IMG/VR virus record: IMGVR_UViG_3300023184_000108 | From: an uncultured virus (IMG/VR IMGVR_UViG_3300023184_000108) | Taxonomy: Duplodnaviria > Heunggongvirae > Uroviricota > Caudoviricetes | Direction: 5' to 3' (one strand) | Length of the DNA stretch: 64,000 nucleotides | In this document: one piece after another, positions 1 through 64,000 of the stretch | Layout of the letters: the number at the start of each line of letters is the position of its first letter | Numbering within the stretch: the stretch's first letter is position 1 | Notes under the pieces: generated by a model | Told to the model about the DNA's origin: nothing | The model's input: the letters and a program-made list of their open reading frames with translations, nothing else | Database searches by the model: none | Program-made: the position numbers and the translations under genes

Positions 1-3
1 CCG

Positions 4-201
4 GTGGGGGAAGACGTAATGGGCTGGGTAGCTGCTTTGATTTTGGTAGGTTTCCTGTTACCTCTTTTAGGTATGCTGTATCTGGATATTTTGGAAGCCA
101 AGCACGAAGTCAAGGCGCAGGTGGAAAAGGTAGAGAAACTCAGGCGAGAGCTTGAACGAAAGGAAAGAGATGATTCCAATAATCGCAACCCTCCTCGGTA
201 G
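4..201 (+). CDS. Small membrane protein with coiled-coil tail (lysis-region hypothetical; start uncertain)
   Basis: One hydrophobic segment (WVAALILVGFLLPLLGMLYL) followed by a charged heptad-like tail; directly upstream of holin/endolysin. Confidence 0.5.
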   Translation: MGEDVMGWVAALILVGFLLPLLGMLYLDILEAKHEVKAQVEKVEKLRRELERKERDDSNNRNPPR

Positions 202-679
202 CCTTGCCCAAAACGGGTTAGGGTTACTATCTAGCGCCATTCAAGCCAAAGGCAAAGAGGTGGTTGAGAACACGCTTGGCGTGAAGATTCCTGACAACCC
301 CAGCGCAGAAGATGTTGCCAAGTTGCGGGAGTTGCAGTTTGCCCATGAGGAGAAGCTCCTAGAGTTGGGTATTGAGAAAGCCAAGATGGAATTGGCTGAA
401 ATGGATTTGTTGGCAAAAGCCGCCCAAAACGATGCCGACAACATCACAGATCGCTGGCAGGCGGATATGGCATCTGACTCTTGGCTATCTAAAAACATAC
501 GCCCTCTGAGCCTCATAGCCATCTTTGCGGGATATTTTTTGTTTGCCATGATGTCGGCATTTAATTACAACGCTAATGAGTCATATGTCACCTTGCTTGG
601 CAACTGGGGAATGCTTATCATGGGCGCATACTTTGGTGGACGCACAGTTGAGAAACTGGCAGAAATGAGGAAGAAATGA
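170..679 (+). CDS. Putative holin (3TM gene-transfer-release holin-like)
   Basis: D..SDSWLSKNIRP motif, two C-terminal TM segments ending YFGGRTVEK; overlaps endolysin start; ATG at 170 preferred over ORF-track start 152. Confidence 0.75.
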   Translation: MIPIIATLLGSLAQNGLGLLSSAIQAKGKEVVENTLGVKIPDNPSAEDVAKLRELQFAHEEKLLELGIEKAKMELAEMDLLAKAAQNDADNITDRWQADMASDSWLSKNIRPLSLIAIFAGYFLFAMMSAFNYNANESYVTLLGNWGMLIMGAYFGGRTVEKLAEMRKK

Positions 680-1017
680 GTTTAAACACAGAACAAGCCG
701 CATTTCTGCTGGACATGTGTAAACTGATCCAGTACGCCACAGAACAGGGTTTTGTTGTTACCGGCGGGGAACTTGCCCGTACACCTGAACAGCAAGCAAT
801 ATATTTCAAGACAGGTCGCTCCAAGACCATGAATTCTATACACCTCAAGCGTTGCGCTATAGACTTGAACTTCTTTAAGGATGGGAAGATAATCTGGGAT
901 AAGGCAACCATTGCGCCGCTGGGAGCATATTGGGAGTCGTTGAACGTCAAAAATCGCTGGGGTGGAAACTTCTCCAATTTGGTGGACTGCCCTCATTTTG
1001 AGCGCAACGTGGGTTAA
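676..1017 (+). CDS. Endolysin, M15-family Zn peptidase
   Basis: SxHxxxxAxD (SIHLKRCAID), RWGGNF and DxPHFE motifs. Confidence 0.85.
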   Translation: MSLNTEQAAFLLDMCKLIQYATEQGFVVTGGELARTPEQQAIYFKTGRSKTMNSIHLKRCAIDLNFFKDGKIIWDKATIAPLGAYWESLNVKNRWGGNFSNLVDCPHFERNVG

Positions 1018-1019
1018 AA

Positions 1020-3398
1020 ATGCCATTACAAAAAGTACTTCTCAAGCCCGGTGTAAACAAGGAAAACACTCGTTATACCAATGAGGGTGGGTGGTATGAC
1101 TGTGACAAAATTCGTTTCCGCCAAGGCACGCCTGAGAAGATTGGTGGATGGCAGCAGATTTCTGGTTATACCTACGAAGGCACTTGCCGTTCTTTATGGT
1201 CATGGGCATCGCTGAGCGGTATTGTTTATATTGGCGTTGGCACATACAAAAAGTTTTATATTGAGCTGGGCGGTTCATACAACAACATCACCCCTATCCG
1301 GACTGCAAAAATAGGATTAAGCGGCCCGTTTGCCGCAACTTATAACTCGACTACTGTAACCGTCACTTCAGCCGCGCATGGATGTACCACTGGGGACTAC
1401 GTTAATTTTCTTGGCGCAGTTGCTCTGAGCAATCAGACTTTTACACGGTCTACTGCGACAAACTTTGTTTTATCCACTGCTCTAGCTGCCAACACGCCAA
1501 TCAAAATGTACACATCAACAGGAGGCGCTTTGCCAACTGGCTTGATTGAGGGCGTCGAATATTATGTAAAAGTTGTATCCGGCACAACTATTCAATTTGC
1601 TACAGTAGTTAGCGGCCCGGCAATAAGTACTTCTACCGCTGGTTCAGGTACGTTTTATTTGTATGTAAACACCGGATTAACAGCAGATGTATTGAATCAA
1701 AGTTTTGCTGTTACGGTAACTGGGGTAAACACATTTACTATTACCACGCCAGTGGCGGCTGGAATATACGACACAGGTAGTGGCGGCACTGTAAACGCTT
1801 ATTATGAAATACCCGTCGGTCTTGATACTACGCAAGCAATCAGTGGATGGGGCGCAGGATCATGGGGTTCTGGTTCTTGGGGAATAGGAACATCAAGTAA
1901 TGCCATAGCAAGAATTTGGTATCAAAATAACTTTGGTCAAAACTTAGTGTATGGCTACCGTGGTGGCGTTATGTATTACTGGAACCAACTTTTTGGTGCG
2001 TCACCAAGTTCTTTCACAATTACGATTGCTGCTCCCGGCGTAGTTACATATACAGGATCAACTCTAATAAATGGAACGGCAATTATTTTATCCACAACTG
2101 GAACTTTGCCGACTGGTTTGACTTCAGGTACTGTCTACTATGTGGGCGGCGTTTCAGGTTCCACATTTAAACTCGCAACGACCTATGCAAACGCGTTGGC
2201 AGGTACTTATATAACCACCACAGGAACTCAGACTGGTACACATTATGTGATGTCGAATGGTATTCCTGTTACATCTTTAGGCGGAGCATCGGATGTGCCT
2301 GCCTATGTAAATTTTGCTATGGTGTCAGATGCCAGCAGATTCACGATTGCGTTTGGTTGTTCAGCCTATGGAGCTACGGATACACAAATAGACCCCATGC
2401 TGATTCGCTGGACAGATCAGGAATCTGTGGTTAATTGGACTCCTGCGGTAACTAATCAAGCGGGTTATGTCAGGTTGTCTCATGGTTCTCAAATCTTGAC
2501 GGCTGTGCAAACGCGCCAAGAGATTGTTGTTTTTACAGATACATCACTTTATTCACTTCAGTACCTTGGCCCACCCTATGTCTGGGGTACTCAGCTTCTT
2601 GGAGATAACGTATCTATTGCGGGATATAACACTGCCATCATTGCGTCTGGTATTGTTTACTGGATGGGCGTAGACAAATTTTATAAATATGATGGTCGAG
2701 TTTCCACGCTACGTTGTGACTTGCGCCAGTTCATTTATAGCGATATCAACCTTGACCAACAAGCGCAGTTCTTTGCCGGAACAAACGAAGGTTTCAATGA
2801 AGTCTGGTGGTTCTATTGCACATCAGGATCTACGGTCATCGACCGCTATGTTGTGTACAACTATTTTGAAGATGTGTGGTACTACGGTTCTATGGCTAGG
2901 ACTGCATGGTTGGATTCTGGCCTGACTAATTACCCGCTTGCTGCCACGTACAGCTACAACTTGGTCTACCATGAGTATGGTATTGACGACAACACCACCA
3001 GCACCACTTTGCCGATTGAAGCGTATATCACCTCATCGCAGTACGACATTGGGGATGGACACAACTTTGGGTTTGTCTGGCGTATCGTGCCTGACCTTAC
3101 CTTCCGTGGATCGTCTACTACAGGGACTACTCCGCAAGTCACAATGTACTTACTGCCGCTTCAGAACTCAGGTTCTGGGTACAACGATCCAGTTGAATCA
3201 GGTAATCAGTCTGTTGGCGGTGTTAGCTACGCTAACGTAGACCGTGTCGGTACATACACAGTGGATCAATTTACTGGACAGATTTACACGCGGGTGCGCG
3301 GTCGCCAGATGGCTTTGAAGATTTCATCCAACCAGATTGGCACGATGTGGCAGCTTGGCGCTCCCCGCATTGACATCAGACCGGACGGAAGACGCTGA
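1020..3398 (+). CDS. Virion structural protein, tail stabilisation / tail tubular B-like, with inserted beta-rich domains
   Basis: Beta-propeller-like repeats (IRWTDQE, VYWMG..FYKYDG, EVWWFY), position before ejection genes; Thr/Gly-rich inserts. Confidence 0.7.
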   Translation: MPLQKVLLKPGVNKENTRYTNEGGWYDCDKIRFRQGTPEKIGGWQQISGYTYEGTCRSLWSWASLSGIVYIGVGTYKKFYIELGGSYNNITPIRTAKIGLSGPFAATYNSTTVTVTSAAHGCTTGDYVNFLGAVALSNQTFTRSTATNFVLSTALAANTPIKMYTSTGGALPTGLIEGVEYYVKVVSGTTIQFATVVSGPAISTSTAGSGTFYLYVNTGLTADVLNQSFAVTVTGVNTFTITTPVAAGIYDTGSGGTVNAYYEIPVGLDTTQAISGWGAGSWGSGSWGIGTSSNAIARIWYQNNFGQNLVYGYRGGVMYYWNQLFGASPSSFTITIAAPGVVTYTGSTLINGTAIILSTTGTLPTGLTSGTVYYVGGVSGSTFKLATTYANALAGTYITTTGTQTGTHYVMSNGIPVTSLGGASDVPAYVNFAMVSDASRFTIAFGCSAYGATDTQIDPMLIRWTDQESVVNWTPAVTNQAGYVRLSHGSQILTAVQTRQEIVVFTDTSLYSLQYLGPPYVWGTQLLGDNVSIAGYNTAIIASGIVYWMGVDKFYKYDGRVSTLRCDLRQFIYSDINLDQQAQFFAGTNEGFNEVWWFYCTSGSTVIDRYVVYNYFEDVWYYGSMARTAWLDSGLTNYPLAATYSYNLVYHEYGIDDNTTSTTLPIEAYITSSQYDIGDGHNFGFVWRIVPDLTFRGSSTTGTTPQVTMYLLPLQNSGSGYNDPVESGNQSVGGVSYANVDRVGTYTVDQFTGQIYTRVRGRQMALKISSNQIGTMWQLGAPRIDIRPDGRR

Positions 3399-4276
3399 TG
3401 GCTACCTTTGATTCAAAAACGCTTGACTTCCGCAATCCGACGTCACCTAATTTGCCGCTTGCTCCGCAAGAGTATGAGCGTCAGTTCCAAGATCAGTTTG
3501 AAAACATTTTGCGCTTGTACTTCAATCAACTGGACAATGCGTTCGGTTCTTTACTCGGGCCTGCTGGTGGTAAATATTTGAAGTTTCCGTACGGTTCATT
3601 TCATCAAGATGGATACACAACTTTAACTAACGCTATACCAACTTCAGGATCAACTGCGACTATTGTTGTTGGTTCAACTGCTGGGTTTGAATCTGCCGGA
3701 ACTATAATTATTCAAAAAGAATTAATTAGTTATACAGGTAAAACTGCCACCACATTTACGGGTATTACCAGATCGCAGTATGGCTCATCTGGAGCTTCAC
3801 ATGCCGCAGGTGTTTATGTAACAGAAGCTCAGGCAGTGCCTTCCGCAACTACGGCTTTAGCTATTCCATACGATACGACAGATTATAATAATCAAATATC
3901 TTTAGATGCCACAGATAGTAGTAAAGTTGTTTTTGCTGTTTCTGGGTTTTACAACATCCAGTTTAGTATTCAGCTTTTAAATGGTAAGAGTTCAATAGAT
4001 AACGTAACTCTTTGGTTTAGACAAAATGGTGTTGACATTCCAAATACGGCTGGAATTGCAACCGTTCCTCTTGGCCCCGGCACTGCTCTAGGCGCTACTA
4101 TCGTAGCTTGGAATTTAGTTATACCTATAACCGCTGGTGATTATATTCAGTTAATGATGGCTTCAGATTCTGGAGACACAGTAGCTGGTACTTATCCGCC
4201 CGGAACAGCACCCGTGCACCCAGTATCACCCTCTGTTATTTTGACCGCAACATTTGTCTCAAGGCTTCCAACATGA
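3398..4276 (+). CDS. Virion structural protein
   Basis: PNLPLAP.EY..ILRLYFNQLDN N-terminus, C1q/BclA-like beta C-terminus (GFYNIQFSIQL); coupled to upstream gene. Confidence 0.6.
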   Translation: MATFDSKTLDFRNPTSPNLPLAPQEYERQFQDQFENILRLYFNQLDNAFGSLLGPAGGKYLKFPYGSFHQDGYTTLTNAIPTSGSTATIVVGSTAGFESAGTIIIQKELISYTGKTATTFTGITRSQYGSSGASHAAGVYVTEAQAVPSATTALAIPYDTTDYNNQISLDATDSSKVVFAVSGFYNIQFSIQLLNGKSSIDNVTLWFRQNGVDIPNTAGIATVPLGPGTALGATIVAWNLVIPITAGDYIQLMMASDSGDTVAGTYPPGTAPVHPVSPSVILTATFVSRLPT

Positions 4277-4614
4277 ACAGTCTAAGTACAAACCCTAACT
4301 ATAGACAAATTGACCCTGAGTATGTCCAGTTTGATGAAGTGGATGATATTTGGATTCGGTCATATACAGTAGAAAAAGCGCAAACTATCCTGCCCCAGCA
4401 CTCCCATGCGCACGACCATGCAACGATTGTTTCACGTGGAACAGTAGAGGTTTGGCATAACGATGAGTTTATTGGACAATACACCGCACCGGCTGTAATC
4501 ACTGTCCCTGCTGAGAAGATGCACTGTTTCAAAACCCTGACAGATGACGTTGTGCTTTGTTGTTTACATAATTTGCGCGGGACTGACTTAGCGTCGCCCG
4601 AAATCAAGGAGTAA
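4273..4614 (+). CDS. Cupin-domain protein
   Basis: PQHSHAHDH..VSRG and VPAEKMHCF cupin motifs. Confidence 0.75.
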   Translation: MNSLSTNPNYRQIDPEYVQFDEVDDIWIRSYTVEKAQTILPQHSHAHDHATIVSRGTVEVWHNDEFIGQYTAPAVITVPAEKMHCFKTLTDDVVLCCLHNLRGTDLASPEIKE

Positions 4615-4618
4615 TACT

Positions 4619-6139
4619 ATGCCTTTTATTGTTGCATTTGAAGTTGCTGCCCCAGAGATGTTGGCGGCGGAAACTTTTGCCTTTGCGCCCGAAGCGCTTT
4701 ACGGAGGCATGGAATTTGGTACACCTGCTCTTTTTGAAGGCCTTGGCGCAGAAGCACTTGGTGCGGGGGCAGGTCTTTTTGGTGAGTTTGGTGGCTCGCT
4801 GGCTGGACAGGCTCTAGGCGGTGCGCCGTCTATTGGAGAAGCTGTTACTCAAGGAATTACTTCGGGTGGCGCTGGTGCTGGTGGTGCGGGTATCAATGAG
4901 GCTCTGGTTGCTCAACAACAAGCCAATGCTGCGCAGGTTGCTAATTCTGGATTCTCTCAAGCCGAACTTCAAGCTATGCAACGCGGTCAAGAAATAGCCC
5001 AAGCAAGTTCCGCCGCTCCTCCTCTTGAGCAAACCGCAGGGTACGGACTTAAAAGTAGCATGATGAATGCACCTGCTACTACAGGAGGCGCATATGAACT
5101 TACGGGGGCTGGCCCAAATATACCCAACCCAGCATATCAATTTTCATCTCCTGTTACTGAAAGTTTGAAAATGGGTAGTGGAGCTACGCCAGCAGGCGGA
5201 ATTGATATGGGTGGCGCTGGTGGAGTATCTGGTAGTTTTCCAAAACCTACGCCTTCTCCCTTTGATGCTTTATCGTCTGGGTTTCAAAAAGCAATTGACT
5301 ACGTCAAAGAAAACCCTTTTTCCGCTGCCTCGATGGGCTATTCAGCCATGAAGCTGCTTGGTGACAATAAAAAACAAGAAGCCCAAAGCAGCGAATACAA
5401 TGGCCCACTATCTAGATACAAGATGTCCCCTAACTTCCAAGGGCGGCAGGCTAACCCACAAGATTTTCAATACACACCCCAGCAATATAACTACGCTGAA
5501 GGCGGCATTGCTTCATTCAGAGCGGGTGGTGACCCCAGTAATGCTGCGTTAGATTATTACAAGTCTATGCAACGTCAACAAGCAAACCCTCCATCCGGTA
5601 AAGGAGATCCCGGCGCTCATTACGCTGGAGATGTTTTTTATGACCAAGACCCAGATACCAAATATCTTGATCCAGTGAGTGCGGCGCAAGTGCGTATGGC
5701 GAAGATCAATAAGCGTTCCAACGTCCAAGTACCCAACATGAAACGTCCTACTCCAATGGGGCAGTTAAACCTTACACCACCCGGTATCAAAGCAGGGGCA
5801 GCTGCGTCTTCTCTTGACCCAGAGACTATGGCAGCACAAGGCGGGATCATGCACTCTAGCCTTGGCGGTTACGCCGCTGGTGGTAACCCTAGACTGCTCA
5901 AAGGCCCGGGCGATGGCATGTCAGATAACATCCCCGCTACGATTGCAGGCAAACAACCAGCTAGGCTGGCTGATGGTGAATTTGTGATTCCTGCCGATGT
6001 GGTGTCTCATCTTGGTAATGGGTCAACCGATGCGGGCGCAAAGATATTACATGAGATGATGAACAAAGTCCGCCAAGCTCGCACAGGAAACTCCAAGCAA
6101 GGTAAACAAATCAACGCCCATAAATTTGTACCAACATAA
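4619..6139 (+). CDS. Putative internal virion / ejection protein
   Basis: Gly/Ala-rich N-terminus, repeated xAxGG motifs, C-terminal GPGDGMSD.IPA..ARLADGEFVIPADVVS motif. Confidence 0.6.
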   Translation: MPFIVAFEVAAPEMLAAETFAFAPEALYGGMEFGTPALFEGLGAEALGAGAGLFGEFGGSLAGQALGGAPSIGEAVTQGITSGGAGAGGAGINEALVAQQQANAAQVANSGFSQAELQAMQRGQEIAQASSAAPPLEQTAGYGLKSSMMNAPATTGGAYELTGAGPNIPNPAYQFSSPVTESLKMGSGATPAGGIDMGGAGGVSGSFPKPTPSPFDALSSGFQKAIDYVKENPFSAASMGYSAMKLLGDNKKQEAQSSEYNGPLSRYKMSPNFQGRQANPQDFQYTPQQYNYAEGGIASFRAGGDPSNAALDYYKSMQRQQANPPSGKGDPGAHYAGDVFYDQDPDTKYLDPVSAAQVRMAKINKRSNVQVPNMKRPTPMGQLNLTPPGIKAGAAASSLDPETMAAQGGIMHSSLGGYAAGGNPRLLKGPGDGMSDNIPATIAGKQPARLADGEFVIPADVVSHLGNGSTDAGAKILHEMMNKVRQARTGNSKQGKQINAHKFVPT

Positions 6140-6546
6140 TGCCACTGTATCAAATCACACCCAATGAACTGCCACAAATATGGCCTGTTGCTGCGCCCCT
6201 GCTTCAAAAAGCTATTGACCTTGATCCCGATCTAAATAAAATTGAAATGATCGAATATTTGGTGCGTACAGGCCGTACATTCTTGTTGGTTTGGGAAGAG
6301 CCGGGTGAAGGCATTACTGGAGCTGCGGCAGTTGATATTATTGATATGCCACTTGAGCGTATTGCACACGGTAATTTGATGGGTGGTAAAGGCATAGTGC
6401 GCCCGCATGTGATTGAAGAGCTTTATAAATGGATGCGCCTGCATGGTGCAACAACAGCACAACTCTGGGCCAAAGGTACTTTGGTAAACATGTATGAGAA
6501 GTTGGGTCTTGAAGTTACCCACCAAGTGATGAGGATCAAATTATGA
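6139..6546 (+). CDS. Putative GNAT-like (acetyltransferase-fold) protein
   Basis: Size, alpha/beta pattern and MYEKLG motif; located among ejection genes. Confidence 0.5.
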   Translation: MPLYQITPNELPQIWPVAAPLLQKAIDLDPDLNKIEMIEYLVRTGRTFLLVWEEPGEGITGAAAVDIIDMPLERIAHGNLMGGKGIVRPHVIEELYKWMRLHGATTAQLWAKGTLVNMYEKLGLEVTHQVMRIKL

Positions 6547-8948
6547 ACTTACTGGACGCAAAAAGAAAATTGCTCCCCTTGAGTGGGTATATGGGTGGCG
6601 GCTCAGGTGGCGGCGGCGGCGGCACGCAGCAAAGTACTAACACAACATATCAGACAAATATCCCTGAGTACGCAAAGCCGTACGTCGAGACAATGCTTGG
6701 TGCGACCCAAAAGCAATTGTTCCAAGGAACTCCCACCGAGGGAGGAGGCTTCGATATAACTGGCTTCCAACCATACAGAGCCTATGGCGGTACGTACGAT
6801 GCGGCGGGCAATCAGACTTCCTATGACCCCGGTAAATCAATCGCTGGCTTTCAGCCAATGCAGCAACAGGCGATGTCCAACGCTGCGAATATGCAGTCTA
6901 ATCCTGAAACATTTATGCAGGGAATCGGTGGTTACATGTCACCGTTTGCTCAGTATGCGTTGCAACCACAACTTCAAGAAGCCGCGCGTCAGTCGGCAAT
7001 CCAAGGCACTCAACAACAAGCTCAAGCTACACAGGCTGGGGCTTTTGGCGGCGGTCGTGATGCGCTCATGCGCTCAGAACGTGAGCGTAACTTAGGTCAA
7101 AACCAAGCCAACATTATGGCAACGGGGATGCAAAACGCATTTAACCAAGCTCAACAACAATACAACACAGGGTTTCAACAGAACCTTGGTATCAACGCAT
7201 TGCAATCTCAGCTTGGTGGGCAGCAGCAGGCGCTTGAGCAGCAGAAGATTAACCAGTCTATGCAAGACTTTGCAAATGCACAGCAGTATCCGCTTATGCA
7301 GTTGGGCACAATGTCCAACATGTTGCGTGGCTTACCGATGCAGGCGTCTACAACCAACCAGTATGTGGCGGCTCCCAACTCAGTTACTCAAGCTATTGGT
7401 GCTGTGGGCGCGGGTACGTCTTTATACAACGCCATGAAAGGCGCAGAGGGCGGCTTGCCCAGTGAGTTTAAACAATCAGGCATCATGTCTTACGCTGAAG
7501 GTGGGCAGATTGATAGCAAGATGGACACAATCGCTAAGTTGGCTACCATTGCTAAAGATACTGGTAATTTACCAAGCCTGAGTTACAGCGTGGGTGGTGG
7601 CATCAAATCCAAGCTTTACGATATGGATCAAGAAGCCCTACAAGAAGAAATTAAAAACTCAGATAGCCCAGCTTTAAAGCGTATGGCTCAAGCAATTCTG
7701 GAAGAAAAGAAATCTGGCGCAGCTTTAGCAGGAGGGGGCATCATAGCGTTTAATGATGGTAAGTTAGTTCCGCCCCCAACATCTTCAGAACAGTTGCATC
7801 AACGTGTGATGCAAGCTAAGCCAACAGGAGACATAACAGCTGCTCCTATTCCAATGCAAACAGAAGCTCCTCCACCACGCGAGCAAGGTATTGCGCAGGC
7901 AACAGTACAACCACCGCCCGAGCCTCAAGTGGAAGATACGTTAAGTAACTTGCCTCCGTTCTATAAAGCGCTATACAACAAAGCCAATACAACTGCGGGT
8001 AAGACTAGACAAGAAATTGCAGCGGAACTTGAACAAGAGGCAGGCTCTAATGTAGGTGCGCAAGAACAACGCGCCAAACTTATGGCGGAACGTACTAATG
8101 CGGAAGATGAAGCCAAACGCCAACGCTATATGCGCTTAGCTGAGTTCTTTGGACGCTGGGGTTCTACTCCCGGCCCAACACTTGTTGCTGGTTTGAATGC
8201 AGTTAAAGAATCTGTACCTAACTTTATTGCAGATGAAAAGACCGCTAAAGATATTCGTATGAAGATTGACAATTCCATTGGTGAATTGGATCAAGCAACG
8301 CGTTTAGAGAAGAAAGGCTATACGGAAAAAGCCGAAGCAATTAAAGAAAAAGAAGCTGCCAACATGATGAAGGTACAAGAGTTCTTGGCACGGGCGCAAG
8401 AAGATAAAGTCAAAATTGATGCTGAGAACAAGAAACAAGCTGACTACCTCATCGGTCAAGCTGAAATTCATCGCCAAGATGCAGAAGCTCGTGCTCAATC
8501 TGATAAAGAAATTGAATTGATCCGCGCTAAATACCACAAAGAAGTTGAAAACATACGCGGCACTTTTGGTTTAAGTCAAGCCAGAATCTCTGCTGCGTCG
8601 CATGAAAAAGGTTATGCGATGCAAGAACGTGCGCGCAGCGAAGCTGATGTCGCTAGGTTGCTTGGAGAAGAACGTAAGGCGTTGGCTGATATTGATAAGG
8701 TCAAACGAGATACTGATGTTGGTATGAGTATGCGCATTCTTGAAATGGCTAAGGATCCTAAAAACAATATCTCTCCAGAACAAGTTGCTATAGCTAGGAA
8801 AATGGTCGATGAAAAACTTGGTGACGCACCAGCCCGTTTGGAAGGTATTCGTGTCGAAAGACAACGTATACAAGATAGACTTGCCGGTAAGAAACCTAAT
8901 GAATCTGGTGGTGACAGATCACAGCCGTTGAGCGCATTCGACCGATAA
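6543..8948 (+). CDS. Putative DNA ejection / pilot protein
   Basis: N-terminal Gly run, IPEYAKPY, Gln-rich region with AGAFGGGR, helical C-terminus. Confidence 0.6.
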   Translation: MNLLDAKRKLLPLSGYMGGGSGGGGGGTQQSTNTTYQTNIPEYAKPYVETMLGATQKQLFQGTPTEGGGFDITGFQPYRAYGGTYDAAGNQTSYDPGKSIAGFQPMQQQAMSNAANMQSNPETFMQGIGGYMSPFAQYALQPQLQEAARQSAIQGTQQQAQATQAGAFGGGRDALMRSERERNLGQNQANIMATGMQNAFNQAQQQYNTGFQQNLGINALQSQLGGQQQALEQQKINQSMQDFANAQQYPLMQLGTMSNMLRGLPMQASTTNQYVAAPNSVTQAIGAVGAGTSLYNAMKGAEGGLPSEFKQSGIMSYAEGGQIDSKMDTIAKLATIAKDTGNLPSLSYSVGGGIKSKLYDMDQEALQEEIKNSDSPALKRMAQAILEEKKSGAALAGGGIIAFNDGKLVPPPTSSEQLHQRVMQAKPTGDITAAPIPMQTEAPPPREQGIAQATVQPPPEPQVEDTLSNLPPFYKALYNKANTTAGKTRQEIAAELEQEAGSNVGAQEQRAKLMAERTNAEDEAKRQRYMRLAEFFGRWGSTPGPTLVAGLNAVKESVPNFIADEKTAKDIRMKIDNSIGELDQATRLEKKGYTEKAEAIKEKEAANMMKVQEFLARAQEDKVKIDAENKKQADYLIGQAEIHRQDAEARAQSDKEIELIRAKYHKEVENIRGTFGLSQARISAASHEKGYAMQERARSEADVARLLGEERKALADIDKVKRDTDVGMSMRILEMAKDPKNNISPEQVAIARKMVDEKLGDAPARLEGIRVERQRIQDRLAGKKPNESGGDRSQPLSAFDR

Positions 8949-8957
8949 GGAGTAGTC

Positions 8958-11900
8958 ATGGCTTTTGATGTAGAAGGCGCACGAAATGCTGGGTACTCAG
9001 ACTCAGAAATAAACGACTATCTTGCGAAGAGTCTTAAATTTGACGTGGGCGGGGCGCGTAAAGCTGGGTATGACGATTCTGAAATTCTTAAACATCTAGT
9101 ATCTAAACAAAAACCAAAAGAACCAGAAGCCCCGCCAGTACAAACTGGCCCAACCGTTCTGCCGGACTCTGATACCTCAAGTAATCTTGTGCGGGGCGTA
9201 ACAAACTACCTGCCTCAATTGCAAGAGATGGGTGGCGCGGCTGAAGCATTATTTGGTGTGGGCTTGAGCAAACTTGGCGCAAAGGAAACTGGCAAGTCGC
9301 TCACAGAAAGCGGTCTCAAGACTATGGAGTCTGGGCAAGCTAAACAAGTGGTTAGAGAATCTGATTCATTTACCAAGGCATGGGAAAAAGGTATTGGCAC
9401 GGTTATTACTGATTGGCTGCCATATCAGGTTGGTGCTGGCGCTGCCAACATAGCCGAGACATTGGGCTTCATGGGTATTGGTGCGCTTGCTGGTACATTG
9501 GTTGAACCCGGCGGCGGTACAGCAGCAGGTGCAGTGGGCGGTGCTTTATCCAAGGCCTTGATTAAAAAAGGTGTCAAAGAAGCCGCTGAAGAAGTACTGA
9601 AGAAAGAAGGTAAGGAAGCTGCTGAAAAGTTTGTTGAAGCTGAAGCCAAGAAAGCCGTAAAAGAGTTTGGCGTTAAAGCAGGTATGGCTGGACAAGCTGG
9701 TTTCCACGGCGTAGCTGAAGTTGGAGGCCGAGCGCTTGATGAAGAACAACAACGTGCCAAAACTGAAGGCCGTGAGTTCAACCCAGAAAATATTAATATG
9801 GCACGGGTGGCTCCAGCCGTACTGGTGCATGGTGTAGCAGACTACTTCTTTAATAAAATTGGCATTGAGTCAATGAAGATTGGTGAAGAGGCTACTAAGT
9901 CTTTGGCGTTAGATATTGCCAAACGAATCGCAGTTACTGGTGCAAAAGAAATTCCCGCTGAAGAACTTCAGACCCTAGCTGAACGTTACGGTGCTGGCTT
10001 GTCTCTAACTGATAAAGAAGCGCTTACTGAATATATTGACACAGCAGCGGCATCTGTTGGTATGTCTGTATTGCCCGGTGCAGTGGGTGGCGCACGTACC
10101 AATTTTGAAGGTGCGCAGAAACGTGCGTTAGATAAGCTGACTGAAGAAGTCAAAAAGAAAACACAAGAAAAGACTGAAGATATTAAGCAAGTTGAGCAGG
10201 CTGCTCCACCTGCCACAAGAGATCTGACTATTACAGAAGACGGGCAGGTAACAACACCTGAGGCAACATCACAAGAAGTTTTAGTTAAATTAGAAAAATT
10301 AAAAAAAGCTCGTGATCGAGCCGAAAAAACCTTTAATAAAATTCAAAGTATAGGTAGTCCTGAATACGAAGCTGCAAAACAAAAATTTGAAACCGCAAAT
10401 ACTAAATTTAAAACTGCTTTAGATGAAGAAGTGGCAAAGGACAAAGCAAAGTTTCCAGCCTTATTTCAAACTGAAGGAGCGCCAAATGTTAATGAGCCTA
10501 TCTCAGACACAAGTGGAACAAGCACTACTGTGGCTAACAAACCCAGTGCTGACGTCTCCACCGGAAGAACTACTGCAACTAAATCAAGCGGAGTGGTTGA
10601 TACTGGAACACTTGCTACAAACGCTGGTGCGGGAACGAGAACACAACCAGCTACATTAGCGGCAGCAACGCCGGGGCAAATAGCCAATCTGTATCAAGAA
10701 ACAACTCCATTAACCACCACTACTGAAGAAACAAAGCCATACAGCGAATGGAATCATCCAAAGAAAATAGAAAAGCAAGCGCCTGTATATACAAAAGCTG
10801 AGTTTCCTGATGTATTCCCCGGCTACAAATATGACCCAACAAAATCTGAGACTGAAAATACTCGGGCTGCAATGGAGTTGCAAACTGAGAACGAGCGAGC
10901 ACAAGAAAAGCAGCGCCAACAACTGCTTACTGACGTACGTGTAGAAGCACTAAAAAAACAACAAGAAGCAGATAAACGCGCTGCTGAAGGTAAGCGCCCA
11001 GAGATTGTTGAGTTTAAAGTTACCCCTGCCAAACAAGCAGAATATGAACGTACGCGCCAAAAACTTGCACAAGAAAAAATAGTCATACCTGCATGGGGAG
11101 AGTTATCTCAACTACAAAAGAAAATTTATTTTGATTTTGTCAAGGCTACTACTTACAGTGGCACAGAAGCAGCTGAACGCGAACATAATATTGCTGGACA
11201 TGAGTTAGCTAAATTCATGGACTCAGTTGGTCGTGGTAAAGGTTATAACCAAGAGCAGACAACAGAAGCAGAACAAAATATATCTTTTATATATAACAGA
11301 AGTCGCACTGAGTACAACAAAAAATATGGAGTGAGTTTTCCTGAGTGGAGTACTTTATCTGCTGAAGCCAAAAAAATATATAACGACAGAATTGGAAGCA
11401 ACACTCCTGTTGAACAAGACTTAGCGGCGGCGTACCTCGGGTTGCATTTAGCTGAAGTTGGTGGCAAGTTAAACGCCGCCCAGCGCCAGAAGGCTGAAGC
11501 CAATATAGCTGAGTTAAAGCGTCGTGCGCAGAAGACTGAAGAAGAAACAAAGCTTGAGGGCTTTACCGCTGGCTTTGAAAACCCAGCCCCAAAAATGACG
11601 GGGGAGCAAGAAGTAAAACTTGATGAGCGGTTTAATAAAATTGTTGCCGAACAAGAGAAGCGGAAAGCGTTGCCAGCAGAAGTACTGAAACATATCAGGG
11701 ACGGTAACTTACAAGGTGTGCTTCAATACCTACGTACAAAAGCAAGAACTGCGTTTCATAAGCAGCTTGCTCAAAAAATGTTTGCGCTGAAGCTTGGCGC
11801 AAAGATAGAACTTGTTGCGTCGCTGCCCAATAATGATTTGGCAGTCTATGATCCTGATCGCAATGTGATCCAAGTTACTCCCGAAGGCTTGTCCGATATG

Positions 11901-14900
11901 GTCATGCTCCATGAGGTTGTACATGCTGCTACTATAAAAATTTTGCACGCGTTTGAGACCAATCCTAAAAGTCTGACGGATGAGCAGCGCGATGCTGTTG
12001 ACCATATTAAAGACATCATGGAGATCGCCAAGAAAGAACTTGGTAGTGATTACCCAGAAGCATTTAAGAATATCTATGAGTTTGTCAGCTATGCAATGAC
12101 GGACAAGTTGTTCCAAAACGAATTGTCAAGACTTAGCACCAAGGATTTAGTGTCTACTCTACTACCAGACAACAAGTCTATGTGGTCTGAGTTTGTTACA
12201 AGCCTGAGCAAATTGTTTGACTTCTTCAAAAACTTCTTTACCAAAGAAGGCGATGTTAAGTCTGAGAACTTGTTGCCTGAAATATTTGCGGCATTTGAGG
12301 CCATCGTAGCCGTGCCAGAAGGCGGCATCAAGATTGCTCCATTACCAAGCGCGATGCAAGTCAAAGGCGCAAAAGTAGCTAAGGAATTGCCAGAGGTAGT
12401 AACAAGTCTAGACGATAGAACATCTGATAACAATGCGCTGTATAAACTGAAGTCAGATCAAAAACCAAATACAGCGTTCAAAAAGCTAGTGCAGTCAGTA
12501 TCCACAACTGCTGGTTGGCAAAACTTGGCGCGGGTGTTTCAGAGCGAGAGTTACCCTGTACGGGTAATTGAGCAGCAACTTGCCAAGGCCAAACTTCTTT
12601 TCCGAACAGGTAAAGATGTGATAAATAACCTGCATGAGCAGATCACCTTGTCAGCTTCTCTGGCTAGGAACTACCACAACAGATACCTCAAGCAACATAT
12701 TGACGAGCTGAACTCTGCGGTGGCGGGTTATGCACAGGCTGCTGGCATTACATCTGAAGAAGCGTTGATTGACTTGCACAAAGTTCTTGAAGCCTTGCAT
12801 GAGCCTGAGCGTCGCTTGGTTAAATACATCCTCAGTGTGCCTCTGGAGAACACAAAAGCTACCTTGGCTTTCAATGGCAAAATGTATACGGCTGCCGATT
12901 TACGTGCTGAGATAAGGAATATGCTTAACTCACCCACTACAACTGAAGCTGAAGCACGCATACTCCGGGCGCAGTTAGACAACATCATCTTCCAAAAAGA
13001 TTCCAACGGAAACATTGTCTACAAAGACGGTGCGCCTCAACCTAATCTGAAGTATGTTGATCCTGCTGGGTTCAGTCCTTCTGGCACAAAAGTAATAGAT
13101 ATAAATGATCTTCACTTTAAAGTAACGGCGCTTGACCAAACTTCTGTTAATAAAATTACTGAGCAATACAACAACCATAAAAATAAAGCCGAGATGGATC
13201 GCGTGCGCACCGCTGTGCAAGCCGTGCATGAGGCTACAAAAGAACTAAACAAGATTGGTAACTACTGGTCAGTGCCGGTCAGCAACCGTGTGGCGTTCTA
13301 TGGTTGGAAAGATTACATTCCGTTGAAGGGCCTTGCCAATCAAACCAAGATTGATGAAGAGCTTGACTTTGATAGTCGCTCAATGGGGCGTGAGATGCAG
13401 GATAACCCCGGCTCAATGGATGGTCGCTTCAGCGTATCCAGAAACCCAATCCTCCAAACCATGTCTGATGGTGTGCGTTCTGCGTTGCGTGCTGGTAGGC
13501 GTGACCTGACCCAGACCGTTAAGAATCTATTACCTAAGAGCAAGCTCAACCCCAACGGGCAAGGGCATCTACATGGCAAGGTAGCCAAGCATATTAGTTT
13601 TGAAGAACGTGACTCTGTTGACTTGAGTGAATACAAAGGCGAGACAACCATCTTCCATTACAACGATGATGGCAGCATTGATATTCTTGTAGTCGCAGAT
13701 CCAAAAATGCGTAATGCGATTCGCCGTAGTTACAAGCGTGTCAATCCATTGATCGAGTTAGCAAATAAGATTACTGGTGGGTTCGGTATGCTCCACACCC
13801 GCTACAACTATCAGTTCGCCCCGCTTAACTTTGTGCGTGACGCATTGACCAACGCCTTTACGATTGGCGCAGAAATGGGGCCAAGAGAAGCCGCTAGATT
13901 CTTAACTGCTGTGGCAACACAAGTCAGTGTAAACAATGGTTTGTATAAGGCCATGCAAGTGGCTGCGTTGTACAACAAGGGCGACGAGAAGAGCATACAA
14001 ACTTTGGAAGCCCTCAAGAAGCGTGACCCATATACAAGTGACATGATTGAGATGATTGAACAGGGTGGATTGGTTTCATACCTGCACGGTCTTGGCTTGA
14101 AGTCCAACTTCATAGAACTTCACAAGTCGATTGGTAAAAGCGGCATCATCACTAAAGTAGAAGACTTGAACAAGTTTGTGGACACATGGACAGATATGTT
14201 TGAGATTGCAAGTCGTGGCGCTGCCTACGGTATTGTTAAGCAGAATTTCTATACAAAAAACCTTGCGCAAAACATGAGCGAGGCTGACGCAATGAAGTCT
14301 GCCCAAGTGCAGGCTGCTGCATATACAAAAAACCTTGCCAACTTTGAACAGGTTGGTGAGTTTGGTAAAGCAATGGGTGCGTTCTATATGTTCTTCCGCC
14401 CATCTGCAACAGGTGCTGTGCGTGCGCTTGAGTCATTGGCTCCCGCTTGGCCCGGATCATTGGAACGAGCTGTACTCAACTTGCCTAATAGCATCAGAGA
14501 TAACACAAAAGCTCTTGAAGAATTTAAACAAGAATATGCAACACTACAAACAAATGCCCGTGTAATGACTTCAGCGTTGTTTGGTTTAGGTATGTTGGCG
14601 TACGGCATGGCGTACATGACTGCGGATGACGATGAACTTGGTCGCAACTCTGTTGCTACAGACAACATGGATCAGTGGACTCGCTATGCGCGTTTCCATA
14701 TACCCCGCAAGATTACTCAAGCTATGGGCATCAAAGACCCTGTAATTTTCCAAATACCTTGGGGCTTCGGTATGGGTGCATTTGCAGCGGCGGGTGCGCA
14801 GGTTGCGGCTATGACATCCGGGAATGCTTCCGTGAAGCAATCGTTGGCTAATATATTCACATCCATTTCCTTAGACTCATTTGTGCCAATCCCAATCTCC

Positions 14901-15611
14901 AAGATGCCTGCCACAGAAATGCCGCTGGAGTTCCTGCTGGATTCAATCGCGCCAAGCGTTGCACGCCCCATGCTTGAGTTTGCTCTTAATAAGAATGGTA
15001 TGGGTCAGGCAATCTATAACGACCAGAACCGTAGGATGGGCGATGCCTACACTGGCGGCGATAAAGTACCTGAGTTGTATAAAGATGTATCCCGCTGGTT
15101 TGCCCAATCAACTACAGGGGATGTGGACATCAGCCCCAACACGTTGTATTTCTTATCTAATAGCTATGCTGATGGTGTGGGCAGGGTACTGGAGACTGCA
15201 TATGGAATGCCTGACATTGTCCAAGGCCAGAAAAACTTTAATCCCAAGACAGATCTTCCATTAATGGGTTCGTTCTTTGGGGCGCAGTCAAACGTTGATT
15301 CCCGTGAGTTCACCGCAGTCGAAAACAAAATTAAGGATATGGAACGCAAGATCAATATGTTTGATAAAGCTGATCCTATGACTTCAATAAAGTACGACAT
15401 GAAACATCCGTTTGACCGAATGTTAGTTGATTCTTACAACAAACAATTAAACTCTCAACTCAACCCATTACGAGCGCAAGCCAAACAAATTCGTTTGATG
15501 CAGATGTCACCAAGTGCGCGAGATAGTATGTTGAAGATTGTTAACTTCCAAGAGAACCTTGTTAAGCGCAATATGATTGAACAGTTCAAAGCGTTTGGAG
15601 TTACGCCCTAA
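8958..15611 (+). CDS. Large polyvalent virion protein (zincin-like metallopeptidase motif; LPD38-like C-terminus)
   Basis: 2217 aa; LHEVVHAAT (HExxH) with downstream EFVSYA; C-terminal NFVRD / FYMFF / FQIPWGFG / E.ALNKNGMG..IY pattern. Confidence 0.7.
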   Translation: MAFDVEGARNAGYSDSEINDYLAKSLKFDVGGARKAGYDDSEILKHLVSKQKPKEPEAPPVQTGPTVLPDSDTSSNLVRGVTNYLPQLQEMGGAAEALFGVGLSKLGAKETGKSLTESGLKTMESGQAKQVVRESDSFTKAWEKGIGTVITDWLPYQVGAGAANIAETLGFMGIGALAGTLVEPGGGTAAGAVGGALSKALIKKGVKEAAEEVLKKEGKEAAEKFVEAEAKKAVKEFGVKAGMAGQAGFHGVAEVGGRALDEEQQRAKTEGREFNPENINMARVAPAVLVHGVADYFFNKIGIESMKIGEEATKSLALDIAKRIAVTGAKEIPAEELQTLAERYGAGLSLTDKEALTEYIDTAAASVGMSVLPGAVGGARTNFEGAQKRALDKLTEEVKKKTQEKTEDIKQVEQAAPPATRDLTITEDGQVTTPEATSQEVLVKLEKLKKARDRAEKTFNKIQSIGSPEYEAAKQKFETANTKFKTALDEEVAKDKAKFPALFQTEGAPNVNEPISDTSGTSTTVANKPSADVSTGRTTATKSSGVVDTGTLATNAGAGTRTQPATLAAATPGQIANLYQETTPLTTTTEETKPYSEWNHPKKIEKQAPVYTKAEFPDVFPGYKYDPTKSETENTRAAMELQTENERAQEKQRQQLLTDVRVEALKKQQEADKRAAEGKRPEIVEFKVTPAKQAEYERTRQKLAQEKIVIPAWGELSQLQKKIYFDFVKATTYSGTEAAEREHNIAGHELAKFMDSVGRGKGYNQEQTTEAEQNISFIYNRSRTEYNKKYGVSFPEWSTLSAEAKKIYNDRIGSNTPVEQDLAAAYLGLHLAEVGGKLNAAQRQKAEANIAELKRRAQKTEEETKLEGFTAGFENPAPKMTGEQEVKLDERFNKIVAEQEKRKALPAEVLKHIRDGNLQGVLQYLRTKARTAFHKQLAQKMFALKLGAKIELVASLPNNDLAVYDPDRNVIQVTPEGLSDMVMLHEVVHAATIKILHAFETNPKSLTDEQRDAVDHIKDIMEIAKKELGSDYPEAFKNIYEFVSYAMTDKLFQNELSRLSTKDLVSTLLPDNKSMWSEFVTSLSKLFDFFKNFFTKEGDVKSENLLPEIFAAFEAIVAVPEGGIKIAPLPSAMQVKGAKVAKELPEVVTSLDDRTSDNNALYKLKSDQKPNTAFKKLVQSVSTTAGWQNLARVFQSESYPVRVIEQQLAKAKLLFRTGKDVINNLHEQITLSASLARNYHNRYLKQHIDELNSAVAGYAQAAGITSEEALIDLHKVLEALHEPERRLVKYILSVPLENTKATLAFNGKMYTAADLRAEIRNMLNSPTTTEAEARILRAQLDNIIFQKDSNGNIVYKDGAPQPNLKYVDPAGFSPSGTKVIDINDLHFKVTALDQTSVNKITEQYNNHKNKAEMDRVRTAVQAVHEATKELNKIGNYWSVPVSNRVAFYGWKDYIPLKGLANQTKIDEELDFDSRSMGREMQDNPGSMDGRFSVSRNPILQTMSDGVRSALRAGRRDLTQTVKNLLPKSKLNPNGQGHLHGKVAKHISFEERDSVDLSEYKGETTIFHYNDDGSIDILVVADPKMRNAIRRSYKRVNPLIELANKITGGFGMLHTRYNYQFAPLNFVRDALTNAFTIGAEMGPREAARFLTAVATQVSVNNGLYKAMQVAALYNKGDEKSIQTLEALKKRDPYTSDMIEMIEQGGLVSYLHGLGLKSNFIELHKSIGKSGIITKVEDLNKFVDTWTDMFEIASRGAAYGIVKQNFYTKNLAQNMSEADAMKSAQVQAAAYTKNLANFEQVGEFGKAMGAFYMFFRPSATGAVRALESLAPAWPGSLERAVLNLPNSIRDNTKALEEFKQEYATLQTNARVMTSALFGLGMLAYGMAYMTADDDELGRNSVATDNMDQWTRYARFHIPRKITQAMGIKDPVIFQIPWGFGMGAFAAAGAQVAAMTSGNASVKQSLANIFTSISLDSFVPIPISKMPATEMPLEFLLDSIAPSVARPMLEFALNKNGMGQAIYNDQNRRMGDAYTGGDKVPELYKDVSRWFAQSTTGDVDISPNTLYFLSNSYADGVGRVLETAYGMPDIVQGQKNFNPKTDLPLMGSFFGAQSNVDSREFTAVENKIKDMERKINMFDKADPMTSIKYDMKHPFDRMLVDSYNKQLNSQLNPLRAQAKQIRLMQMSPSARDSMLKIVNFQENLVKRNMIEQFKAFGVTP
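10486..10659 (+). CDS. Candidate overprinted 57-aa gene nested in a different frame within the large polyvalent protein
   Basis: AAGGAG at 10474-10479, 6 nt before ATG; helical Leu/Glu/Gln-rich product; the host frame is a low-complexity T/S/A/G linker over this interval. Confidence 0.5.
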   Translation: MLMSLSQTQVEQALLWLTNPVLTSPPEELLQLNQAEWLILEHLLQTLVREREHNQLH

Positions 15612-15802
15612 CGAATGCGCCATGTGCGCACTCCTATGTGATCGTCTTTGATGACAATATAGGACTTGACTCTAAGACCAGCGCGTTTTGCGCCACTGTC
15701 AATTGAATAGATCATCTCAGCAAAGCGAAGGGTGGGGACAAAAAAACTGTCCCCTACCTCCATAACCTCAAATGGGAATACCCAGTCCGGTTCAAGAACC
15801 AT
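15608..15802 (-). CDS. Small hypothetical protein (possible DNA-binding)
   Basis: FPFEVMEVGDSFFVP..GVRTWRIR pattern; coupled to primase stop. Confidence 0.6.
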   Translation of the reverse strand: MVLEPDWVFPFEVMEVGDSFFVPTLRFAEMIYSIDSGAKRAGLRVKSYIVIKDDHIGVRTWRIR

Positions 15803-18635
15803 TGAGCAAATCGCTAGGTATTTCTGTTCTGAACCAATACAGATACGCCGGATCGGTACTGACAGCGTTCTTCCAACCTGTGGTCAGTCGCCCTTTCTTG
15901 TCATCAAACAGCACTTTGCGTTCACGCATGTCCGCTTCAAACTCCCGTGCACCAATCATGCGTTCTGACAAATACTTCTTGAACTCAGACTTAGAGACTT
16001 GTAAAAGATTCTCATCGCTGACGATTCGCGCAACGATCTGGCCCCGGGGTTCCATTGTGATTTTGCCGTCCTTAAGTACAAGTATGTTTGCCATATTCTT
16101 GTTGATAAAATCACCAAGCAGGGATTGGTAGTCAGTGAAGTTAACGCGCACCACTGTCTCTCTGATGCTAATCATTTCTTGGATGACTCGAGCATAAATG
16201 CGTTCAATGTCATAGGCAGTCAACTTAATCTCGTTGGCGGTTGATGCTCCTGTGAAATTTGCTGCCGTAAGATTTTGATAGAAACGATACTCACTGTAGT
16301 TGCCAAAGTCTTTTAAAAATCTTTCTTCCCAGTACTTTATTTGATCGAGTATGTATTGGTCACCTTCCATAATAACGTGGCGCATGAATAGGGGGCCTGC
16401 GTGTCCGTAGTTAAACCGAAACGCATCAAAGATCTTGGGGCCTAGTGTGCCATCCAGCTCAAGCATACGAGGCTTCTTGATAGCAAGCTCAATCAGTCGG
16501 GCTGCTTCCCCATCAAGGCTCATCTTTTTGGACTCCAAGATGCCATACAACCCGTGGTTCGATGTAAGCACGGCAATCAATGAGGCAGACATTTCGTACT
16601 CCCGTTCAGCGTTAACCGAACTCTGCATCCTGATCTTGGCTTTACCATGAGATACGCCGTGAATCAAGTTGCCCAACTCCTCGGCTTTCTTATCGCCCAC
16701 CTCATCTAATCCAAACATCAGGTTGTGTAAACCAAGATAGCGTCCAGTCAATCCGTTGTCGGTCGCCTTGACAACGCTCAGATCTTTGGGATGCCCAAAC
16801 ACACTAAGGCCACCATACATTGCGCCTGTCTTGGCGTTGCCTGATTTACCAGTAAGGCTCATAACCACACCGGAAGTAGACGTAAAAGGCATCAATGGTG
16901 AACCAAATCCACTCATGGCAGCGAACGCATGAAGTTCAAACTCTGGGTTGTTCAAGAAGTCTATTGACTCGCGCCAACGTTCCAACGTACCGTGTTGTGT
17001 CAGGTGCTTGGCAAGGCCTTTAACAAACGGAGAAGATGGCGCATCAATGATCTCGCCTGTGTGCGTGATCTCTTTCTTACCAATGACGAAGCTTCGCTTG
17101 TCCCAATCTGGATCTGTACGCTCTTGCGTCCACCCCATCTGCATACGCATCAAAAGCGCTTTGTCGGTTGTTTGCATAAATTGTCCCCACTTAACTATGT
17201 AATTCATAAGATGTTGGTCATGTGCTGAGTTGAAGAAAACGCCATTACTCGACATGATGGCCTTGAAGGCTTCCTTTGCATATACATGCTTCATTGGAAG
17301 TAGAAACTCACGATGCCCATCTTTGGGTAATTCCAGACGCATCTGTAAGCATTCGCCGTCGTGTGGGCTGACCATACGAACGACTGGGTAGAGGTTGTTT
17401 GCGAGAATAAGGATTGGATCGTCTTGGTGTTTTGCGCCTTTCTTGTCAATCTTGGGTGCAGGTATAAAGTAAATGCCGCCGTGCTGTCCCCGCACGTAGG
17501 GCATCAGAAAGTCTGGGAAATCAGAAATCGTTTTGGTATCCGATACTTCCCATACTGGTTCCTCCTTATTTGTCTTGGGGGCTGGAGCAAACTCTTTGGC
17601 GAGAGATAAGGGGGTAGTAATCTTTCCTCTATGTCGGCATCCATCGCATCGCTCTGAATAGTTTTCAATAAACCATCCGCAGGTTCGTGGAGCAGGAATG
17701 GCGTTTGCTTTTTCTTCTGTTTTTGCATGAGAGTAATCTGGGTGATCTTCTGAAAATTGATGAATAGCCGTAGCACCATCATCACAAAACTTGGCAAGTG
17801 ATAAACCCGCCCGCCATAGTGGTTCTTCTAAAGTTGCAACGTTCTCGCACATGAATTTGACCTGTGCGCAACCGCCTTCTTCATCAACGCTTTTCTGTGC
17901 TAGTACTTCAAACTTGCGGGGAAAGTTATCCAGCTTCAATAGCGCTTTGGTATCTTCGTCTAATCCCTTGGTTACGCTGGCAAGAATCTCCTCCATTTCA
18001 GGCGACCTAACTTCTGTCTGCGCTACAACCTCACCATCTTCCCCCATTAAGAACGCTTTAAACTTTGTCCAGCTGTACACATGGATCGTGTCAGTAATAA
18101 CAGACGTAGGGCGTGGCGTTCCCGTCTTGTAGTTGAATGTCTCAGGACACCGCATGATTCGTGCGGCATCTGCTGTAACCACGGGGTCAATCGCAATGTG
18201 CTGAAGACAAAGCGCCTTGAATACTTCTGCGGCTGGCTTCCATTCATCCTTTGGGATGTCTGTGTCCATGATCCAGTAAGCGTGTATCCCACCGCCGGAG
18301 TCAATTACCACGGGATCTGATAGGTTTGCCGCCCCTTGCAGTTTGTACAGCGCTGTGTGGGCAGCTTCTTTACTATCGTACTCTTTGCCTTCGCCTACAT
18401 CTAAATCGATGAAAAATGATCTGACAAACAAACAGTCATCTGCCTTCCGGCTGTACCCTTCAAACGTCCCCAGTGCTACAAATACATCCGCCTTTTTGTC
18501 TTTAAGCTTTTCAATTTCATTCAATACGCCGTCGAGTGTCTCTGCAAATCGGTTTGCCATTCTTCCGTTGGTTAAACCACTAACACAGTAGACACCCTGA
18601 CTTGGCAATGCTTTCTCGTAGAATTGTTTTAACAT
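15792..18635 (-). CDS. Primase-helicase (RepB/AEP-like primase plus DUF927 helicase)
   Basis: FFIDLD, SGGGIHAYW, DAARIMRCP primase motifs; Cys cluster; GKSGNAKT Walker A and LDEV Walker B. Confidence 0.8.
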   Translation of the reverse strand: MLKQFYEKALPSQGVYCVSGLTNGRMANRFAETLDGVLNEIEKLKDKKADVFVALGTFEGYSRKADDCLFVRSFFIDLDVGEGKEYDSKEAAHTALYKLQGAANLSDPVVIDSGGGIHAYWIMDTDIPKDEWKPAAEVFKALCLQHIAIDPVVTADAARIMRCPETFNYKTGTPRPTSVITDTIHVYSWTKFKAFLMGEDGEVVAQTEVRSPEMEEILASVTKGLDEDTKALLKLDNFPRKFEVLAQKSVDEEGGCAQVKFMCENVATLEEPLWRAGLSLAKFCDDGATAIHQFSEDHPDYSHAKTEEKANAIPAPRTCGWFIENYSERCDGCRHRGKITTPLSLAKEFAPAPKTNKEEPVWEVSDTKTISDFPDFLMPYVRGQHGGIYFIPAPKIDKKGAKHQDDPILILANNLYPVVRMVSPHDGECLQMRLELPKDGHREFLLPMKHVYAKEAFKAIMSSNGVFFNSAHDQHLMNYIVKWGQFMQTTDKALLMRMQMGWTQERTDPDWDKRSFVIGKKEITHTGEIIDAPSSPFVKGLAKHLTQHGTLERWRESIDFLNNPEFELHAFAAMSGFGSPLMPFTSTSGVVMSLTGKSGNAKTGAMYGGLSVFGHPKDLSVVKATDNGLTGRYLGLHNLMFGLDEVGDKKAEELGNLIHGVSHGKAKIRMQSSVNAEREYEMSASLIAVLTSNHGLYGILESKKMSLDGEAARLIELAIKKPRMLELDGTLGPKIFDAFRFNYGHAGPLFMRHVIMEGDQYILDQIKYWEERFLKDFGNYSEYRFYQNLTAANFTGASTANEIKLTAYDIERIYARVIQEMISIRETVVRVNFTDYQSLLGDFINKNMANILVLKDGKITMEPRGQIVARIVSDENLLQVSKSEFKKYLSERMIGAREFEADMRERKVLFDDKKGRLTTGWKNAVSTDPAYLYWFRTEIPSDLLNGS

Positions 18636-18650
18636 GTCTCGCCAGAGTTG

Positions 18651-18675
18651 AAAAGAGCGAGACTATGCTCGCTCT
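18651..18675 (-). terminator. Intrinsic terminator / attenuator-like hairpin upstream of primase
   Basis: AGAGCGAG-N6-CTCGCTCT stem with a short U tract on the - strand. Confidence 0.5.
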
Positions 18676-18702
18676 GGTTGATGATGTCGAAGTTTCCTCC
18701 GT

Positions 18703-19023
18703 TTAGTTCTTGTCGAATGACCTCCCGACCATGTCTTCAAGATAAGCTTTCGCTTGCAAATTGTTTTTTGCTGGAAGAATACCCTTTGCAATGTCGCTTT
18801 CAATTAAGTCTGTGATTGCTTCGAGCTTCAGCATATTCTTGTGTCGAATATGACCGCCACGGAACCAACTGTAGACCGTCATCCGAGTCACCTCCAACGC
18901 ATATGCTACATACTTTGCGGGCAGGTTTCCCTTCACGCAGGCATTAGCTAGGGCAATCCCTACCCTGTTTGGGTTTGATTTCTCCAACTCTTCAAGAAAC
19001 GGTTTACTGTATGTCCGTGGCAT
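18703..19023 (-). CDS. Helix-turn-helix DNA-binding protein
   Basis: YVAYALEVTRMTVYSWFRG HTH signature. Confidence 0.7.
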   Translation of the reverse strand: MPRTYSKPFLEELEKSNPNRVGIALANACVKGNLPAKYVAYALEVTRMTVYSWFRGGHIRHKNMLKLEAITDLIESDIAKGILPAKNNLQAKAYLEDMVGRSFDKN

Positions 19024-19032
19024 CCTTACTCC

Positions 19033-19869
19033 TTACTTCTTAGACCATTTTTTAACAACGTCTGATATATTTTTATCATCACTGATAGGTTTATTAGAGG
19101 CGACCTTTGTTGGTTCTGGAACATCCTCAGGCTGTGCAACTTCTTGCTCACCAGCAACATCTACCTGATAGACGTTCATGTTTACAGCGGCTATGGCGGC
19201 GGGGCTTTTTGCCTGACGTGCAATGGTTTGCAAGTCTTCATCTTCCACCTTACCAGCGGGACTGAACAAAACCTTTGGAGTAGGAGATTTTGTATCGAAG
19301 GCCATCTTAGTAATCACCCGGCCAGCGCTTACATTGTGTGATGCAAGGTGTTGGATATATGGACGGAATGGGAATCGACCATTGTCTTCTTTACCAAAGG
19401 CAGACGTAGCTGGCAGAACTAACTGCATCACGTCACCAGCGGGGTCATTGGGCAACACCACAGCAGTACGCCATGACAGGCGGCAGGCTGTACCAGAACC
19501 ACCTTGACCAGAACCTTTTACGGCTTTCTCGCAGTCGGCACATTTGCTTGCCATAGGAGTCTTGACATCAGCGTCAGGAGTCTCTGAGTCTGTTGACCAG
19601 CAGTTAGGGCTGATCTTTTGGCCTTCTTGATAGACGCCCTCGTAATACATACGAGATGCTTTGTGTGCCATCTTCACAAAGATGACGTTCATGTGGCGGT
19701 CTTCGATCGCACCAATTTCTTTACCACCTGCATACTTGCGGAACACGCCGCCTTTGATTGAGATGCGTTTGTTGGAACGCGCACCGCCTGCTACGGCAAG
19801 TGTGTCTTCATCCAAGCCCTCAACGGGAACCATTGCACCACTGAACATTGTTGCGAGATCTGTACTCAT
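19033..19869 (-). CDS. Putative single-stranded DNA-binding protein
   Basis: RISIKGGVFR, C..C..KGS..G.ACR motif, acidic tail; located in replication module. Confidence 0.55.
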   Translation of the reverse strand: MSTDLATMFSGAMVPVEGLDEDTLAVAGGARSNKRISIKGGVFRKYAGGKEIGAIEDRHMNVIFVKMAHKASRMYYEGVYQEGQKISPNCWSTDSETPDADVKTPMASKCADCEKAVKGSGQGGSGTACRLSWRTAVVLPNDPAGDVMQLVLPATSAFGKEDNGRFPFRPYIQHLASHNVSAGRVITKMAFDTKSPTPKVLFSPAGKVEDEDLQTIARQAKSPAAIAAVNMNVYQVDVAGEQEVAQPEDVPEPTKVASNKPISDDKNISDVVKKWSKK

Positions 19870-19899
19870 TTGAATTTCCTTGTTTACTAAACTGACTGA

Positions 19900-20319
19900 T
19901 TAATTAGAGGGTTTGCGCACGACAATCGTGAACTCCCTCATTGCATTCACTCCGGGCGGCAGTCCATCGTCTTGCCGTTCCTTAATGAATTCTTTGAAGT
20001 TGCCTTGGTGGATACGTGTTTCCAACAGTTCAACCGCCTCGTTCTCCAACACAAACTTTCTGAAGCTTTCGCCATCAACTACGGTAAAGCGTTCGTTTAA
20101 TTTGCGAATCACCGTGCCGTTATTTGTGCGGATACTTTTGGCATTACTCTCATTGCAGGTCACCATGAAATTCTGCTCAAGGACTTTCATCTCATCCTCA
20201 AACGCCCTGTCTTGGACTTCCCACTCAGCCTTGATCTTCTCACGTGCTGAACGAATTGTCAAGTATACCTTGACTAATTCATCTAATTTTGTGTCTTCAA
20301 TTTCTTCGACGGCACTCAT
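19900..20319 (-). CDS. Conserved phage hypothetical protein (coiled-coil N-terminus)
   Basis: Clean ORF with SD; S.RT..GTV and PPGV motifs typical of replication-module genes. Confidence 0.6.
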   Translation of the reverse strand: MSAVEEIEDTKLDELVKVYLTIRSAREKIKAEWEVQDRAFEDEMKVLEQNFMVTCNESNAKSIRTNNGTVIRKLNERFTVVDGESFRKFVLENEAVELLETRIHQGNFKEFIKERQDDGLPPGVNAMREFTIVVRKPSN

Positions 20320-21872
20320 ATTCCTATCTCCTGTTTGTAAAGATCGACCAATTTTTCATGTGAATCTACCTTGCCTTGAAGCATCTGATACACCTTGCGC
20401 TCAACCTCTGCGCCCTGTAAATGCACCACCGTCATACTGTTGACCTGCCCGACTCGGTCAATACGAGCAATACACTGTATGTACGTTTCCACGCTCATGA
20501 CAGGCGACCAAAATACCACTGTGTCAGCAGCGGTTAGCGTTACCCCGTGTGAGGCCGCTTGCGGTTGGATAACCAATACTCTTGGATTTTTTTCGGTTTG
20601 AAACCGATTAATGATGTCGCCACGCGCCCTTGCATTGACGCTTCCTTCTATGATTTCATTTACTACCCCTTTCTGATTTAAAAACCGTGCCACCAATTGA
20701 ATGGTGTGGCTGTACGGTACAAACACAATGACCTTGTTATTGGTCTCCTCAATCACTTCAAGTAAGGCATTGAGCCTTGGAGATACATCGAACTCAATGA
20801 CCTGTCTGTCGTCGGTATAGACAGCACCACCAGCTATCTGCAACAACTTGGTGAGCTTCGCTGCCGCATTGACTGCGCTAACTGTTTCTCCTGCCGCCTC
20901 AATCAATAATTGATTCTTCAACCAGTTGTAGTACTTCACTACTTGGTTGGTTAAAGGTATTTCTCTGGTCTGATACACCACCTCGGGCAAGTCAGTACAT
21001 TCAGATTTCTTAAACCGAATAGCGGGTTGCAATGCTTTAAATACTTCCTGCTGTGAAGTTGATTTGGGTATCCACTTAAATGGAGATACTTGTTGCATTA
21101 CTTTGTCACGCCACGCCGTTTTGTATTTGGGTACGCCAGCAGGATTGACGAGCTTTGCCAAACCAAACGCATCCTCTGGAGATTGCGAAGCGGGTGTGCC
21201 TGTCATCATCCAAAGACGGGTTGAGGGGACAATAAGTTTTGCCAAAGTTTTCCAACGTTTTGTAGTTACCGTTTTATATGCGTTCGCTTCGTCAATAACA
21301 ATTAGGTCAAACCCTACTTTACTTATTTCTTCGGCAACTGTTCCCACCCCATCAAAATTGATGATGACGAATTCATACTCTCCGTTGATTACTTTTCTGC
21401 GTTTGTTTGTGTCGCCATATGCCACGCCAACAGTGCGGTGCATAGCTGTTTTAAAGATGTCCGCCTGCCATGCAGAGTACATGATTGAGAGTGGACAGAT
21501 GACCAACACTCGCTTGACCAGCCCTTGATTCATTAGGTAGTCCGCCGCCCAGATGACAGATGATGTCTTGCCTGTGCCCGCTTCGTTAAAGCAAAAGGCC
21601 CGCTGTCTTAGGGCAAGATATGAAGCAGTAGTTTTCTGGTGGACGAATGGCGTATACATTCCGGGCCAATCGTATTCATTGGACATAGGAGAAGGCGCAT
21701 CCCCATAAACTCTTACAAGCCGTTGCATCTCTTTAATGCCTAAGTAGACTAGTACTTCAGCTTGTTGTCCGTCGTCATTTAGTACTTCGCACCTTTCAAT
21801 GTGCCCGACTAAATAGACTAGTTCTTTTGACGGTATCTTCATGCGTACCGCCGTGTTATCAATGACTTGCAT
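20316..21872 (-). CDS. SNF2-family (SF2) DNA helicase
   Basis: EAGTGKT, IDEA, MTGTP, HGVTLTAA, Q..ARIDRVGQ motifs. Confidence 0.9.
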   Translation of the reverse strand: MQVIDNTAVRMKIPSKELVYLVGHIERCEVLNDDGQQAEVLVYLGIKEMQRLVRVYGDAPSPMSNEYDWPGMYTPFVHQKTTASYLALRQRAFCFNEAGTGKTSSVIWAADYLMNQGLVKRVLVICPLSIMYSAWQADIFKTAMHRTVGVAYGDTNKRRKVINGEYEFVIINFDGVGTVAEEISKVGFDLIVIDEANAYKTVTTKRWKTLAKLIVPSTRLWMMTGTPASQSPEDAFGLAKLVNPAGVPKYKTAWRDKVMQQVSPFKWIPKSTSQQEVFKALQPAIRFKKSECTDLPEVVYQTREIPLTNQVVKYYNWLKNQLLIEAAGETVSAVNAAAKLTKLLQIAGGAVYTDDRQVIEFDVSPRLNALLEVIEETNNKVIVFVPYSHTIQLVARFLNQKGVVNEIIEGSVNARARGDIINRFQTEKNPRVLVIQPQAASHGVTLTAADTVVFWSPVMSVETYIQCIARIDRVGQVNSMTVVHLQGAEVERKVYQMLQGKVDSHEKLVDLYKQEIGI

Positions 21873-21895
21873 ACTACCCTTTACTGAATGAAACT

Positions 21896-22026
21896 GTGAC
21901 CCCTTACGGGGGTCAATCGGTCAAGCCTGTCGTGCGAAAGGAGAGGGGTCTCGAAAACACCGCCTGACTGACATGGTTAAGAGGGGGCCAAAATTTTAAA
22001 TCCCCCGCCACCGCACACTCATGCCT
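21896..22026 (-). ncRNA. Candidate structured RNA upstream of helicase
   Basis: Several nested stems (GGCAUG/CAUGUC, GGGGG/CCCCC, GUCAGGC/GCUUGAC, UGACCCC/GGGGUCA) fill the intergenic gap. Confidence 0.45.
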
Positions 22027-22040
22027 AAACGCGATGACTA

Positions 22041-22295
22041 TTACTTCATTGAACCATCTGAGTTTCTCTTGAATGATCTGTTCTTGCTTGGTGCTTCAAG
22101 CCGGACTCCATCTTTGTTTGATCCACCTTTAGATAAAGCCTTGACGTGTGCAACATCTTTTCCTTTACGGCTAACGCCTTCAGCATCAAGTTTTCTTCTG
22201 GCTCGTTGACGCTCCATCCGGTCAGGCAACTCACCTCTTTGTTTTTGTTGTTCATATTCTTTTTTATATGGTCTTGGTTTATTCTCGTATGGCAT
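22041..22295 (-). CDS. Small HNH-like protein
   Basis: KDVAHVKALSKGGSN..NRS motif. Confidence 0.65.
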   Translation of the reverse strand: MPYENKPRPYKKEYEQQKQRGELPDRMERQRARRKLDAEGVSRKGKDVAHVKALSKGGSNKDGVRLEAPSKNRSFKRNSDGSMK

Positions 22296-22297
22296 GG

Positions 22298-22951
22298 TTA
22301 GTGTCCTTTATGAAAGTCACAAGTTGTCACAGGACACCAGCCGCACAGGGGTGTCGGGTTTGGATTCCAGACATTATTTTCGTATGAAGCATCCATCCGC
22401 GCAAGGTCAGTCTTGAACGCATCCCACAGGGCAGGTATCTGCTCTCGGGTGTACTCCTCAGTAACAAACCCATCGTGCATCACAAACAGCAAACCTGCTT
22501 TGACTCGCATTATCTTAGGAAACTTGGCAAAGGCCATCAGCGCCATCAGCTTTAACTGTTTTGTATCAGGATATTTACTACTGCCAGTCTTGTAGTCAAG
22601 GATGTGAGCAAGGTCGTTGTCAAGAATAAGCAAGTCCACGATGCCACGAACCCAATATCCCTTACCATACTCACAAGCGTTTCCATCTTTATCCAAAGCC
22701 ATTTTTAGTTCTGGATGTTTCTCACCGTCAATCTCCATCAGCGTGTCCATCAGCGCCTTGAACCGCTCGTAGTTCTTGGCAAGCGGAGTGCCGTCCTTGA
22801 CGTAGTTCTCAAGCGCCTTGTGTACCTCGTTGCCGTAGGTCATCTCCTGCGTTGGCTTGACAAAGAAACGCTTAAGCACCTTGATTTCTTGGTACTGCTT
22901 GGGGCAGTTGACGTACTGTTTGTACGATGAGAACGACCATGTGTAACTCAT
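22298..22951 (-). CDS. PD-(D/E)XK exonuclease, Cas4/RecB-like
   Basis: CPKQY, G..VH..LE, RGIVD, LDYKTG, QL..A, CGWCPVTTC. Confidence 0.85.
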   Translation of the reverse strand: MSYTWSFSSYKQYVNCPKQYQEIKVLKRFFVKPTQEMTYGNEVHKALENYVKDGTPLAKNYERFKALMDTLMEIDGEKHPELKMALDKDGNACEYGKGYWVRGIVDLLILDNDLAHILDYKTGSSKYPDTKQLKLMALMAFAKFPKIMRVKAGLLFVMHDGFVTEEYTREQIPALWDAFKTDLARMDASYENNVWNPNPTPLCGWCPVTTCDFHKGH

Positions 22952-23196
22952 TTCTTCATACCCCTTACAAGCTCTGCCCCACTATCCATCCATCGTCTGC
23001 CCATGATGTCGTCAAGCGAACATCCATCACGCGCTCGTTCAAAACGTAATGCCACTTCTTCAAGGACTTTGTTTCTCTCCATGCTCAGCAGTTTTTCTCT
23101 CTCCTGCGTCATCTTGATAACCTCTTGCTTCACCCTGCTCATCATCTCCACATGGTTGAACGCATCTTCTTCTGGATCTTGGTAGCGGGATTCCAT
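22948..23196 (-). CDS. Hypothetical protein
   Basis: ORF with SD AAGGAG, coupled to nuclease. Confidence 0.6.
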   Translation of the reverse strand: MESRYQDPEEDAFNHVEMMSRVKQEVIKMTQEREKLLSMERNKVLEEVALRFERARDGCSLDDIMGRRWMDSGAELVRGMKK

Positions 23197-23220
23197 AGGT
23201 TAACTCCTTCTTTACTTATT

Positions 23221-25098
23221 CTAGCACTCGCCGTAGCTATATCCCCACTTCGCCTCACAAGCCACGGGTAAACCCCTAGCCCATTCTGGTGGTACGGACA
23301 TGCACTCAATCACATACTTCATCGCTTCGTCTTTCTCTGACTCAGGAACTAAGATGACAGCCGCATCATGAACTGTTAAAGCAACACGATACCGCTTTTG
23401 TATTTCAAGCATCTGTTCGCCAACAACAATCCTTGCCAACGCTTGAACTACGTTTTCAACTAGCGATCCGCCCCACAAGGAAACAGGCCCTTTACGTGAC
23501 TTGTACACGTATTGGCTTTTAGATTCTTCAGCGTTAAGGTGAAGCTCGGGGTAACGAATCATCAGACCATTAGGCAGTTTGATACCTCCACGGTGCACTT
23601 CCAAGCATTTGTTCTTGCCATAGTAAAACGGTTTCTTGCCGTCAGGCCAGTCAACCAAAGTCCTGATAACTCTGTCACCCTCATGCCAAAGATCAATCAC
23701 CTTGTCGTTAGTATCTCGGTAAGTCTTGACGTAAGTATCGGCTTCATCCTCAGTGACGATTGCCCCGGGAGGCGTTGTCTTTAGCGTGTGTTGAAGTTTT
23801 AATTTGCCAGTCCCATAGCCTAGACCCAGAATACAGGTCTTGCCAACGAACCGTTCCACAGGATCTGCCTTTGAGATCGGTCGATCATATATCTTGGAAG
23901 CAAAGACGGAGTAGACGTCCTCTCCGTTTGCAAACTGTTTAGTAACATCTTCTTGCCCTGCCAACCAGACGAGGATACGAGCTTCAATCTGGGACGAGTC
24001 GCAGTTGATGACGATGTAGTCATCTGGCGGAATAACTGCGTTTTTGAGGGTTTTCTTTTTCTTATCTCGACTTGGCAGATTTTGGAAATTGACCTTATCA
24101 GAACCAGCCCATCTTCCCGTGTGAGCGCCATAATATTTGAGAGGAATGGGGAGTCGTCCCTTGTTACGCTTGCCCGAGTCGATGAAACGTTGAATACGGG
24201 ATTCTTCAAGGGTAGACATCGTGCCGAGCCTGACTGAACAGAGTTGTTGGATAAACTCATTCTCGTGGTCAACCAACGCCAAAAAGCCTTCATCATTTTT
24301 AGCCAACGCATAAGTCATCTCTCCTTTTGATTGTTTACCCTTGCTTGGTTTCATAGGTACTTCAACGCCATGCTCAGTCAGGATGGCGGCAAACTGTTTA
24401 CCACTCGCCAACTTCTTGCGTACTGCTTCCTCATCTTTGCATTTGAGTTTCTCCATCAACGTCTGAAGCAATGCCATCTTTTCTTCTTTGAGTTCGATGA
24501 GTCGGTCTTGAAGTAGCGCATCGTCCACATGGAACATAGGTTCGACAAACATTTTCAATGTCATATCTATCAAATCCAATTCATTCTGCGGAAACTCGCT
24601 CGACAATATATTGAACAACCTTAAAGTAAGATCGACGTCATTTACACAATACGCACCATATCGCTGGAGTTCTTCTTCGCTGAAGTCAAGACGTTTCTTA
24701 CCTTCGGCGTGTATCACCTCGTCGCCTTTCTCACCAATCCCATAGCGGATAGCCAACGCTTTGAGTGAGCCGCCAGCGTCCACGCCATGAATAGCTCTCG
24801 CCATGCACAAGGTGTCGTATAGGTAGGCGGGGTGACAGTCAAAGTGCCAAGCAAGAATACAGGCATCAAACAACGTGTTGTGACACAGCAGGGCCGCGTC
24901 AGTCCAGTCAATCTTCTGCAAATATTCTTTTATCTCAGTATGTGTTCCTGAGAACCAAGTTGTTGGTTGATCGTCAATCTTCACGCCCACGCCAATCACC
25001 TCAAAGCGGCGGTCGCGCACATACTCCTCAGTGGTCTGAGTTTTAAAGCCCAGACCCTTGGTGTAATAAGATTCAAAGTCCAGTGTTATGAAACTCAT
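23221..25098 (-). CDS. polA: DNA polymerase family A (3'-5' exonuclease plus polymerase)
   Basis: LDFES exo I, HN..FD exo II, YC..DV exo III, DSSQIEAR motif A, R..GKTCILGLGYG motif B, TVHD motif C; start moved to MSFITLDF. Confidence 0.92.
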   Translation of the reverse strand: MSFITLDFESYYTKGLGFKTQTTEEYVRDRRFEVIGVGVKIDDQPTTWFSGTHTEIKEYLQKIDWTDAALLCHNTLFDACILAWHFDCHPAYLYDTLCMARAIHGVDAGGSLKALAIRYGIGEKGDEVIHAEGKKRLDFSEEELQRYGAYCVNDVDLTLRLFNILSSEFPQNELDLIDMTLKMFVEPMFHVDDALLQDRLIELKEEKMALLQTLMEKLKCKDEEAVRKKLASGKQFAAILTEHGVEVPMKPSKGKQSKGEMTYALAKNDEGFLALVDHENEFIQQLCSVRLGTMSTLEESRIQRFIDSGKRNKGRLPIPLKYYGAHTGRWAGSDKVNFQNLPSRDKKKKTLKNAVIPPDDYIVINCDSSQIEARILVWLAGQEDVTKQFANGEDVYSVFASKIYDRPISKADPVERFVGKTCILGLGYGTGKLKLQHTLKTTPPGAIVTEDEADTYVKTYRDTNDKVIDLWHEGDRVIRTLVDWPDGKKPFYYGKNKCLEVHRGGIKLPNGLMIRYPELHLNAEESKSQYVYKSRKGPVSLWGGSLVENVVQALARIVVGEQMLEIQKRYRVALTVHDAAVILVPESEKDEAMKYVIECMSVPPEWARGLPVACEAKWGYSYGEC

Positions 25099-25240
25099 TT
25101 CTTTCCCGTAACTTTTTAGCCAGCTCTTTGCGTAACCATTGCGCACCGCCAAGGCGTTTCCATTCCTCGTAGTGTGACTTAGTCAACCGCGCACCTATGT
25201 GTTTGCTGTCGCCTGTTAACTCACTCTTCGGTCTTGGCAT
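25073..25240 (-). CDS. Small putative DNA-binding protein (ribbon-helix-helix-like)
   Basis: MPRPK..IGARLT..EW.RLGGAQWLR. Confidence 0.5.
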   Translation of the reverse strand: MPRPKSELTGDSKHIGARLTKSHYEEWKRLGGAQWLRKELAKKLRERNEFHNTGL

Positions 25241-25397
25241 CGATAGTTCCTTCATGGAATGGCGCGTTCTTTTTTAAATACTCTTCAAGCAACCTCAAAA
25301 ATCCAACCTCAACACAAGCACGTATTTCTGCCTGCGTGAAATCGCAAGTTATCGTTGCTGTCCCATCTTCATTTTCCGTAACTGTTTTGACAATCAT
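25221..25397 (-). CDS. Hypothetical protein (58 aa, not in ORF track)
   Basis: MIVKTVTENEDGTATITCDFTQAEIRACVEVGFLRLLEEY..; SD GGAGA upstream; fills the gap between neighbours. Confidence 0.6.
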   Translation of the reverse strand: MIVKTVTENEDGTATITCDFTQAEIRACVEVGFLRLLEEYLKKNAPFHEGTIDAKTEE

Positions 25398-25527
25398 GTT
25401 GTTCTCCTGCTAGTTTGGTTGTAAAAATTAAATGGCATTTGGTGCATCGCCAAAGCGTTCCTTGCTCGACAACCACATTGCCCCGTCTGCGTAATTTACC
25501 AAAGAATGTTCTGATTGCTTCAAGCAT
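25369..25527 (-). CDS. Small Zn-finger-like protein
   Basis: WRCTKCHLIF..HDC; SD AAGGAG before MLEAIRTF. Confidence 0.55.
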   Translation of the reverse strand: MLEAIRTFFGKLRRRGNVVVEQGTLWRCTKCHLIFTTKLAGEQHDCQNSYGK

Positions 25528-25819
25528 CGTTCTTCTCCTTGAGTTTGGCTTCAATGTAGGCCACGATTTCTGATGGGTTACACCAGCCAACTTCTTCTTC
25601 CCTGTTGTCATGCCAAGTATCAAATGCTTTAACTTCCTCATCCGTCAACCCTACCCACTCGCGTTTTTTATAAAACACCACTGAACCTTCACTCGGGTTT
25701 CTGCTGAAGATAGCGCCCATCCTGTGTCCATCTTCTATTTTCTCAACAGTTTCTTTGTCCAAGCAAACTACGTCAGACATATAGACTTTGTCTATTTCAC
25801 GTTTCCATACTTCATCCAT
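25520..25819 (-). CDS. Hypothetical protein
   Basis: WVGLTDEE..IEAKLKEKN C-terminal motif common in phage small ORFs. Confidence 0.65.
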   Translation of the reverse strand: MDEVWKREIDKVYMSDVVCLDKETVEKIEDGHRMGAIFSRNPSEGSVVFYKKREWVGLTDEEVKAFDTWHDNREEEVGWCNPSEIVAYIEAKLKEKNDA

Positions 25820-26081
25820 TATTCTTCTCCTTGAGTTTTACTTTTAACTCTGCGTTCTGGCGCAACAACTCCTCAATCACACGTAAATTATCTTTTCGCC
25901 TGTCCTCTAGCGCGGTTATTACTTGTTGCACCGCAAAATTTAATGAGTTTATTTTGTTAGCCAAAACTTTGGCTTGATACCATGCGTAGTCTTCCCCAGT
26001 TCCTTCTGTTAACACGCCATCTTCTTCCATGCTCAGATCTGTGATGGGGGGTGTAATGGGGTTGATGGGTTTGGTTTTCAT
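25812..26081 (-). CDS. Hypothetical coiled-coil protein
   Basis: Coupled ORF ending KLKEKNNG. Confidence 0.55.
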   Translation of the reverse strand: MKTKPINPITPPITDLSMEEDGVLTEGTGEDYAWYQAKVLANKINSLNFAVQQVITALEDRRKDNLRVIEELLRQNAELKVKLKEKNNG

Positions 26082-26413
26082 GTCCTAATACTCCAATCTG
26101 TATGTATGTTCCGGTCGTATTGTGCTTGCATATTTGGGTAAGGCTTATATGTATAGGTCTCGGGGCGTTGTTCTTGTTCCTCGCCTGCAAGACGCTTCAT
26201 GACTCGCTCGCTAAAGTCGTCTCGATAGAACTCTTTACGGGCTTCATCAAGAGCCTGCCGTTCTTCCTCGTTCGCAACACGCCAAGCGTAGCTAATTAAG
26301 TCTGCCCAATTCCCGCCAAACACTTCTCCCTCAATGGGAACAGCCCCACCGTACAGAAACTCCTCGGGGTTGGTCTTCATTCGTGATAGCAAAATATCTA
26401 ATCCTGTCAGCAT
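26078..26413 (-). CDS. Hypothetical protein
   Basis: ILLSRMKTNPEEF motif; SD AAGGAG before ATG 26413. Confidence 0.6.
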   Translation of the reverse strand: MLTGLDILLSRMKTNPEEFLYGGAVPIEGEVFGGNWADLISYAWRVANEEERQALDEARKEFYRDDFSERVMKRLAGEEQEQRPETYTYKPYPNMQAQYDRNIHTDWSIRT

Positions 26414-26426
26414 GGTCACTCTCCTT

Positions 26427-26443
26427 AAATAACTGGCATCAAA
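26427..26443. promoter_or_regulatory. Repeated 17-bp box AAATAACTGG(C/T)ATCAAA, copy 1
   Basis: Near-identical copies at 36615 and 37520; inverted 14-bp copy at 33843. Confidence 0.6.
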
Positions 26444-26462
26444 TAACGTTTTCAATAGACAC

Positions 26463-26488
26463 AAAAAAAGGCATGGCGAACCATGCCT
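26463..26488 (-). terminator. Intrinsic terminator
   Basis: AGGCATGG-N4-CCATGCCT stem followed by a U tract on the - strand. Confidence 0.8.
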
Positions 26489-26494
26489 AACGAA

Positions 26495-26944
26495 TCAAGC
26501 CTGTGCTTTAGCAATTTCTCTGCTGAGATACCACTGAGCCTTTTGTAGGTCTTGTAGTCTGTTGCCTTTGTGATCTGCTCTGCTGATGTATTTCACTGCA
26601 TTGCCAAGGTTATAGCCAAGATTCTTTTTCTCAATGAAGTCAATCGTCTCAATGCCACCCACCCTGTAATGCTCGGGGTGATTCACTTGGTCAGCTTCCA
26701 TCGTGATCGGGAAATGTGTTTCAACAATAGTTAGTGTCTCACTGGAGGGTGTGGCACTACTTTGCATCCTTTCTTTGGCTTTGTATGTGCCATCTCTCAG
26801 CTTGATTATTCCCAACTGCTTGCGCTGAGTGTTTAACATCACATGGGCTTGTTGCATGGTGCAGTCAATTGTCTCAACGACCGCCCCTGCTTTAACGTTT
26901 GGATTTCTACGTAACAGCATCCTTACTTTCGCTGATTTATTCAT
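26495..26944 (-). CDS. DUF3310-like protein with N-terminal extension
   Basis: VNHPEHY..GGIETIDFIE..GNAVKYISRA..K..QDLQKAQWYL. Confidence 0.8.
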   Translation of the reverse strand: MNKSAKVRMLLRRNPNVKAGAVVETIDCTMQQAHVMLNTQRKQLGIIKLRDGTYKAKERMQSSATPSSETLTIVETHFPITMEADQVNHPEHYRVGGIETIDFIEKKNLGYNLGNAVKYISRADHKGNRLQDLQKAQWYLSREIAKAQA

Positions 26945-27149
26945 TTGCCTTCTCCTTTTTGGTACGGCGTTTCACTGATACGATTCCTGCCCCATGCAGG
27001 TCTCGTGCTTCTTGCATCATGTCTGCAAGTTCATATGCTTGCGTGGGTAGGTGTTGCATATCTAAAAAACTTCCGTCCTTCAGTAACAATCCAATTAACG
27101 CAAAGCCTGCGTGTAGATCACGCAAATTACTTCTGTCTTGTTCATCCAT
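26937..27149 (-). CDS. Hypothetical protein
   Basis: LRDLHAG.A..AYELAD.M..AR motif. Confidence 0.65.
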   Translation of the reverse strand: MDEQDRSNLRDLHAGFALIGLLLKDGSFLDMQHLPTQAYELADMMQEARDLHGAGIVSVKRRTKKEKANE

Positions 27150-27260
27150 TTAAAAACTCCTTGGTAAGGCTGACGCTAACCACCAACCAAACACGACTAG
27201 ACCTGTCACGATGACCACCAACATATTCATAGCAAAGACTGTCCACCAAAATACTTTCAT
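27150..27260 (-). CDS. Small single-TM protein (36 aa, not in ORF track)
   Basis: MKVFWWTVFAMNMLVVIVTGLVVFGWWLASALPRSF; ATGA overlap with upstream stop. Confidence 0.55.
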   Translation of the reverse strand: MKVFWWTVFAMNMLVVIVTGLVVFGWWLASALPRSF

Positions 27261-27550
27261 GACAAATCTTTCAACAGCTTCTCTAGCTCATCAAAGTTAT
27301 CCTCGTTCACCACTATGGTGTAGCCACCGAACCTACGAATGTTGGTCATGTGTTGATCTTGTAGAGCAGTGGGTTTGTTCTTACCCGCCTTCGCTTCAAT
27401 ACCAAGGAAGTGTCCATTGATACATACAAGATAGTCAGGCACACCCGCGCAACCAAACCCTGTGCCAATCGGCATCGTGACATAGCAGTCGTGTGTGTTA
27501 AGAATATTCTTGATCTTGGTTTTGACCTTGCCCTCGGGTGTACTAGCCAT
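27257..27550 (-). CDS. VRR-NUC domain nuclease (possible Holliday junction resolvase)
   Basis: TPEGKVK, GVPD, GIEAKA, PTALQ motifs. Confidence 0.85.
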   Translation of the reverse strand: MASTPEGKVKTKIKNILNTHDCYVTMPIGTGFGCAGVPDYLVCINGHFLGIEAKAGKNKPTALQDQHMTNIRRFGGYTIVVNEDNFDELEKLLKDLS

Positions 27551-27884
27551 TGGTCTCTCCTCTCAATGCTTTCAGTGAATCAATCGGCATAACAATGCAG
27601 TAGAACGACTCGGACGCTCGCCAACCAATCTCATCAAGCTCATCTGATTGGGTGTTGCCATATATACCCAACCGACTCAACTCACGGTCGGGTATGACTG
27701 TGTGATCGGTAGCGAGAATCATTGCCATCTTTGTCTTGATCTCGTCTGGCAATGTATCCTTGTCGTATCGTCTGTAATACCCGTCAGCGACGTACAAAAC
27801 AAAATGATCGTCCACACGACGCAACGGAACCCGAACCAATGCCAAGTTCCATTGATGCGTCACTGGAGTGAGAGCATTTAGCAT
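27543..27884 (-). CDS. Hypothetical protein
   Basis: Overlapping-coupled ORF in operon; start uncertain. Confidence 0.55.
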   Translation of the reverse strand: MLNALTPVTHQWNLALVRVPLRRVDDHFVLYVADGYYRRYDKDTLPDEIKTKMAMILATDHTVIPDRELSRLGIYGNTQSDELDEIGWRASESFYCIVMPIDSLKALRGETNG

Positions 27885-28792
27885 GGGGTCGCCATCCATA
27901 TGTAATCGTAGTGTGTGCCTTTATGTTGATAGAAGAACACTGCGTCAAGATTCTCGTCATACATATCAGCTATGGGGATATGTCCGTTTTGCATAGAATG
28001 TTTATCTTCATGTGCAAGCTTGGTCATTGTCATCACAGGAATAATCTCCGTACACTCGTCAACGCTTTTGTAGCGCTTAAACTGCTCAACGATTTCATAC
28101 TCTTTCTCCCCTGTGACTTTGACTTTGCCGACTATGAAGTGACCGAACGCATCCGCACCAATCATGTAGAAAGGATTGCTGAAAAACCGATCAACCTCTT
28201 CTAACTTCTTGACTCGTACTCTATCAGCTTCATTGTATTTGTCAAGTACCTTTTTACATTTAAGTGTGTCGACTGCTACATGATTACTACTAGGACTTTC
28301 CCCTAGAAACGAACAGAGTAAGGCATGAATCTCATCAGCAGAGAGTTCGTATGTTGCCTTGCCACTGTTGCCCATCGATTTCTCCATGATGTCCTTCGCA
28401 TCAACTAGCTTGCCCATTTTCTTGCCGATCAGCTTGTCAATAGTGATGACAGCTTCTACTCTGCTAAGTGTTGCCATCAGTGAAGATACTTTGGTGCTAC
28501 GCAAAGTCTGCTTGTCCTCGTCGCTACTGCCACGCTCTTTCTTGTAGTATGGTGTGCGATAGCAATACTCAAGCTTGTTGTCTGCGTTCATGTTGGTGTA
28601 CACCTTGCCCACCGCCATGCCATTGGTCAAGCACATCTGGAACGCTTGTTTGATACCGCCAAGCTCAGTCTCAGCTAAGACTTTCAAACCAAACTTGAAA
28701 CACATATCCCGTATCAACGGAGACGCGTCGCTGTTTCTGATACTTTGTTCAAGCTCTTCGCTTTCGAACCCTGCAAGAATATATCTACTCAT
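27878..28792 (-). CDS. Hypothetical protein
   Basis: 304-aa ORF with SD. Confidence 0.7.
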   Translation of the reverse strand: MSRYILAGFESEELEQSIRNSDASPLIRDMCFKFGLKVLAETELGGIKQAFQMCLTNGMAVGKVYTNMNADNKLEYCYRTPYYKKERGSSDEDKQTLRSTKVSSLMATLSRVEAVITIDKLIGKKMGKLVDAKDIMEKSMGNSGKATYELSADEIHALLCSFLGESPSSNHVAVDTLKCKKVLDKYNEADRVRVKKLEEVDRFFSNPFYMIGADAFGHFIVGKVKVTGEKEYEIVEQFKRYKSVDECTEIIPVMTMTKLAHEDKHSMQNGHIPIADMYDENLDAVFFYQHKGTHYDYIWMATPC

Positions 28793-28840
28793 GATCTCTC
28801 TCCCTTTCAGTTAGTGCCCCACGTTGCGGTGAGGCGTTGA

Positions 28841-29833
28841 TTAATACTGTTGAACAATCTCGCCATTGACCTCGATCTCGTACCCCCACACGCTTGGCGG
28901 ATACACCTCACCCATGCTGTACCGAATATCTTTGAATACCTCTCGATGTTCTTTGTAGATTCTGTTGTTCATGTTTCGCTTAAGATTCTCAAAGACCTCG
29001 ATCGGCTCAGTATGCCCCCAATGCGGGTGCATTATCTGCTGTTGAATTCTCCCTACATCCATCGCCACTGCATAAAGAATCATTGCATCAAGCGGTGCTT
29101 GATCTCGCAATGCGTCAGCGTATGCAAAGTCATCATGCTCTCCTTTATGTTCTTCAATAACTTCCTTGGCTGTTCGTAAAAACACATCTCTGTCCATCGC
29201 CTTGCACATGGTCTCGCTCACCTTGTAGAAGTGTTCGTATCCTGCAAGAACCTCTTTGCCCACCTTACGATCAACTTTTTTACCGATGACGACATACTCA
29301 TCCTTTGGGGTCATCCTGTCGTCAGTTGATAGTTTCATTCCCTTGTAGATCGGCGTGATTCTCTTCTTAAACCCCGCATAGGTTCCTTGCGTCCATATCA
29401 TCCCACCTCTGCGTGAGTCATTGTTGAACCATCCTGCGCTAAAGTCACTGAGGAACTTCTTTTCGCCTTGACCATATGGGTAGTTACCCTCGGCATTGAA
29501 CTCAAAGAATCCATCAGGTCGTGAAGTACCTAAGATATGAACAGGACGCTCGAACCTTATATACTCATGCGGAACACTGCTCGTGTACTCATGAATGTTC
29601 GTCTCACCCTTTGCTTTTCGTTCGTCATACTCTTCTTTAGTGATAGCGATTGATTGCCAATTAGTACCACACGTCACATCAAATACTTTTACGCCATCTT
29701 CTTCTCTGACATAAAAATTCTTTAAGTTATGACTACGGCTTGCGATTGGAAACCTATTCGTCGTACCACGAAACGGCTTCTCTACCTTTGTGATCTGCTC
29801 TAAACGCTTGTAGTCAAACCCAATCATCTTCAT
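28841..29833 (-). CDS. Hypothetical protein
   Basis: Long ORF; SD AAGGAG before MKMIGFDY. Confidence 0.7.
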   Translation of the reverse strand: MKMIGFDYKRLEQITKVEKPFRGTTNRFPIASRSHNLKNFYVREEDGVKVFDVTCGTNWQSIAITKEEYDERKAKGETNIHEYTSSVPHEYIRFERPVHILGTSRPDGFFEFNAEGNYPYGQGEKKFLSDFSAGWFNNDSRRGGMIWTQGTYAGFKKRITPIYKGMKLSTDDRMTPKDEYVVIGKKVDRKVGKEVLAGYEHFYKVSETMCKAMDRDVFLRTAKEVIEEHKGEHDDFAYADALRDQAPLDAMILYAVAMDVGRIQQQIMHPHWGHTEPIEVFENLKRNMNNRIYKEHREVFKDIRYSMGEVYPPSVWGYEIEVNGEIVQQY

Positions 29834-30095
29834 TCTCCTTTGTTGTTTCAGTTTCAGTAAGCCATGACACCCACTCAGTGTCATCAAGCCACGTCAACAC
29901 ATCCCGCCACAGTTGCGGGTTCTGTGTGTTGGTTGATAGTTTCTCTACACAATACAGATAAGCACTGTCCCCATAATCTTCTAACAGTTCTTGTGCTATC
30001 TGCTTGGACATCCGATGTTTGCTTTTTTCTGTCAAGCCATGCCTCCCATAAGTAGATTCAGCGAATTGAATCCCGAACAGCTTAATCATCGCCAA
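29814..30095 (-). CDS. Hypothetical protein
   Basis: Coupled ORF; start uncertain. Confidence 0.5.
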   Translation of the reverse strand: MAMIKLFGIQFAESTYGRHGLTEKSKHRMSKQIAQELLEDYGDSAYLYCVEKLSTNTQNPQLWRDVLTWLDDTEWVSWLTETETTKENEDDWV

Positions 30096-31359
30096 ACTTC
30101 ACCATCTTGCCGACAGGCGGCTCAAACGATTTGCACTGTGTCACCATCCACAGAGTTGGGCTAAGAATGTTCCATGTGATGTCGCTCTCAACATAGCCAT
30201 CAGTGAAAACAATGACACACTCCGCAGTGATACGCTGTTTATTGATGTACTCGTTGACGCATGACACATGAGTACCACCACCGCCTTGTGGCTTGAGCAG
30301 TCCTGCAATGTTTGCATAGTCACCCTCGAACACTTGCTCACCATGCACATCCGTATCCCACCACAAAACACGCACCTTGTCAGGCGAACACATTTCGCAA
30401 ATAGAGACCAGTTCCGTAGCAAACTCGGTTATCTCTCGGCCACCAATAGAACCCGATGTGTCAATAGCGATAACCACCTCACCGATCGTCTCGTTCTCCA
30501 TGCTTGGCAAGTAGATGTCATTGACCATGTGACGCTTGTTCAACTTACGCCATGTGAATTCATCCTTGCCCTTGATGGCACTCGCTACAAAATCTCTCAG
30601 CGCATCACGCCAATCAATCTTGGGTTCAAGTAAGTCAGAGATAGATCGTGGGACTTTTGCACCCATACGACCCGCCAACATCCCACCCTCACGCAACGCT
30701 TTGTCGATTGCATCGTTGATCTCTTTGGCTTGCTCATGCGTAAGATCTTTCAGGTTACCAAGATCGTGTTCATCTGAGTCAGAAAGATCATAGGTCTTGC
30801 CGTTGACAGTGACAGTGTTGTCGTCGCTATCTTGTCCCTCACCATCGGGTGAGCCCTTACCTTTCTTGTTACCGCCACCACCGCCACCGCCACCGCCACC
30901 TTTGCAATGCTTCTTCAGATAGTTGTATACCTCACGCATAGACCAATTCTCAAACATGGGGTCATACACACCGCCATCAGGTAAGTCCACGATACGTTCG
31001 GACGAACCATTGACTGTGCCTTTAATGCCCATGATGATGCCGTTCACCACAAAGTCAGCGGCAAGGTTTGCCATCTTGCTGTTCTCATCAAACATATCCT
31101 TACCTCTTGGCAACTGCTTCAATGCCACATGAAGATTCTCATGCAACACCAAGCCACGAACCTTGGGCTCGGTGTCAACCCTCTCCAAGAACTTGCGACC
31201 ATAGACCTTGTTCACGCCATCGGTGTATGCCGTAGGACATCCTTCATCCACGACTGTGCTTTTGCCCATCAACATCACGCCAGAATACAGCGCAGTCTCG
31301 GGGTGTTTCATCAGCGCAATGTGCGCTTTCTTTACTCGGGTTTCCTGTTTATCTTTCAT
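30082..31359 (-). CDS. Metallopeptidase plus VWA-like domain protein (DUF2201-like)
   Basis: TAYTDG, LHENLH (HExxH), Gly-rich linker, IDTSGS MIDAS, GGGGT, FTDG. Confidence 0.85.
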   Translation of the reverse strand: MKDKQETRVKKAHIALMKHPETALYSGVMLMGKSTVVDEGCPTAYTDGVNKVYGRKFLERVDTEPKVRGLVLHENLHVALKQLPRGKDMFDENSKMANLAADFVVNGIIMGIKGTVNGSSERIVDLPDGGVYDPMFENWSMREVYNYLKKHCKGGGGGGGGGGNKKGKGSPDGEGQDSDDNTVTVNGKTYDLSDSDEHDLGNLKDLTHEQAKEINDAIDKALREGGMLAGRMGAKVPRSISDLLEPKIDWRDALRDFVASAIKGKDEFTWRKLNKRHMVNDIYLPSMENETIGEVVIAIDTSGSIGGREITEFATELVSICEMCSPDKVRVLWWDTDVHGEQVFEGDYANIAGLLKPQGGGGTHVSCVNEYINKQRITAECVIVFTDGYVESDITWNILSPTLWMVTQCKSFEPPVGKMVKFGDD

Positions 31360-31442
31360 CCCACTCTCCAATAAAAAACATCTAACACAACAACGACCAT
31401 TGCTACAACGTAGACAATAGCCAACCATTTAGTTTCGCTCAT
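31356..31442 (-). CDS. Small single-TM peptide (28 aa, not in ORF track)
   Basis: MSETKWLAIVYVVAMVVVVLDVFYWRVG; ATGA overlaps at both ends. Confidence 0.55.
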   Translation of the reverse strand: MSETKWLAIVYVVAMVVVVLDVFYWRVG

Positions 31443-31636
31443 GATTTCACATCCATAAATTCAAAGCCCTCATCAGTCTCAACGACTTTCATCTTGCCGT
31501 TAGCAATGCGAGACAACAACTCCCCTGTCATGCGCTTGTGCATATACAACTCAGCCTTCAACTTGAAGTACCAAAATGTCATGAAACAAAACGCAACGAA
31601 CAAAGTCATTTCCAACTCAGTAATAGTTATCATCAT
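31439..31636 (-). CDS. Small membrane protein
   Basis: N-terminal TM segment; SD AAGGAG. Confidence 0.6.
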   Translation of the reverse strand: MMITITELEMTLFVAFCFMTFWYFKLKAELYMHKRMTGELLSRIANGKMKVVETDEGFEFMDVKS

Positions 31637-31644
31637 TCAACTCC

Positions 31645-32763
31645 TTAAAATAATTCGTGATTGTTCTTAGCCCACTCAGCGATCTTTGCGTTGTTTCTTG
31701 CAAGGCGCACTGCCTTGGGACTACGCATCATCATGGTGAAGAACACCGCTTGCACTTCGCTAGAGTTAATACGTTCTACGAATTCCATAAACGATGTCAA
31801 CTCATCTTGCGTCGCCAATGTATCTACTGCTTGAAACATAATCATCAACTGTGCTGATATGTCTTTCGGCATGGTCACAGACTTAGGACTCTTAATGATG
31901 TCCTTAACATCCATCAATGATTTCTCCAACGACATGAAAGCCGCCATGTCTCCCGCCGCTGACGCACCGATCGTGCCTGCCAATGCGACCATAGTTGCGT
32001 TCTCACCGATCACATCACGATGCTTCACGATCACATCACACTTCGCCAATGAACGAGGGGAACAGAACGACAACGTGCCCGAGCTTGGCTTGAAGATGTA
32101 TGGATTGTCTTTCTGAGCATCGCCCTCTGTGTAGGACGCCATGACCCGAGGGAACATCGCAACGAACGCCCGAACAACCCGAGAGATTCCATTGGCTGAC
32201 GCCCATGTCAACCACTCATCAGCAGTAGGCTTTGCCATACGCACGATGCACACACGATTACCTGCGTGAGCCAACATCGCATCACCCACGCCATCGCTCG
32301 CATTGTTCGATGTCGCAATGATTGCCGACCCAGTAGGCAGTGGGTCGTCACCTACTGATCTCTCCAACATCAAGCGGGTATAGATCACTTGCATGAGCTT
32401 GGGAGACTTCATCAACTCGTCAAGCAAGATGTACTTGGGCTTGTCGCTTTTCATATTGAACAACTCAGCGACGTAGTACTCAAGGGTCTTCGACGCATGG
32501 TTAGGAATAGTCATACCAATGTCCGACATATCCTTGACAGGACAGTCCACATATATGTAGTCATACTTGTCGCCCTCGATGTTTGTACCATCCTTGGGGC
32601 TACGCCATTTGTCGCCGTTGTCTGCGGCTATCATAGATAACAGCGACGTCTTACCACACCCGGGCTCAGACTGCACGACCACTGTCAGCTCTGATGCTAT
32701 TAGCGGAATCATTTTCCGCAACTCGTTGATGGACACTGTATTGATGAAATTCATTTTGCTCAT
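31645..32763 (-). CDS. MoxR-like AAA+ ATPase
   Basis: SEPGCGKTS Walker A, LLDEL Walker B, ATSN sensor, NR finger, SPRS; adjacent to VWA gene. Confidence 0.85.
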   Translation of the reverse strand: MSKMNFINTVSINELRKMIPLIASELTVVVQSEPGCGKTSLLSMIAADNGDKWRSPKDGTNIEGDKYDYIYVDCPVKDMSDIGMTIPNHASKTLEYYVAELFNMKSDKPKYILLDELMKSPKLMQVIYTRLMLERSVGDDPLPTGSAIIATSNNASDGVGDAMLAHAGNRVCIVRMAKPTADEWLTWASANGISRVVRAFVAMFPRVMASYTEGDAQKDNPYIFKPSSGTLSFCSPRSLAKCDVIVKHRDVIGENATMVALAGTIGASAAGDMAAFMSLEKSLMDVKDIIKSPKSVTMPKDISAQLMIMFQAVDTLATQDELTSFMEFVERINSSEVQAVFFTMMMRSPKAVRLARNNAKIAEWAKNNHELF

Positions 32764-32778
32764 TTGATTACCCCTTGA

Positions 32779-33699
32779 TTAAACACATTGAAAAGAACTG
32801 AACTTACTCAGGATGCTGTCAACATCCTCCTTCACACTCGAACGCACTGCGTCACTCTCACGAATGTCCTTTGCCGATACATCAGCCAACGCTCTCTCAA
32901 GCGATGCTCGGGCTAACTCCAATTCTGGATCTGCGCTTAGGTTGAAACCCTTAAAGGTCTCGCACATCTCCAACGCTTTCTGTATCGTGGTGTCATAGAT
33001 CTTGCGCTTGCGGGTCTTGGTCTCGCCTGTGTTGTCATCAACACCAAGCTCGTCAACACCGCAACAATGACTGATCGACTCCATGACCTCAACGAACCTT
33101 GTTTTCTGTGTCATGACAACATGAGACACTATTTCCTCCGCTTGCTTGCTGTATGTCGCAAACAAATCATCAGCGATGTCAGACGCAATGCCACAACGGA
33201 AATCACTCATCGGAACTTCGGACACATACAAGTGCACACCGAACTTCGCTTGCAACTCATCGACCGCAGGGTAGTCGTCTCGGTTGAACATATCACCCGC
33301 CTTGAACGCCATGTCAGACACGATCGAACTGTATGACGCAATGAAATCATCAACCAACTTGTCGAATGTCGCTTGATGCTCGCCGAACTCCTGCTTGAAC
33401 CTAGGTACGTCAACGCTTGGTAACAGATCGTTCGCATCGTTCCAACGATAAGTCCTGCGCTTCGTCCAGTTATAGATTGTTTGCCGATAGTTGACGATCG
33501 CCTTGTGCTTGGGATGATCTGCCAATAGATTCTTGACATACTTACCCGCATTGCGATTAGCTCGCTTTGAGTCAGCAACATCATTGCTGATGCCCCTGTC
33601 CTGCTTCGTTGCCGACCACACATGGGTGTCGATGGATACCAACACCGCCGATGATGCCAAGCTGATGAGATGCTTGGGCTTTTGCAATTCCATGTTCAT
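32779..33699 (-). CDS. Conserved hypothetical protein (DUF3150-like)
   Basis: Helical protein upstream of AAA/VWA pair; FNRDDYP motif; SD AGGAG. Confidence 0.6.
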   Translation of the reverse strand: MNMELQKPKHLISLASSAVLVSIDTHVWSATKQDRGISNDVADSKRANRNAGKYVKNLLADHPKHKAIVNYRQTIYNWTKRRTYRWNDANDLLPSVDVPRFKQEFGEHQATFDKLVDDFIASYSSIVSDMAFKAGDMFNRDDYPAVDELQAKFGVHLYVSEVPMSDFRCGIASDIADDLFATYSKQAEEIVSHVVMTQKTRFVEVMESISHCCGVDELGVDDNTGETKTRKRKIYDTTIQKALEMCETFKGFNLSADPELELARASLERALADVSAKDIRESDAVRSSVKEDVDSILSKFSSFQCV

Positions 33700-33723
33700 A
33701 ACACTTCTCCTTTTAAAATCAAA

Positions 33724-33752
33724 TATCACGATTGCGTGAGACACTGATTAAG
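33724..33752. promoter_or_regulatory. Operator-like box TCTCAC-N6-GTGAGA-CACTAATTA, copy 1
   Basis: TATCAC-GATTGC-GTGAGA-CACTGATTAAG; four 29-bp copies in the control region. Confidence 0.65.
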
Positions 33753-33785
33753 ATGCTGTCTTGCTTGCTTCTCAACCATGACATA

Positions 33786-33814
33786 AGTATAGCATAACTA
33801 TACCTATGAGTCAA
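33786..33814 (-). promoter_or_regulatory. Sigma70-like promoter
   Basis: TTGACT-N17-TATACT on the - strand. Confidence 0.8.
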
Positions 33815-33854
33815 CCCCTTTGCGTAACTTTTTTGCATAAGCGATGCCAGTTAT

Positions 33855-34277
33855 TTACCAGTCTCTCTCGATCGATCGATGCACTTGTATCCAGTCAAAG
33901 TCATAGTCTCCACCGCACTTCTCCTCGATGTCGTCGTTCTGTTCACCGATACGCACGAACACATAGGCGATCTCGGATTGGTTGTCCTCGTCGTTCGCCC
34001 ACTCGTCGGCAAGGTCGATCAGCGCTTCGTGGCACTTCACATCGTCGTAGTCGGAATACCACTTCACATGGTCGGCAGAGAAATTAATACGGAATCGTCC
34101 CTCGTCTACGATGAACCCATTACCTCCACTCCAGTTCTTTTGTTCTTCAGTGAAACATGGGGCGGTAGCTGCCCTCGCCTTAGCTTCAGCTATGAATGTA
34201 TAGAACGATTGCTTGGCTCGTTCGTCGTCAGTTGTGAACCTGATCGTGTACGCTAGTTCTGATCTGTATCCCATCAC
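33855..34277 (-). CDS. Hypothetical protein
   Basis: MGYRS..VKWY..FVRIGE..DDIEE motif. Confidence 0.7.
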   Translation of the reverse strand: MMGYRSELAYTIRFTTDDERAKQSFYTFIAEAKARAATAPCFTEEQKNWSGGNGFIVDEGRFRINFSADHVKWYSDYDDVKCHEALIDLADEWANDEDNQSEIAYVFVRIGEQNDDIEEKCGGDYDFDWIQVHRSIERDW

Positions 34278-34597
34278 ATATCTCCTATTGCTTTAGCTAA
34301 AAGAATCATCAACTCCTCGTCGGTCTGATACCCATGTGGCTCGTCCTCGTCCTCGAACATCACCTCGTATGGCGCATCTATCGTTGAATAAAACAACTGT
34401 CCACATACCACGCTCACTTCAGTCCCATTTGGGAACACGTACTTGGCGTAGTAATGACCTCCTATCTTGCTTTCAATATCACCGCCAATGGGGTGTCGCC
34501 CTCCCTCAGTTATGAATTCATCGTATGGTAGGCACGGCTTGTCCCTGTCGATCGGCAGAAAGACTGCTTCCATGTGTGTCATGTCATCTCGGTTCAT
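34274..34597 (-). CDS. Hypothetical protein
   Basis: FPNG..VSVV..YEV motif; coupled. Confidence 0.65.
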   Translation of the reverse strand: MNRDDMTHMEAVFLPIDRDKPCLPYDEFITEGGRHPIGGDIESKIGGHYYAKYVFPNGTEVSVVCGQLFYSTIDAPYEVMFEDEDEPHGYQTDEELMILLAKAIGDM

Positions 34598-34824
34598 CAG
34601 ATCACCTTGTTTAGTTTGTCCAACACATACTCACGCATAAGGGCATACGCCTTGTCCTTACGTCCCTCCCTGTCGTGTAACCATATCTTTGTCAGCACCT
34701 CGTTGTCGCCCAAGGTCACCCCATCTGTACCTCGTTCTTTTAACTCTTCGAGCAAGTCATCGGTATCAAACTCGCTCAGGTCAACGTCAATATCAACCTC
34801 TGTTGTTATCGTTCTGTATGTCAT
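34597..34824 (-). CDS. Hypothetical acidic protein
   Basis: VDLSEFDTDDLLEELKERG; SD GGAGG. Confidence 0.65.
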   Translation of the reverse strand: MTYRTITTEVDIDVDLSEFDTDDLLEELKERGTDGVTLGDNEVLTKIWLHDREGRKDKAYALMREYVLDKLNKVI

Positions 34825-35042
34825 AGCGTTCCTCCTTTGTGTGATGAATTAAGTCCTTTGAGTAAGGACAAGTCCGTTACTAATATGTAATTCGATTTCG
34901 GCATGGGCACGACTGTTCGCACAGTTTGCTTGGCAAGTTGCTCCCCGCATGGCATACAAAGCTTGTAACCAATAGCCCACCGCTTCGTGGGGTACTGATC
35001 GCCGCAGTTGCGACATTCTGGTGTGTGATTAGATTTACTCAT
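34821..35042 (-). CDS. C4 Zn-finger protein (DksA/TraR-like finger)
   Basis: CRNCG..R..G..LCMPCGE. Confidence 0.65.
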   Translation of the reverse strand: MSKSNHTPECRNCGDQYPTKRWAIGYKLCMPCGEQLAKQTVRTVVPMPKSNYILVTDLSLLKGLNSSHKGGTL

Positions 35043-35265
35043 GGTTGAAGTCCTCCTCTTGTAATGGCGGTAAGGTCATCGCTTCTTGCATCATGAACCA
35101 CACATCGCCAAAAGACTCCATGCTCTCTGACCCAAGGCAAGGCGCACCGAAACTCTCAGGCTTGCCGTCCACGCTGTACACCACCTCCTGTATGCAATAC
35201 CAATCCTCACCGCCATTGGCAGTCTTAGTGTTGACAATGCGGTAGTTCCAAAAGAAATCATTCAT
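35035..35265 (-). CDS. Hypothetical protein
   Basis: WNYRIV..IQEVVY..DGKP motif; SD AGGAG. Confidence 0.65.
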   Translation of the reverse strand: MNDFFWNYRIVNTKTANGGEDWYCIQEVVYSVDGKPESFGAPCLGSESMESFGDVWFMMQEAMTLPPLQEEDFNHE

Positions 35266-35267
35266 GT

Positions 35268-35606
35268 TCACTCTCCTGTGTAAGTTGACTCGTCGTGCAT
35301 GATCTCGACCACATACCAATCGTCGGGTTCCTCAGCGCCAAGTGCTTCATCGCCCATCGTGCATATCCAACACTCATAGAACGCCAACGACCTATCGGTG
35401 TAGCTACGCTGTGGAAAGCCATTCTTCATCAGCAAATAAACTTTGTACTCAGGTTGAACACTAACCACCGGCAGGCTCATCTGATGAGCTTGCAGTTCAT
35501 CCAGTTCAGCTTGAAGTTCCTCTGCTGTTGGCTTGAAGTTAGCCAAGAGGATTTGCAGTTCCTCATCGTTGTCGATGTCGATCAATAGATCTTTCATACG
35601 TCCCAT
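35268..35606 (-). CDS. Hypothetical protein
   Basis: MGRMKDLLID start; SD AAGGAG. Confidence 0.65.
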   Translation of the reverse strand: MGRMKDLLIDIDNDEELQILLANFKPTAEELQAELDELQAHQMSLPVVSVQPEYKVYLLMKNGFPQRSYTDRSLAFYECWICTMGDEALGAEEPDDWYVVEIMHDESTYTGE

Positions 35607-35630
35607 AATATTCTCCTTGATGATGTGTAA

Positions 35631-35924
35631 TTAAATGATGTCGTAGCCAGTGCAAAACTGGAACAACTCGGTCTCGGTCATGGGCTCGGTAATGGTCAAG
35701 CCCTCATGCTCGTTGTCAATATCTCCGAACTCGTCGTGGTCGTAACCTCTGTCCAAGAACTCTAAATTCTGATTGAAGTACGCATCGGTAAGCAGTGCAT
35801 CACGACGCAGTGACTCGGTAAGGTCGGTTTGCGCGGTGTTGTAAGCAATGCGGGGTTTGTGCAAGCGAATGATGGGACGCTTGATGGATGCGGGAAGCAT
35901 CGGGGCTACAAAACACATTTTCAT
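35631..35924 (-). CDS. Hypothetical protein (first gene after early promoter)
   Basis: SD AGGAG; acidic C-terminus. Confidence 0.6.
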   Translation of the reverse strand: MKMCFVAPMLPASIKRPIIRLHKPRIAYNTAQTDLTESLRRDALLTDAYFNQNLEFLDRGYDHDEFGDIDNEHEGLTITEPMTETELFQFCTGYDII

Positions 35925-35956
35925 GACTCTCTCCTAAAGGTCTGACATTGTTGAAA

Positions 35957-35985
35957 TCTCACGATGTTGTGAGAAACTAATTAAG
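35957..35985. promoter_or_regulatory. Operator-like box, copy 2
   Basis: TCTCAC-GATGTT-GTGAGA-AACTAATTAAG. Confidence 0.65.
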
Positions 35986-36019
35986 ATCGTTGATGGCTTT
36001 CATCTTCGACCCAGTTATA

Positions 36020-36048
36020 AGTATAACAGAACTTGACGTATAGGTCAA
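36020..36048 (-). promoter_or_regulatory. Sigma70-like promoter
   Basis: TTGACC-N17-TATACT on the - strand. Confidence 0.8.
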
Positions 36049-36079
36049 GCCCTTAGCTAAAATAGTTAATCAGCGTGTT

Positions 36080-36451
36080 TGTTCTATCTGTTCTGCGTTT
36101 GTTCTATTTTCCTATGTATAGTTAGAACAAAAATGAGTATTACTTTTCTGCTTGAAGTATGTGTTTCTGTAAGGAGAAGTATTATTATTTTATAAAATAG
36201 AAAGAAAGAAATGAAACTTGTTCTAATGTTCTACTGATTTTAGATAGGATACGGTTTTATTTTTGATTTTTGCTACATGACTTTGCACTCGGCAGGTAAG
36301 TCTTGCGAACAGAAAAATCTTTAAAAATCCGACCCCTATGCCAAAAAACGTAGAACATTAGAACAAAAACTTTTTCTTCAATGCTGACAAGGACTTACGA
36401 GGGTTTTTCTGTTCTACTCGACCCCATTTGTTCTACTCATTTTTTAGAACA
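36080..36451. repeat. AT-rich iteron-like region, putative replication origin
   Basis: Ten copies of TGTTCTA/TAGAACA; perfect 17-bp inverted repeat at 36218-36234 / 36350-36366. Confidence 0.55.
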
Positions 36452-36521
36452 TGTAAAGTTAGCAGGCTTTGCGCGATCAAATGCGTCAGCTAATTTTCTC
36501 AGAAAGTATGTGGAGTGGGAA

Positions 36522-36550
36522 TCTCACGATGTCGTGAGACACTAATTAGC
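36522..36550. promoter_or_regulatory. Operator-like box, copy 3
   Basis: TCTCAC-GATGTC-GTGAGA-CACTAATTAGC. Confidence 0.65.
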
Positions 36551-36614
36551 GTTGTCCACTCATCAGCTACGCATATCAGAACTGACGCATACGCTTAATC
36601 ACGCGCGCGACCAC

Positions 36615-36631
36615 AAATAACTGGTATCAAA
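36615..36631. promoter_or_regulatory. Repeated 17-bp box AAATAACTGGTATCAAA, copy 2
   Basis: Identical to the copy at 37520; about 10 nt past a terminator. Confidence 0.6.
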
Positions 36632-36641
36632 ATAGCGGGAC

Positions 36642-36680
36642 AAAAAAAAGCCCCGTCAGGCTTTTGACCTGACGGGGCTT
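36642..36680 (-). terminator. Intrinsic terminator
   Basis: GCCCCGTCAGG-N7-CCTGACGGGGC stem plus U8 on the - strand. Confidence 0.9.
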
Positions 36681-36686
36681 AGTGGT

Positions 36687-37361
36687 TTAGGCTTTCCAAA
36701 TTGCTAGAAATGCCGCCAATGCTTTATTGAATTTATCCTGATTCGCAGTGCTGTCTTTTACAGATATGCACTTCGCTAGTTTAGTTTTTAGATCATCAAA
36801 GGTTTTATCTACTGTTTCAGCAAAATCTAGGTTTGCTTTGCGCTTACCCTTTGCACCGCCTGAGACAATGCGCTTTGCTTCTTTGACCAAATCATTCCAA
36901 CGATTCGAGCAAAAAGCCTTGGACTTTTCACGCCATTCGCTGATAACAGCATGGTAAGTAGGACGATCATTTTTGAGTTTGCCGAATTCGTGTGTCGTGT
37001 AATTTGTTGCCAAAATCACGCCGATTTCGATTTTCTCTTTTACTTTGCTTTGTTGATCGGGGTCAAGTGTATCAAGTGGAATATAATTATCTCCAATGAC
37101 AGCATAAGTGACGGGCACGTGTTTCTTCATTTGAGAGAATTTCAAACGATACCCCTCGGTGATTTCGTCCTTGATTTTTTGATCGGGCGTGAAATCGGGT
37201 GTGCCAAAACCTTTGACATTTTCGATCATGTAGTAAGCAAAATCTTCAAGTGTTTCAGCCCCTCCAGCTTGTTTATAAGCCCCGTCCTTGAAGGACAGAA
37301 TCTCATTAGTTGAACCAAGGGGTGTAGCTACTGCTACGGGTTTGCGTGTTGCCATGTTCAT
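36687..37361 (-). CDS. Early hypothetical protein (monocistronic)
   Basis: Has its own promoter, SD AGGAG and terminator. Confidence 0.7.
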   Translation of the reverse strand: MNMATRKPVAVATPLGSTNEILSFKDGAYKQAGGAETLEDFAYYMIENVKGFGTPDFTPDQKIKDEITEGYRLKFSQMKKHVPVTYAVIGDNYIPLDTLDPDQQSKVKEKIEIGVILATNYTTHEFGKLKNDRPTYHAVISEWREKSKAFCSNRWNDLVKEAKRIVSGGAKGKRKANLDFAETVDKTFDDLKTKLAKCISVKDSTANQDKFNKALAAFLAIWKA

Positions 37362-37421
37362 ATCTCCTAAAAATGAACGATTACAGAATATCAGTTAACC
37401 GAATTGCTAACTGATGAATAG

Positions 37422-37450
37422 ATATTATCTTAACTGACGGGCTAAGTCAA
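37422..37450 (-). promoter_or_regulatory. Sigma70-like promoter
   Basis: TTGACT-N17-TAATAT on the - strand. Confidence 0.65.
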
Positions 37451-37452
37451 TT

Positions 37453-37481
37453 TCTCACCCGATCGTGAGACACTAATTAGC
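37453..37481. promoter_or_regulatory. Operator-like box, copy 4
   Basis: TCTCAC-CCGATC-GTGAGA-CACTAATTAGC, 2 nt upstream of the -35 element. Confidence 0.65.
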
Positions 37482-37519
37482 AATCTCGCCCACTCGCCCG
37501 CATTGGTGCGCCCGACAAC

Positions 37520-37536
37520 AAATAACTGGTATCAAA
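37520..37536. promoter_or_regulatory. Repeated 17-bp box AAATAACTGGTATCAAA, copy 3
   Basis: Identical to the copy at 36615; 9 nt past a terminator. Confidence 0.6.
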
Positions 37537-37545
37537 ACGCAGGAC

Positions 37546-37572
37546 AAAAAAAGGGAGCCGAAGCTCCCTTTT
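37546..37572 (-). terminator. Intrinsic terminator (possibly bidirectional)
   Basis: GGGAGC-N4-GCTCCC stem with A7 and T4 flanks. Confidence 0.85.
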
Positions 37573-37574
37573 AA

Positions 37575-38039
37575 TCAGTCACAGACTATCTCGTACTTGT
37601 CGACCGTCTGTATCTCTTGCCCTACGACTATCTTACGACATGTCGGGCTGTCTTCTTTAACGTATGCACACACCGTCACGCTCATACTTGTACCATCTGC
37701 AAACGGTACTCTAAAGATGTAATCTCGATTCATTACAGATGCGTATTCTCTGGTACGCTCTATTTCACCGATGAAGTTAAGACCTTCAAGTGTGGTTTCC
37801 AATCGCAGATCTTTAAAGCCTTCAAGGTCGTAGTATGTGACGCTAACGCCGTACCGATTGACGTTAATGTATCCGCCGTTATCGTTTGCAGGAGATACGA
37901 TGTGGTTAAGTATGTGATGATACTTACGACGACTCTCTTGCATCCGACGGATATCGTGTGCGATATCAGCTTTAACGGCTTTGAGGTTTGCGATGCCCTT
38001 GTTGATGTGGGCGACGATGGGGTTAGGCTTCTTTGCCAT
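37575..38039 (-). CDS. Early hypothetical protein
   Basis: SD AAGGAG; C-terminal SPTCRKIVVG..KYEIVCD. Confidence 0.7.
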   Translation of the reverse strand: MAKKPNPIVAHINKGIANLKAVKADIAHDIRRMQESRRKYHHILNHIVSPANDNGGYINVNRYGVSVTYYDLEGFKDLRLETTLEGLNFIGEIERTREYASVMNRDYIFRVPFADGTSMSVTVCAYVKEDSPTCRKIVVGQEIQTVDKYEIVCD

Positions 38040-38127
38040 TTCATTCTCCTTTGGTTAACTGCGATAGTGCAGTGTTTGTAGGTTAGCTGAACGGGCTGAA
38101 TAAGTATAGTTTCCAGCCTACCGCCAA

Positions 38128-38184
38128 CCCCTACACCCCCACCCCCCTAATCCCTAATGAGCCTCCCCTCGCACCCCATACCCC
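38128..38184 (-). other. G-rich tract with G-quadruplex potential
   Basis: The - strand reads GGG-ATTA-GGGGGG-T-GGGGG-TGTA-GGGG, with three more G4 runs nearby. Confidence 0.4.
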
Positions 38185-38363
38185 TGAACTAACACAAACA
38201 ACTCCACATTTTTCAAAATTTTCCCCAAAATAATATGTCAAGTTACCAAGTATTAATTTCTGTCCTGCGTAATTGGCTACCCCACCCCCTTGCGAATTAC
38301 ACATCCCTTAGTGGTATATTTAACTGCAACAACCCCCCGGGTAGGATTCCTTACCTCCCCCAC

Positions 38364-38391
38364 TTGCAAAGATATATTTTTATGATACATT
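38364..38391 (+). promoter_or_regulatory. Putative promoter for packaging/structural arm
   Basis: TTGCAA-N16-TACATT with TG extended -10. Confidence 0.5.
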
Positions 38392-38397
38392 CGGTAC

Positions 38398-38473
38398 GTT
38401 AGCGCATAGCACCTGAGAAACTACTGCTCCTCCAATAGTTAGTTGAACATATCTCAGAACTCCCTGCGCTAAC
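38398..38473 (+). ncRNA. Candidate structured leader / small RNA
   Basis: GTTAGCGCA/TGCGCTAAC, CTGAGA/TCTCAG and AACTA/TAGTT nested stems; loop CTCCTCC. Confidence 0.4.
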
Positions 38474-38513
38474 ACCTCAGCCCTCTGCGAAGAGAACGCT
38501 AAAAACGGAGCCA

Positions 38514-39092
38514 ATGCCCGACATGGAACAGATAATGCCCTATATAGAGGAAAATATCCCTCTGCCCAAGAACGCCTCAGATGCGTTCCCTGATCTGTCT
38601 CCGTCTGAAGAACTCACCATGCGAGCAAACGTGGTGAAGTTGATGTCTGATTTAACAGGCAACCCGCTTACCCCGACACAAGAAAATGCTGACCAAGCAA
38701 GAGAGTTGGCTCGGGAGATGATTACAGATCCGAAACATAGACCTGACTTTTCTAAGTACCCCAACGAAACGCTTGCCATGCTGGCTGGCATGGTGGCTCA
38801 GATGAACGTCTCCATTGTGGAAGAGTTGTCTGATTTAAAGATGTATGTGGTCAATCGGCTGGTGATGGAGATTGAACAAGCCAAAGATCCCAAGACTCGG
38901 GTTGTTGCTTTAGGAAAACTAGGTGAGATTGATGGCGTTGATGCCTTCAAGAAGCGCAGTGAAGTCACGCATAAGATCTTGTCAATTGAGGAAGTTGAAA
39001 AAGAACTTTTAGAAACCTTGACCAAGCTCGAAGACAAAGCGATAGACGTTGAAGCCCGCGAAGTTGTGCGCAACGAACCCAAAAACGAATGA
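38514..39092 (+). CDS. terS: Putative terminase small subunit
   Basis: Directly upstream of and overlapping TerL; helical; ALGKLG..GVDAF motif. Confidence 0.65.
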   Translation: MPDMEQIMPYIEENIPLPKNASDAFPDLSPSEELTMRANVVKLMSDLTGNPLTPTQENADQARELAREMITDPKHRPDFSKYPNETLAMLAGMVAQMNVSIVEELSDLKMYVVNRLVMEIEQAKDPKTRVVALGKLGEIDGVDAFKKRSEVTHKILSIEEVEKELLETLTKLEDKAIDVEAREVVRNEPKNE

Positions 39093-40615
39093 CCGCACTC
39101 CCACAACTTACCCCAGAACAACTATTTACCCTACGGGCGGCTTTGCCGACGATGCCGGATAAGCAAAAGAGGCGAACTCTTGAGCTGCTTAAGACCTACG
39201 ATGCCCAGATAACACAGAATTTAAGCAAGGAATCGTTCCTTGACTTTGTCAAACACGTCTATCCGGGGTACAAAGTAGGCCCACACCACCTGAAACTGGC
39301 CCAGATTTTCGAAGATATTGCTAACGGCAAGAAGAAAAGGGTGATTGTGAACATTGCACCCCGCCACGGTAAGTCAGAATTGATCTCATACCTCGCTCCG
39401 GCGTGGTTTTTAGGCAAACATCCTCATAAAAAAGTCATCATGGCGTCGCATACTGCTGATTTGGCGGTGAATTTTGGCCGTCGAGTGCGAAATTTGGTAG
39501 GGATGGACTCTTATAAGGACGTTTTTCCCCAAGTTGAACTGCAAGCTGACTCTAAATCAGCATCAAGGTGGGGGACAAACTTCAATGGAGAATATTTTGC
39601 TATTGGCGTTGGCGGTGCTCTCGCTGGGCGCGGCGCTGATTTGTTCATTATTGACGATCCGCATAGCGAACAAGATGCCAAAACAGGAAGACCGGATGTA
39701 TTCCTACCTGCTTGGGAGTGGTTTCAGTCTGGCCCTCTTCAGCGACTTATGCCGGGTGGTGCGATCATTGTTGTAATGACTCGGTGGTCAAAGCTGGACT
39801 TAACTGGTCAGATTGTGACCCAGATGAACAGAGAAGAAGGCGTAGATCAATGGGAAGTGGTTGAGTTTCCTGCTATTAAAGATGATGGTGAAGCGCTTTG
39901 GCCTGAGTTCTGGCCCGTCGAAGAGTTGTATGCCAAGAAAGCTGCGCTGGATGTGCGGTACTGGAATGCCCAGTATATGCAGAACCCTGTCTCCGAGGAA
40001 GGCGCTCTTATAAAGAGAGAGTGGTGGAAGATCTGGGAGAGCGAAGCCCCACCTCCGTGCGAGTTCACCATCATGAGTCTAGACGCTGCGCAAGAAGCAT
40101 CAAACCGGGCGGACTACAACGCACTGACAGTATGGGGTGTCTTCTTTAATGAGGAGACGAACAATTACGCGATCATTCTCTTAAACGCAATCAAGAAACG
40201 TCTTGAGTACCCAGAGCTTAAAGCGCTGGTGCTGGAGGAGTATAAGGAGTGGGAGCCAGATGCGTTCATGGTTGAGAAGAAGTCTAACGGATCAGTGCTT
40301 TATCAAGAGATGCGTAGGATGGGCATACCCGTGGGAGAGTTTACTCCGGGCAAAGGGCAGGACAAGATCGCCCGTGTCAACGCCGTTTCAAGCTTGTTCC
40401 AAGGAGGCGTGGTCTATGCGCCGGACAGACGATGGGCAAAGGATGTCATAGAAGAATGCAACGACTTCCCTAGCGGAGCGAACGATGACTTGGTAGACTC
40501 CACAACACTGGCGCTCCTGAGGTTCAGGCAAGGCGGGTTCATCAGGCTGGATACGGATGAGCCAGAAGACACTTTCGTCAAGAAGATGTTCCGCAAAAAA
40601 GCGGCATACTATTAA
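39089..40615 (+). CDS. terL: Terminase large subunit
   Basis: APRHGKS Walker A, IIDDP Walker B, MTRW, C-terminal nuclease DDLVDSTT. Confidence 0.95.
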   Translation: MTALPQLTPEQLFTLRAALPTMPDKQKRRTLELLKTYDAQITQNLSKESFLDFVKHVYPGYKVGPHHLKLAQIFEDIANGKKKRVIVNIAPRHGKSELISYLAPAWFLGKHPHKKVIMASHTADLAVNFGRRVRNLVGMDSYKDVFPQVELQADSKSASRWGTNFNGEYFAIGVGGALAGRGADLFIIDDPHSEQDAKTGRPDVFLPAWEWFQSGPLQRLMPGGAIIVVMTRWSKLDLTGQIVTQMNREEGVDQWEVVEFPAIKDDGEALWPEFWPVEELYAKKAALDVRYWNAQYMQNPVSEEGALIKREWWKIWESEAPPPCEFTIMSLDAAQEASNRADYNALTVWGVFFNEETNNYAIILLNAIKKRLEYPELKALVLEEYKEWEPDAFMVEKKSNGSVLYQEMRRMGIPVGEFTPGKGQDKIARVNAVSSLFQGGVVYAPDRRWAKDVIEECNDFPSGANDDLVDSTTLALLRFRQGGFIRLDTDEPEDTFVKKMFRKKAAYY

Positions 40616-40621
40616 AGGTAA

Positions 40622-43135
40622 ATGATGGCAACAAACATGGACAAAGCCGTCTACACAGACGCACCTCAAGGCATCGAGCAACTCGGTGACGAGCAAGAGC
40701 CGATTGAGATTCAGATTGAAGACCCAGAGGCTGTAAGTATCAGTGGCCCGGGCTTTGAGATTGAAATGGAGAAGACTCAAGATGAGGATGAGTTCAATAA
40801 GAACTTAGCTGAAGAGATGAGTGAGGACGAGTTGGTGCGCCTTGCTGGGGATCTAATTGGCGAGTATGAAGCAGATGTCTCTAGTCGTAAGGACTGGATA
40901 CAGACTTACGTCGACGGCTTAGAACTCTTGGGTATGAAGATCGAAGAGCGTATGGAGCCTTGGCCCGGCGCATGTGGTGTTTACCACCCCATCTTAAGTG
41001 AGTCCGTGGTTAAGTTTCAAGCGGAGACAATGATGTCTACGTTCCCAGCAGCGGGGCCAGTTAAGACACAGATTATCGGCAAAGAAACCCCAGAGAAAAA
41101 GAAAGCTGCTGATCGCGTGCAAGTGGATATGAACTACCAGCTTACGGATGTGATGAAGGAGTTTCGTCCGGAGCATGAGCGTATGTTATGGGGCTTGGGT
41201 CTGGCAGGTAACTCATTTAAGAAAGTGTACTTTGATCCTAGCTTGGATCGTCAAGTGTCTATGTATGTGCCCGCCGAGGACGTAGTTGTGCCTTATGGTG
41301 CTTCAAGTTTAGACTCAGCAGAACGCGTGACCCATGTTATGCGCAAAACATCCAACGAGTTAAAGCGTCTACAGCATGAAGGATTCTACAGAGATATTGA
41401 CTTAGGTGATCCAGTCAATGTGATGGACGAAGTGGAGAAGAAGATTGCTGAGAAGTTGGGCTTCAGAGCATCGGAAGATGACCGCTTCAAACTCTTAGAG
41501 ATGCAGGTTGAGTTGGATTTACCCGGCTACGAGCATATAGATGAGAACGGTGAAGAGACAGGCATTGCACTGCCTTACATCGTGACTATTGAGAAGAGCA
41601 CCAACAATATATTAGCGATTCGTAGAAATTGGAGACCAGAAGATGAGCAGTGTCATAAGCGTACTCACTTTGTTCATTACGGTTATATCCCGGGTTTTGG
41701 ATTCTACTGTTTTGGTCTTATTCATCTTATTGGTGCTTTTGCCAAGTCTGGCACTTCTATTCTGCGTCAGTTGGTTGACGCTGGTACCTTATCAAACTTG
41801 CCGGGCGGTTTCAAGACACGTGGTCTCAGGTCTAAGGGAGATGACACACCGATAAGCCCCGGGGAATTCCGAGATATGGACGTCCCAAGCGGCACCATCC
41901 GCGACAACATCATGCCGCTGCCATATAAAGAACCAAGTCAGGTTCTGGCTGCTCTCCTCCAAACAATTATTGATGAAGGTCGCAAGTTCGCGGGCACTGT
42001 TGACTTGCAAGTTTCTGACATGTCTGCCCAGTCCCCCGTCGGAACAACGCTGGCAATTCTCGAGCGTCAACTCAAAACCATGAGTGCAATTCAGGCTCGT
42101 GTCCATTATTCGATGAAGCAAGAATTTAAGTTGCTCAAGGATATCATACGTGACTACACCCCAGCTGACTACAGCTACGAGCCAGAAGAAGGCGGTCGTC
42201 ACGCTAAACAAAGTGACTACGACTACGTCGAGGTGATTCCTGTCAGTGATCCGAATGCAGCAACGATGGCTCAAAAGGTCATCCAATATCAAGCAGCATT
42301 GCAGTTGGCGCAAACCGCGCCACAACTGTACGACCTACCCCAGCTTCATAGACAGATGTTGGAAGTGATCGGTATTAAGAATTACCAGAAACTTGTACCG
42401 ATGGCGGAGGATATGAAGCCACGTGACCCAATCACTGAGAACATGAATATCCTTTCCAACAAGCCAGTCAAGGCGTTTTTGTACCAAGACCATAAGGCAC
42501 ACATTGCTGTTCACATGGCGGGTATGCAGGATCCTCATGTTCAAGAGTTGGTAGGTCAGAATCCTCAAGCAGCGCAGATGTTGCAAGCAGCGATGTCGGC
42601 ACACATTGGTGAGCATTTGGGTATGGAGTACCGGAAAGAAATTGAGCAGCTTATGGGTATCCCGCTTCCTCCATACAACGAGGAGAAGGATGAAGTTGAG
42701 ATGGCTCCCGAGGTTGAAGTGCAAGTATCTCAGTTGGCAGCGCAAGCAGCGCAGCAGTTATTACAGCAGCACCAACAACAATCTCAACAAGCCAAAGCTC
42801 AGCAGCAAGCTCAAGACCCGCTCATCCAGTTGCAGCAGCAAGAGTTGCAGATTAAGCAAGGCGACTTGCAACGCAAGTCTCAGAAAGACATGGCTGACAT
42901 GCAAGCCAAGATGGCTCAGATTCAAGTTGAACTCAAGCGTATTGAGTCTAATCAAGAGACTGAAGGAGCCAAGATTGCTATGCAGCACCAGAATAACGAA
43001 GCCCAGCGTCGTGCGCAGCATGAACAACAAGGGTTTACGTCTGGTATTGATCTGTTAAAGACTCAACAGCAGCAGTCTCACCAATTGAAGCATCAAGACA
43101 GACAACTGCGTAATAAACCAAATAGGGGCGAATGA
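40622..43135 (+). CDS. Portal protein
   Basis: Follows TerL; EPWPGACGVYHP, FKKVYFD, GFGFY.FGLIH; Gln-rich C-terminal barrel. Confidence 0.85.
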   Translation: MMATNMDKAVYTDAPQGIEQLGDEQEPIEIQIEDPEAVSISGPGFEIEMEKTQDEDEFNKNLAEEMSEDELVRLAGDLIGEYEADVSSRKDWIQTYVDGLELLGMKIEERMEPWPGACGVYHPILSESVVKFQAETMMSTFPAAGPVKTQIIGKETPEKKKAADRVQVDMNYQLTDVMKEFRPEHERMLWGLGLAGNSFKKVYFDPSLDRQVSMYVPAEDVVVPYGASSLDSAERVTHVMRKTSNELKRLQHEGFYRDIDLGDPVNVMDEVEKKIAEKLGFRASEDDRFKLLEMQVELDLPGYEHIDENGEETGIALPYIVTIEKSTNNILAIRRNWRPEDEQCHKRTHFVHYGYIPGFGFYCFGLIHLIGAFAKSGTSILRQLVDAGTLSNLPGGFKTRGLRSKGDDTPISPGEFRDMDVPSGTIRDNIMPLPYKEPSQVLAALLQTIIDEGRKFAGTVDLQVSDMSAQSPVGTTLAILERQLKTMSAIQARVHYSMKQEFKLLKDIIRDYTPADYSYEPEEGGRHAKQSDYDYVEVIPVSDPNAATMAQKVIQYQAALQLAQTAPQLYDLPQLHRQMLEVIGIKNYQKLVPMAEDMKPRDPITENMNILSNKPVKAFLYQDHKAHIAVHMAGMQDPHVQELVGQNPQAAQMLQAAMSAHIGEHLGMEYRKEIEQLMGIPLPPYNEEKDEVEMAPEVEVQVSQLAAQAAQQLLQQHQQQSQQAKAQQQAQDPLIQLQQQELQIKQGDLQRKSQKDMADMQAKMAQIQVELKRIESNQETEGAKIAMQHQNNEAQRRAQHEQQGFTSGIDLLKTQQQQSHQLKHQDRQLRNKPNRGE

Positions 43136-43338
43136 TGTCTTACGAAATTAAAAAATTTACTGAAGTAGCGATCAAACAGATCGACGAGAAAGTTAAACAA
43201 CTTGAAGATGCCTTGGGGGCGCGAGCTGCTAAGTCATACGACGAGTACTGCGGGATGTGTGGGGAAATTACAGGTCTGCTCATCGCTCGTAGATACATCA
43301 CAGACCTGACGAAAAACATGGAGAACTCGGATGAGTGA
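43132..43338 (+). CDS. Conserved small hypothetical protein
   Basis: AKSYDEY..CG.I.GL motif between portal and GroES. Confidence 0.65.
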   Translation: MMSYEIKKFTEVAIKQIDEKVKQLEDALGARAAKSYDEYCGMCGEITGLLIARRYITDLTKNMENSDE

Positions 43339-43744
43339 AACCTTAGATCTTGGCTTGGCGCTGGATTTGTCAGCGATCATGCACAAGAAAGCGGAAGAAA
43401 AAGCAAAGCAATTACCCAAGCCTTCAGGCTACAAAATCTTGTGCGCAGTACCGGAGCAAGACGAAGAAATTGAAGGTAGCGAGATTGGGTTGGTAAAAGC
43501 GGCAGAAACTATTCGATACGACGAGCTGCTCACAACAGTTTTGTTTGTAGTTGAGTTAGGGCCTGACTGCTACGCGGATAAGGCAAAGTTTCCAACTGGG
43601 CCTTGGTGCAAGCAAGGTGATTTTGTGTTGACTCGACCCAATGCAGGTTCACGTTTACTCATCCATGGACGAGAGTTCCGCATCATTAACGACGACTCAG
43701 TCGAAGGTGTTGTAGAAGATCCCCGTGGCGTCAAACGCAAATAA
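43331..43744 (+). CDS. groES: GroES-like co-chaperonin
   Basis: P.GYKIL, VVELGPD.Y, GDFVL, G.EFRIINDD.V.GVV. Confidence 0.8.
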   Translation: MSETLDLGLALDLSAIMHKKAEEKAKQLPKPSGYKILCAVPEQDEEIEGSEIGLVKAAETIRYDELLTTVLFVVELGPDCYADKAKFPTGPWCKQGDFVLTRPNAGSRLLIHGREFRIINDDSVEGVVEDPRGVKRK

Positions 43745-43753
43745 GGAGCGTAC

Positions 43754-44728
43754 ATGTCAAGATTTGGTGGCGAATATAAGTTCCCTGATGAACTTGAAGA
43801 AGAAAAGGCCCAAGAGGTAGATGTTCAGATTGAGGACGATGAAGTCGAAATAAAAATTGTCGATGACACTCCCCAAGAAGACCAATTTGCAACACCTCCT
43901 CTGGATGATGATACTCAGCAAGAGCTTGAGAAAGCCGATGAATCTGAGGAATACAGCAAGAACGTAAAAGTCAAGTTTAAGCAATATAAAAAGGCTTGGC
44001 ATGATGAACGTCGAGCAAAAGAAGCAGCTTTGCGTGAGCAACAAGAAGCGCTCACAGTCGCCGAACGAATTTTAGATGAGAATAAAAAGCTCAAGTCTAT
44101 GATTCAAACTGGTGAAAAAGAATTAATTTCCACGTACCAAAGCTCTGCGGAAATGGAACTTGACAAAGCTGAACGGAATTACAAAGAGGCTTATGACTCT
44201 GGCGATTCTGACAAGCTTTTGGCCGCGCAGAAAGAGTTAGTTCGGGCAGAAATGAAGCTTGATAAAGCAAAAAATTTCAAACCCACTGTACAAAACCAAG
44301 AAAATGATGTACAAACTACCCAAACTAACCAGCCTGCAACTCAGCAGATGGATCCTAAGGTTGCTAACTGGGTCTCGAAAAACCCATGGTTTGTAGACCG
44401 ACACAAGCTGGCAATGCGCAAATTTGCTGAAGGAGTCCATGAAGAACTTGCAGAACGGTACGGACGTGGATATATAGGTACTGACGAATACTACGGCAGT
44501 ATCGACAAAGAAGTCAGACGCAGATTCCCAGAAGAATTTGCTGCTACTACAAACAACGAAGAGGAAGAAAAACCTCAACGTACAAAACCAAGCACAGTTG
44601 TTGCACCGGCTAAGCGTAGTACTGCCCCCAAACAGGTTGTACTGTCGAAGACTCAAGTTGCCTTGGCTAAAAAATTAAAACTAACCAACGAGCAGTACGC
44701 TCGTGAAATGATGAAATTGGAGGCCTAA
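43754..44728 (+). CDS. Putative capsid scaffolding protein
   Basis: Acidic N-terminus, coiled coil, W..NPWF, C-terminal LS..QVALAKKL..EQYA. Confidence 0.7.
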   Translation: MSRFGGEYKFPDELEEEKAQEVDVQIEDDEVEIKIVDDTPQEDQFATPPLDDDTQQELEKADESEEYSKNVKVKFKQYKKAWHDERRAKEAALREQQEALTVAERILDENKKLKSMIQTGEKELISTYQSSAEMELDKAERNYKEAYDSGDSDKLLAAQKELVRAEMKLDKAKNFKPTVQNQENDVQTTQTNQPATQQMDPKVANWVSKNPWFVDRHKLAMRKFAEGVHEELAERYGRGYIGTDEYYGSIDKEVRRRFPEEFAATTNNEEEEKPQRTKPSTVVAPAKRSTAPKQVVLSKTQVALAKKLKLTNEQYAREMMKLEA

Positions 44729-44729
44729 G

Positions 44730-45197
44730 ATGGCAACAGAGATTAAAGCAACGGATAGCAGACTGTCGCGCGAAATGCAGAATAGAGAAACGCAAGTACG
44801 CCCCCGTGTGTGGCAAGCTGCGGAAACTCTTCCCGAACCTGATAAAGAGCCGGGATATGCTTACAGATGGGTTAGGGTTTCTACTTTGAATGAATCTGAC
44901 CAACGCAACATTACCGGCATGTTCCGGGAAGGTTGGGAGCCAGTGGCAGTCGAAGAGCAACCTAAGTTTCGGATGATGATCGATCCCGATAGTCGATTTA
45001 AAAATAATATCGAAATTGGCGGGTTATTGCTTTGCAAAACACCTGTTGAGCTTCAAGAACAGCGCAGTCAACACTTCGCTACAAAAACCAAGGCTCAAGC
45101 AGATGCTGTAGACAATAACCTAATGCGTCAAAGTGATCCAAGGATGCCACTCTTCAAAGAGAACAAGTCCTCAGTGAGCTTTGGCAAAGGTTCTTAA
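44730..45197 (+). CDS. Conserved head-module protein
   Basis: GYAYRWVR..REGWEPV..GGLLLCK motif. Confidence 0.65.
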   Translation: MATEIKATDSRLSREMQNRETQVRPRVWQAAETLPEPDKEPGYAYRWVRVSTLNESDQRNITGMFREGWEPVAVEEQPKFRMMIDPDSRFKNNIEIGGLLLCKTPVELQEQRSQHFATKTKAQADAVDNNLMRQSDPRMPLFKENKSSVSFGKGS

Positions 45198-45215
45198 TTT
45201 TTCAAGGAGTCTAAA

Positions 45216-46112
45216 ATGGCTTTTCCGACGATTAGTGGCCCCTACGGGCTAAAGCCGGTGAACTTGATTGGTGGTCAGGTGTTTGCGGGTTCTACCCGTA
45301 ATATCCCCGTTCAATACGGATACGCTACCAACATTTTCTATGGCGATTTTGTAGCAATCACTCGCGGTTTTGTTACCCGCTTAGCAGTTACTGATGGCGG
45401 CTCTGCTTCCACCGGTGCGGCTGGTTACGGTGCTGTGGGTATTTTCTTGGGCTGTTCTTATACAGACCCAGTAACCAAGCAAAAACGTTTTAGCCAATAC
45501 TGGCCCGCTTCGACTTTAGCTGGAGACGGAGTTGCTATCGTGACTGATGATCCTGATACGGTCTTTAGAGCGGCTGTTGTTACCTCTCAAGGTGGCACAA
45601 CTATTGGCTCAGCATCACCTGCAATGATCGGTCTTAATATGACCGTCTCTAACTTGGCTGGTAGCGTCAATACTGGTAACTCGTCAAACGGCATTTTGGC
45701 ATCTTCTGCTGCTACAACCGCTGCTTTACCTGTCCGTATTGTTGATATGGTTCAAGAGACAGCTATTCCTTTGGGAACAGCAACATGGTCTTCAGGCACA
45801 ACAACTTTGACTTTGTCAGCTACTGGTAACACAGTGCAAGCACTCCCAGTGGGCACTGCGGTTGGTTTCTTAGCAGCAAACGGTCAATACGTTGGTACAG
45901 CAAACTGGGTTTCTACAGCAGCTTCTGCTGGCGCAACATCAGTAGTTGTCAATGCCCAATACGGGGTAGTTAATGCTGGCGGCGCTGCTGCTACGGCTAC
46001 CGTTATTCCAACCGGATCCACGATGGTGTTTACACAGTATCAGGAAGTTCTTTGCAAGATCAACTTCGCTGTCCACTCGTACTACACTGCTCTTGGTACT
46101 CAAACAGCTTAA
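45216..46112 (+). CDS. Putative capsid decoration / minor capsid protein
   Basis: PYGLKPV, IFYGD, GIFLGCSYTDP, V.DDPD; immediately before MCP. Confidence 0.65.
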   Translation: MAFPTISGPYGLKPVNLIGGQVFAGSTRNIPVQYGYATNIFYGDFVAITRGFVTRLAVTDGGSASTGAAGYGAVGIFLGCSYTDPVTKQKRFSQYWPASTLAGDGVAIVTDDPDTVFRAAVVTSQGGTTIGSASPAMIGLNMTVSNLAGSVNTGNSSNGILASSAATTAALPVRIVDMVQETAIPLGTATWSSGTTTLTLSATGNTVQALPVGTAVGFLAANGQYVGTANWVSTAASAGATSVVVNAQYGVVNAGGAAATATVIPTGSTMVFTQYQEVLCKINFAVHSYYTALGTQTA

Positions 46113-46124
46113 GGAGTAACTTAA

Positions 46125-47036
46125 ATGGCTATTTCACGCGCACAACTGTTAAAAGAACTCCTTCCCGGATTGAACGCATTGTTTGGTCTGGAGTACGCAC
46201 GTTATGGTGAAGAACATAAAGAAATTTATGAAATTGAAACCTCTGAGCGTTCTTTTGAAGAAGAAACGAAACTTTCAGGTTTCTCTGCTGCACCTGTTAA
46301 GAACGAAGGCTCAGCCATCGCTTACGACAATGCACAAGAAGCATGGACTGCTCGCTATAACCACGAAACCATTGCTTTGGGTTTCTCATTGACCGAAGAG
46401 GCCATTGAGGATAACTTGTACGACAGCTTGTCTGCTCGGTACACCAAAGGTCTGGCTCGTGCAATGGCATATACCAAGCAGGTTAAAGCTGCTGCTGTAT
46501 TGAACAACGGTTTCTCTGCTGCTTATACCGGCGGTGATGGCGTTGCTTTGTTCAACACTGCTCACCCCTTGGTTAACGGCGGCACTAACAGCAACACTCC
46601 CTCAACTCAAGCTGATTTGAACGAAACTTCTTTGGAAGCTGCCGTTATTCAGATCGCTGCTTGGACAGACGAGCGTGGTTTGTTGATCGCTGCTAAACCC
46701 AAGAAATTGGTTATTCCCCCTGCATTGCAATTCGTGGCTACCCGCCTGTTGGAAACCAGCCTGCGCGTTGGTACAAACAACAACGATATCAATGCAATCA
46801 AGAATAACGGTTCAATTCCAGAAGGTTATACCCAAAACCACTTCTTGACCGATACCAATGCTTGGTTCTTGACTACAGACGTACCTAACGGTATGAAGAT
46901 GTTCGTTCGTACTCCGCTGGCTAACAGCATGGACGGCGACTTTGACACCGGCAACGTGCGTTACAAGTCCCGCGAGCGTTATTCGTTCGGCTGGTCTGAT
47001 CCATTGGGAATGTTTGGATCCTCTGGTTCATTCTGA
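46125..47036 (+). CDS. Major capsid protein
   Basis: MAISRAQLLKELLPGLNALFGLEY..DFDTGNVRYKSRERYSFGWSD; strong SD, biased codon usage, followed by terminator. Confidence 0.92.
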   Translation: MAISRAQLLKELLPGLNALFGLEYARYGEEHKEIYEIETSERSFEEETKLSGFSAAPVKNEGSAIAYDNAQEAWTARYNHETIALGFSLTEEAIEDNLYDSLSARYTKGLARAMAYTKQVKAAAVLNNGFSAAYTGGDGVALFNTAHPLVNGGTNSNTPSTQADLNETSLEAAVIQIAAWTDERGLLIAAKPKKLVIPPALQFVATRLLETSLRVGTNNNDINAIKNNGSIPEGYTQNHFLTDTNAWFLTTDVPNGMKMFVRTPLANSMDGDFDTGNVRYKSRERYSFGWSDPLGMFGSSGSF

Positions 47037-47063
47037 TAATTTGGTTTTAAACAACCAAATGGG

Positions 47064-47087
47064 GGCCCCCAAAAGGGGCCTTTTTTT
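47064..47087 (+). terminator. Intrinsic terminator after MCP
   Basis: GGCCCC-N5-GGGGCC plus T7. Confidence 0.85.
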
Positions 47088-47164
47088 ATTATCTTTTGCC
47101 TGTAATAAAGCTCTTGTACGATTATTTTGCAGCGCGGTGTTGCACCCATTTTTAGGAGTTAATT

Positions 47165-47539
47165 ATGTACAAGGTTGAGATTGATATTTCTGTTTGGGGT
47201 TTTGAAGACGACGAAAAATTAGTTATTCATACCACTGATTTTGAGAAAGCACAAATCATCCAAGAGTTCGTTGCGTTCCAGCAAGAGCATGGTTGGGCTG
47301 TTGATTACGAAGCAGTGTCTTACGAAGATGAAGACGAAGATGATGATGATGACTACGTTTATGACGAAGATACCGATGCTTGGTATTGGTACGACGGAGA
47401 GATTGATACTTGGTATGTCTACGATGAAGAGTCTGCTGACTGGATTGAGTACGTTGAAGACGAAGAAGAAGAAGAAGATGAATCCGAAGAAGAATCTTCT
47501 ACCACGACCACATACGTCATTACTAAAATTGACGAGTAA
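47165..47539 (+). CDS. Highly acidic aromatic-repeat protein (possible DNA mimic)
   Basis: SD AGGAG; D/E runs flanking YVYDEDTDA-WYWYDGEIDT-WYVYDEESAD-W repeats. Confidence 0.6.
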   Translation: MYKVEIDISVWGFEDDEKLVIHTTDFEKAQIIQEFVAFQQEHGWAVDYEAVSYEDEDEDDDDDYVYDEDTDAWYWYDGEIDTWYVYDEESADWIEYVEDEEEEEDESEEESSTTTTYVITKIDE

Positions 47540-47559
47540 TCGCTATTCGCGAATAGCGA
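47540..47559. repeat. Perfect 20-bp palindrome
   Basis: TCGCTATTCGCGAATAGCGA is its own reverse complement. Confidence 0.8.
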
Positions 47560-47562
47560 ACA

Positions 47563-47934
47563 CTAGGGGGCTTCGGCCCCTTTTTCTTTTTCTCTTTTAC
47601 GTTCATTGTAGTGGTAAACCCTATGGCAATTTGAACACAAAACTACACATTGCTCAACTTCCTCCATTGCCTTTTTATAGCGCCCAGCCCCTACGAGTGT
47701 ATGGACACTTGCGTTTTTCATATCAGGGTCTATGTGGTGAAAGTCTAATATTGCTGGATGGTTTAGCCCACATTCAAGGCAAGACAGGGTGGCTTTAAAT
47801 TCTCTCCACTCAATTCTTAATTTTTTACTGCGTTTTTTGGTTGAAGCTTTAACCTTATCTGAATTTTTGCCGTAATGTTTTTTAGAATACCCACGTTGCT
47901 TTTCTTTCTTTTTGGTGGGATCTTTGTACGGCAT
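47563..47934 (-). CDS. HNH endonuclease (antisense to structural arm)
   Basis: CLECG..LDFHHIDP..CVVLCSNCHRVYH. Confidence 0.8.
   Translation of the reverse strand: MPYKDPTKKKEKQRGYSKKHYGKNSDKVKASTKKRSKKLRIEWREFKATLSCLECGLNHPAILDFHHIDPDMKNASVHTLVGAGRYKKAMEEVEQCVVLCSNCHRVYHYNERKREKEKGAEAP
47567..47590 (+). terminator. Intrinsic terminator
   Basis: GGGGC-TTCG-GCCCC plus T tract. Confidence 0.85.
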
Positions 47935-47935
47935 A

Positions 47936-47963
47936 TTGACATTCTACACAAATCATGTATATT
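47936..47963 (+). promoter_or_regulatory. Sigma70-like promoter
   Basis: TTGACA-N16-TATATT. Confidence 0.65.
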
Positions 47964-47968
47964 GCTCC

Positions 47969-48044
47969 CATCTGGGTGATTGCTTTTACCGCCACTGCCC
48001 CAGCAGACGATGCAACGATTGGTAAGAGCGCTTTTGCATAAGGA
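47969..48044 (+). ncRNA. Candidate pseudoknotted cis-regulatory RNA
   Basis: Stems CTGGG/CCCAG and ATGCAA/TTGCAT whose loops are complementary over 9 nt (GCTTTTACC/GGTAAGAGC); abuts SD. Confidence 0.5.
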
Positions 48045-48052
48045 TTTTTATC

Positions 48053-49060
48053 ATGGCACGCGCAACATTTGAAGGCCCCATTCTTGCGGGCGACAATCGT
48101 TTTGGGCCTCTTCGTAACGTAGGTTACACAGAAGCAGTTCAAACAGCATACCTAGACATTCTCAACACAACCGCTAACACTTCTGGTTATTCTGGTGGCT
48201 CTGGTGTGTTTGTTAGATCAAACGGCATTCCAAATTCACAAGCAACGGTGTATTCACCTTCTGCAACGGCATTTCCACCTACGGCACAAACAATTCCTGC
48301 GGATTCTGCGACCAACATATATCGTGGTGCTGTTATGTATCTGCCTTATGGCTCAACCATAAACGACGTTTTTGTTGATTGTGGTAACCCTGTAGCCGTT
48401 TCTGGTGGTTCAGCCGCACTTACTTCTGCTACTGTGTATGTTTCAAATAACTATACAGCCGCCGCAGGTACAGCAAAATATTTTCAAACTGGTTCTATTA
48501 CTGCTGCTGGTCGTCAATCGCTGTCAACATTTACTACAGCGCAACTCTATAACCAACAGCTTGGCACTACCGGTGACATCACCAACCCACCCGCAAGCGG
48601 TCAAGGTACAAGCCCTAATAGCAACCTAGTATCACAGCTTGTATTTACCCTTGCTATTGTTGGCACTTCTTTAGATACACGCGTTGCTACGGCGACTGTT
48701 GCTGGTGCTGTGATTGCAGACACTATTGGTACTTTCACTTGTACTTCTAACGCGTTTTTGGCTGTTGGTCAAACAATAACTCTTTCTGGAACATATGGTG
48801 GTACAGGTTCAATTACTGGCTACTCAAACCCAACAAGCTATTTGGTTGCTACTGCTACTGGCGGCGCTGGTACTGTTACTGGATTTAAGATTATTAACTT
48901 GGACGGTAGCCCTGTTACAACAACTGCGGGTACACCTACAGGTATTACTTACACAATCAGTTCAGCACTTTCTGGTAGGTTCCTTTTCACGGCACGTTAT
49001 ACGCAGCTTGATGGCAACATTGGCAGTACCACTGCTTACCCATACGGTAACTTTGACTAA
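48053..49060 (+). CDS. Virion structural protein (Thr/Gly-rich)
   Basis: MARATFEGPI N-terminus, LP.GS.I..V.VD beta pattern; followed by terminator. Confidence 0.65.
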   Translation: MARATFEGPILAGDNRFGPLRNVGYTEAVQTAYLDILNTTANTSGYSGGSGVFVRSNGIPNSQATVYSPSATAFPPTAQTIPADSATNIYRGAVMYLPYGSTINDVFVDCGNPVAVSGGSAALTSATVYVSNNYTAAAGTAKYFQTGSITAAGRQSLSTFTTAQLYNQQLGTTGDITNPPASGQGTSPNSNLVSQLVFTLAIVGTSLDTRVATATVAGAVIADTIGTFTCTSNAFLAVGQTITLSGTYGGTGSITGYSNPTSYLVATATGGAGTVTGFKIINLDGSPVTTTAGTPTGITYTISSALSGRFLFTARYTQLDGNIGSTTAYPYGNFD

Positions 49061-49069
49061 TTGAGTAAC

Positions 49070-49091
49070 GGGGGCTTCGGCCCCCTTCTTT
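49070..49091 (+). terminator. Intrinsic terminator
   Basis: GGGGGC-TTCG-GCCCCC-TTCTTT. Confidence 0.8.
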
Positions 49092-49110
49092 GGATTTAAA
49101 GGAGTATCGT

Positions 49111-51942
49111 ATGTCAGGTGGATGGACAGTAGTTGACTCAACGTCAAACAAATCAATTCCTATTCAAGGAACAACCGTTTCAGGCGCTGCTGCGCCTTTT
49201 GTAACACCTGCTCCGGGTACACAAGACCCAGTAGGAAAATTCCGCGTATCTCAACCTCAAGCGTTGATTGATACCGACTTTGAATATGGTACGCAGCCTA
49301 CAAAGTGGGAATCTATTTCTTTACAAAACAATAGGCAAAGCACATATTATATTCAACAACAGCCTTTGGTTGTTACATCAATCACAGGCACAACAACACT
49401 AACACTTACTGGCACATTTGTTGTTGCCGCCAATACACCAATCTTTATCCAAAATGCAACTGATTCATATGCCAACGGATGGTGGTGGACAATTGCTGGT
49501 GGTACAAACACAATGACCTGTATCCCCACAACTGCGCCAGCAGCAGGGGAAAAGTTTAGTGCGACAGGCACTTATGTGTATGCAGGTTATTTTTATTCAA
49601 ACTGCGGTATAGCTTTATCTTCAACAACAGCGTTTACAACAGATGGTACAGCTACTGTTCTTTGTACAACCACTGGTGCTCACGGCCTTCAAAAAGACAG
49701 TTTGATTTATATCAAGGGTACAACCAGCTCAGGAACAACCATCAACGGTGCGTTTGTTGTTGCGACAGTACCAACAGCTAACACATTCACTTTTGTGAAC
49801 ACCAACGGTACGGTGGCGGCATCAGCTATCACCAACGTTGCTAACAATACTACGCTTTATGCCCGTCCTGCGGGTTATGTAGAGCCTCGTACTTTTGATG
49901 GTGGTGTGGCATTTACTGCTGGTGGTGGAGCGCCTAATCAACAGTTGATTCGTCAAACACGTCGTTATTTCCGTTACCAGTCTGGCAAGGGTATTCAGTT
50001 TTCTACGGGTTCATCTTTAAAACCCGCACTGTTTGTTACTTCTATTACGGGTACTGGAACAACTGCGACAGTCACCACTCGTTATGTTCATAACATGACA
50101 GTAGGTTCTAAAATACAGGTGGCTGGATGTAATCAAGGCGTATATAACGGAACATTTACTGTTGCGTCTATTGTCAACCCAACATCTTTTACATACACAA
50201 CTGTCAATAGTATTGGCACCACCCCTGCAACAGGACTTATTCGTATCAGCCCTTTGAGTTGGTATGGATCTTCTAATCGTGTTGGAATGTTTGACCAGCA
50301 AAACGGATTCTTTTTTGAGTTTGATGGTCAGACTTTGTACGCTGTGCTGCGAAATTCCATTAACCAGATCAACGGAACAGTTGCCGTAACCAACGGCTCA
50401 AACATTGTTACGGGTACGGGTAGCGCATTCTCAAGTCAATTATTGATTGGTGACTATATTGTTATCCGTGGGCAGTCTTATAAAGTGCTTACGATTACCA
50501 GCGATACTGTTTTGCAGGTTTCTCCTGAGTATCGCGGCACTACGATTAGCGGTGCTTTGGTGTCTCGCACAATTGATTTTAGAATCCCACAGTCATCTTG
50601 GTACGATAGAGCTGATGGTACAGGCCCATCAGGATATAACATTGATCTGACTCGTATGCAGATGTGGTACATCGACTACTCATGGTACGGTGCTGGTGTT
50701 GTTCGTTTTGGTTTCCGCGGTTCAAAAGGACAAATAACCTACGTTACACAGATTCAAAACAATAACGTACAGTTTGAAGCCTACATGCGTTCTGGAAACA
50801 TGGCGGCTCACTATGAGTCAAATGGACAATCCCCAATAACACAGTTGTCAGCCAGTTTAAGTGCGGGCGGTACAACCACTTTATCTGCGGCATTGGCTGT
50901 TGATGCTGTAACAGTTCCAATAACTTCAACAACTAACTTTAACTCTGCTGGTGTTGCTGTTATCGGCACTGAGTATATTTACTACACAGGCATATCAGGT
51001 TCTAGTTTAATTGGTTGTACAAGAGGTTATGGCGGCACAGCTGCAAAATCTTATGCAAGCGGCACAGCAATCGGCCCATCTTCGATTGATATTGATAATG
51101 GCGCTGGTTTTGCTCCAAGTGGTTCAGTTAAAGTACAAGCATCAGGTGCTTCTGGAGCAATTGAGTACATCGCTTACGCAGGCAATGACGGCAGTTTCTT
51201 GTATGGTTTAACTCGCGGTCAAACTGGTGGAGCTGCTGCAACAGCGTTTACCTACTCAGCAACAGCCCCTGTAGCGGTTGAGTTTGCGTCTCCTGATACT
51301 GTTCCTTCCCTGTCTCATTGGGGTTCATCAGTAATTATGGATGGTACTTTTAACGATGATAAATCGTTAATTTTTAACTACGGTATAAGTGTTCCAGTAA
51401 CTTTGCAAACAACAGTTACCCAAGTATGTCCATTGCTTGCAATTCGAATTGCGCCCGCTGTTGATAACGGTCAAATTGGATTGCTTGGTCAAAGAGAAAT
51501 TATCAACCGTATGCAGTTGCAGTTGGTTGAATTGGGGGTTGTTACAAGTGGTACTACTTTAATTACTTTGGTACTGAACGGTTATGTATCGGGCGGAACG
51601 TGGGGAGCTTGGACTTCGCCAGTTTCTCAAGGTGTTGACGCTGTTATTTCATCGTTGGCTCAAGTTTCGGTGAACACTTTAACCACTGGCACATTGAAGG
51701 GCGGTGAGTCAGTTGCTGCGTTTTATACTAATACATCTGGTCAAACTGTTTTGGACTTGTCCCAAGTACGTGACATCGGTAACTCAATTTTGGGTGGTGG
51801 TAATAGCTCTGCTGTGTCTACAAGCCCTGCCAACGTCTACCCAGATGGCCCTGATGTTTTGTATGTTTGCGCTACCAACGTGGTAGCCGCAGCAACACCA
51901 AGTGTGTACACTCGTTTGTCTTGGAAAGAAGCACAGGCTTAA
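49111..51942 (+). CDS. Large multi-domain virion surface protein
   Basis: SQPQALIDTDFEYG, RQTRRYFRYQSGKG, IDYSWYGAG motifs; FCCH-like beta repeats; SD AAGGAG before ATG 49111. Confidence 0.65.
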   Translation: MSGGWTVVDSTSNKSIPIQGTTVSGAAAPFVTPAPGTQDPVGKFRVSQPQALIDTDFEYGTQPTKWESISLQNNRQSTYYIQQQPLVVTSITGTTTLTLTGTFVVAANTPIFIQNATDSYANGWWWTIAGGTNTMTCIPTTAPAAGEKFSATGTYVYAGYFYSNCGIALSSTTAFTTDGTATVLCTTTGAHGLQKDSLIYIKGTTSSGTTINGAFVVATVPTANTFTFVNTNGTVAASAITNVANNTTLYARPAGYVEPRTFDGGVAFTAGGGAPNQQLIRQTRRYFRYQSGKGIQFSTGSSLKPALFVTSITGTGTTATVTTRYVHNMTVGSKIQVAGCNQGVYNGTFTVASIVNPTSFTYTTVNSIGTTPATGLIRISPLSWYGSSNRVGMFDQQNGFFFEFDGQTLYAVLRNSINQINGTVAVTNGSNIVTGTGSAFSSQLLIGDYIVIRGQSYKVLTITSDTVLQVSPEYRGTTISGALVSRTIDFRIPQSSWYDRADGTGPSGYNIDLTRMQMWYIDYSWYGAGVVRFGFRGSKGQITYVTQIQNNNVQFEAYMRSGNMAAHYESNGQSPITQLSASLSAGGTTTLSAALAVDAVTVPITSTTNFNSAGVAVIGTEYIYYTGISGSSLIGCTRGYGGTAAKSYASGTAIGPSSIDIDNGAGFAPSGSVKVQASGASGAIEYIAYAGNDGSFLYGLTRGQTGGAAATAFTYSATAPVAVEFASPDTVPSLSHWGSSVIMDGTFNDDKSLIFNYGISVPVTLQTTVTQVCPLLAIRIAPAVDNGQIGLLGQREIINRMQLQLVELGVVTSGTTLITLVLNGYVSGGTWGAWTSPVSQGVDAVISSLAQVSVNTLTTGTLKGGESVAAFYTNTSGQTVLDLSQVRDIGNSILGGGNSSAVSTSPANVYPDGPDVLYVCATNVVAAATPSVYTRLSWKEAQA

Positions 51943-51943
51943 C

Positions 51944-52255
51944 ATGGCAACTCCAGCATGGCAACGCAAAGAAGGCAAGAACCCGAATGGCGGCTTGAAC
52001 GCCAAAGGCCGAGCCTCTGCGAAGAAAGAAGGACACAACCTGAAGCCCCCACAACCAGAAGGCGGCAGCAGGCGCGACTCTTTCTGCGCCCGGATGAAAG
52101 GCATGAAGTCGAAGCTCACGAGCGCCAAGACCGCAAGCGATCCGGATTCGAGGATTAACAAGTCTTTGAGAGCATGGAACTGCGCTGAAGGCGGCTATGT
52201 GAGTGCGGCTGATGGATGTGCTACCAAAGGCAAAACGAAAGGCAGGTTTGTGTGA
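51944..52255 (+). CDS. Small basic protein (DUF6321-like) with ADG.A.KGKT.G tail
   Basis: AWQRKEGKNPNGGLNAKGRAS..SFCARM..DPDSRINKSLRAWNC. Confidence 0.7.
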   Translation: MATPAWQRKEGKNPNGGLNAKGRASAKKEGHNLKPPQPEGGSRRDSFCARMKGMKSKLTSAKTASDPDSRINKSLRAWNCAEGGYVSAADGCATKGKTKGRFV

Positions 52256-52494
52256 TGGATTTAAACACTATATGGTCTGCTGGACTTTCTGTTTTGATGG
52301 GAGCTTTGTGGTTCTTTATCAAAGAGAAGTTTGAGGATGTCAAACGAATTGAGCGTTTACTCAATACAACCCGTGAGGAGATGGCCCGTGATTACGCAAC
52401 TAATTCAGAAGTACAAAGAGTTACTGACCACATTGACCAGCGGTTTAACCGCCTTGAAGCAAAAATTGACCAGCTTATTCAAGCGGGGAAGTGA
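52255..52494 (+). CDS. Small TM plus coiled-coil protein
   Basis: N-terminal TM; LLNTTREEMARDY..RLEAKID. Confidence 0.65.
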   Translation: MDLNTIWSAGLSVLMGALWFFIKEKFEDVKRIERLLNTTREEMARDYATNSEVQRVTDHIDQRFNRLEAKIDQLIQAGK

Positions 52495-52910
52495 TGCCAA
52501 GCAGTAGTGCAAAGCAGCATAAATTCATGGAGGCGGTGGCCCACAACCCAGCGTTTGCCAAGAAGGTAGGAGTTCCACAGTCTGTGGGCAAGGATTTTTC
52601 AACCGCCGATAAAGGCAAAACTTTTAAAAGAGGTGGCGAGATGGCTACAAAAATGGATCCCAAGATGATGGCAATGATGGCTGCTAAAAAACGTGGTGCT
52701 GGCATGGGCGCTATGGCTGCTCCCGCTGCCCCTACTGGTGGTATGGGTATGGGCATGATGAAAAAAGGCGGCACGACCAAAAAGATGGCAACAGGTGGTT
52801 TGGCTGCGGCTCACAAAGCTGCTGACGGTGTTGCTTCTAGAGGTAAAACTAAGGGTATGCAAGTTTCCATGTCTGGTAACAAGGGCATGAAAAAAGGCGG
52901 CAAGGTCTAA
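52494..52910 (+). CDS. Small basic Met/Lys/Gly-rich protein
   Basis: KQHKFMEAVAHNPAFAKKVGVPQSVG; four xxxGG motifs; ADGVASRGKTKG. Confidence 0.7.
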   Translation: MPSSSAKQHKFMEAVAHNPAFAKKVGVPQSVGKDFSTADKGKTFKRGGEMATKMDPKMMAMMAAKKRGAGMGAMAAPAAPTGGMGMGMMKKGGTTKKMATGGLAAAHKAADGVASRGKTKGMQVSMSGNKGMKKGGKV

Positions 52911-52920
52911 GGAGTAAATC

Positions 52921-53337
52921 ATGGCAACAAGCGCATTTGGTAAAGCATTCCGTGCAGCCCGCGATGCAGGTGATACAGAGTTTGAATTTAATGGTAAAAA
53001 GTACAACACCAAACTGAAGGAAGAAGATTCAGGTTCATCCAAGTCTTCTACTCGCGCAGCTCGTCCAACATCTACTGAAACTAGATCAGCCCCCGAGCCA
53101 CGCGAGTCAGCTGCCGCTGCATCTAATGACCAAACTTCTTCTGCTCCATCTTCTGATAGTTCAAGCAGTAGTAAATCATGGTGGACAACCCCTAATAAAA
53201 ATTTACAAGAAGGTACATTCCCAAGCGGAAAAGAAATTCGTTCTGCTTTAGGTTCGTCCTATAAAAAAGGTGGTTCTGTTTCCAGCCGTGCAGACGGTAT
53301 TGCTCAGCGGGGTAAGACTCGCGGAAAGATGTGCTAA
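52921..53337 (+). CDS. Small disordered protein with SSRADGIAQRGKTRG tail
   Basis: F.KAF.AAR..G..EFEFNGKKYNT; SD AAGGAG. Confidence 0.7.
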   Translation: MATSAFGKAFRAARDAGDTEFEFNGKKYNTKLKEEDSGSSKSSTRAARPTSTETRSAPEPRESAAAASNDQTSSAPSSDSSSSSKSWWTTPNKNLQEGTFPSGKEIRSALGSSYKKGGSVSSRADGIAQRGKTRGKMC

Positions 53338-53340
53338 ATC

Positions 53341-53616
53341 ATGGCTGCTGAAGACGACAAGAAAGCTGCGCAGTATCGCAAAGAAGCCAAGATCGGCGGT
53401 ACTGATGCGCCGGTTCCTTCAAGCGTTACACAAGAAGTAGAAGACAAAAAAGCGGCGGCTAAAGCTGCTGCGGCTCCTACAACTAAAACACAAATGGGTA
53501 AACCGTTTTCAAAGGGCGGGTCAGCTTCTAGCCGCGCAGATGGTATTGCCCAGCGTGGTAAGACCAAGGGAACTTTTATCATGTGTGGTGGCGGTATGGC
53601 AAAGGGCAAACGATGA
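53341..53616 (+). CDS. Small basic protein with SSRADGIAQRGKTKG tail
   Basis: Tail shared with the upstream gene. Confidence 0.65.
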   Translation: MAAEDDKKAAQYRKEAKIGGTDAPVPSSVTQEVEDKKAAAKAAAAPTTKTQMGKPFSKGGSASSRADGIAQRGKTKGTFIMCGGGMAKGKR

Positions 53617-53891
53617 TGGCGAGCCGTGGCATGGGTGACATCGCCCCTTCCAAGATGCCAAAAGCCAAGACGATCACTCGTAAAGATGATCCGAACAAGG
53701 TCAAGGTATACAAGGAAGGCGGGGGCGTCAATGCTGCTGGCAACTACACTAAACCGGAATTGCGCAAGCGGATCGTGTCTCAAGTCAAAGCTGCAGCAAC
53801 ACAAGGCACAGGTGCTGGTCAGTGGTCAGCAAGGAAAGCTCAGTTGGTAGCCAAGAAATACAAAGCTGCTGGTGGAGGATACAGAGATTGA
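53613..53891 (+). CDS. Small basic protein (DUF5872-like N-half)
   Basis: SRGMG, NYTKP.LRKRI, GQWSARKAQL..KKYK.AGGGY. Confidence 0.65.
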   Translation: MMASRGMGDIAPSKMPKAKTITRKDDPNKVKVYKEGGGVNAAGNYTKPELRKRIVSQVKAAATQGTGAGQWSARKAQLVAKKYKAAGGGYRD

Positions 53892-54124
53892 AAGCGCCGC
53901 AACAGTCCTTAAAAAACTGGGGCGACCAGAAGTGGCGTACCAAGTCAGGTAAACCATCTTCTAAAACTGGTGAGCGGTACTTGCCAGAAGCGGCAATTAA
54001 ATCTTTATCCCCCGCAGAATATGCGGCGACAACGAAAGCAAAAAGACAAGGCAAGGCGGCGGGTAAACAGTTTGTAAAACAGCCGCCCAAAGTGGCGAAG
54101 AAAACAGCAGGATTTAGAAAATGA
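53888..54124 (+). CDS. Small basic protein (DUF5872-like C-half)
   Basis: QQSLKNW..QKWRTKSGK..ERYLP.AAIKSLS..EYAATT; TTG start overlapping upstream stop. Confidence 0.6.
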   Translation: MKAPQQSLKNWGDQKWRTKSGKPSSKTGERYLPEAAIKSLSPAEYAATTKAKRQGKAAGKQFVKQPPKVAKKTAGFRK

Positions 54125-54324
54125 TTTCTTTTATCCAAAAACAACTTGAGGCTTCTGAACGCATGTTTGAACTCATGCACAGAGACCATAAAGAGCGCAT
54201 GGAACAGATCGTGATGTGGGCGGATATGAATGAAAGCTTGATGCGCAAACTAGAAGAACGTGATCGAGAGATTGCGCGATTGCAAGGTCTTTTGAGAGCA
54301 CATGAAGTTATGGAAAAAATTTAA
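54121..54324 (+). CDS. Hypothetical coiled-coil protein
   Basis: Coupled ORF. Confidence 0.55.
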   Translation: MISFIQKQLEASERMFELMHRDHKERMEQIVMWADMNESLMRKLEERDREIARLQGLLRAHEVMEKI

Positions 54325-54337
54325 CTAAGGAAGATAT

Positions 54338-54595
54338 ATGTCACAACTTAATCTCACCCCCGAAGAAGACCAAATGCTGTTGGCTGCTCTGCGTACGCAC
54401 GCTGCTCAATATCAAGCTATGTTTGGATCCTCTGAGACAACAATGTTGGCTTTGATTGCCAAGGTTGAAGGCCAATTGTTACAGCCTGTTCCAGCCGATA
54501 TTATTGAGCCAACAGACGAAGAAGTGGAAGCCCATTTTGCTGCTGTAGAGGCTGCTACTACTAAAACCAAAAAAACCAAGGTAGTTGAAGAGTAA
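54338..54595 (+). CDS. Hypothetical protein
   Basis: SD AAGGA; coupled to the next gene. Confidence 0.55.
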   Translation: MSQLNLTPEEDQMLLAALRTHAAQYQAMFGSSETTMLALIAKVEGQLLQPVPADIIEPTDEEVEAHFAAVEAATTKTKKTKVVEE

Positions 54596-55518
54596 TGGCA
54601 TACACGTCCTCTACCGCTACGTTTAATCTTGACCTCAATGAACTTATTGAGGAAGCGTATGAGCGGGCGGGTTTAGAGGTTCGTACTGGCTATGAGTTTC
54701 GTACGGCACGGCGTTCGTTAAATTTGCTCACTATTGAGTGGTCAAACCGTGGCATCAACTTATGGACAGTAGAAGAAGGCGCGATTGCTCTTGCTACGGG
54801 GCAGGCGGTATATCCCATTCCAGAAGATACGATTGACTTGCTTGACCATGTCATCCGTCAAAACAATGGCACAGCAGCCACACAGACGGACATCAACATT
54901 TCTCGTATCTCAGAGCCTACCTATTCCACCATCCCCAACAAGCTCACTACTGGTCGTCCGATCCAAGTATGGGTCAACCGCCAAACTGCACAGACAAATG
55001 CAACATCTGTTACGTTGAATGGCACAATCACCAGTACAGCTACAACAATCGTAGTCAGTAGCGCATCAGGGTTAACCACTACAGGGTTTATTAAAATTGG
55101 CTCTGAGACCATTGGGTATACCAACGTGGATGGCAACAGCCTGATAAATTGCACCCGTGGACAGAATGGAACGACAGCAGCGGCACACACAACCGGCGCG
55201 GCAATCTATGTCCAGAACTTACCTTGTATCAATGTCTGGCCTACTCCCAACTCTGGCGGAGACTACACGTTTGTGTACTGGAGACTGCGTCGTCTCCAAG
55301 ATGCCGGTAATGGTGTAAATGTTCAAGATATACCTTTCCGTTTGATCCCTTGCATGGTGGCTGGCTTGGCGTTTTACATCGGGTCTAAGCGCCCTGATGT
55401 TTCGCCAGATCGTGTGGCGTTTTTAAAAGCTGAGTACGAACAACAATGGTTGCTGGCATCTCAAGAAGATCGAGAAAAAGCCCCAGACCGGTTCGTACCA
55501 AGGCAGTTGTTCTATTGA
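54595..55518 (+). CDS. Putative head-tail adaptor / tail tubular A-like protein with inserted beta domain
   Basis: IEEAYERAG, TARRSLNLL..EWSNRGINLWT, IPNK..GRP.Q, VWPTP, P.RLIPCMVAGLA. Confidence 0.65.
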   Translation: MAYTSSTATFNLDLNELIEEAYERAGLEVRTGYEFRTARRSLNLLTIEWSNRGINLWTVEEGAIALATGQAVYPIPEDTIDLLDHVIRQNNGTAATQTDINISRISEPTYSTIPNKLTTGRPIQVWVNRQTAQTNATSVTLNGTITSTATTIVVSSASGLTTTGFIKIGSETIGYTNVDGNSLINCTRGQNGTTAAAHTTGAAIYVQNLPCINVWPTPNSGGDYTFVYWRLRRLQDAGNGVNVQDIPFRLIPCMVAGLAFYIGSKRPDVSPDRVAFLKAEYEQQWLLASQEDREKAPDRFVPRQLFY

Positions 55519-55526
55519 GGTGAGCT

Positions 55527-55916
55527 ATGCCAAATAGATTTGCCTCAGGTAAGTATGCGATTGCAGAGTGCGATAGGTGTGGACAACGATACAAATTGCA
55601 GGAGTTGCGTAAGCAGGTTCTTAAGACTAAGATTTACTCAATCAAGGTTTGCGGATCTTGCTGGGATCCAGACCAACCGCAGCTTCAGCTAGGAATGTAT
55701 CCAGTCAATGACCCTCAGGCAGTGCGTGAGCCAAGACCGGATACAAGCTACCAAGTCTCAGGTGTACTTGCAGATGGCGAGAACGGGGGCGGTAGTCGTA
55801 TATTCCAGTGGGGCTGGACGCCGGTTGGCGGGGCGCAAGCAAACGATGCAGGTCTGACGCCAAATGTCTTGGCAATGGCTGTGCAAATTGGTACAGTAAC
55901 GGTAGCAACGACTTAA
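55527..55916 (+). CDS. Zn-ribbon-containing conserved protein
   Basis: ASGKYAIAECDRCG..VCGSCWDPDQPQL..DPQAVREPRPD. Confidence 0.65.
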   Translation: MPNRFASGKYAIAECDRCGQRYKLQELRKQVLKTKIYSIKVCGSCWDPDQPQLQLGMYPVNDPQAVREPRPDTSYQVSGVLADGENGGGSRIFQWGWTPVGGAQANDAGLTPNVLAMAVQIGTVTVATT

Positions 55917-55923
55917 GGAGTCA

Positions 55924-56127
55924 ATGATGGCAAAAATGGAATCAGGCAAAGCTGATATGGCTCAAGACAAAGCTCTTATTAAAAAAGCTTTCAAGCAGCA
56001 TGACATGCAAGAACACAAGGGCGGCAAGGGTACATCCTTGAAGCTTAAAAAAGGTGGCGTGACAAACGACATGTTGAAATCTATGGGACGTAACATGGCT
56101 CGCGTTGCAAATCAAAGGGGCAAATAA
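55924..56127 (+). CDS. Small basic protein
   Basis: DMAQDKALIKKAFKQHD..H, LKKGG, GRNMARVANQ. Confidence 0.65.
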   Translation: MMAKMESGKADMAQDKALIKKAFKQHDMQEHKGGKGTSLKLKKGGVTNDMLKSMGRNMARVANQRGK

Positions 56128-56411
56128 TGGCTAAGTTCAGCATGAAGCAAGGCGGCAAAGAAGTTGGTAACGCTGACATTTATGCCAAGCCTCACACCAT
56201 GAGTGGTGGCGAAGCGAAGTCGCAAAACGATGGTAGCTTTCGCCCTGACCCAAATACATTGGCTGCGGATAAAACCGTACCGGGCGGCAGCATACCTGCT
56301 CGACGTGTTTCACTTGGCGATCGTATTCGTGAGCCTAAGACAACTGGCATCAAAACTCGCGGTAATGGCGCGGCAACCAAAGGCGTAATGTCTAGAGGCC
56401 CGATGGCATGA
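56127..56411 (+). CDS. Small basic protein
   Basis: C-terminal KTTGIKTRG.GAATKG.MSRGPMA. Confidence 0.65.
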   Translation: MAKFSMKQGGKEVGNADIYAKPHTMSGGEAKSQNDGSFRPDPNTLAADKTVPGGSIPARRVSLGDRIREPKTTGIKTRGNGAATKGVMSRGPMA

Positions 56412-57337
56412 ACTACATCCAGCTTGTAACTGCGATTCAGGATTACACAGAGAATAGCTTTAACTATTCCACCGATCCTACGCCTATCAATACTTTTATT
56501 GAGCAGGCTGAGCAACGCATTTACAACACGATTCAGTTCCCATCTATACGCAAAAATGTCACAGGAACCACAACGTCCGGCAACAAGTACCTCTCTTGCC
56601 CAGATGATTTTCTCGCTGTGTATTCACTTGCTGTTGTTGATGCAACTGGCGCTTATGAGTATTTGCTGAACAAAGATGTGAACTTCATACGTCAGGCATA
56701 CCCAACTCCAACAGATACGGCAATTCCAAAATACTATGCGTTGTTTGGCCCATCGGTCAATGGAACAACAGTTTCAAATGAGTTGTCATTTATCCTTGGC
56801 CCGACCCCCGATGCTGGATACAGTGTTGAATTGCATTATTACTACTACCCAGATTCAATCGTGCAGGGTAAGCTTTCTTCTGTTGGCAGTATTGTGGTTG
56901 GCACTGGGTACGTAGATGGTACGTACTACAACGTCCCGCTGACTGGTGGGGATGGTAAGAATGCAACAGCCACTGTCGTTGTTTATGGCGGGTCAGTAAC
57001 AACTGTAACCATTGTAGATGGCGGTTCTTCTTATTACGTGGGCAACACCATAAGCGCAGCAAATACAAATCTTGGCGGTACAGGATCAGGATTCTCCGCA
57101 TCTGTCACGGCAGTTATAAATGCAGCAGGTCAGACATGGCTGGGCGATAACTTTGACACTGTTCTGTTGTACGGATCAATTATTGAGGCTTACACCTACA
57201 TGAAAGGTGAGCCAGACATTATGCTTGGGTACGATGCCAAATACAAAGAAGCACTTGCGTTGGCAAAACGTTTGGGTGATGGTATGGAGCGTCAAGATGC
57301 CTACCGGTCTGGACAGTACAGACAGGCGGTGACGTAA
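56408..57337 (+). CDS. Putative phage adaptor (head-tail connector) protein with inserted domain
   Basis: MNY..L..AIQDYTEN..FIEQAEQRI, P.YYA, GPTPD..Y.VELHY, TWLGDN..LLYG. Confidence 0.65.
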   Translation: MNYIQLVTAIQDYTENSFNYSTDPTPINTFIEQAEQRIYNTIQFPSIRKNVTGTTTSGNKYLSCPDDFLAVYSLAVVDATGAYEYLLNKDVNFIRQAYPTPTDTAIPKYYALFGPSVNGTTVSNELSFILGPTPDAGYSVELHYYYYPDSIVQGKLSSVGSIVVGTGYVDGTYYNVPLTGGDGKNATATVVVYGGSVTTVTIVDGGSSYYVGNTISAANTNLGGTGSGFSASVTAVINAAGQTWLGDNFDTVLLYGSIIEAYTYMKGEPDIMLGYDAKYKEALALAKRLGDGMERQDAYRSGQYRQAVT

Positions 57338-57762
57338 TGGCTTTTACTGGCAACTGGGCTTGCAACACATTCAAAACAGGCATGATGAACGGGACGTTCA
57401 ACTTTACGTCCGGCACGTTCTATATGGCTTTGTACACTAATGCAGCCACGCTTGATGCCACTACCACGGCTTATACGTCTACGGGCGAAGTTGTGGCTTC
57501 AGGGTACACGGCTGGTGGTCTTGCTCTCACAATTGCGCAGGTTCCGACTGTAGGCAACTCAGGTACAACGGCTTACATATCGTTTAACAACGCGGTATGG
57601 ACATCATCCTTGACTGCGCGGGGCGCATTGATTTATCAAACTACTACGGGTAACCCAGCAGTTTGTGTATTGGACTTTGGATCAGACAAAACATCGTCTA
57701 CAACATTCACAGTGCAATTCCCTGACCCTTCAAACACTTCAGCAATAATAAGGATCGCATAA
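57337..57762 (+). CDS. Virion / tail protein (paralog A)
   Basis: F.MALYT..ATL..TTAY..GEV..GYTAGG..ARGALIY..AVCVLDFG.DK. Confidence 0.65.
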   Translation: MAFTGNWACNTFKTGMMNGTFNFTSGTFYMALYTNAATLDATTTAYTSTGEVVASGYTAGGLALTIAQVPTVGNSGTTAYISFNNAVWTSSLTARGALIYQTTTGNPAVCVLDFGSDKTSSTTFTVQFPDPSNTSAIIRIA

Positions 57763-57956
57763 TGATAGTCACAACAACCAAAGGCGACATGGATGATTCC
57801 TTGCTTGAGAAGCGGGAAGGTAATGTTGACAACGACAACGAATACACCACATGGGTAGAGTATTGGCTGGATGGTGAGCTTGTTCACCGATCTGCGCATG
57901 TGACATTGAAGAAAATGCCCGTCTTTGCCAATGGTGAAGCGGCAGCTTTAGGTTAA
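57762..57956 (+). CDS. Small conserved hypothetical protein
   Basis: TTKGDMDDSLLEKREG..WVEYWLDGELVHRS. Confidence 0.65.
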   Translation: MIVTTTKGDMDDSLLEKREGNVDNDNEYTTWVEYWLDGELVHRSAHVTLKKMPVFANGEAAALG

Positions 57957-57965
57957 AGGAAAAAT

Positions 57966-58394
57966 GTGAAAACAACGCATAAATGCTCTGTATGCAAGGA
58001 AGAAAAATCCTTGTCTGAGTTTCCTATGCGCAAAACACATCGTCCGGGTAAACCGGTTTCTCAATGTACAAAATGTAGAGTCGCTTACAACAAAATTTAC
58101 AGAGAGAAAAACAAAGATAGAGTTCTTGAAATAGAACGAAAAAGCAAGTTAAAAATGGCGTATGGCATCACACTTGAGCAGTATGATGCTATGCTGACAA
58201 AACAAGATGGCAAATGCGCAATTTGTGCTGCAAAAAAACCCGGCGGCAGAACCAAAATGTTTTTTATAGACCATTGTCATAACAGCGGCAATGTCCGAGG
58301 GTTGCTTTGTATGCGCTGCAATACCGGACTTGGTTTGTTTTTGGACAACCCAAAGTTTCTTTTGAGCGCAGTTTCTTATCTCAAGGAGAACTAA
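57966..58394 (+). CDS. Endonuclease VII-family (HNH-like) nuclease, probable homing endonuclease
   Basis: C..C N-terminal finger; YGIT..Y..Q.GKCAIC..DHCH..G.VRGLLC..CN.GLG.F.DN. Confidence 0.85.
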   Translation: MKTTHKCSVCKEEKSLSEFPMRKTHRPGKPVSQCTKCRVAYNKIYREKNKDRVLEIERKSKLKMAYGITLEQYDAMLTKQDGKCAICAAKKPGGRTKMFFIDHCHNSGNVRGLLCMRCNTGLGLFLDNPKFLLSAVSYLKEN

Positions 58395-58395
58395 A

Positions 58396-58887
58396 GTGAG
58401 TAACACCCAATCAATGTGTACTTCTTTCATGAGTGAACTGATGCTGGGTCAGCACCAGCTTGGCACTTCAACTATTGTGTCTCGCGGCAGTTTGACATCC
58501 CCAACAACAGATACTGTCAAGGCGGCTTTGTATTTAGCATCGGCAACAGTCAATGCTGGAACTACTGCATATTCTGCAACCGGAGAAGTGTCTGGCGCAG
58601 GTTATTCAGCGGGTGGGGTAACGGTAACAAATGCCAATACTCCGACATCTACCAACTCAACAAGCACTGCTGGTGTAGCCTACTGGACACCATCAGCAAG
58701 TATCACATACACATCGGTAACGCTTGCAACTGCATTTGATTGCGTACTGGTCTACAACTCAACTCAAAGCAATAAGGCCATCAGTGTTCACACTTTTGGT
58801 TCTCAAACAATCACCGCAGGGACTTTTGTACTGACAATGCCATCAAACACAACGACAACTGCGCTGCTGCGCTTGTCAACAACCTAA
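58396..58887 (+). CDS. Virion / tail protein (paralog B)
   Basis: KAALY..T..TTAYS.TGEV.GAGYSAGG..LVYN..AISV..FG; similar to 57337-57762. Confidence 0.65.
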   Translation: MSNTQSMCTSFMSELMLGQHQLGTSTIVSRGSLTSPTTDTVKAALYLASATVNAGTTAYSATGEVSGAGYSAGGVTVTNANTPTSTNSTSTAGVAYWTPSASITYTSVTLATAFDCVLVYNSTQSNKAISVHTFGSQTITAGTFVLTMPSNTTTTALLRLSTT

Positions 58888-58912
58888 GCGGGGCGGCGTA
58901 AGCCGTTAAGAA

Positions 58913-59395
58913 ATGTTTGGCATTTCCCCGTTTTCTGGAGCGCCGTTTTCGTCACTTTCGGGGGTAACAATTCTTGTTGCCTTGACTGGAGTACAAGCGT
59001 CAGGAAATGTCGGAACTGTTGACTACCAAGAGCAGTGGCCTCAGACGGGGGATGTGGCGGTAGGTACTGTAGGCACTGTTGGCGTAGTCATATCAGTTGC
59101 TTTGTCGGGCGTGTCCAGTTCTGGTGATGTTGGCACGATGACACTGGGAGATAGAGAGTTTGCTTTAACGGGTGTTGGGTCTGTTGGGTCAGTGGCAAGC
59201 ACAAATGGTGGACAGTTCCTAACAGGAGTTTTGGCAAGTGGCGCGGTTGGTAATGTGATTGCTGTTTATTGGAAATTGATTGACGACAGTCAAACCGCAA
59301 ACTGGCAGAATATAACGGACACGCAGACGGCTGGGTGGGCGTTGATTCAGTCAGACGAACCAACCACATGGCAATTAATTGATACAACGCCGTAA
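58913..59395 (+). CDS. Tail fibre-associated protein
   Basis: MFGISPFSGAPFS start; repeated LTGV.A.G.VG; C-terminal W..I.D.QT repeats. Confidence 0.6.
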   Translation: MFGISPFSGAPFSSLSGVTILVALTGVQASGNVGTVDYQEQWPQTGDVAVGTVGTVGVVISVALSGVSSSGDVGTMTLGDREFALTGVGSVGSVASTNGGQFLTGVLASGAVGNVIAVYWKLIDDSQTANWQNITDTQTAGWALIQSDEPTTWQLIDTTP

Positions 59396-59404
59396 GGATA
59401 AAAG

Positions 59405-59866
59405 ATGGCTTCTCTAGTACTTGCAGATCGTGTAAAAGAGACTACCACTACGACTGGTACGGGAACAGTGACGCTTCTTGGAGCATCGACAGGTTATCAA
59501 TCTTTTGCAGCTATCGGCAACGCAAACATAACGTATTACACAATTTCTGGACAGCAAAGCTCTGAGTGGGAAGTTGGAATTGGTACGTACACCGCATCAG
59601 GTACAACCCTAAGTAGGGACACAATCCTTGCTTCCAGTAATTCTGGCTCGGCAGTTAACTTTAGCGCAGGCACAAAAGATGTATTTGTCTCCTACCCTGC
59701 TGGTAGATCGGTTGATGGTGGTCAAGGATATTTGCAAATGGCAAGCACTGTCACGGCAAGTTCAAGCATAAAAGATGGAAACAATGCTTTTAGCGTAGGC
59801 CCAATCACAATAAATTCAGGCGTTTCGGTGACTGTTCCCACCGGCTCCCTCTGGATTGTTCTTTGA
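59405..59866 (+). CDS. Tail fibre protein
   Basis: LADRVKETTTTTGTG..WEVGIGTY..LSRDTIL.SSN..FSAGTKDVF. Confidence 0.65.
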   Translation: MASLVLADRVKETTTTTGTGTVTLLGASTGYQSFAAIGNANITYYTISGQQSSEWEVGIGTYTASGTTLSRDTILASSNSGSAVNFSAGTKDVFVSYPAGRSVDGGQGYLQMASTVTASSSIKDGNNAFSVGPITINSGVSVTVPTGSLWIVL

Positions 59867-59898
59867 TAAACCAATAGAATGCGACAAGGAGTTTAAAC

Positions 59899-60498
59899 GT
59901 GCCATCCTCATATACCTCACTACTAGGGCTGGTTCTACCAGCAACCGGGGAACTCACTTCAACGTGGGGTACAACGGTCAATACTTCACTGACTCAGTTG
60001 GTGGAAGATTCTGTTGCCCAATACGCCACAGCCAGCGTTACATCAGGTGACTGGACTTTAACTACCACTGCTGGCGGGGTTTCCAACCAAGCTAGAAACG
60101 CTATTCTAATTGCCACTGGAGCGCCGGGAACTACTCGGTACATATATGCCCCAGCTCAGAGTAAGACGTATGTGGTTATTAACGACTGCTCAGACAGCAG
60201 TGTTGTCTATATTCGGGGCGGCACATCTAGTTCATACTCAACTGGAGTGGGCATTGCGGCTGGAAGCTCAGCCTTGGTTGCATGGGATTCATCAACAAGT
60301 GATTTTGTTACTGTGGCTGGTGGTGGTAACGGAGCTACAGGCGCAGGTGGCGATCAGATATTTATTCAGAATGGTCAGAACGTCACAACCAGCTATTCAA
60401 TTCCATCTGGCAAGAACGCTGGTACGTTTGGCCCAGTCACAATCAATTCAAGCGTCACGGTTACAGTTCCTACCGGATCTGTATGGACAATAGTTTAA
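59899..60498 (+). CDS. Tail fibre protein
   Basis: L.LPATGE..TWG.TVN N-terminus; C-terminal GP.TI..VTVPTGS.W motif. Confidence 0.65.
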   Translation: MPSSYTSLLGLVLPATGELTSTWGTTVNTSLTQLVEDSVAQYATASVTSGDWTLTTTAGGVSNQARNAILIATGAPGTTRYIYAPAQSKTYVVINDCSDSSVVYIRGGTSSSYSTGVGIAAGSSALVAWDSSTSDFVTVAGGGNGATGAGGDQIFIQNGQNVTTSYSIPSGKNAGTFGPVTINSSVTVTVPTGSVWTIV

Positions 60499-60507
60499 GG
60501 AGAACCC

Positions 60508-61371
60508 ATGAGTTCAGTACAAATCTCAGGTAGTGCAAGCGGGGCAGGTGTCCTGAATATCGCTGCGCCAACCACAGCTACGAATCGGACGTTGACGTTA
60601 CCTGATGCTACGGGAACTATTGCGTTGACCAGCAACATTGTGTCTAACCCCCAAATCCAACCCATCTCAGCTTCTGTTGCATCTAGTGCGTTAACTATTA
60701 CAGCATCTGCATTGACGTTAGACTTCCGCTCAACCACTTTGAGTAGCGGTACTGTTACGACTGTTACAGGTACTCCTGCTAATTTGGTTATCTCAAGTGG
60801 ATCAACGTTAGGAACGGTCAATGCAACAGCATCTAGGATTGTTGTTATAGCCCTAAACAACGCTGGAACAATTGAATTGGCGGCTGTCAATATTAGTGGC
60901 GGCAATCAGCTTGATGAAACAAACCTTATCACTACAACTGCTGAAGGCGGCGCAGGGGCGGCAGATAGCGCAAACGTAATCTACTCTACGACTGCTAGAA
61001 CATCGGTAGCGTATCGTGTAATTGGATACATAGAGTCTACTCAAGCAACCGCAGGAACATGGGCTACTGCACCATCGACTATTCAAGGTTATGGAGGTCA
61101 GGCTTTGAATGCAATGAGTAGCTTGGGATATGGTCAAACTTGGAGTTTACCAACCCGTTCCGGCGGAACAACGTACTACAACACAACAGGAAAGCCAATT
61201 CAGTGTTTTATAACTTCTAATCAAACTTCTACGCCAGTCGTTACTGTTAACGGCACAAACATAATTACAGGGCTGGGGAGTACCGCAACGTATGTTACAT
61301 ACGCTTTTATTGTTCCACCGGGTGGGTCGTACTCCATAAATACCTACAATATGTGGGCAGAACTTCGTTAA
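60508..61371 (+). CDS. Tail fibre protein
   Basis: RTLTLPDATGT; C-terminal LGYGQTW..R..TYYNTTGKPI..FIVPPG.SY..WAELR. Confidence 0.7.
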   Translation: MSSVQISGSASGAGVLNIAAPTTATNRTLTLPDATGTIALTSNIVSNPQIQPISASVASSALTITASALTLDFRSTTLSSGTVTTVTGTPANLVISSGSTLGTVNATASRIVVIALNNAGTIELAAVNISGGNQLDETNLITTTAEGGAGAADSANVIYSTTARTSVAYRVIGYIESTQATAGTWATAPSTIQGYGGQALNAMSSLGYGQTWSLPTRSGGTTYYNTTGKPIQCFITSNQTSTPVVTVNGTNIITGLGSTATYVTYAFIVPPGGSYSINTYNMWAELR

Positions 61372-61380
61372 GGATTAAAA

Positions 61381-61647
61381 ATGCACTACAAAGCTCCCGA
61401 CAACTCAGTTCACTTTCTTGATGACGATTCTTTTGCTCATCTACTTCCCGCTGGCTCAGTTCAAATCACGGATGAAGAAGCTGAGGCACTGCGCCCTGTG
61501 TACACACCAACCTACGCAGAAAAACGTGCCGCTGAGTATCCCTCAATGACTGATTACCTTGATGGTGTAGTCAAAGGCGATCAAGCCCAGATTGATAAAT
61601 ACATAGCTGACTGCTTGGCGGTCAAAGCTAAATACCCAAAGGTGTAA
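61381..61647 (+). CDS. Putative tail fibre assembly protein
   Basis: Y..KR..EYP..D.LD..VK.KYPK motif after a fibre gene. Confidence 0.6.
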   Translation: MHYKAPDNSVHFLDDDSFAHLLPAGSVQITDEEAEALRPVYTPTYAEKRAAEYPSMTDYLDGVVKGDQAQIDKYIADCLAVKAKYPKV

Positions 61648-61650
61648 ACC

Positions 61651-62478
61651 ATGACATTAAAAGCTGACGGTACAAACGGAATTATTCAACAGTACGACTA
61701 TCAAGTCTTAACGACTGCGTTTACCTACACATTTGCCGCTGGCACAACCGTATTGGTAATTAACCCCGCTGGTACTTTAGCTACCGGCACAATAACTTTC
61801 CCTGCTGCCCCAGTAGATGGAATGACTGTTACGTTTAGCTCGACTCAGACAATCACTGCGTTGACGTTGGCAGGTAACGGTAAAACAATTGTCAGTGCGG
61901 CAACTATATTGCCTGCCAATCAAGCCACAACATACGTCTACCGGCTGTCAAATACCTCTTGGTATCCAATGTCTACCGTGGCAACTAACGTGCCTGTAGC
62001 GCCTGCTGGCGGCAGCATCATTACATCTGGCACTGCGCAAGCCTCTACCAGTGGTACAAGCATTGACTTTACTTCTATCCCATCATGGGTTAAGCGGATT
62101 ACTGTGATGTTTAGCGGTGTTAGTACAAGTGGAACAAGTTCTATTATTATTAGGCTTGGCACTTCTAGTGGTGTTGAAGCTACAAATTATTTGGGTTCGG
62201 GATGGACAGCTAACACATCTAACACACTTAACTCTACAGGATTTTTAACTAGTGTTGATACAGCGGCAACAAGCATTTGGCATGGTTCTGCTATTTTAAG
62301 TTTAATTACAACAAATACTTTTGTAATGCAAAGTGTTATAAGTAGGTCTGATGCTGGAACATCAGCATTAGGAAGTGGTTCTAAATCCCTATCAGGCACT
62401 CTAGATAGAGTACGCATCACCACAGTTAACGGCACAGATACCTTTGACGCTGGTTCAATCAACATTCTTTACGAGTAA
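61651..62478 (+). CDS. Tail fibre / receptor-binding protein
   Basis: STSGTSIDFTSIPSWVKRITVMF..LDRVRITTVNGTDTFDAGSINILYE. Confidence 0.65.
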   Translation: MTLKADGTNGIIQQYDYQVLTTAFTYTFAAGTTVLVINPAGTLATGTITFPAAPVDGMTVTFSSTQTITALTLAGNGKTIVSAATILPANQATTYVYRLSNTSWYPMSTVATNVPVAPAGGSIITSGTAQASTSGTSIDFTSIPSWVKRITVMFSGVSTSGTSSIIIRLGTSSGVEATNYLGSGWTANTSNTLNSTGFLTSVDTAATSIWHGSAILSLITTNTFVMQSVISRSDAGTSALGSGSKSLSGTLDRVRITTVNGTDTFDAGSINILYE

Positions 62479-62483
62479 ACATC

Positions 62484-62879
62484 ATGGCAATCACACTCAA
62501 CGGAACAACCGGTATTACAACGACAGCCTTGACTTCAACGGGAGATGTCAGCGATAGCCTTGGCTTGGTTCGCTCTCTGCCTGTTAACTCACAGACTTCT
62601 GCTTACATTGTTGCGGCAACGGACAACGGCAGAACAATCTCCATCACCACTGGTGGTGTGACGATAAACAACTCAATCATGTCTTCGGGTATGGTTGTCT
62701 CAATCTACAACAACTCAGGATCTAGCCAAACAATTACGCAAGGTACAAGTGTGACTTTGCAATGGGCGGGGCAGACATCATCTTCAACAGGTAATAGAAC
62801 GCTTGGCCTTTATGGTCTTGCAACTATTGTGTTTTTATCTGCGTCAAGCGCAGTAATCACTGGATCAGGATTGACTTAA
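62484..62879 (+). CDS. Tail fibre tip protein
   Basis: ITLNGTTGIT; P.N.QT.AY..DNG; RTL..YG.AT; precedes gp38-like adhesin. Confidence 0.6.
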   Translation: MAITLNGTTGITTTALTSTGDVSDSLGLVRSLPVNSQTSAYIVAATDNGRTISITTGGVTINNSIMSSGMVVSIYNNSGSSQTITQGTSVTLQWAGQTSSSTGNRTLGLYGLATIVFLSASSAVITGSGLT

Positions 62880-62880
62880 C

Positions 62881-63717
62881 ATGACAATGATGTCCGTCTT
62901 AGTTGGGAGTGGGCCGGGCCGTAAGACTCTGTCCTATACGTATTCAGCGAACACTACTAACGCAAGTTTAGACGTAACTTCTATTTCCGGGTACTCCGCA
63001 GGTAAGTCTGACATCACAATTACTGTAAACAGCAGTGTATGGGTCTATGCAACTACCACGGCCAACGCTGGCTTGACATTGACTGGTGGTTCAACAGGCG
63101 ACACAATCACGCTTGTAAATAATGGTTTTATTGCTGGCATGGGTGGCAGTCAAGGCAGCGGCGGCGGCGCTGGGGGTGCTGGTGGAACAGCTCTTTCTCT
63201 TGGGTTTAATACAACTGTCGATAATACAAATGCCTCTGCTTATATAGGAGGAGGCGGAGGCGGCGGCGGTGATTTAGTTGGTGGTGGTGGCGCTGGCGGC
63301 GGCAGTAGTCAGGGGGCTAGTGGTGGGGCCGTAGGCGTTGCCGGTGGTGATGCTCCAAATACTTCTTACTCTTCTGGCGGTAAAGGCGGAGGTGCTGGCG
63401 GCGGCGGCGGCGGTAGTGGAACAATTTCAAAAGGTAATAGCGGCGTTGCTTGGGGTGGCGGCGGTGGCAGAATATTTCCCGGAACAGGTGGAGCAGGTGG
63501 CGTAAGTACCGGTGGCGGTAGCAACGGCGGCGCTGGTGGTTCTAGTAATGCTGGGGGTTCTTCAGGTTATGGCGGCGGAGGTGGAGGCTGGGGTGCATCT
63601 GCAGGCGCTAGTAGTAGTGGTAGTGCTGGCGCTGGTGGTAAAGCTGTTGCACTTAATGGAAAAAGTATTACATGGGTTAGTGGCAACACAACGAGAGTCT
63701 ACGGGAGTGTTTCATGA
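62881..63717 (+). CDS. Gly-rich receptor-recognition adhesin (T-even gp38-like)
   Basis: LVNNGFIAGMGG, GGAGGTAL, IGGGGGGGG, GGGGGWGA, GAGGKAV..YGSVS. Confidence 0.7.
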   Translation: MTMMSVLVGSGPGRKTLSYTYSANTTNASLDVTSISGYSAGKSDITITVNSSVWVYATTTANAGLTLTGGSTGDTITLVNNGFIAGMGGSQGSGGGAGGAGGTALSLGFNTTVDNTNASAYIGGGGGGGGDLVGGGGAGGGSSQGASGGAVGVAGGDAPNTSYSSGGKGGGAGGGGGGSGTISKGNSGVAWGGGGGRIFPGTGGAGGVSTGGGSNGGAGGSSNAGGSSGYGGGGGGWGASAGASSSGSAGAGGKAVALNGKSITWVSGNTTRVYGSVS

Positions 63718-64000
63718 GCGACACAATAATCACCAAAGAGCTTTTAATTGACGCAATGGGTGCTTGTGATGTTGGCCCTACTTTTATTGAAGAAAATAAT
63801 CTTTGGGGTCAACCTGATGAGTCAGTTATTTGCCCCGCACTTAGAGCTGCTGGTTTAAACGATGCTGCAAATTGGTGGCTTAATCAAAAGAAAACAGAAA
63901 AATTTGTTCGTTGCAACGGAAAGGTAATTACCATGACAACCAAATATCAAGTATTTAATCCACTGACTGGTTTGCACGATCAGTACGCAAATGAAGCAGA
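63714..64000 (+). CDS. Hypothetical protein, truncated by window end
   Basis: ATGA overlap with adhesin stop; open frame MSDTIITKELLIDAMGAC.. runs to the end. Confidence 0.55.
   Translation, partial: MSDTIITKELLIDAMGACDVGPTFIEENNLWGQPDESVICPALRAAGLNDAANWWLNQKKTEKFVRCNGKVITMTTKYQVFNPLTGLHDQYANEA

Follow-up and report, generated by a model that had tools for sequence, protein, structure and literature searches.

A small, probably protein-coding frame nested in the linker of a giant polyvalent-type phage protein gene and conserved among uncultured phages

The giant gene and the frame nested in it

The DNA analyzed here (hereafter, the window) is a stretch of 64,000 nucleotides from an uncultured tailed phage of the class Caudoviricetes (IMG/VR record IMGVR_UViG_3300023184_000108). 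It encodes a giant virion protein of the large polyvalent type, and the gene for this protein (the host gene) contains a second, out-of-frame open reading frame (ORF). The relevant features, all on the plus strand, are as follows.

8958..15611, plus strand: host gene for a 2217-aa large polyvalent-type virion protein, assigned from the LPD38 domain and the genomic neighbors
10423..10485, plus strand: in-frame extension of the nested ORF to an alternative ATG (78-aa version), outside the conserved gene
10473..10808, plus strand: predicted disordered linker of the main frame, residues ∼506 to 617, from an AlphaFold2 model
10474..10479, plus strand: Shine-Dalgarno (SD) sequence AAGGAG, 6 nt before the nested ATG at 10486
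10486..10659, plus strand: probable nested gene in the +1 frame, with ATG start, 57 codons, and TAG stop at 10657 to 10659
11910..11924, plus strand: HEVVH (HExxH) metallopeptidase-like motif of the host protein, read from the sequence
14661..15206, plus strand: LPD38 domain, residues 1902 to 2083 (Pfam score of 59.5 bits against a cutoff of 27)

The length of the host protein, its LPD38 domain, and its location among virion genes place it with the large polyvalent proteins; the genes upstream of it match virion-structural and tail families in PHROGs. Like the phage large polyvalent proteins described by Iyer et al. 2017 (PMC5512222), it is encoded among virion genes. Another protein of this kind, phi24B gp47, consists of 2811 aa and combines LPD5, LPD1, and LPD38 domains with a peptidase. 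Proteomics detected it in virions, and it has been proposed to be an ejection protein, according to the available portion of its description (10.64898/2026.04.10.717836). Unlike gp47 as described there, the host protein of the window contains LPD38 as the only LPD domain detected by Pfam. By analogy with gp47, the giant protein is probably packaged and ejected. The HExxH motif that a preliminary description of this DNA ascribed to the giant protein is indeed present, as HEVVH at residues 985 to 989.

In an AlphaFold2 model of residues 400 to 720 of the host protein, model residues 107 to 218 have pLDDT values below 50 and almost no secondary structure, and this low-pLDDT linker is flanked by confident helices. 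On the basis of this model, the main-frame segment that carries the nested gene is predicted to be a disordered linker or hinge. Over the nested ORF, the main frame is rich in T, S, A, and G, as had been claimed, and reads PNVNEPISDTSGTSTTVANKPSADVSTGRTTATKSSGVVDTGTLATNAGAGTRTQPATL.

The initiation signals described for the second frame, AAGGAG at 10474 to 10479, a 6-nt spacer, and an out-of-frame ATG at 10486, are all found in the sequence, and translation of 10486 to 10659 gives exactly the 57-aa product reported previously. The +1 frame of the window remains open for 21 codons upstream of this ATG, up to the ATG at 10423. The resulting 78-aa version is not conserved, since the length of the open frame upstream of the conserved start varies from 0 to 64 codons across 81 loci, and in 13 of these a stop lies 0 or 1 codon upstream. 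The giant gene of the window contains six +1-frame stop-free runs of at least 50 codons, the longest one of 129, so that the window sequence by itself would be within chance expectation; it is the comparison with relatives that puts the nested ORF beyond chance. The same arrangement of AAGGAG followed by a 6-nt spacer is seen at the late genes of the window that start at positions 8958, 43754, and 45216.

Conservation and coding constraint

The nested ORF was followed through 165 loci, comprising the window and 80 viral contigs (81 loci), a further set of 4 loci, and 80 loci from metagenomes; of the latter, 54 contributed ORF sequences new to the set. All relatives with the nested ORF are uncultured and come from metagenomes or viral contigs; they are phylogenetically related, so the counts of loci given here do not represent independent events. 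The nested ORF is intact, with 56 to 58 aa, in 80 of the 81 loci and ends at a contig edge in the remaining one. In these 81 loci, it resides in host ORFs of 653 to 2812 codons, some of them cut by contig ends, and the phase relation is constant, the host ORF always being one base upstream in phase. It is also intact in all 4 further loci, which include members only ∼30% identical, and is complete (55 to 59 aa), with the main frame open across it, in 79 of the 80 metagenome loci; a contig end cuts the last one.

All 85 loci of the first two groups have a start codon at the aligned position (ATG in 80, GTG in 5), and the stop codon occupies a conserved position even though it can be TAA (53 loci), TAG (23 loci), or TGA (8 loci). 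The nested start is preceded by GGAG or GAGG in 80 of the 85 loci, with a 6-nt spacer in 68; in the other 5 loci, neither tetranucleotide is found upstream. Among control out-of-frame ATGs, the corresponding figure is 185 of 3427 (5.4%). Allowing for the GTG starts and these 5 loci, all relatives examined retain the SD, ATG, and W/L pattern noted in the preliminary description and an open +1 frame, with diverging residues in the main frame.

Conservation is sharply delimited. Between the window and locus L001, the flanks are ∼20 to 30% identical, and a conserved island extends from the SD to the stop codon. Pairwise distances have a median of 0.46 for the peptide and of 0.77 to 0.85 for every region of the host protein; by this measure, the nested gene is the best conserved coding element of the locus. 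Peptide distances correlate with those of the host-protein regions only weakly (Spearman coefficients of 0.16 to 0.42), with saturation. Polar residues Q9, E11, E36, and E50 of the peptide are invariant.

The pattern of variation shows which of the two frames carries the constraint. Substitutions at the three nested codon positions number 7, 8, and 20, respectively, between the window and L002, and 24, 18, and 36 between the window and L010; the entropies at these positions are 0.92, 0.61, and 1.20 bits. In an alignment of 53 unique host genes divided into 30-codon blocks, the third position of the main frame is the most variable one (1.38 to 1.87 bits), with the exception of blocks 511 to 540 and 541 to 570, where variability is lowest at this position (0.70 and 0.68 bits, respectively). 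Stop codons in the +1 frame number 17 to 106 in every other block and are absent from block 511 to 540. Amino acid identity in the main and +1 frames is, respectively, 61% and 84% between the window and L002, and 23% and 46% between the window and L010. Over 2145 sequence pairs, the median pN/pS is 0.44 for the nested frame and 1.83 for the main frame; Nei-Gojobori estimates of this ratio are biased where genes overlap, and the main-frame value, in exceeding 1, is a sign of suppressed "synonymous" change rather than of positive selection. These results uphold the earlier proposal that the second frame is the constrained one and the main frame serves as a linker.

Among 66 unique sequences, the nested and main frames are the only ones open in all 66, the other four being open in 1, 1, 46, and 36. 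When the main-frame protein was kept and its codons were randomized, the nested frame was expected to remain open in a median of 12.7% of trials; when the peptide was kept and its synonymous codons were randomized, the corresponding value for the main frame was 3.5%. Judging from this sequence comparison, the nested amino acid sequence is under purifying selection, and the main-frame residues over the nested gene are free to vary, their sole requirement being that the frame stays open. Positions 10486 to 10659 can thus be considered, with high confidence, a real protein-coding gene that is separately initiated and has its own ribosome-binding site, ATG, and stop codon.

Two readings that dispense with such a gene fare poorly against these data. 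One of them denies a second gene: the +1 ORF would be a by-product of a conserved island that represents a motif of the main frame, an ORF on the antisense strand, or an element acting in cis as DNA or RNA. The abundance of long +1 stop-free runs in the giant gene of the window is in its favor, as is an antisense ORF at 10466 to 10687. However, the three-base periodicity of variability is phased to the +1 frame and, within the giant gene, is seen solely here; the main-frame amino acids diverge faster than those of the +1 frame; the antisense frames are open in just 1, 46, and 36 of the 66 sequences; the start, the SD, and the position of the stop are conserved despite the use of three different stop codons; and no Rfam family matches the conserved island. 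This reading is close to refuted. RNA folding around the nested start is slightly weaker than elsewhere (mean z of 0.46), in part because of the lower GC content. According to the other reading, ribosomes enter the +1 frame by a programmed frameshift, and the N-terminal product, thereby truncated, would end in an alternative tail of 57 residues. Frameshifting can be stimulated by SD-like sequences, as in dnaX and prfB, and one is present here, with the +1 frame of the window open for some distance before the ATG; moreover, a database protein, P0114, joins main-frame sequence to the second half of the peptide. P0114 is, however, a single sequence, for which an indel in one contig is a simpler explanation. 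In 9 loci, a +1 stop immediately precedes the ATG, and in 4 others a single codon separates the two; the start codon is never displaced, the SD mostly has the 6-nt spacing typical of initiation, and conservation begins at the SD and not upstream of it. The upstream stops and the conserved start with its SD also distinguish the locus from programmed-frameshift products of the lambda G/GT or T7 10A/10B type, making a frameshift origin of the peptide very improbable.

Predicted product and homology searches

The product of the nested gene is a 6.7-kDa acidic protein (median pI of 4.64). AlphaFold2 models it, with moderate confidence (mean pLDDT of 77.7), as three helices at residues 7 to 18, 27 to 31, and 34 to 54. 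The helix-loop-helix suggested in the preliminary description was therefore roughly right as to the helical character and is replaced by three helices in the model. The maximum Kyte-Doolittle mean over 19 residues has a median of 0.40 and does not exceed 0.72 in any member, compared to ∼1.6 for a membrane helix, so the protein has no membrane segment. Cys residues occur in 9 of 60 members.

No usable family match to the peptide was found in Pfam, PHROGs, NCBIfam, or the ESM Atlas. Sequence comparison with the PDB gave PcrV as the best match (E value of 0.31), a Foldseek search of the peptide model against PDB and BFVD returned nothing at an E value of 0.001 or below, and the wide VIA-align search produced mixed helical matches with a best Z score of 5.4, within the noise range of this tool. 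PADLOC reported weak local matches to PDC-M16B in 9 of 60 members (best E value of 0.005), none of them significant. A weak similarity to phrog_5825, seen in 19 of 60 members (best E value of 0.0016), was dismissed as uninformative because it covers ∼28 of the 208 model positions.

At an E value threshold of 1e-3, a library of 1.84 billion proteins yielded a peptide family of 190 cluster representatives (at 50% identity), most of them 47 to 110 aa long, with the match reaching their C-terminal ends. The copies present in databases are few and are unnamed "hypothetical" proteins. The nested protein is missing from most annotations because gene callers disallow a gene that lies wholly inside another one. 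In contigs of bacterial and archaeal genomes, the only peptide match was on a contig of a metagenome-assembled genome, where the copy is nested too. Locus L011, initially retrieved at an E value of 3e-4, proved to be a false match, a 34-codon frame that is not nested.

In cultured phages, a tblastn search of 50,697 phage records with the peptide found no match. The peptide profile likewise gave no hit in Pag-Yong1, HTVC023P, or Vibrio phage 1.205.O, with L003 and L013, used as positive controls, being matched. Pag-Yong1 and HTVC023P, which are cultured relatives by capsid, also gave no match to the giant protein; cultured Vibrio phages encode distant homologues of its C-terminal part, without the peptide. 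The open-access and bioRxiv literature searched contained no description of a nested gene within the gene for a polyvalent or ejection protein. The main text of PMC5512222 does not contain the term "overlapping" and hence describes no nested gene by that name.

Possible roles and comparison with known systems

An internal site on the late structural mRNA would permit independent initiation by ribosomes, and the acidic three-helix protein could then be made simultaneously and co-locally with the giant protein. Its conservation and position tentatively point to a late-produced core accessory factor that would act in virion assembly or ejection, perhaps as a small chaperone-like protein that partners the giant internal protein or some other conserved part of the virion core. 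The nested gene is probably not a dispensable accessory, as it is universal in the lineage, far better conserved than the host protein, and locked in the late structural operon. If its product controls how the giant protein is assembled, processed, or ejected, it would offer a new handle on how podophages deliver huge proteins. The searches described above gave no family, fold, or context match that backs a role in assembly or ejection. A more specific version of such a role, and an unlikely one, is that of a cis-encoded keeper, which would bind the nascent giant protein and hold it inactive and packaging competent until ejection. Made from the hinge of the ejection-protein mRNA, it would have as its target either the peptidase or the hydrophobic, membrane-inserting C-terminal core. 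A complex prediction for the peptide with host residues 1420 to 2100 scored 0.00 and, having been run without controls, gives no verdict either way.

A role independent of the giant protein is somewhat less probable: the nested gene may encode a host-directed factor for take-over or anti-defense, for instance an acidic mimic or binder, that would occupy coding room left over in a tolerant linker. Functions unrelated to those of the host gene are frequent among known nested phage genes, such as E, B, and K of phiX174, and many host-directed inhibitors of phages are small, acidic, and soluble, as this product is. The weak tracking between the distances of the peptide and those of the host-protein regions is consistent with such independence, and the PDC-M16B matches provide at best a faint lead. 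Counter-defense genes, however, are typically patchy and fast-evolving, and this gene occurs throughout the lineage with far higher conservation than its surroundings; the late structural operon would be poorly timed for take-over unless the protein is packaged; and nothing significant was found in PADLOC, Pfam, or PHROGs. Accessory proteins are nevertheless common products of overprinted viral genes, at least in the available portions of two studies of such genes (PMC3494269, PMC8227390), which speaks for a host-directed factor. Less probable still, and less so than the keeper, is a cis-encoded inhibitor or antitoxin that would restrain the HExxH metallopeptidase until packaging or ejection. 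Every one of the 53 unique complete host genes with the peptide encodes the peptidase-like motif (HExxH in 46 and HExxxH in 7), the invariant Q9, E11, E36, and E50 could touch a metal site or a basic groove, and Iyer et al. 2017 propose that such peptidase domains process polyvalent proteins (PMC5512222). The co-occurrence is uninformative as to the role, however, because it is forced by nesting: the peptide always sits inside the host gene. Family and fold searches revealed no similarity to any known peptidase inhibitor or antitoxin, and the Vibrio phage homologues of the C-terminal part of the giant protein do without the peptide.

Among known systems, the Rz/Rz1 pair of lambda consists of a small gene in the +1 frame inside a larger gene on the same strand, with its own start signals and with both products made; Rz1 has a signal peptide and a lipobox Cys, is secreted as a lipoprotein, and functions in lysis together with its host gene. 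The nested gene described here resembles such embedded spanins in lying wholly within a larger gene of a tailed double-stranded DNA phage, on the same strand and in the +1 frame. Unlike Rz1, its product is acidic and helical, has no hydrophobic segment, and seldom contains Cys, and its host is an LPD38 virion or ejection protein gene and not a lysis cassette; these properties, with the hydropathy values given above, are not those of an embedded outer-membrane spanin. The lack of a transmembrane or strongly hydrophobic segment also sets it apart from nested lysis proteins of the phiX174 E and MS2 L type.

The overprinted genes of phiX174 and other Microviridae, E inside D as well as B and K inside A, belong to tiny single-stranded DNA genomes under strong size pressure. 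The nested gene shares with them the out-of-frame arrangement and the signature of reduced variation at synonymous sites of the host frame, as outlined in the available portions of PMC8227390 and PMC3494269. Unlike in phiX174, the genome is double-stranded and at least 64 kb long, and the nested frame is the dominant, ordered one, with the host frame being an unconstrained disordered linker. The locus thus provides a clean natural example of a host frame reduced to an open disordered hinge under a dominant nested frame, retained across a large and diverse lineage of uncultured phages. It suggests that core genes can be concealed in the "junk" linkers of giant phage proteins, and the inverted codon-position signature offers a simple screen applicable to all giant phage genes. 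The nested gene may have arisen by overprinting in the linker, or it may be a once-free gene that was bridged by fusion of its neighbors; no free-standing copy was found among the 165 loci. The codon-usage scores of the two frames are both ∼0.61, compared to 0.76 in ordinary windows, and the nested frame has the higher score in 28 of 53 loci.

The nested open reading frame and its relatives

The 57-codon open reading frame (ORF) described here lies in the +1 frame of the giant gene of the window, which encodes a large polyvalent-type virion protein.

8958-15611, + strand: host gene, 2217 codons
10423, + strand: ATG of an upstream +1-frame extension (78 aa version), with the frame open to the nested start
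10474-10479, + strand: Shine-Dalgarno sequence AAGGAG, six bases 5' of ATG 10486
10486-10659, + strand: nested gene, 57 codons, ATG 10486, TAG 10657-10659, +1 relative to ORF 8958-15611

The AAGGAG motif, the 6-nt spacer, and the out-of-frame ATG noted in the preliminary description are present at 10474-10486, the 57-aa translation reported there is identical to that obtained from 10486-10659, and the main frame across the nested codons does translate into a T/S/A/G-rich stretch. Judged in the window sequence alone, this ORF is not remarkable; the giant gene contains six stretches of 50 or more codons without a +1-frame stop, of which the longest spans 129.

No close relative of the giant gene was detected among 50,697 deposited phage genomes, and protein matches to its product are distant, C-terminal, and found in Vibrio and Pasteurella phages only. 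An IMG/VR contig (L001) carries a counterpart with 76% overall identity. The N-terminal roughly 650 residues of the two proteins are about 20-30% identical, with the exception of one conserved island that begins at the Shine-Dalgarno sequence and finishes at the +1-frame stop; within it, the +1 peptides are 84% identical and the main-frame peptides 61%. Queries with the peptide and then with the peptide alignment gathered 80 viral-contig loci (one additional match, L011, was a false positive and was removed). Together with the window, the ORF is intact (56-58 aa) in 80 of these 81 loci, the remaining copy ending at a contig edge, and all 81 lie inside a larger ORF of 653-2812 codons (some clipped by contig ends) whose phase lies one base upstream. 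Two very divergent members (about 30% identical) from the protein-library search led to three further viral contigs, whose copies are all nested alike, as is the ORF on one MAG contig. An independent scan of metagenome contigs added 80 loci, 54 of them with previously unseen ORF sequences, and 79 are complete (55-59 aa) and spanned by an uninterrupted main frame, one being clipped by the contig end; the relatives are all uncultured contigs and, since they are related to each other, the loci should not be counted as independent events.

In a profile search against a protein library of 1.84 billion cluster representatives, 190 entries matched at E ≤ 1e-3 and 51 at E ≤ 1e-10, mostly proteins of 47-110 aa with the match reaching the C-terminal end; the named database copies are labelled "hypothetical protein." In the 266-aa database protein P0114, the main-frame linker sequence passes without a break into the C-terminal half of the nested peptide, so the frame must change within the nested gene of its contig, whether through an assembly indel or as a natural variant. 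On a short metagenome contig (L135, 1-2474), pieces of the giant ORF fall in four frames, but the small ORF is unbroken. The probable cause is a poor contig or a sequencing error; alternatively, the arrangement may represent a decaying host gene in which the nested gene survives.

Initiation signals and the frame under selection

The signals that the preliminary description had expected homologs to retain are indeed kept: a start codon is present in all 85 loci (ATG in 80, GTG in 5), GGAG or GAGG precedes it in 80, with a spacer of exactly 6 nt in 68 of those, and the +1 frame is open in all 66 unique ORF sequences. Among control out-of-frame ATGs of the same genes, GGAG or GAGG precedes 185 of 3427 (5.4%). 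The aligned stop position is constant despite changes of the codon (TAA in 53, TAG in 23, and TGA in 8). AAGGAG with a 6-nt spacer also precedes late genes of the window, namely, the giant gene itself and those at 43754 and 45216. The open stretch of the nested frame 5' of the start varies from 0 to 64 codons across loci, and in 13 of the 81 a nested-frame stop either abuts the ATG (9 loci) or lies one codon earlier (4 loci). This pattern of starts and stops fits independent initiation. It does not match a frameshift fusion product, given these stops 0-1 codon before the start and the conservation of the start and the Shine-Dalgarno sequence.

Pairwise substitutions pile up at the nested third codon position, which is the first position of the main frame: positions 1, 2, and 3 differ at 7, 8, and 20 sites between the window and the viral-contig locus L002 and at 24, 18, and 36 sites between the window and L010. 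Among the 66 unique sequences, entropy at these positions is 0.92, 0.61, and 1.20 bits, and the amino acid entropy of the nested frame (1.27) is lower than that of the main frame (1.96). For the nested frame, the median Nei-Gojobori pN/pS over 2145 pairs is 0.44, compared with 1.83 for the main frame, a contrast that is clear despite the bias of the method for overlaps.

For a whole-gene control, 53 unique complete host genes were aligned and scored in 30-codon blocks. Main-frame position 3 is the most variable one (1.38-1.87 bits) in all blocks but 511-540 and 541-570, where its variability is lowest of the three positions (0.70 and 0.68 bits, respectively). There are no +1-frame stops in block 511-540, versus 17-106 in every other block; the 52 in block 541-570 represent the conserved nested stop. 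As this inverted signature is seen nowhere else in the gene, the other long +1 runs of the window can be ascribed to chance. The longest alternative-frame ORF of the giant gene (14881-15264, + strand, +1 frame, 127 aa) lacks the inverted signal, and stops are not depleted there in relatives, which makes it a chance ORF. A six-frame comparison found no frames open in every unique sequence other than the nested and main ones; the third sense frame is open in 1 of the 66 and the antisense frames in 1, 46, and 36. Nor can the antisense ORF of the window explain the variation pattern, since its wobble coincides with the position that varies least. Rfam searches gave no family match to the nested region.

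When the peptide was kept and its synonymous codons were randomized, a median of 3.5% of trials (range, 0-10%) left the main frame open, versus all 66 observed sequences, so that read-through of the giant protein is itself under selection, unlike its residues here. In the AlphaFold2 model of host residues 400-720, residues at about 506-617 have pLDDT values below 50 and scarcely any secondary structure and sit between confident helices; the main-frame segment over the nested gene is therefore predicted to be a disordered hinge. At the level of sequence, these comparisons show the nested frame to be a separate, selected coding frame with putative initiation signals of its own, lying in a hinge that must stay open.

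The predicted nested product and known nested genes

Residues M1, L2, L5, Q9, E11, A13, P26, L29, L32, E36, W37, L40, L44, and E50 are invariant in 60 unique peptides, and AlphaFold2 with the alignment of these peptides predicts helices at 7-18, 27-31, and 34-54 (mean pLDDT, 77.7). The 60 members are acidic (median pI, 4.64; net charge, -2 to -8), 9 of them contain Cys, and none has a membrane-like segment. There was no usable family match in Pfam, PHROGs, NCBIfam, PADLOC, or PDB sequences and no usable fold match with Foldseek, VIA-align, or the ESM Atlas.

Nested genes are familiar from Rz1 in Rz and from phiX174, and the present gene shares their arrangement. The features that define spanins are lacking, given the rarity of Cys and the absence of a membrane-like segment, and the latter also sets the family apart from single-gene lysis proteins. 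Searches of a library of open-access and bioRxiv papers yielded no account of polyvalent or ejection protein genes that have another gene nested inside them. The gene is regarded as representing a new protein family, its host gene as a new type for such nesting, and the nested frame as the dominant one.

Phage context, possible role, and origin

The window comes from an uncultured podophage and encodes terminase, a capsid protein, SU10-type adaptor proteins, family A DNA polymerase, SNF2 helicase, and DUF927 primase-helicase. The capsid proteins of Planktothrix phage Pag-Yong1, Synechococcus phage MinM2, and Pelagibacter phage HTVC023P share 64-69% identity with that of the window; searches of Pag-Yong1 and HTVC023P detected no peptide and no giant protein. 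Vibrio phage 1.205.O, which encodes a distant C-terminal homolog of the giant protein, yielded no peptide in a search in which the positive controls matched.

The host gene comes after the virion and tail genes and carries LPD38. A 2026 preprint reports that proteomics detected phi24B gp47, whose domains include LPD5, LPD1, LPD38, and a peptidase, in virions and proposes a function in ejection for it (10.64898/2026.04.10.717836). All 53 complete host genes encode a peptidase-like motif, which reads HExxH in 46 of them and HExxxH in the other 7 (L029, L034, L062, L068, L070, L075, and L077, in which the surrounding sequence type differs). The conserved C-terminal core of the host protein includes Gly/Ala-rich hydrophobic stretches (e.g., residues 1786-1825, 1854-1893, and 1928-1967, window about 14313-14858) that are among its best conserved parts; they look like membrane-inserting segments, consistent with a role as an ejection conduit.

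The host protein is a mosaic, with a C-terminal region that occurs in several types and N-terminal roughly 500-600 residues (window 8958-10470) that are modular and swapped among relatives. Loci L003 and L004 have an identical nested peptide and unrelated N-termini, and L003 and L006 have a common N-terminus and different peptides; the conserved nested gene may serve as a recombination joint between modules. None of the host-protein regions approaches the peptide in conservation, the median distance being 0.46 for the peptide versus 0.77-0.85 for these regions, whose identity may be understated by fast alignment of such divergent giant proteins.

Ribosomes would be expected to bind the late mRNA at this internal site, so that the small protein would be made alongside the virion proteins. 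Since the gene occurs throughout the lineage, surpasses its host gene in conservation, and has a fixed place in the structural operon, the role tentatively favored is that of a core accessory factor in assembly or ejection. A fast-evolving accessory protein directed at the host is possible but less likely, as it fits these same properties less well. The peptidase inhibitor or antitoxin suggested in the preliminary description would be a possible but improbable role. As for its origin, the gene may have arisen by overprinting in the linker or as a free gene bridged by fusion of its neighbors.

Elsewhere in the window, two adjacent genes (54595-55518 and 56408-57337, + strand) both match the SU10 adaptor family (E values of 8e-7 and 1e-18, respectively) and may represent a duplicated adaptor. 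In the replication/early region, a gene (30082-31428, - strand) encodes a putative metallopeptidase (DUF2201) that contains a VWA-like domain. A GC-rich hairpin (gggggcttcggccccc) followed by T's at about 49065-49089, directly 5' of an ORF listed from TTG 49090, resembles a terminator, and this 950-aa ORF may therefore actually begin further downstream.

Follow-up and report, generated by a model that had tools for sequence, protein, structure and literature searches.

Among translational operators that are bound by a protein, the leader of T4 gene 32, that of E. coli rpsO (S15) and the nested pseudoknot of the alpha operon (S4) are gene-specific, pseudoknotted 5' leaders placed at or beside the ribosome-binding site (RBS) of the gene under control, and it is the fold itself that is recognised. 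Compact RNAs of other kinds are built on related principles: in the pistol ribozyme (RF02679) a second helix encloses a strand that pairs with the loop of a 5' hairpin, HDV-like ribozymes follow the nested double-pseudoknot order P1-P2-P3-P3'-P1'-P4-P4'-P2', and in the flavivirus xrRNAs a three-way junction is combined with a pseudoknot that ties in the 5' end and with a hairpin loop that pairs with the 3' tail. Bacterial mRNAs can also be stabilised by 5'-terminal stem-loops of the ompA type, provided that very few unpaired nucleotides precede them. Within phage genomes, the family closest in position to the leader described here is RF03012 (Mu-gpT-DE), an element of 53 nt that Rfam types as 'Gene; sRNA'. 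The DE of its name is said to mean 'downstream element', with reference to gpT genes, and the family reportedly stems from the work of Weinberg et al. 2017. The main text of that paper (PMC5737381) does not mention gpT, and the original alignment may have been broader than the one held in Rfam.

The leader analysed here lies on the plus strand of a stretch of 64,000 nucleotides from an uncultured virus (hereafter the window), immediately upstream of an ORF for a protein of 335 amino acids, P0002 (48053-49060, start ATG 48053). It is preceded by the promoter that a previous sequence-only reading of this DNA had pointed out, which is indeed present, with a -35 hexamer TTGACA (47936-47941) and a -10 hexamer TATATT (47958-47963) separated by 16 nt, and which was the best match (11 of 12 positions) in a sigma-70-like scan over 15 kb. 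The consensus of 132 distinct upstream regions reads T (.81) T (.61) G (.48) a c a at -34 to -29 and TATAnT at -12 to -7 (T.82, A.81, T.72, A.72, n, T.79), with a G at -13 in 82% of them, a pyrimidine at -1 in 97% and a purine at +1 in 99% (A.89, G.10). Because of this conserved promoter and start signature, the 5' end of the transcript can be placed, with the caution due to promoter geometry, 0-3 nt upstream of the first helix, P1; in the window it would be A47970, 7 nt past the -10 hexamer, and the inferred starts leave 2 unpaired nucleotides ahead of P1 in the main family and 0-3 in other subfamilies. The Shine-Dalgarno sequence (SD) AAGGA (48040-48044) follows the last helix, P4, with no intervening nucleotide, an abutment kept in 119 of 130 leaders, and the spacing from GGA to AUG is 6-9 nt. 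The leader thus covers exactly the span between the predicted transcription start and the SD, which is best explained by its being the complete 5' untranslated leader. No terminator was found between leader and ORF, and an intrinsic terminator (GGGGGCUUCGGCCCCC followed by a U-rich tail, 49070-49085) ends the transcription unit, which is monocistronic and consists of promoter, leader, ORF and terminator; the next gene begins after a gap of 50 nt with no obvious promoter in it.

Upstream of this unit, the window encodes a major capsid protein matching Pfam PF10124 (Mu-like_gpT) at 7.6e-10. In relatives the stop codon and terminator of the capsid gene are directly followed by promoter and leader, whereas in the window two inserted ORFs separate them, one at 47165-47539 and one for an HNH endonuclease on the minus strand (47563-47934). 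The start codon of the latter is one base (A47935) away from the -35 hexamer, a neighbourhood that the sequence-only reading had not recorded; most relatives are devoid of the HNH gene and still keep the leader.

As shown by comparison of the related leaders, the predicted fold of this RNA of ~70 nt is a three-way junction with two loop-to-tail pseudoknots, made up of five helices (P1 to P5). P2 (7-11 bp) closes the junction, from which P3 (3-5 bp) and P5 (2 bp) project as mini-hairpins with loops of 6 nt; the P3 loop pairs with the 5' end of the transcript to give P1, and the P5 loop with the six nucleotides just 5' of the SD to give P4. The continuous strand CCCAGCAGACGAUGCAA is fully paired in this arrangement with partners in four separate segments, the 5' end and the SD both exit beside the junction, and the strand order is P1-P2-P3-P1'-P3'-P5-P4-P5'-P2'-P4', with P1' within the P3 loop. 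The 5' tail CUGGG (P1 5' strand, 47972-47976) pairs with CCCAG (47999-48003), five of the six nucleotides of the P3 loop; P1 was paired in 100/100 sequences, its middle G-C being replaced by A-U in 5 of them and in 6 of the 130 distinct leaders, and six different complementary P1 pairs occur among subfamilies. The remaining nucleotide of the P3 loop, the spacer at 47998, is variable (C 86, G 35, T 6, A 3 of 130). An A/U-rich linker of 3-9 nt, J1/2 (UGAUU, 47977-47981), leads to the P2 5' strand GCUUUUACC (47982-47990), which pairs with GGUAAGAGC (48021-48029); linker and strand together measure 13-15 nt in 124/130 leaders. Two-sided changes were found at 9 of 10 P2 pairs, a single position showing as many as 6 pair types (100 sequences), and the 130 leaders carry 73 distinct P2 haplotypes.

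At the junction, G47991 faces U48020 in a wobble pair that appears as G.U in 105 of the 130 leaders, as A.C in 18, as A-U in 2, as U.U in 2 and as C.U in 3 (parse artefacts), and never as G-C. J2/3 (CCA, 47992-47994) ends in an A that immediately precedes P3 in 130/130 leaders and in 24/24 parsed superfamily members. P3 (CUG, 47995-47997, with CAG, 48004-48006) was paired in 100/100 sequences and covaries at 2 of 3 pairs, its variants including GCCC/GGGU, GCCU/AGGU, GCCG/CGGC, ACCC/GGGU and CCG/CGG. Another invariant A, A48007 (alignment A3; 24/24 superfamily members), separates P3 from P5 (CG, 48008-48009, with CG, 48016-48017), in which C-G becomes U-A in 10/100 sequences, one-sided changes never being seen; the U-A form was present in 11/130 leaders on several P2 backgrounds. 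The whole 6-nt P5 loop, AUGCAA (48010-48015), is the P4 5' strand and pairs with the 3' tail UUGCAU (48034-48039), as aligned in 97/100 sequences, the remaining 3 re-pairing as UGCAAU/AUUGCA at the same positions; ten different complementary P4 pairs exist among subfamilies. The G-A step G48017-A48018 is conserved at the start of J5/2 (AU, 48018-48019), and J2/4 (GCUU, 48030-48033) ends in CUU in 127/130 leaders. Pairings proposed in the sequence-only reading recur here to the base, namely CTGGG/CCCAG (47972-47976/47999-48003), ATGCAA/TTGCAT (48010-48015/48034-48039) and the 9-nt complementarity of GCTTTTACC (47982-47990) with GGTAAGAGC (48021-48029), including its single U.G pair (U47985.G48026), and the structure ends at the SD of the ORF starting at 48053 as it had stated. 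The CTG(C)/(G)CAG pairing (47995-47998/48003-48006) that it had listed as an alternative does form part of the fold, not as an alternative but as P3, a helix that covaries and has CCCAG in its loop, and its picture of two kissing hairpins gives way to the five-helix junction, in which the additional 2-bp P5 closes ATGCAA.

Folding of single sequences is of no use as evidence in this case because neither strand beats its shuffles: the minimum free energy of the window plus strand was -20.2 kcal/mol versus -19.1 +/- 2.9 for shuffles (z -0.37), no better than chance, and the minus strand gave z +0.22. It is the comparison among relatives that decides, and it confirms the element as real. We scored pairing in a MAFFT alignment of 50 distinct sequences (A1) and in a covariance-model (CM) alignment of 100 distinct sequences (A4); in a further MAFFT alignment of all 130 leaders (A3) CTGGG is misaligned and was excluded from the counts. 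In A1, 96.0% of the cells were paired versus 86.5% after shuffling, with slid controls at 31-42%, and in A4 the corresponding figures were 97.4%, 87.5% and 28-43%, the observed values being equalled by 0/500 shuffles in both cases. Double-changed cells in A4 numbered 285 versus 72.6 in shuffles and the covariation score reached 0.326 versus 0.141, again with 0/500 shuffles attaining either value; compensatory double changes affect 13 of the 26 pairs. RNAalifold independently finds P2, P3 and P5 when given the CM-fitted alignment A4, and the sense strand has many G.U pairs. All five helices are supported by covariation. The sequence-only reading had proposed that a compact RNA acts in cis from its place between the promoter and the RBS, and had named an operator, a riboswitch-like element and a ribozyme as options; the proposal is borne out by the pairings, which covary in both A1 and A4, by the span from start to SD and by the attachment to one gene family.

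This attachment was evident from several searches. The leader was present in 77/77 loci found through the downstream protein, and a pattern search for hairpin 2 only retrieved 120 viral contigs, 119 of which also have the rest of the motif; one pattern match, L145, was discarded as a chance occurrence within a coding region. In all, 130 distinct versions were recovered, and the double-pseudoknot leader has been conserved across hundreds of uncultured phages from lakes. The downstream ORF matched P0002 at E<=1e-4 in 116 of 118 readable cases, the two others being a 9-codon stub (E 1.5) and one chance-match locus. Each of 100 sources, 423,655 nt in total, yielded a single CM match, and in the window the leader precedes no other gene, the capsid gene included. 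The leader is bound to one gene family. Function need not be the cause of this association, which could also have arisen through the inheritance of leader and gene together, as one module, within a single phage lineage. A CM match was obtained in 1/151 genomes of the family Nanopelagicaceae, on a phage-like contig, and a 21-mer scan of the genome collection pointed to one phage-like contig in the same metagenome-assembled genome (MAG), which is a binning hint and not a host assignment; a 21-mer match in a Dehalococcoidia MAG was dismissed as chance. P0002 gave no tblastn match in cultured phages, and blastn of 46000-50000 matched the capsid gene only. Metatranscriptome contigs (4 lake runs from 4 studies) contain the leader and gene of relatives. 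These contigs continue through the promoter from upstream, which is compatible with read-through or DNA carry-over, and break at the variable P2 strand borders (47986-48001, 48016, 48044), which is read as an assembly effect; they carry no information on the start, end or cleavage of the transcript.

Beyond this main family, the leader of the cement gene in the cultured phage DSL-LC04 was found by CM search at 27.4 bits (E 1.4e-5), and a strict five-helix parser was fitted by 21 of 56 related leaders with differing helix sequences, while the controls gave 0/5600 shuffles, 0/56 reverse complements and 0/56 coding stretches. Universal letters are limited to the junction: the A before P3, the A-C after P3 and the G-A after P5. 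The SD lies 0-4 nt downstream of P4; in L264, L272 and the L246 type, P4 overlaps the SD. The leader of the cement-like gene of phage Pag-Yong1 is GC-rich, differently arranged and without CM match, and was set aside. An architecture so deeply conserved while its sequences turn over, with fixed letters at the junction, bespeaks an RNA that would be recognised by its shape and core, and no generic hairpin.

Comparison with Rfam returned 0 matches at gathering score for the whole window, and at E<=10 the segments 47500-48300 and 47955-48065 yielded only spurious matches, RF03012 and the ribozyme families not being among them; no known riboswitch model matches the element either. The sequence-only reading, which had not recognised a named family, therefore holds for the window leader itself and has to be amended in one respect, the presence in Rfam of the positional relative RF03012. 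This model matched five related leaders (L213, L219, L224, L230 and L261) at 60.6-71.9 bits, the gathering score being 49. Ten five-helix leaders besides that of the window gave no match to it at E<=1, and our model R1 in turn does not match leaders of the Mu-gpT-DE type. Both elements are found in one and the same place, after a Mu-gpT-like major capsid gene and before a cement-protein gene, and they share a core consisting of an outer stem, A, a hairpin (CAG../..CUG), A-C, about 9 nt, G-A and the 3' strand of the outer stem. In the consensus of RF03012, an outer stem of 4 bp, overlapping the SD with its 3' strand, encloses a hairpin of 5 bp and 13 unpaired nucleotides, and the Rfam model itself includes SD and start codon. 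That 'unpaired' segment nevertheless pairs with the start-codon region. Among 105 leaders, 71% form such a helix of at least 5 bp, compared with 15% of shuffles, and the helix covaries with codon 2. A loop segment thus pairs with a downstream strand as in P4 of the window, with the difference that the start codon itself is used; moreover, P1 is missing from RF03012, whereas in the window class both pseudoknot partners are dedicated tails, the RBS remains outside the fold and P2 has 9-10 bp. Judging from position and junction letters only, RF03012 and the window leader may be homologous. In supplementary files 3-6 of Fremin et al. 2023 (PMC10690425) the core sequence and four contig identifiers are absent, and one of the 10,006 unnamed candidates of that study could still be the window motif. 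The Minerva preprint, in the passages covered, is unrelated to the leader motif, and our literature searches found no post-transcriptional regulation of a capsid cement protein.

P0002 had no match in Pfam or PHROG. Its AF2 model (pLDDT 72) gave whole-model matches to the Pam1 capsid chain 7eel_H (Z 6.7), the KHP40 cement protein 7dou_4 (Z 6.0) and the GP4 capsid protein 8h89_J (Z 5.5), all below Z 8 and as such no more than suggestive of capsid or cement proteins. The best Foldseek match in the PDB, birnavirus VP2, combined an E of 7.5e-4 with a TM of 0.17 and was not considered meaningful, and the best BFVD matches of the model were uncharacterised proteins. In DSL-LC04 the gene in the syntenic position carries the annotation cement protein, and the N-terminal 38 columns align with it (hhalign probability 82.8%, E 9.3e-6). 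P0002 is probably a capsid cement or decoration protein.

Set against the systems described above, the leader shares with the T4 gene 32, rpsO and alpha-operon operators the gene-specific pseudoknotted 5' leader at or beside the RBS, with P4 in the position of an operator, and here too the fold itself may be what is recognised, but it has no sequence or model similarity to them and its gene would encode a capsid accessory rather than a nucleic-acid-binding protein. Like a riboswitch, it is conserved and structured and lies in the 5' UTR of the gene that it would regulate. Its topology seems to resemble that of pistol, although the P3 hairpin, conserved AAA linker and G-U cleavage site of pistol are missing and the window helices P3 and P5 are additional, while its strand order departs from that of HDV-like ribozymes; covariance models of pistol, twister, twister-sister, hatchet, hammerhead and HDV-like ribozymes gave no match at E<=10. 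A closed fold around the 5' end could be a feature in common with the xrRNAs, which belong to a different kingdom, reside in the 3' UTRs of RNA viruses and show no model match with the window. With the ompA-type stabilisers it would share a paired 5' end preceded by at most a few nucleotides; those are, in contrast, plain hairpins that have neither a conserved tertiary architecture nor gene specificity.

Most likely, the leader sets the amount of cement protein made. The explanation that we favour, even if we would put it just short of an even chance, is that it acts as a translational operator or aptamer governing translation initiation on the cement mRNA, and probably the fate of its 5' end as well. 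A trans-acting effector, the favoured candidate being a late phage protein such as unassembled cement protein, would recognise the junction and the shape and stabilise the fold, which would deny the 30S subunit access to the SD abutting P4 and so match cement-protein synthesis to demand; when the effector is absent, the exposed SD would allow strong translation and the buried 5' end would protect the message. In the simpler Rfam relatives a link with translation is apparent, since the 3' strand of the outer stem overlaps the SD and the start codon is paired too. Against an operator speaks that SD and AUG are outside every conserved helix in the window class, and alternative pairing between leader and RBS was sought in the 130 leaders without finding any that is conserved (duplex -12.4 versus -14.2 kcal/mol for shuffled RBS), so that the fold could be constitutive. 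We know of no RNA-binding activity of beta-sandwich cement proteins. A constitutive role, in which the leader would stabilise the mRNA and tune its translation with no effector, the 5'-triphosphate end being held in a pseudoknot and the message protected from 5'-end-dependent decay while a free SD serves a long-lived, heavily translated message, is a serious contender that we nonetheless consider unlikely. It agrees with the 0-3 unpaired nucleotides ahead of P1 in every subfamily, with the unsequestered SD and AUG of the window class and with a cement gene that forms a strongly promoted, terminated, monocistronic unit beside the capsid gene, but a simple hairpin would suffice for it, and the five-helix form, the universal junction letters and a wobble-only pair kept despite helix turnover go beyond it: an architecture maintained while sequences change implies more constraint than stabilisation requires. 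Also against it are the capsid gene and the other window genes, which do without the element, and the simpler relatives, in which SD and AUG are buried.

It is tempting, if on balance doubtful, to see in the leader a new class of RNA, riboswitch or ribozyme, in which a closed three-way junction with the mRNA 5' end and the pre-RBS segment plugged into 6-nt loops sets cement synthesis. As a riboswitch, whose junction core would bind a small molecule or ion, lock P1 and P4 and alter ribosome access, we regard it as improbable: covarying helices beside few universal junction nucleotides, G.U/A.C isostery at the junction, a 5'-UTR location ending at the SD, and a size and pseudoknots typical of small aptamers all fit, whereas a virion-protein gene offers no metabolic link hinting at a ligand, some five universal positions are few for a binding pocket, a conserved alternative 'expression platform' pairing was not found in the window class and no known riboswitch model was matched. 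We think it very improbable that it represents a new class of self-cleaving ribozyme, trimming the 5' end or cutting read-through from the capsid gene to leave a cement mRNA with a 5'-OH; the compact double pseudoknot with few conserved nucleotides, the wobble pair at the junction, the phage context and a topology like that of pistol minus its P3 are what such a ribozyme might show, but no Rfam ribozyme model matched, the helix order is unlike that of HDV-like ribozymes, a start 2 nt upstream leaves almost nothing to remove and RNA-library contigs from 3 runs (X2 record 8, X1 record 1, X3 record 19) contain the leader uncut, which counts weakly since DNA may have been carried over. About as improbable in our estimation is an element acting alone as a small RNA gene, or on RNA polymerase in a put-like manner to permit read-through of the 49070-49085 terminator into downstream virion genes. 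The Rfam type of its positional relative ('Gene; sRNA'), its place directly after the promoter, and the strong terminator followed by a gene without obvious promoter in the 50-nt gap agree with that idea, against which stand the missing terminator between element and ORF, the SD always found at its end and also held, with the start codon, in the Rfam model, and the lack of any link between the fold and polymerase. Finally, the insignificant single-sequence folding and the abutting HNH gene might suggest that there is no RNA structure at all, just a DNA-level site (for a regulator or as homing-endonuclease target) or chance, an explanation to which we give practically no credence given the double changes at 13 of 26 pairs and their excess over expectation (285 cells against 72.6), the failure of the reverse complement to fit the architecture in any of 56 cases and the retention of the leader in most relatives without the HNH gene.

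Riboswitch, ribozyme and operator classes have been defined from structured RNAs of this kind, with strong covariation, a non-trivial double-pseudoknot topology and hundreds of natural variants; at ~70 nt the leader is small enough for direct probing and structure determination, and DSL-LC04 provides a cultured representative. Mu-gpT-DE gains a concrete reading: in place of a 'downstream element' or sRNA, it would be the 5' leader of a cement gene, whose SD and start codon it would hide, and it becomes tied to a larger and more elaborate relative that Rfam has missed. Should a new riboswitch or ribozyme class prove true, this Rfam orphan would be its reduced form, and a very large aquatic phage group would set its cement synthesis in this way.

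The plus-strand gene of P0002, a 335-aa probable cement protein encoded at 48053-49060, is preceded directly by a promoter and a structured leader. The -35 hexamer TTGACA (47936-47941) is separated by 16 nt from the -10 hexamer TATATT (47958-47963), together forming the top sigma-70-like match in 43000-58000 (11 of 12 positions). Five helices follow on the same strand: P1 (CTGGG 47972-47976 with CCCAG 47999-48003), P2 (GCTTTTACC 47982-47990 with GGTAAGAGC 48021-48029, a 9-nt complementarity including one U.G), P3 (CTG 47995-47997 with CAG 48004-48006), P4 (ATGCAA 48010-48015 with TTGCAT 48034-48039) and P5, 2 bp spotted on inspection (C48008-G48017 and G48009-C48016) that enclose ATGCAA. They lead into the SD AAGGA (48040-48044) and the start codon ATG (48053). 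The hexamers, the two hairpins (P1 and P4), the complementarity of their loops (P2), CTG/CAG, the SD and the ATG all lie where the sequence-only reading had placed them. Folding of the window sequence by itself was no better than that of shuffles (z -0.37 on the plus strand, +0.22 on the minus strand), and therefore the single sequence proves nothing.

Searching viral contigs with P0002 retrieved 77 loci at 43-99% protein identity, all 77 carrying the leader before the start codon and with the core CCCAGCAGACGATGCAACGAT nearly invariant even at 43% identity. A pattern scan for hairpin 2 alone returned at least 120 loci, with the rest of the motif present in 119 of the 120 listed; L145 was discarded as a chance match inside a coding region. 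Among the matches listed, the downstream ORF matched P0002 (E<=1e-4) at 116 of 118 readable loci, the two others being L145 and a truncated ORF of 9 codons where the contig stops (E 1.5). The window holds a single copy of the motif, and 192 instances, corresponding to 130 distinct leaders, were parsed in total.

An unguided MAFFT alignment of 50 distinct leaders, scored with the helices of the sequence-only reading plus CTG/CAG, had 96.0% of cells paired against 86.5% in shuffles (31-42% with partners slid), 119 double-changed cells against 33.6 and a covariation score of 0.300 against 0.129. The covariance model R1, built from the nested helices P2, P3 and P5, gave exactly one match in each of 100 sources (423,655 nt) at 57-107 bits. 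When the resulting alignment was scored (100 distinct sequences; P2, P3 and P5 fitted, P1 and P4 not), the full pseudoknotted structure was paired in 97.4% of cells against 87.5% (slid controls 28-43%), with 285 double-changed cells against 72.6 and a covariation score of 0.326 against 0.141. The covariation anticipated for homologous leaders is thus present: none of 500 shuffles reached the paired fraction observed in either alignment, nor, in the second, the observed double changes or covariation score. RNAalifold on the R1-fitted alignment recovered P2, P3 and P5. P1, P3 and P5 are paired in 100/100 sequences, one P1 pair changing from G-C to A-U in five, two of the three P3 pairs covarying, and C-G in P5 becoming U-A in 10 and never as a single change. 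Nine of the ten P2 pairs covary, with up to six pair types, and the 130 leaders hold 73 distinct P2 haplotypes. P4 is paired as aligned in 97/100; the exceptions (the L031/33/35 clade) re-pair there as UGCAAU/AUUGCA, in unchanged positions, when a gap in the alignment is closed.

The two kissing hairpins originally proposed are conserved, as is their loop-loop pairing, but the actual fold is a five-helix three-way junction closed by P2 and carrying P3 and P5, with one invariant A between these two. CTGC/GCAG, taken at first for an alternative pairing, instead contributes CTG/CAG as P3. P1 arises where the 6-nt loop of P3 (N-CCCAG) base-pairs with the 5' tail, and P4 where all six nucleotides of the P5 loop (AUGCAA) do so with the 3' tail; P1 and P4 are therefore loop-to-tail pseudoknots, and one unbroken strand, CCCAG-CAG-A-CG-AUGCAA, is base-paired throughout, its partners lying in four separate segments. 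On the 5' side, linker and P2 strand together span 12-16 nt (13-15 nt in 124 of the 130 leaders), on the 3' side 12-15 nt, and J2/4 ends in CUU in 127. Judging from this connectivity, the 5' end would enter at the P1/P3 joint and the SD would exit at the P4/P5 joint, both beside the junction, with the short linkers connecting the distal end of P2 to the distal ends of the two arms in a closed three-arm bundle. The topology is unusual and we know of no described RNA with the same arrangement. The junction-end pair of P2 is G.U in 105 of the 130 leaders, A.C in 18, A-U in 2 and G-C in none, the A.C cases always having C at the position of 48020 and being spread over six or more P2 backgrounds. 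Since protonated A.C is isosteric with G.U, this toggling is the signature of a wobble geometry that matters.

The same promoter grammar recurs across the family. In 132 distinct upstream regions aligned on P1, the -10 hexamer TATAnT falls at -12..-7 with G at -13, the -35 consensus TTGaca at -34..-29, a pyrimidine at -1 in 97% and a purine at +1 in 99% (A.89, G.10), and other subfamilies likewise place the -10 hexamer 7-9 nt before P1. By this grammar, transcription would start at 47970, two bases before P1. RNA-library contigs from four lake metatranscriptomes, representing relatives at 88-99% identity, cover leader and gene; they also extend through the promoter from the upstream terminator and are thus of no help on the 5' end.

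The window is a phage genome, with DNA polymerase A, a DUF927 primase-helicase and SU10-type adaptors among the genes identified; no phage RNA polymerase was detected in it. Terminase (39089-40615), portal (40622-43135) and an HK97/Mu-gpT-like capsid protein (46125-47036) precede the leader, with a terminator 3' of the capsid gene (47061-47083) and a strong one 3' of P0002 (49070-49085); given the order promoter, leader, ORF and terminator, P0002 is a monocistronic unit. The capsid terminator and a free-standing HNH endonuclease ORF flank a plus-strand ORF of 124 aa (47165-47539) that has no family hit, has its own terminator (47565-47582) and is absent from relatives; many unrelated RNA-library contigs with GAA-repeat loose ends pile up at 47455-47494, which is therefore a low-complexity stretch. 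The HNH ORF (123 aa, minus strand, 47563-47934; phrog_3106, 2.7e-24) has its start codon one base (A47935) away from the -35 hexamer. It is found in some relatives (L001, L008, L074), other HNH-like starts occur in L018 and L022-26, and most relatives lack it, with the capsid terminator directly 5' of the promoter; it resembles a mobile insertion that left the promoter intact. Elsewhere, the 950-aa virion structural protein ORF (49090-51942) overlaps by 41 nt, in another frame, a 117-aa ORF (51902-52255) with DUF6321, a domain that in PHROG families is C-terminal in long proteins (e.g. 847-928 of 928); the overlap (51902-51942) may stem from a frameshift, a gene split in two or a sequencing error. 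The sole match of the 2217-aa ORF 8958-15611 is an LPD38 (large polyvalent protein) domain near its C-terminus. A 17-kb phage-like contig (L198, G001:C22) binned in a Candidatus Nanopelagicaceae MAG encodes a capsid protein 88% identical to that of the window, together with full promoter, leader and cement gene. The motif occurred in one of 151 genomes of this family searched, the same MAG; a binning hint, it could point to the host or be a binning artefact.

P0002 has no Pfam or PHROG hit, and its family spans at least 1197 protein clusters, all unnamed. Its AlphaFold model (pLDDT 72) matches as a whole the Pam1 capsid chain 7eel_H (Z 6.7), the KHP40 cement protein 7dou_4 (Z 6.0) and the GP4 capsid 8h89_J (Z 5.5), matches that are only suggestive because all Z are below 8. 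A beta-barrel of ~100 residues (210-304, about 48680-48964), missing in most relatives (231-245 aa), is inserted; it resembles EF-Tu domain 2 folds, its best structural match being the head-to-tail interface chain 9jlf_E of phage FCWL1 (Z 7.5). Independently, in two cultured distant relatives, phage DSL-LC04 and Planktothrix phage Pag-Yong1, the gene immediately 3' of the capsid gene carries the annotation 'cement protein' and 'minor capsid protein', respectively, and hhalign aligns the 38 columns at the N-terminus of the P0002 family with the cement protein of DSL-LC04 (probability 82.8%, E 9.3e-6). Both lines suggest that P0002 is a cement/decoration protein.

R1 also matched the leader of the annotated DSL-LC04 cement gene (L200:3446-3537, 27.4 bits, E 1.4e-5), which has the same architecture in different sequences: P1 CUAGG/CCUAG, P2 CUCGUAUC/GAUACGAG, P3 CUG/CAG, P4 UAGUAG/CUACUA and P5 CU/AG, with the SD 3 nt after P4. 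The best 80 of 433 relatives of this cement protein in viral contigs (77 with enough upstream sequence) provided 56 distinct leaders, of which a strict five-helix parser accepted 21, against 0/5600 shuffles, 0/56 reverse complements and 0/56 coding controls; several of those rejected, namely L206, L277, L250 and the L246 type, are near-fits by eye. Because sense-strand G.U pairs are frequent and no reverse complement fits, the sense strand is the folding strand. Adding the window, L031 and L200 gives 24 parsed leaders with 10 different complementary pairs in P4, 6 in P1 and 4 in P3, in which only the A before P3, A-C after P3 and G-A after P5 are universal. R1 scores 21-40 bits on L264, L276, L250, L206, L239, L204 and L243. 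Still shorter leaders lie upstream of the ATG of other cement relatives (L218, L220, L228, L229, L242, L256, L266, L279, L280); they share AGAC/CGAC motifs repeated ahead of the SD as well as a CCCA element that complements UGGG of the start AUGGG, and may be further reduced forms or carriers of a repeated protein-binding motif. In Pag-Yong1 (L201 3404-3507), the GC-rich leader of the syntenic gene is arranged differently, with a CCCGGGG/CCCCGGG hairpin and CCGUCUCC pairing with the SD-containing GGAGACGG; it may solve the same regulatory problem in another way.

Among the shorter leaders, L213, L219, L224, L230 and L261 match RF03012 (Mu-gpT-DE) at 60.6-71.9 bits (gathering score 49), an orphan family typed by Rfam as an sRNA gene. 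Leaders of this kind occur from L283 onward (at least 120 loci) and in L212, L213, L219, L224, L226, L230, L236, L241, L261, L263, L267 and L270. The consensus, 53 nt long, has the SD and start codon of the cement gene at its 3' end, with the 3' strand of its outer stem (CAGG) overlapping the SD, and its core follows the order of the five-helix leaders: P2, A, P3, AC[P5/P4 loop]GA, P2'. In the 105 distinct leaders parsed among the matches listed, an 8-12-nt segment drawn unpaired by Rfam forms a helix with the start-codon region, averaging 5.16 bp against 3.65 bp for shuffled loops and reaching at least 5 bp in 71% against 15% of controls; the segment and the second codon covary (UAGCCA/UGGCUA, ACCCA/UGGGU, UCCCA/UGGGA, UUGCCA/UGGCAA, UCGCCA/UGGCGA). 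These pairings make Mu-gpT-DE look like a reduced form, with the start codon itself as partner of P4. Taken together with the outer stem over the SD, the family looks like a 5' leader sequestering SD and AUG rather than a 'downstream element' or sRNA. Neither the window nor ten other five-helix leaders were matched by RF03012, nor were Mu-gpT-DE-type leaders by R1, so the relation between the classes rests on position and junction letters only. The element is thus a structured phage leader related to Mu-gpT-DE by position and absent from Rfam 15, in line with the initial failure to recognise a named family. Fremin et al. 2023 (PMC10690425) describe 10,006 unnamed candidates from IMG/VR, one of which may cover the motif.

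A conserved, covarying, closed five-helix fold that occupies exactly the stretch between the putative 5' end and the SD of a single gene, with SD and AUG inside the fold in the reduced Mu-gpT-DE-type relatives, leads us to infer that the leader domain controls ribosome access. Counting against operation by an effector, SD and AUG lie outside the conserved helices in the window's class, and no conserved alternative pairing between leader and RBS was found (duplex -12.4 against -14.2 kcal/mol for shuffled RBS); unpaired probabilities in the nested ensemble are 0.46 for the SD and 0.54 for the AUG. Because of the first two observations, a constitutive role, in which the leader protects the 5' end and presents a free SD, is a serious rival, although a simple hairpin poorly explains an architecture kept through helix-sequence turnover. 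A riboswitch appears improbable to us. We give still less credit to a self-cleaving ribozyme; RNA-library contigs in three runs span the whole leader, which argues weakly against efficient self-cleavage.

Under control of ribosome access, a trans-acting effector would recognise the leader as a shape, be it operator or aptamer, because the architecture outlives complete turnover of helix sequences with nothing but junction letters and a wobble geometry fixed. The favoured effector would be a phage late protein, possibly unassembled cement protein. Autogenous control is known for ribosomal proteins and T4 gp32, and the proposed feedback by the cement protein would be analogous.
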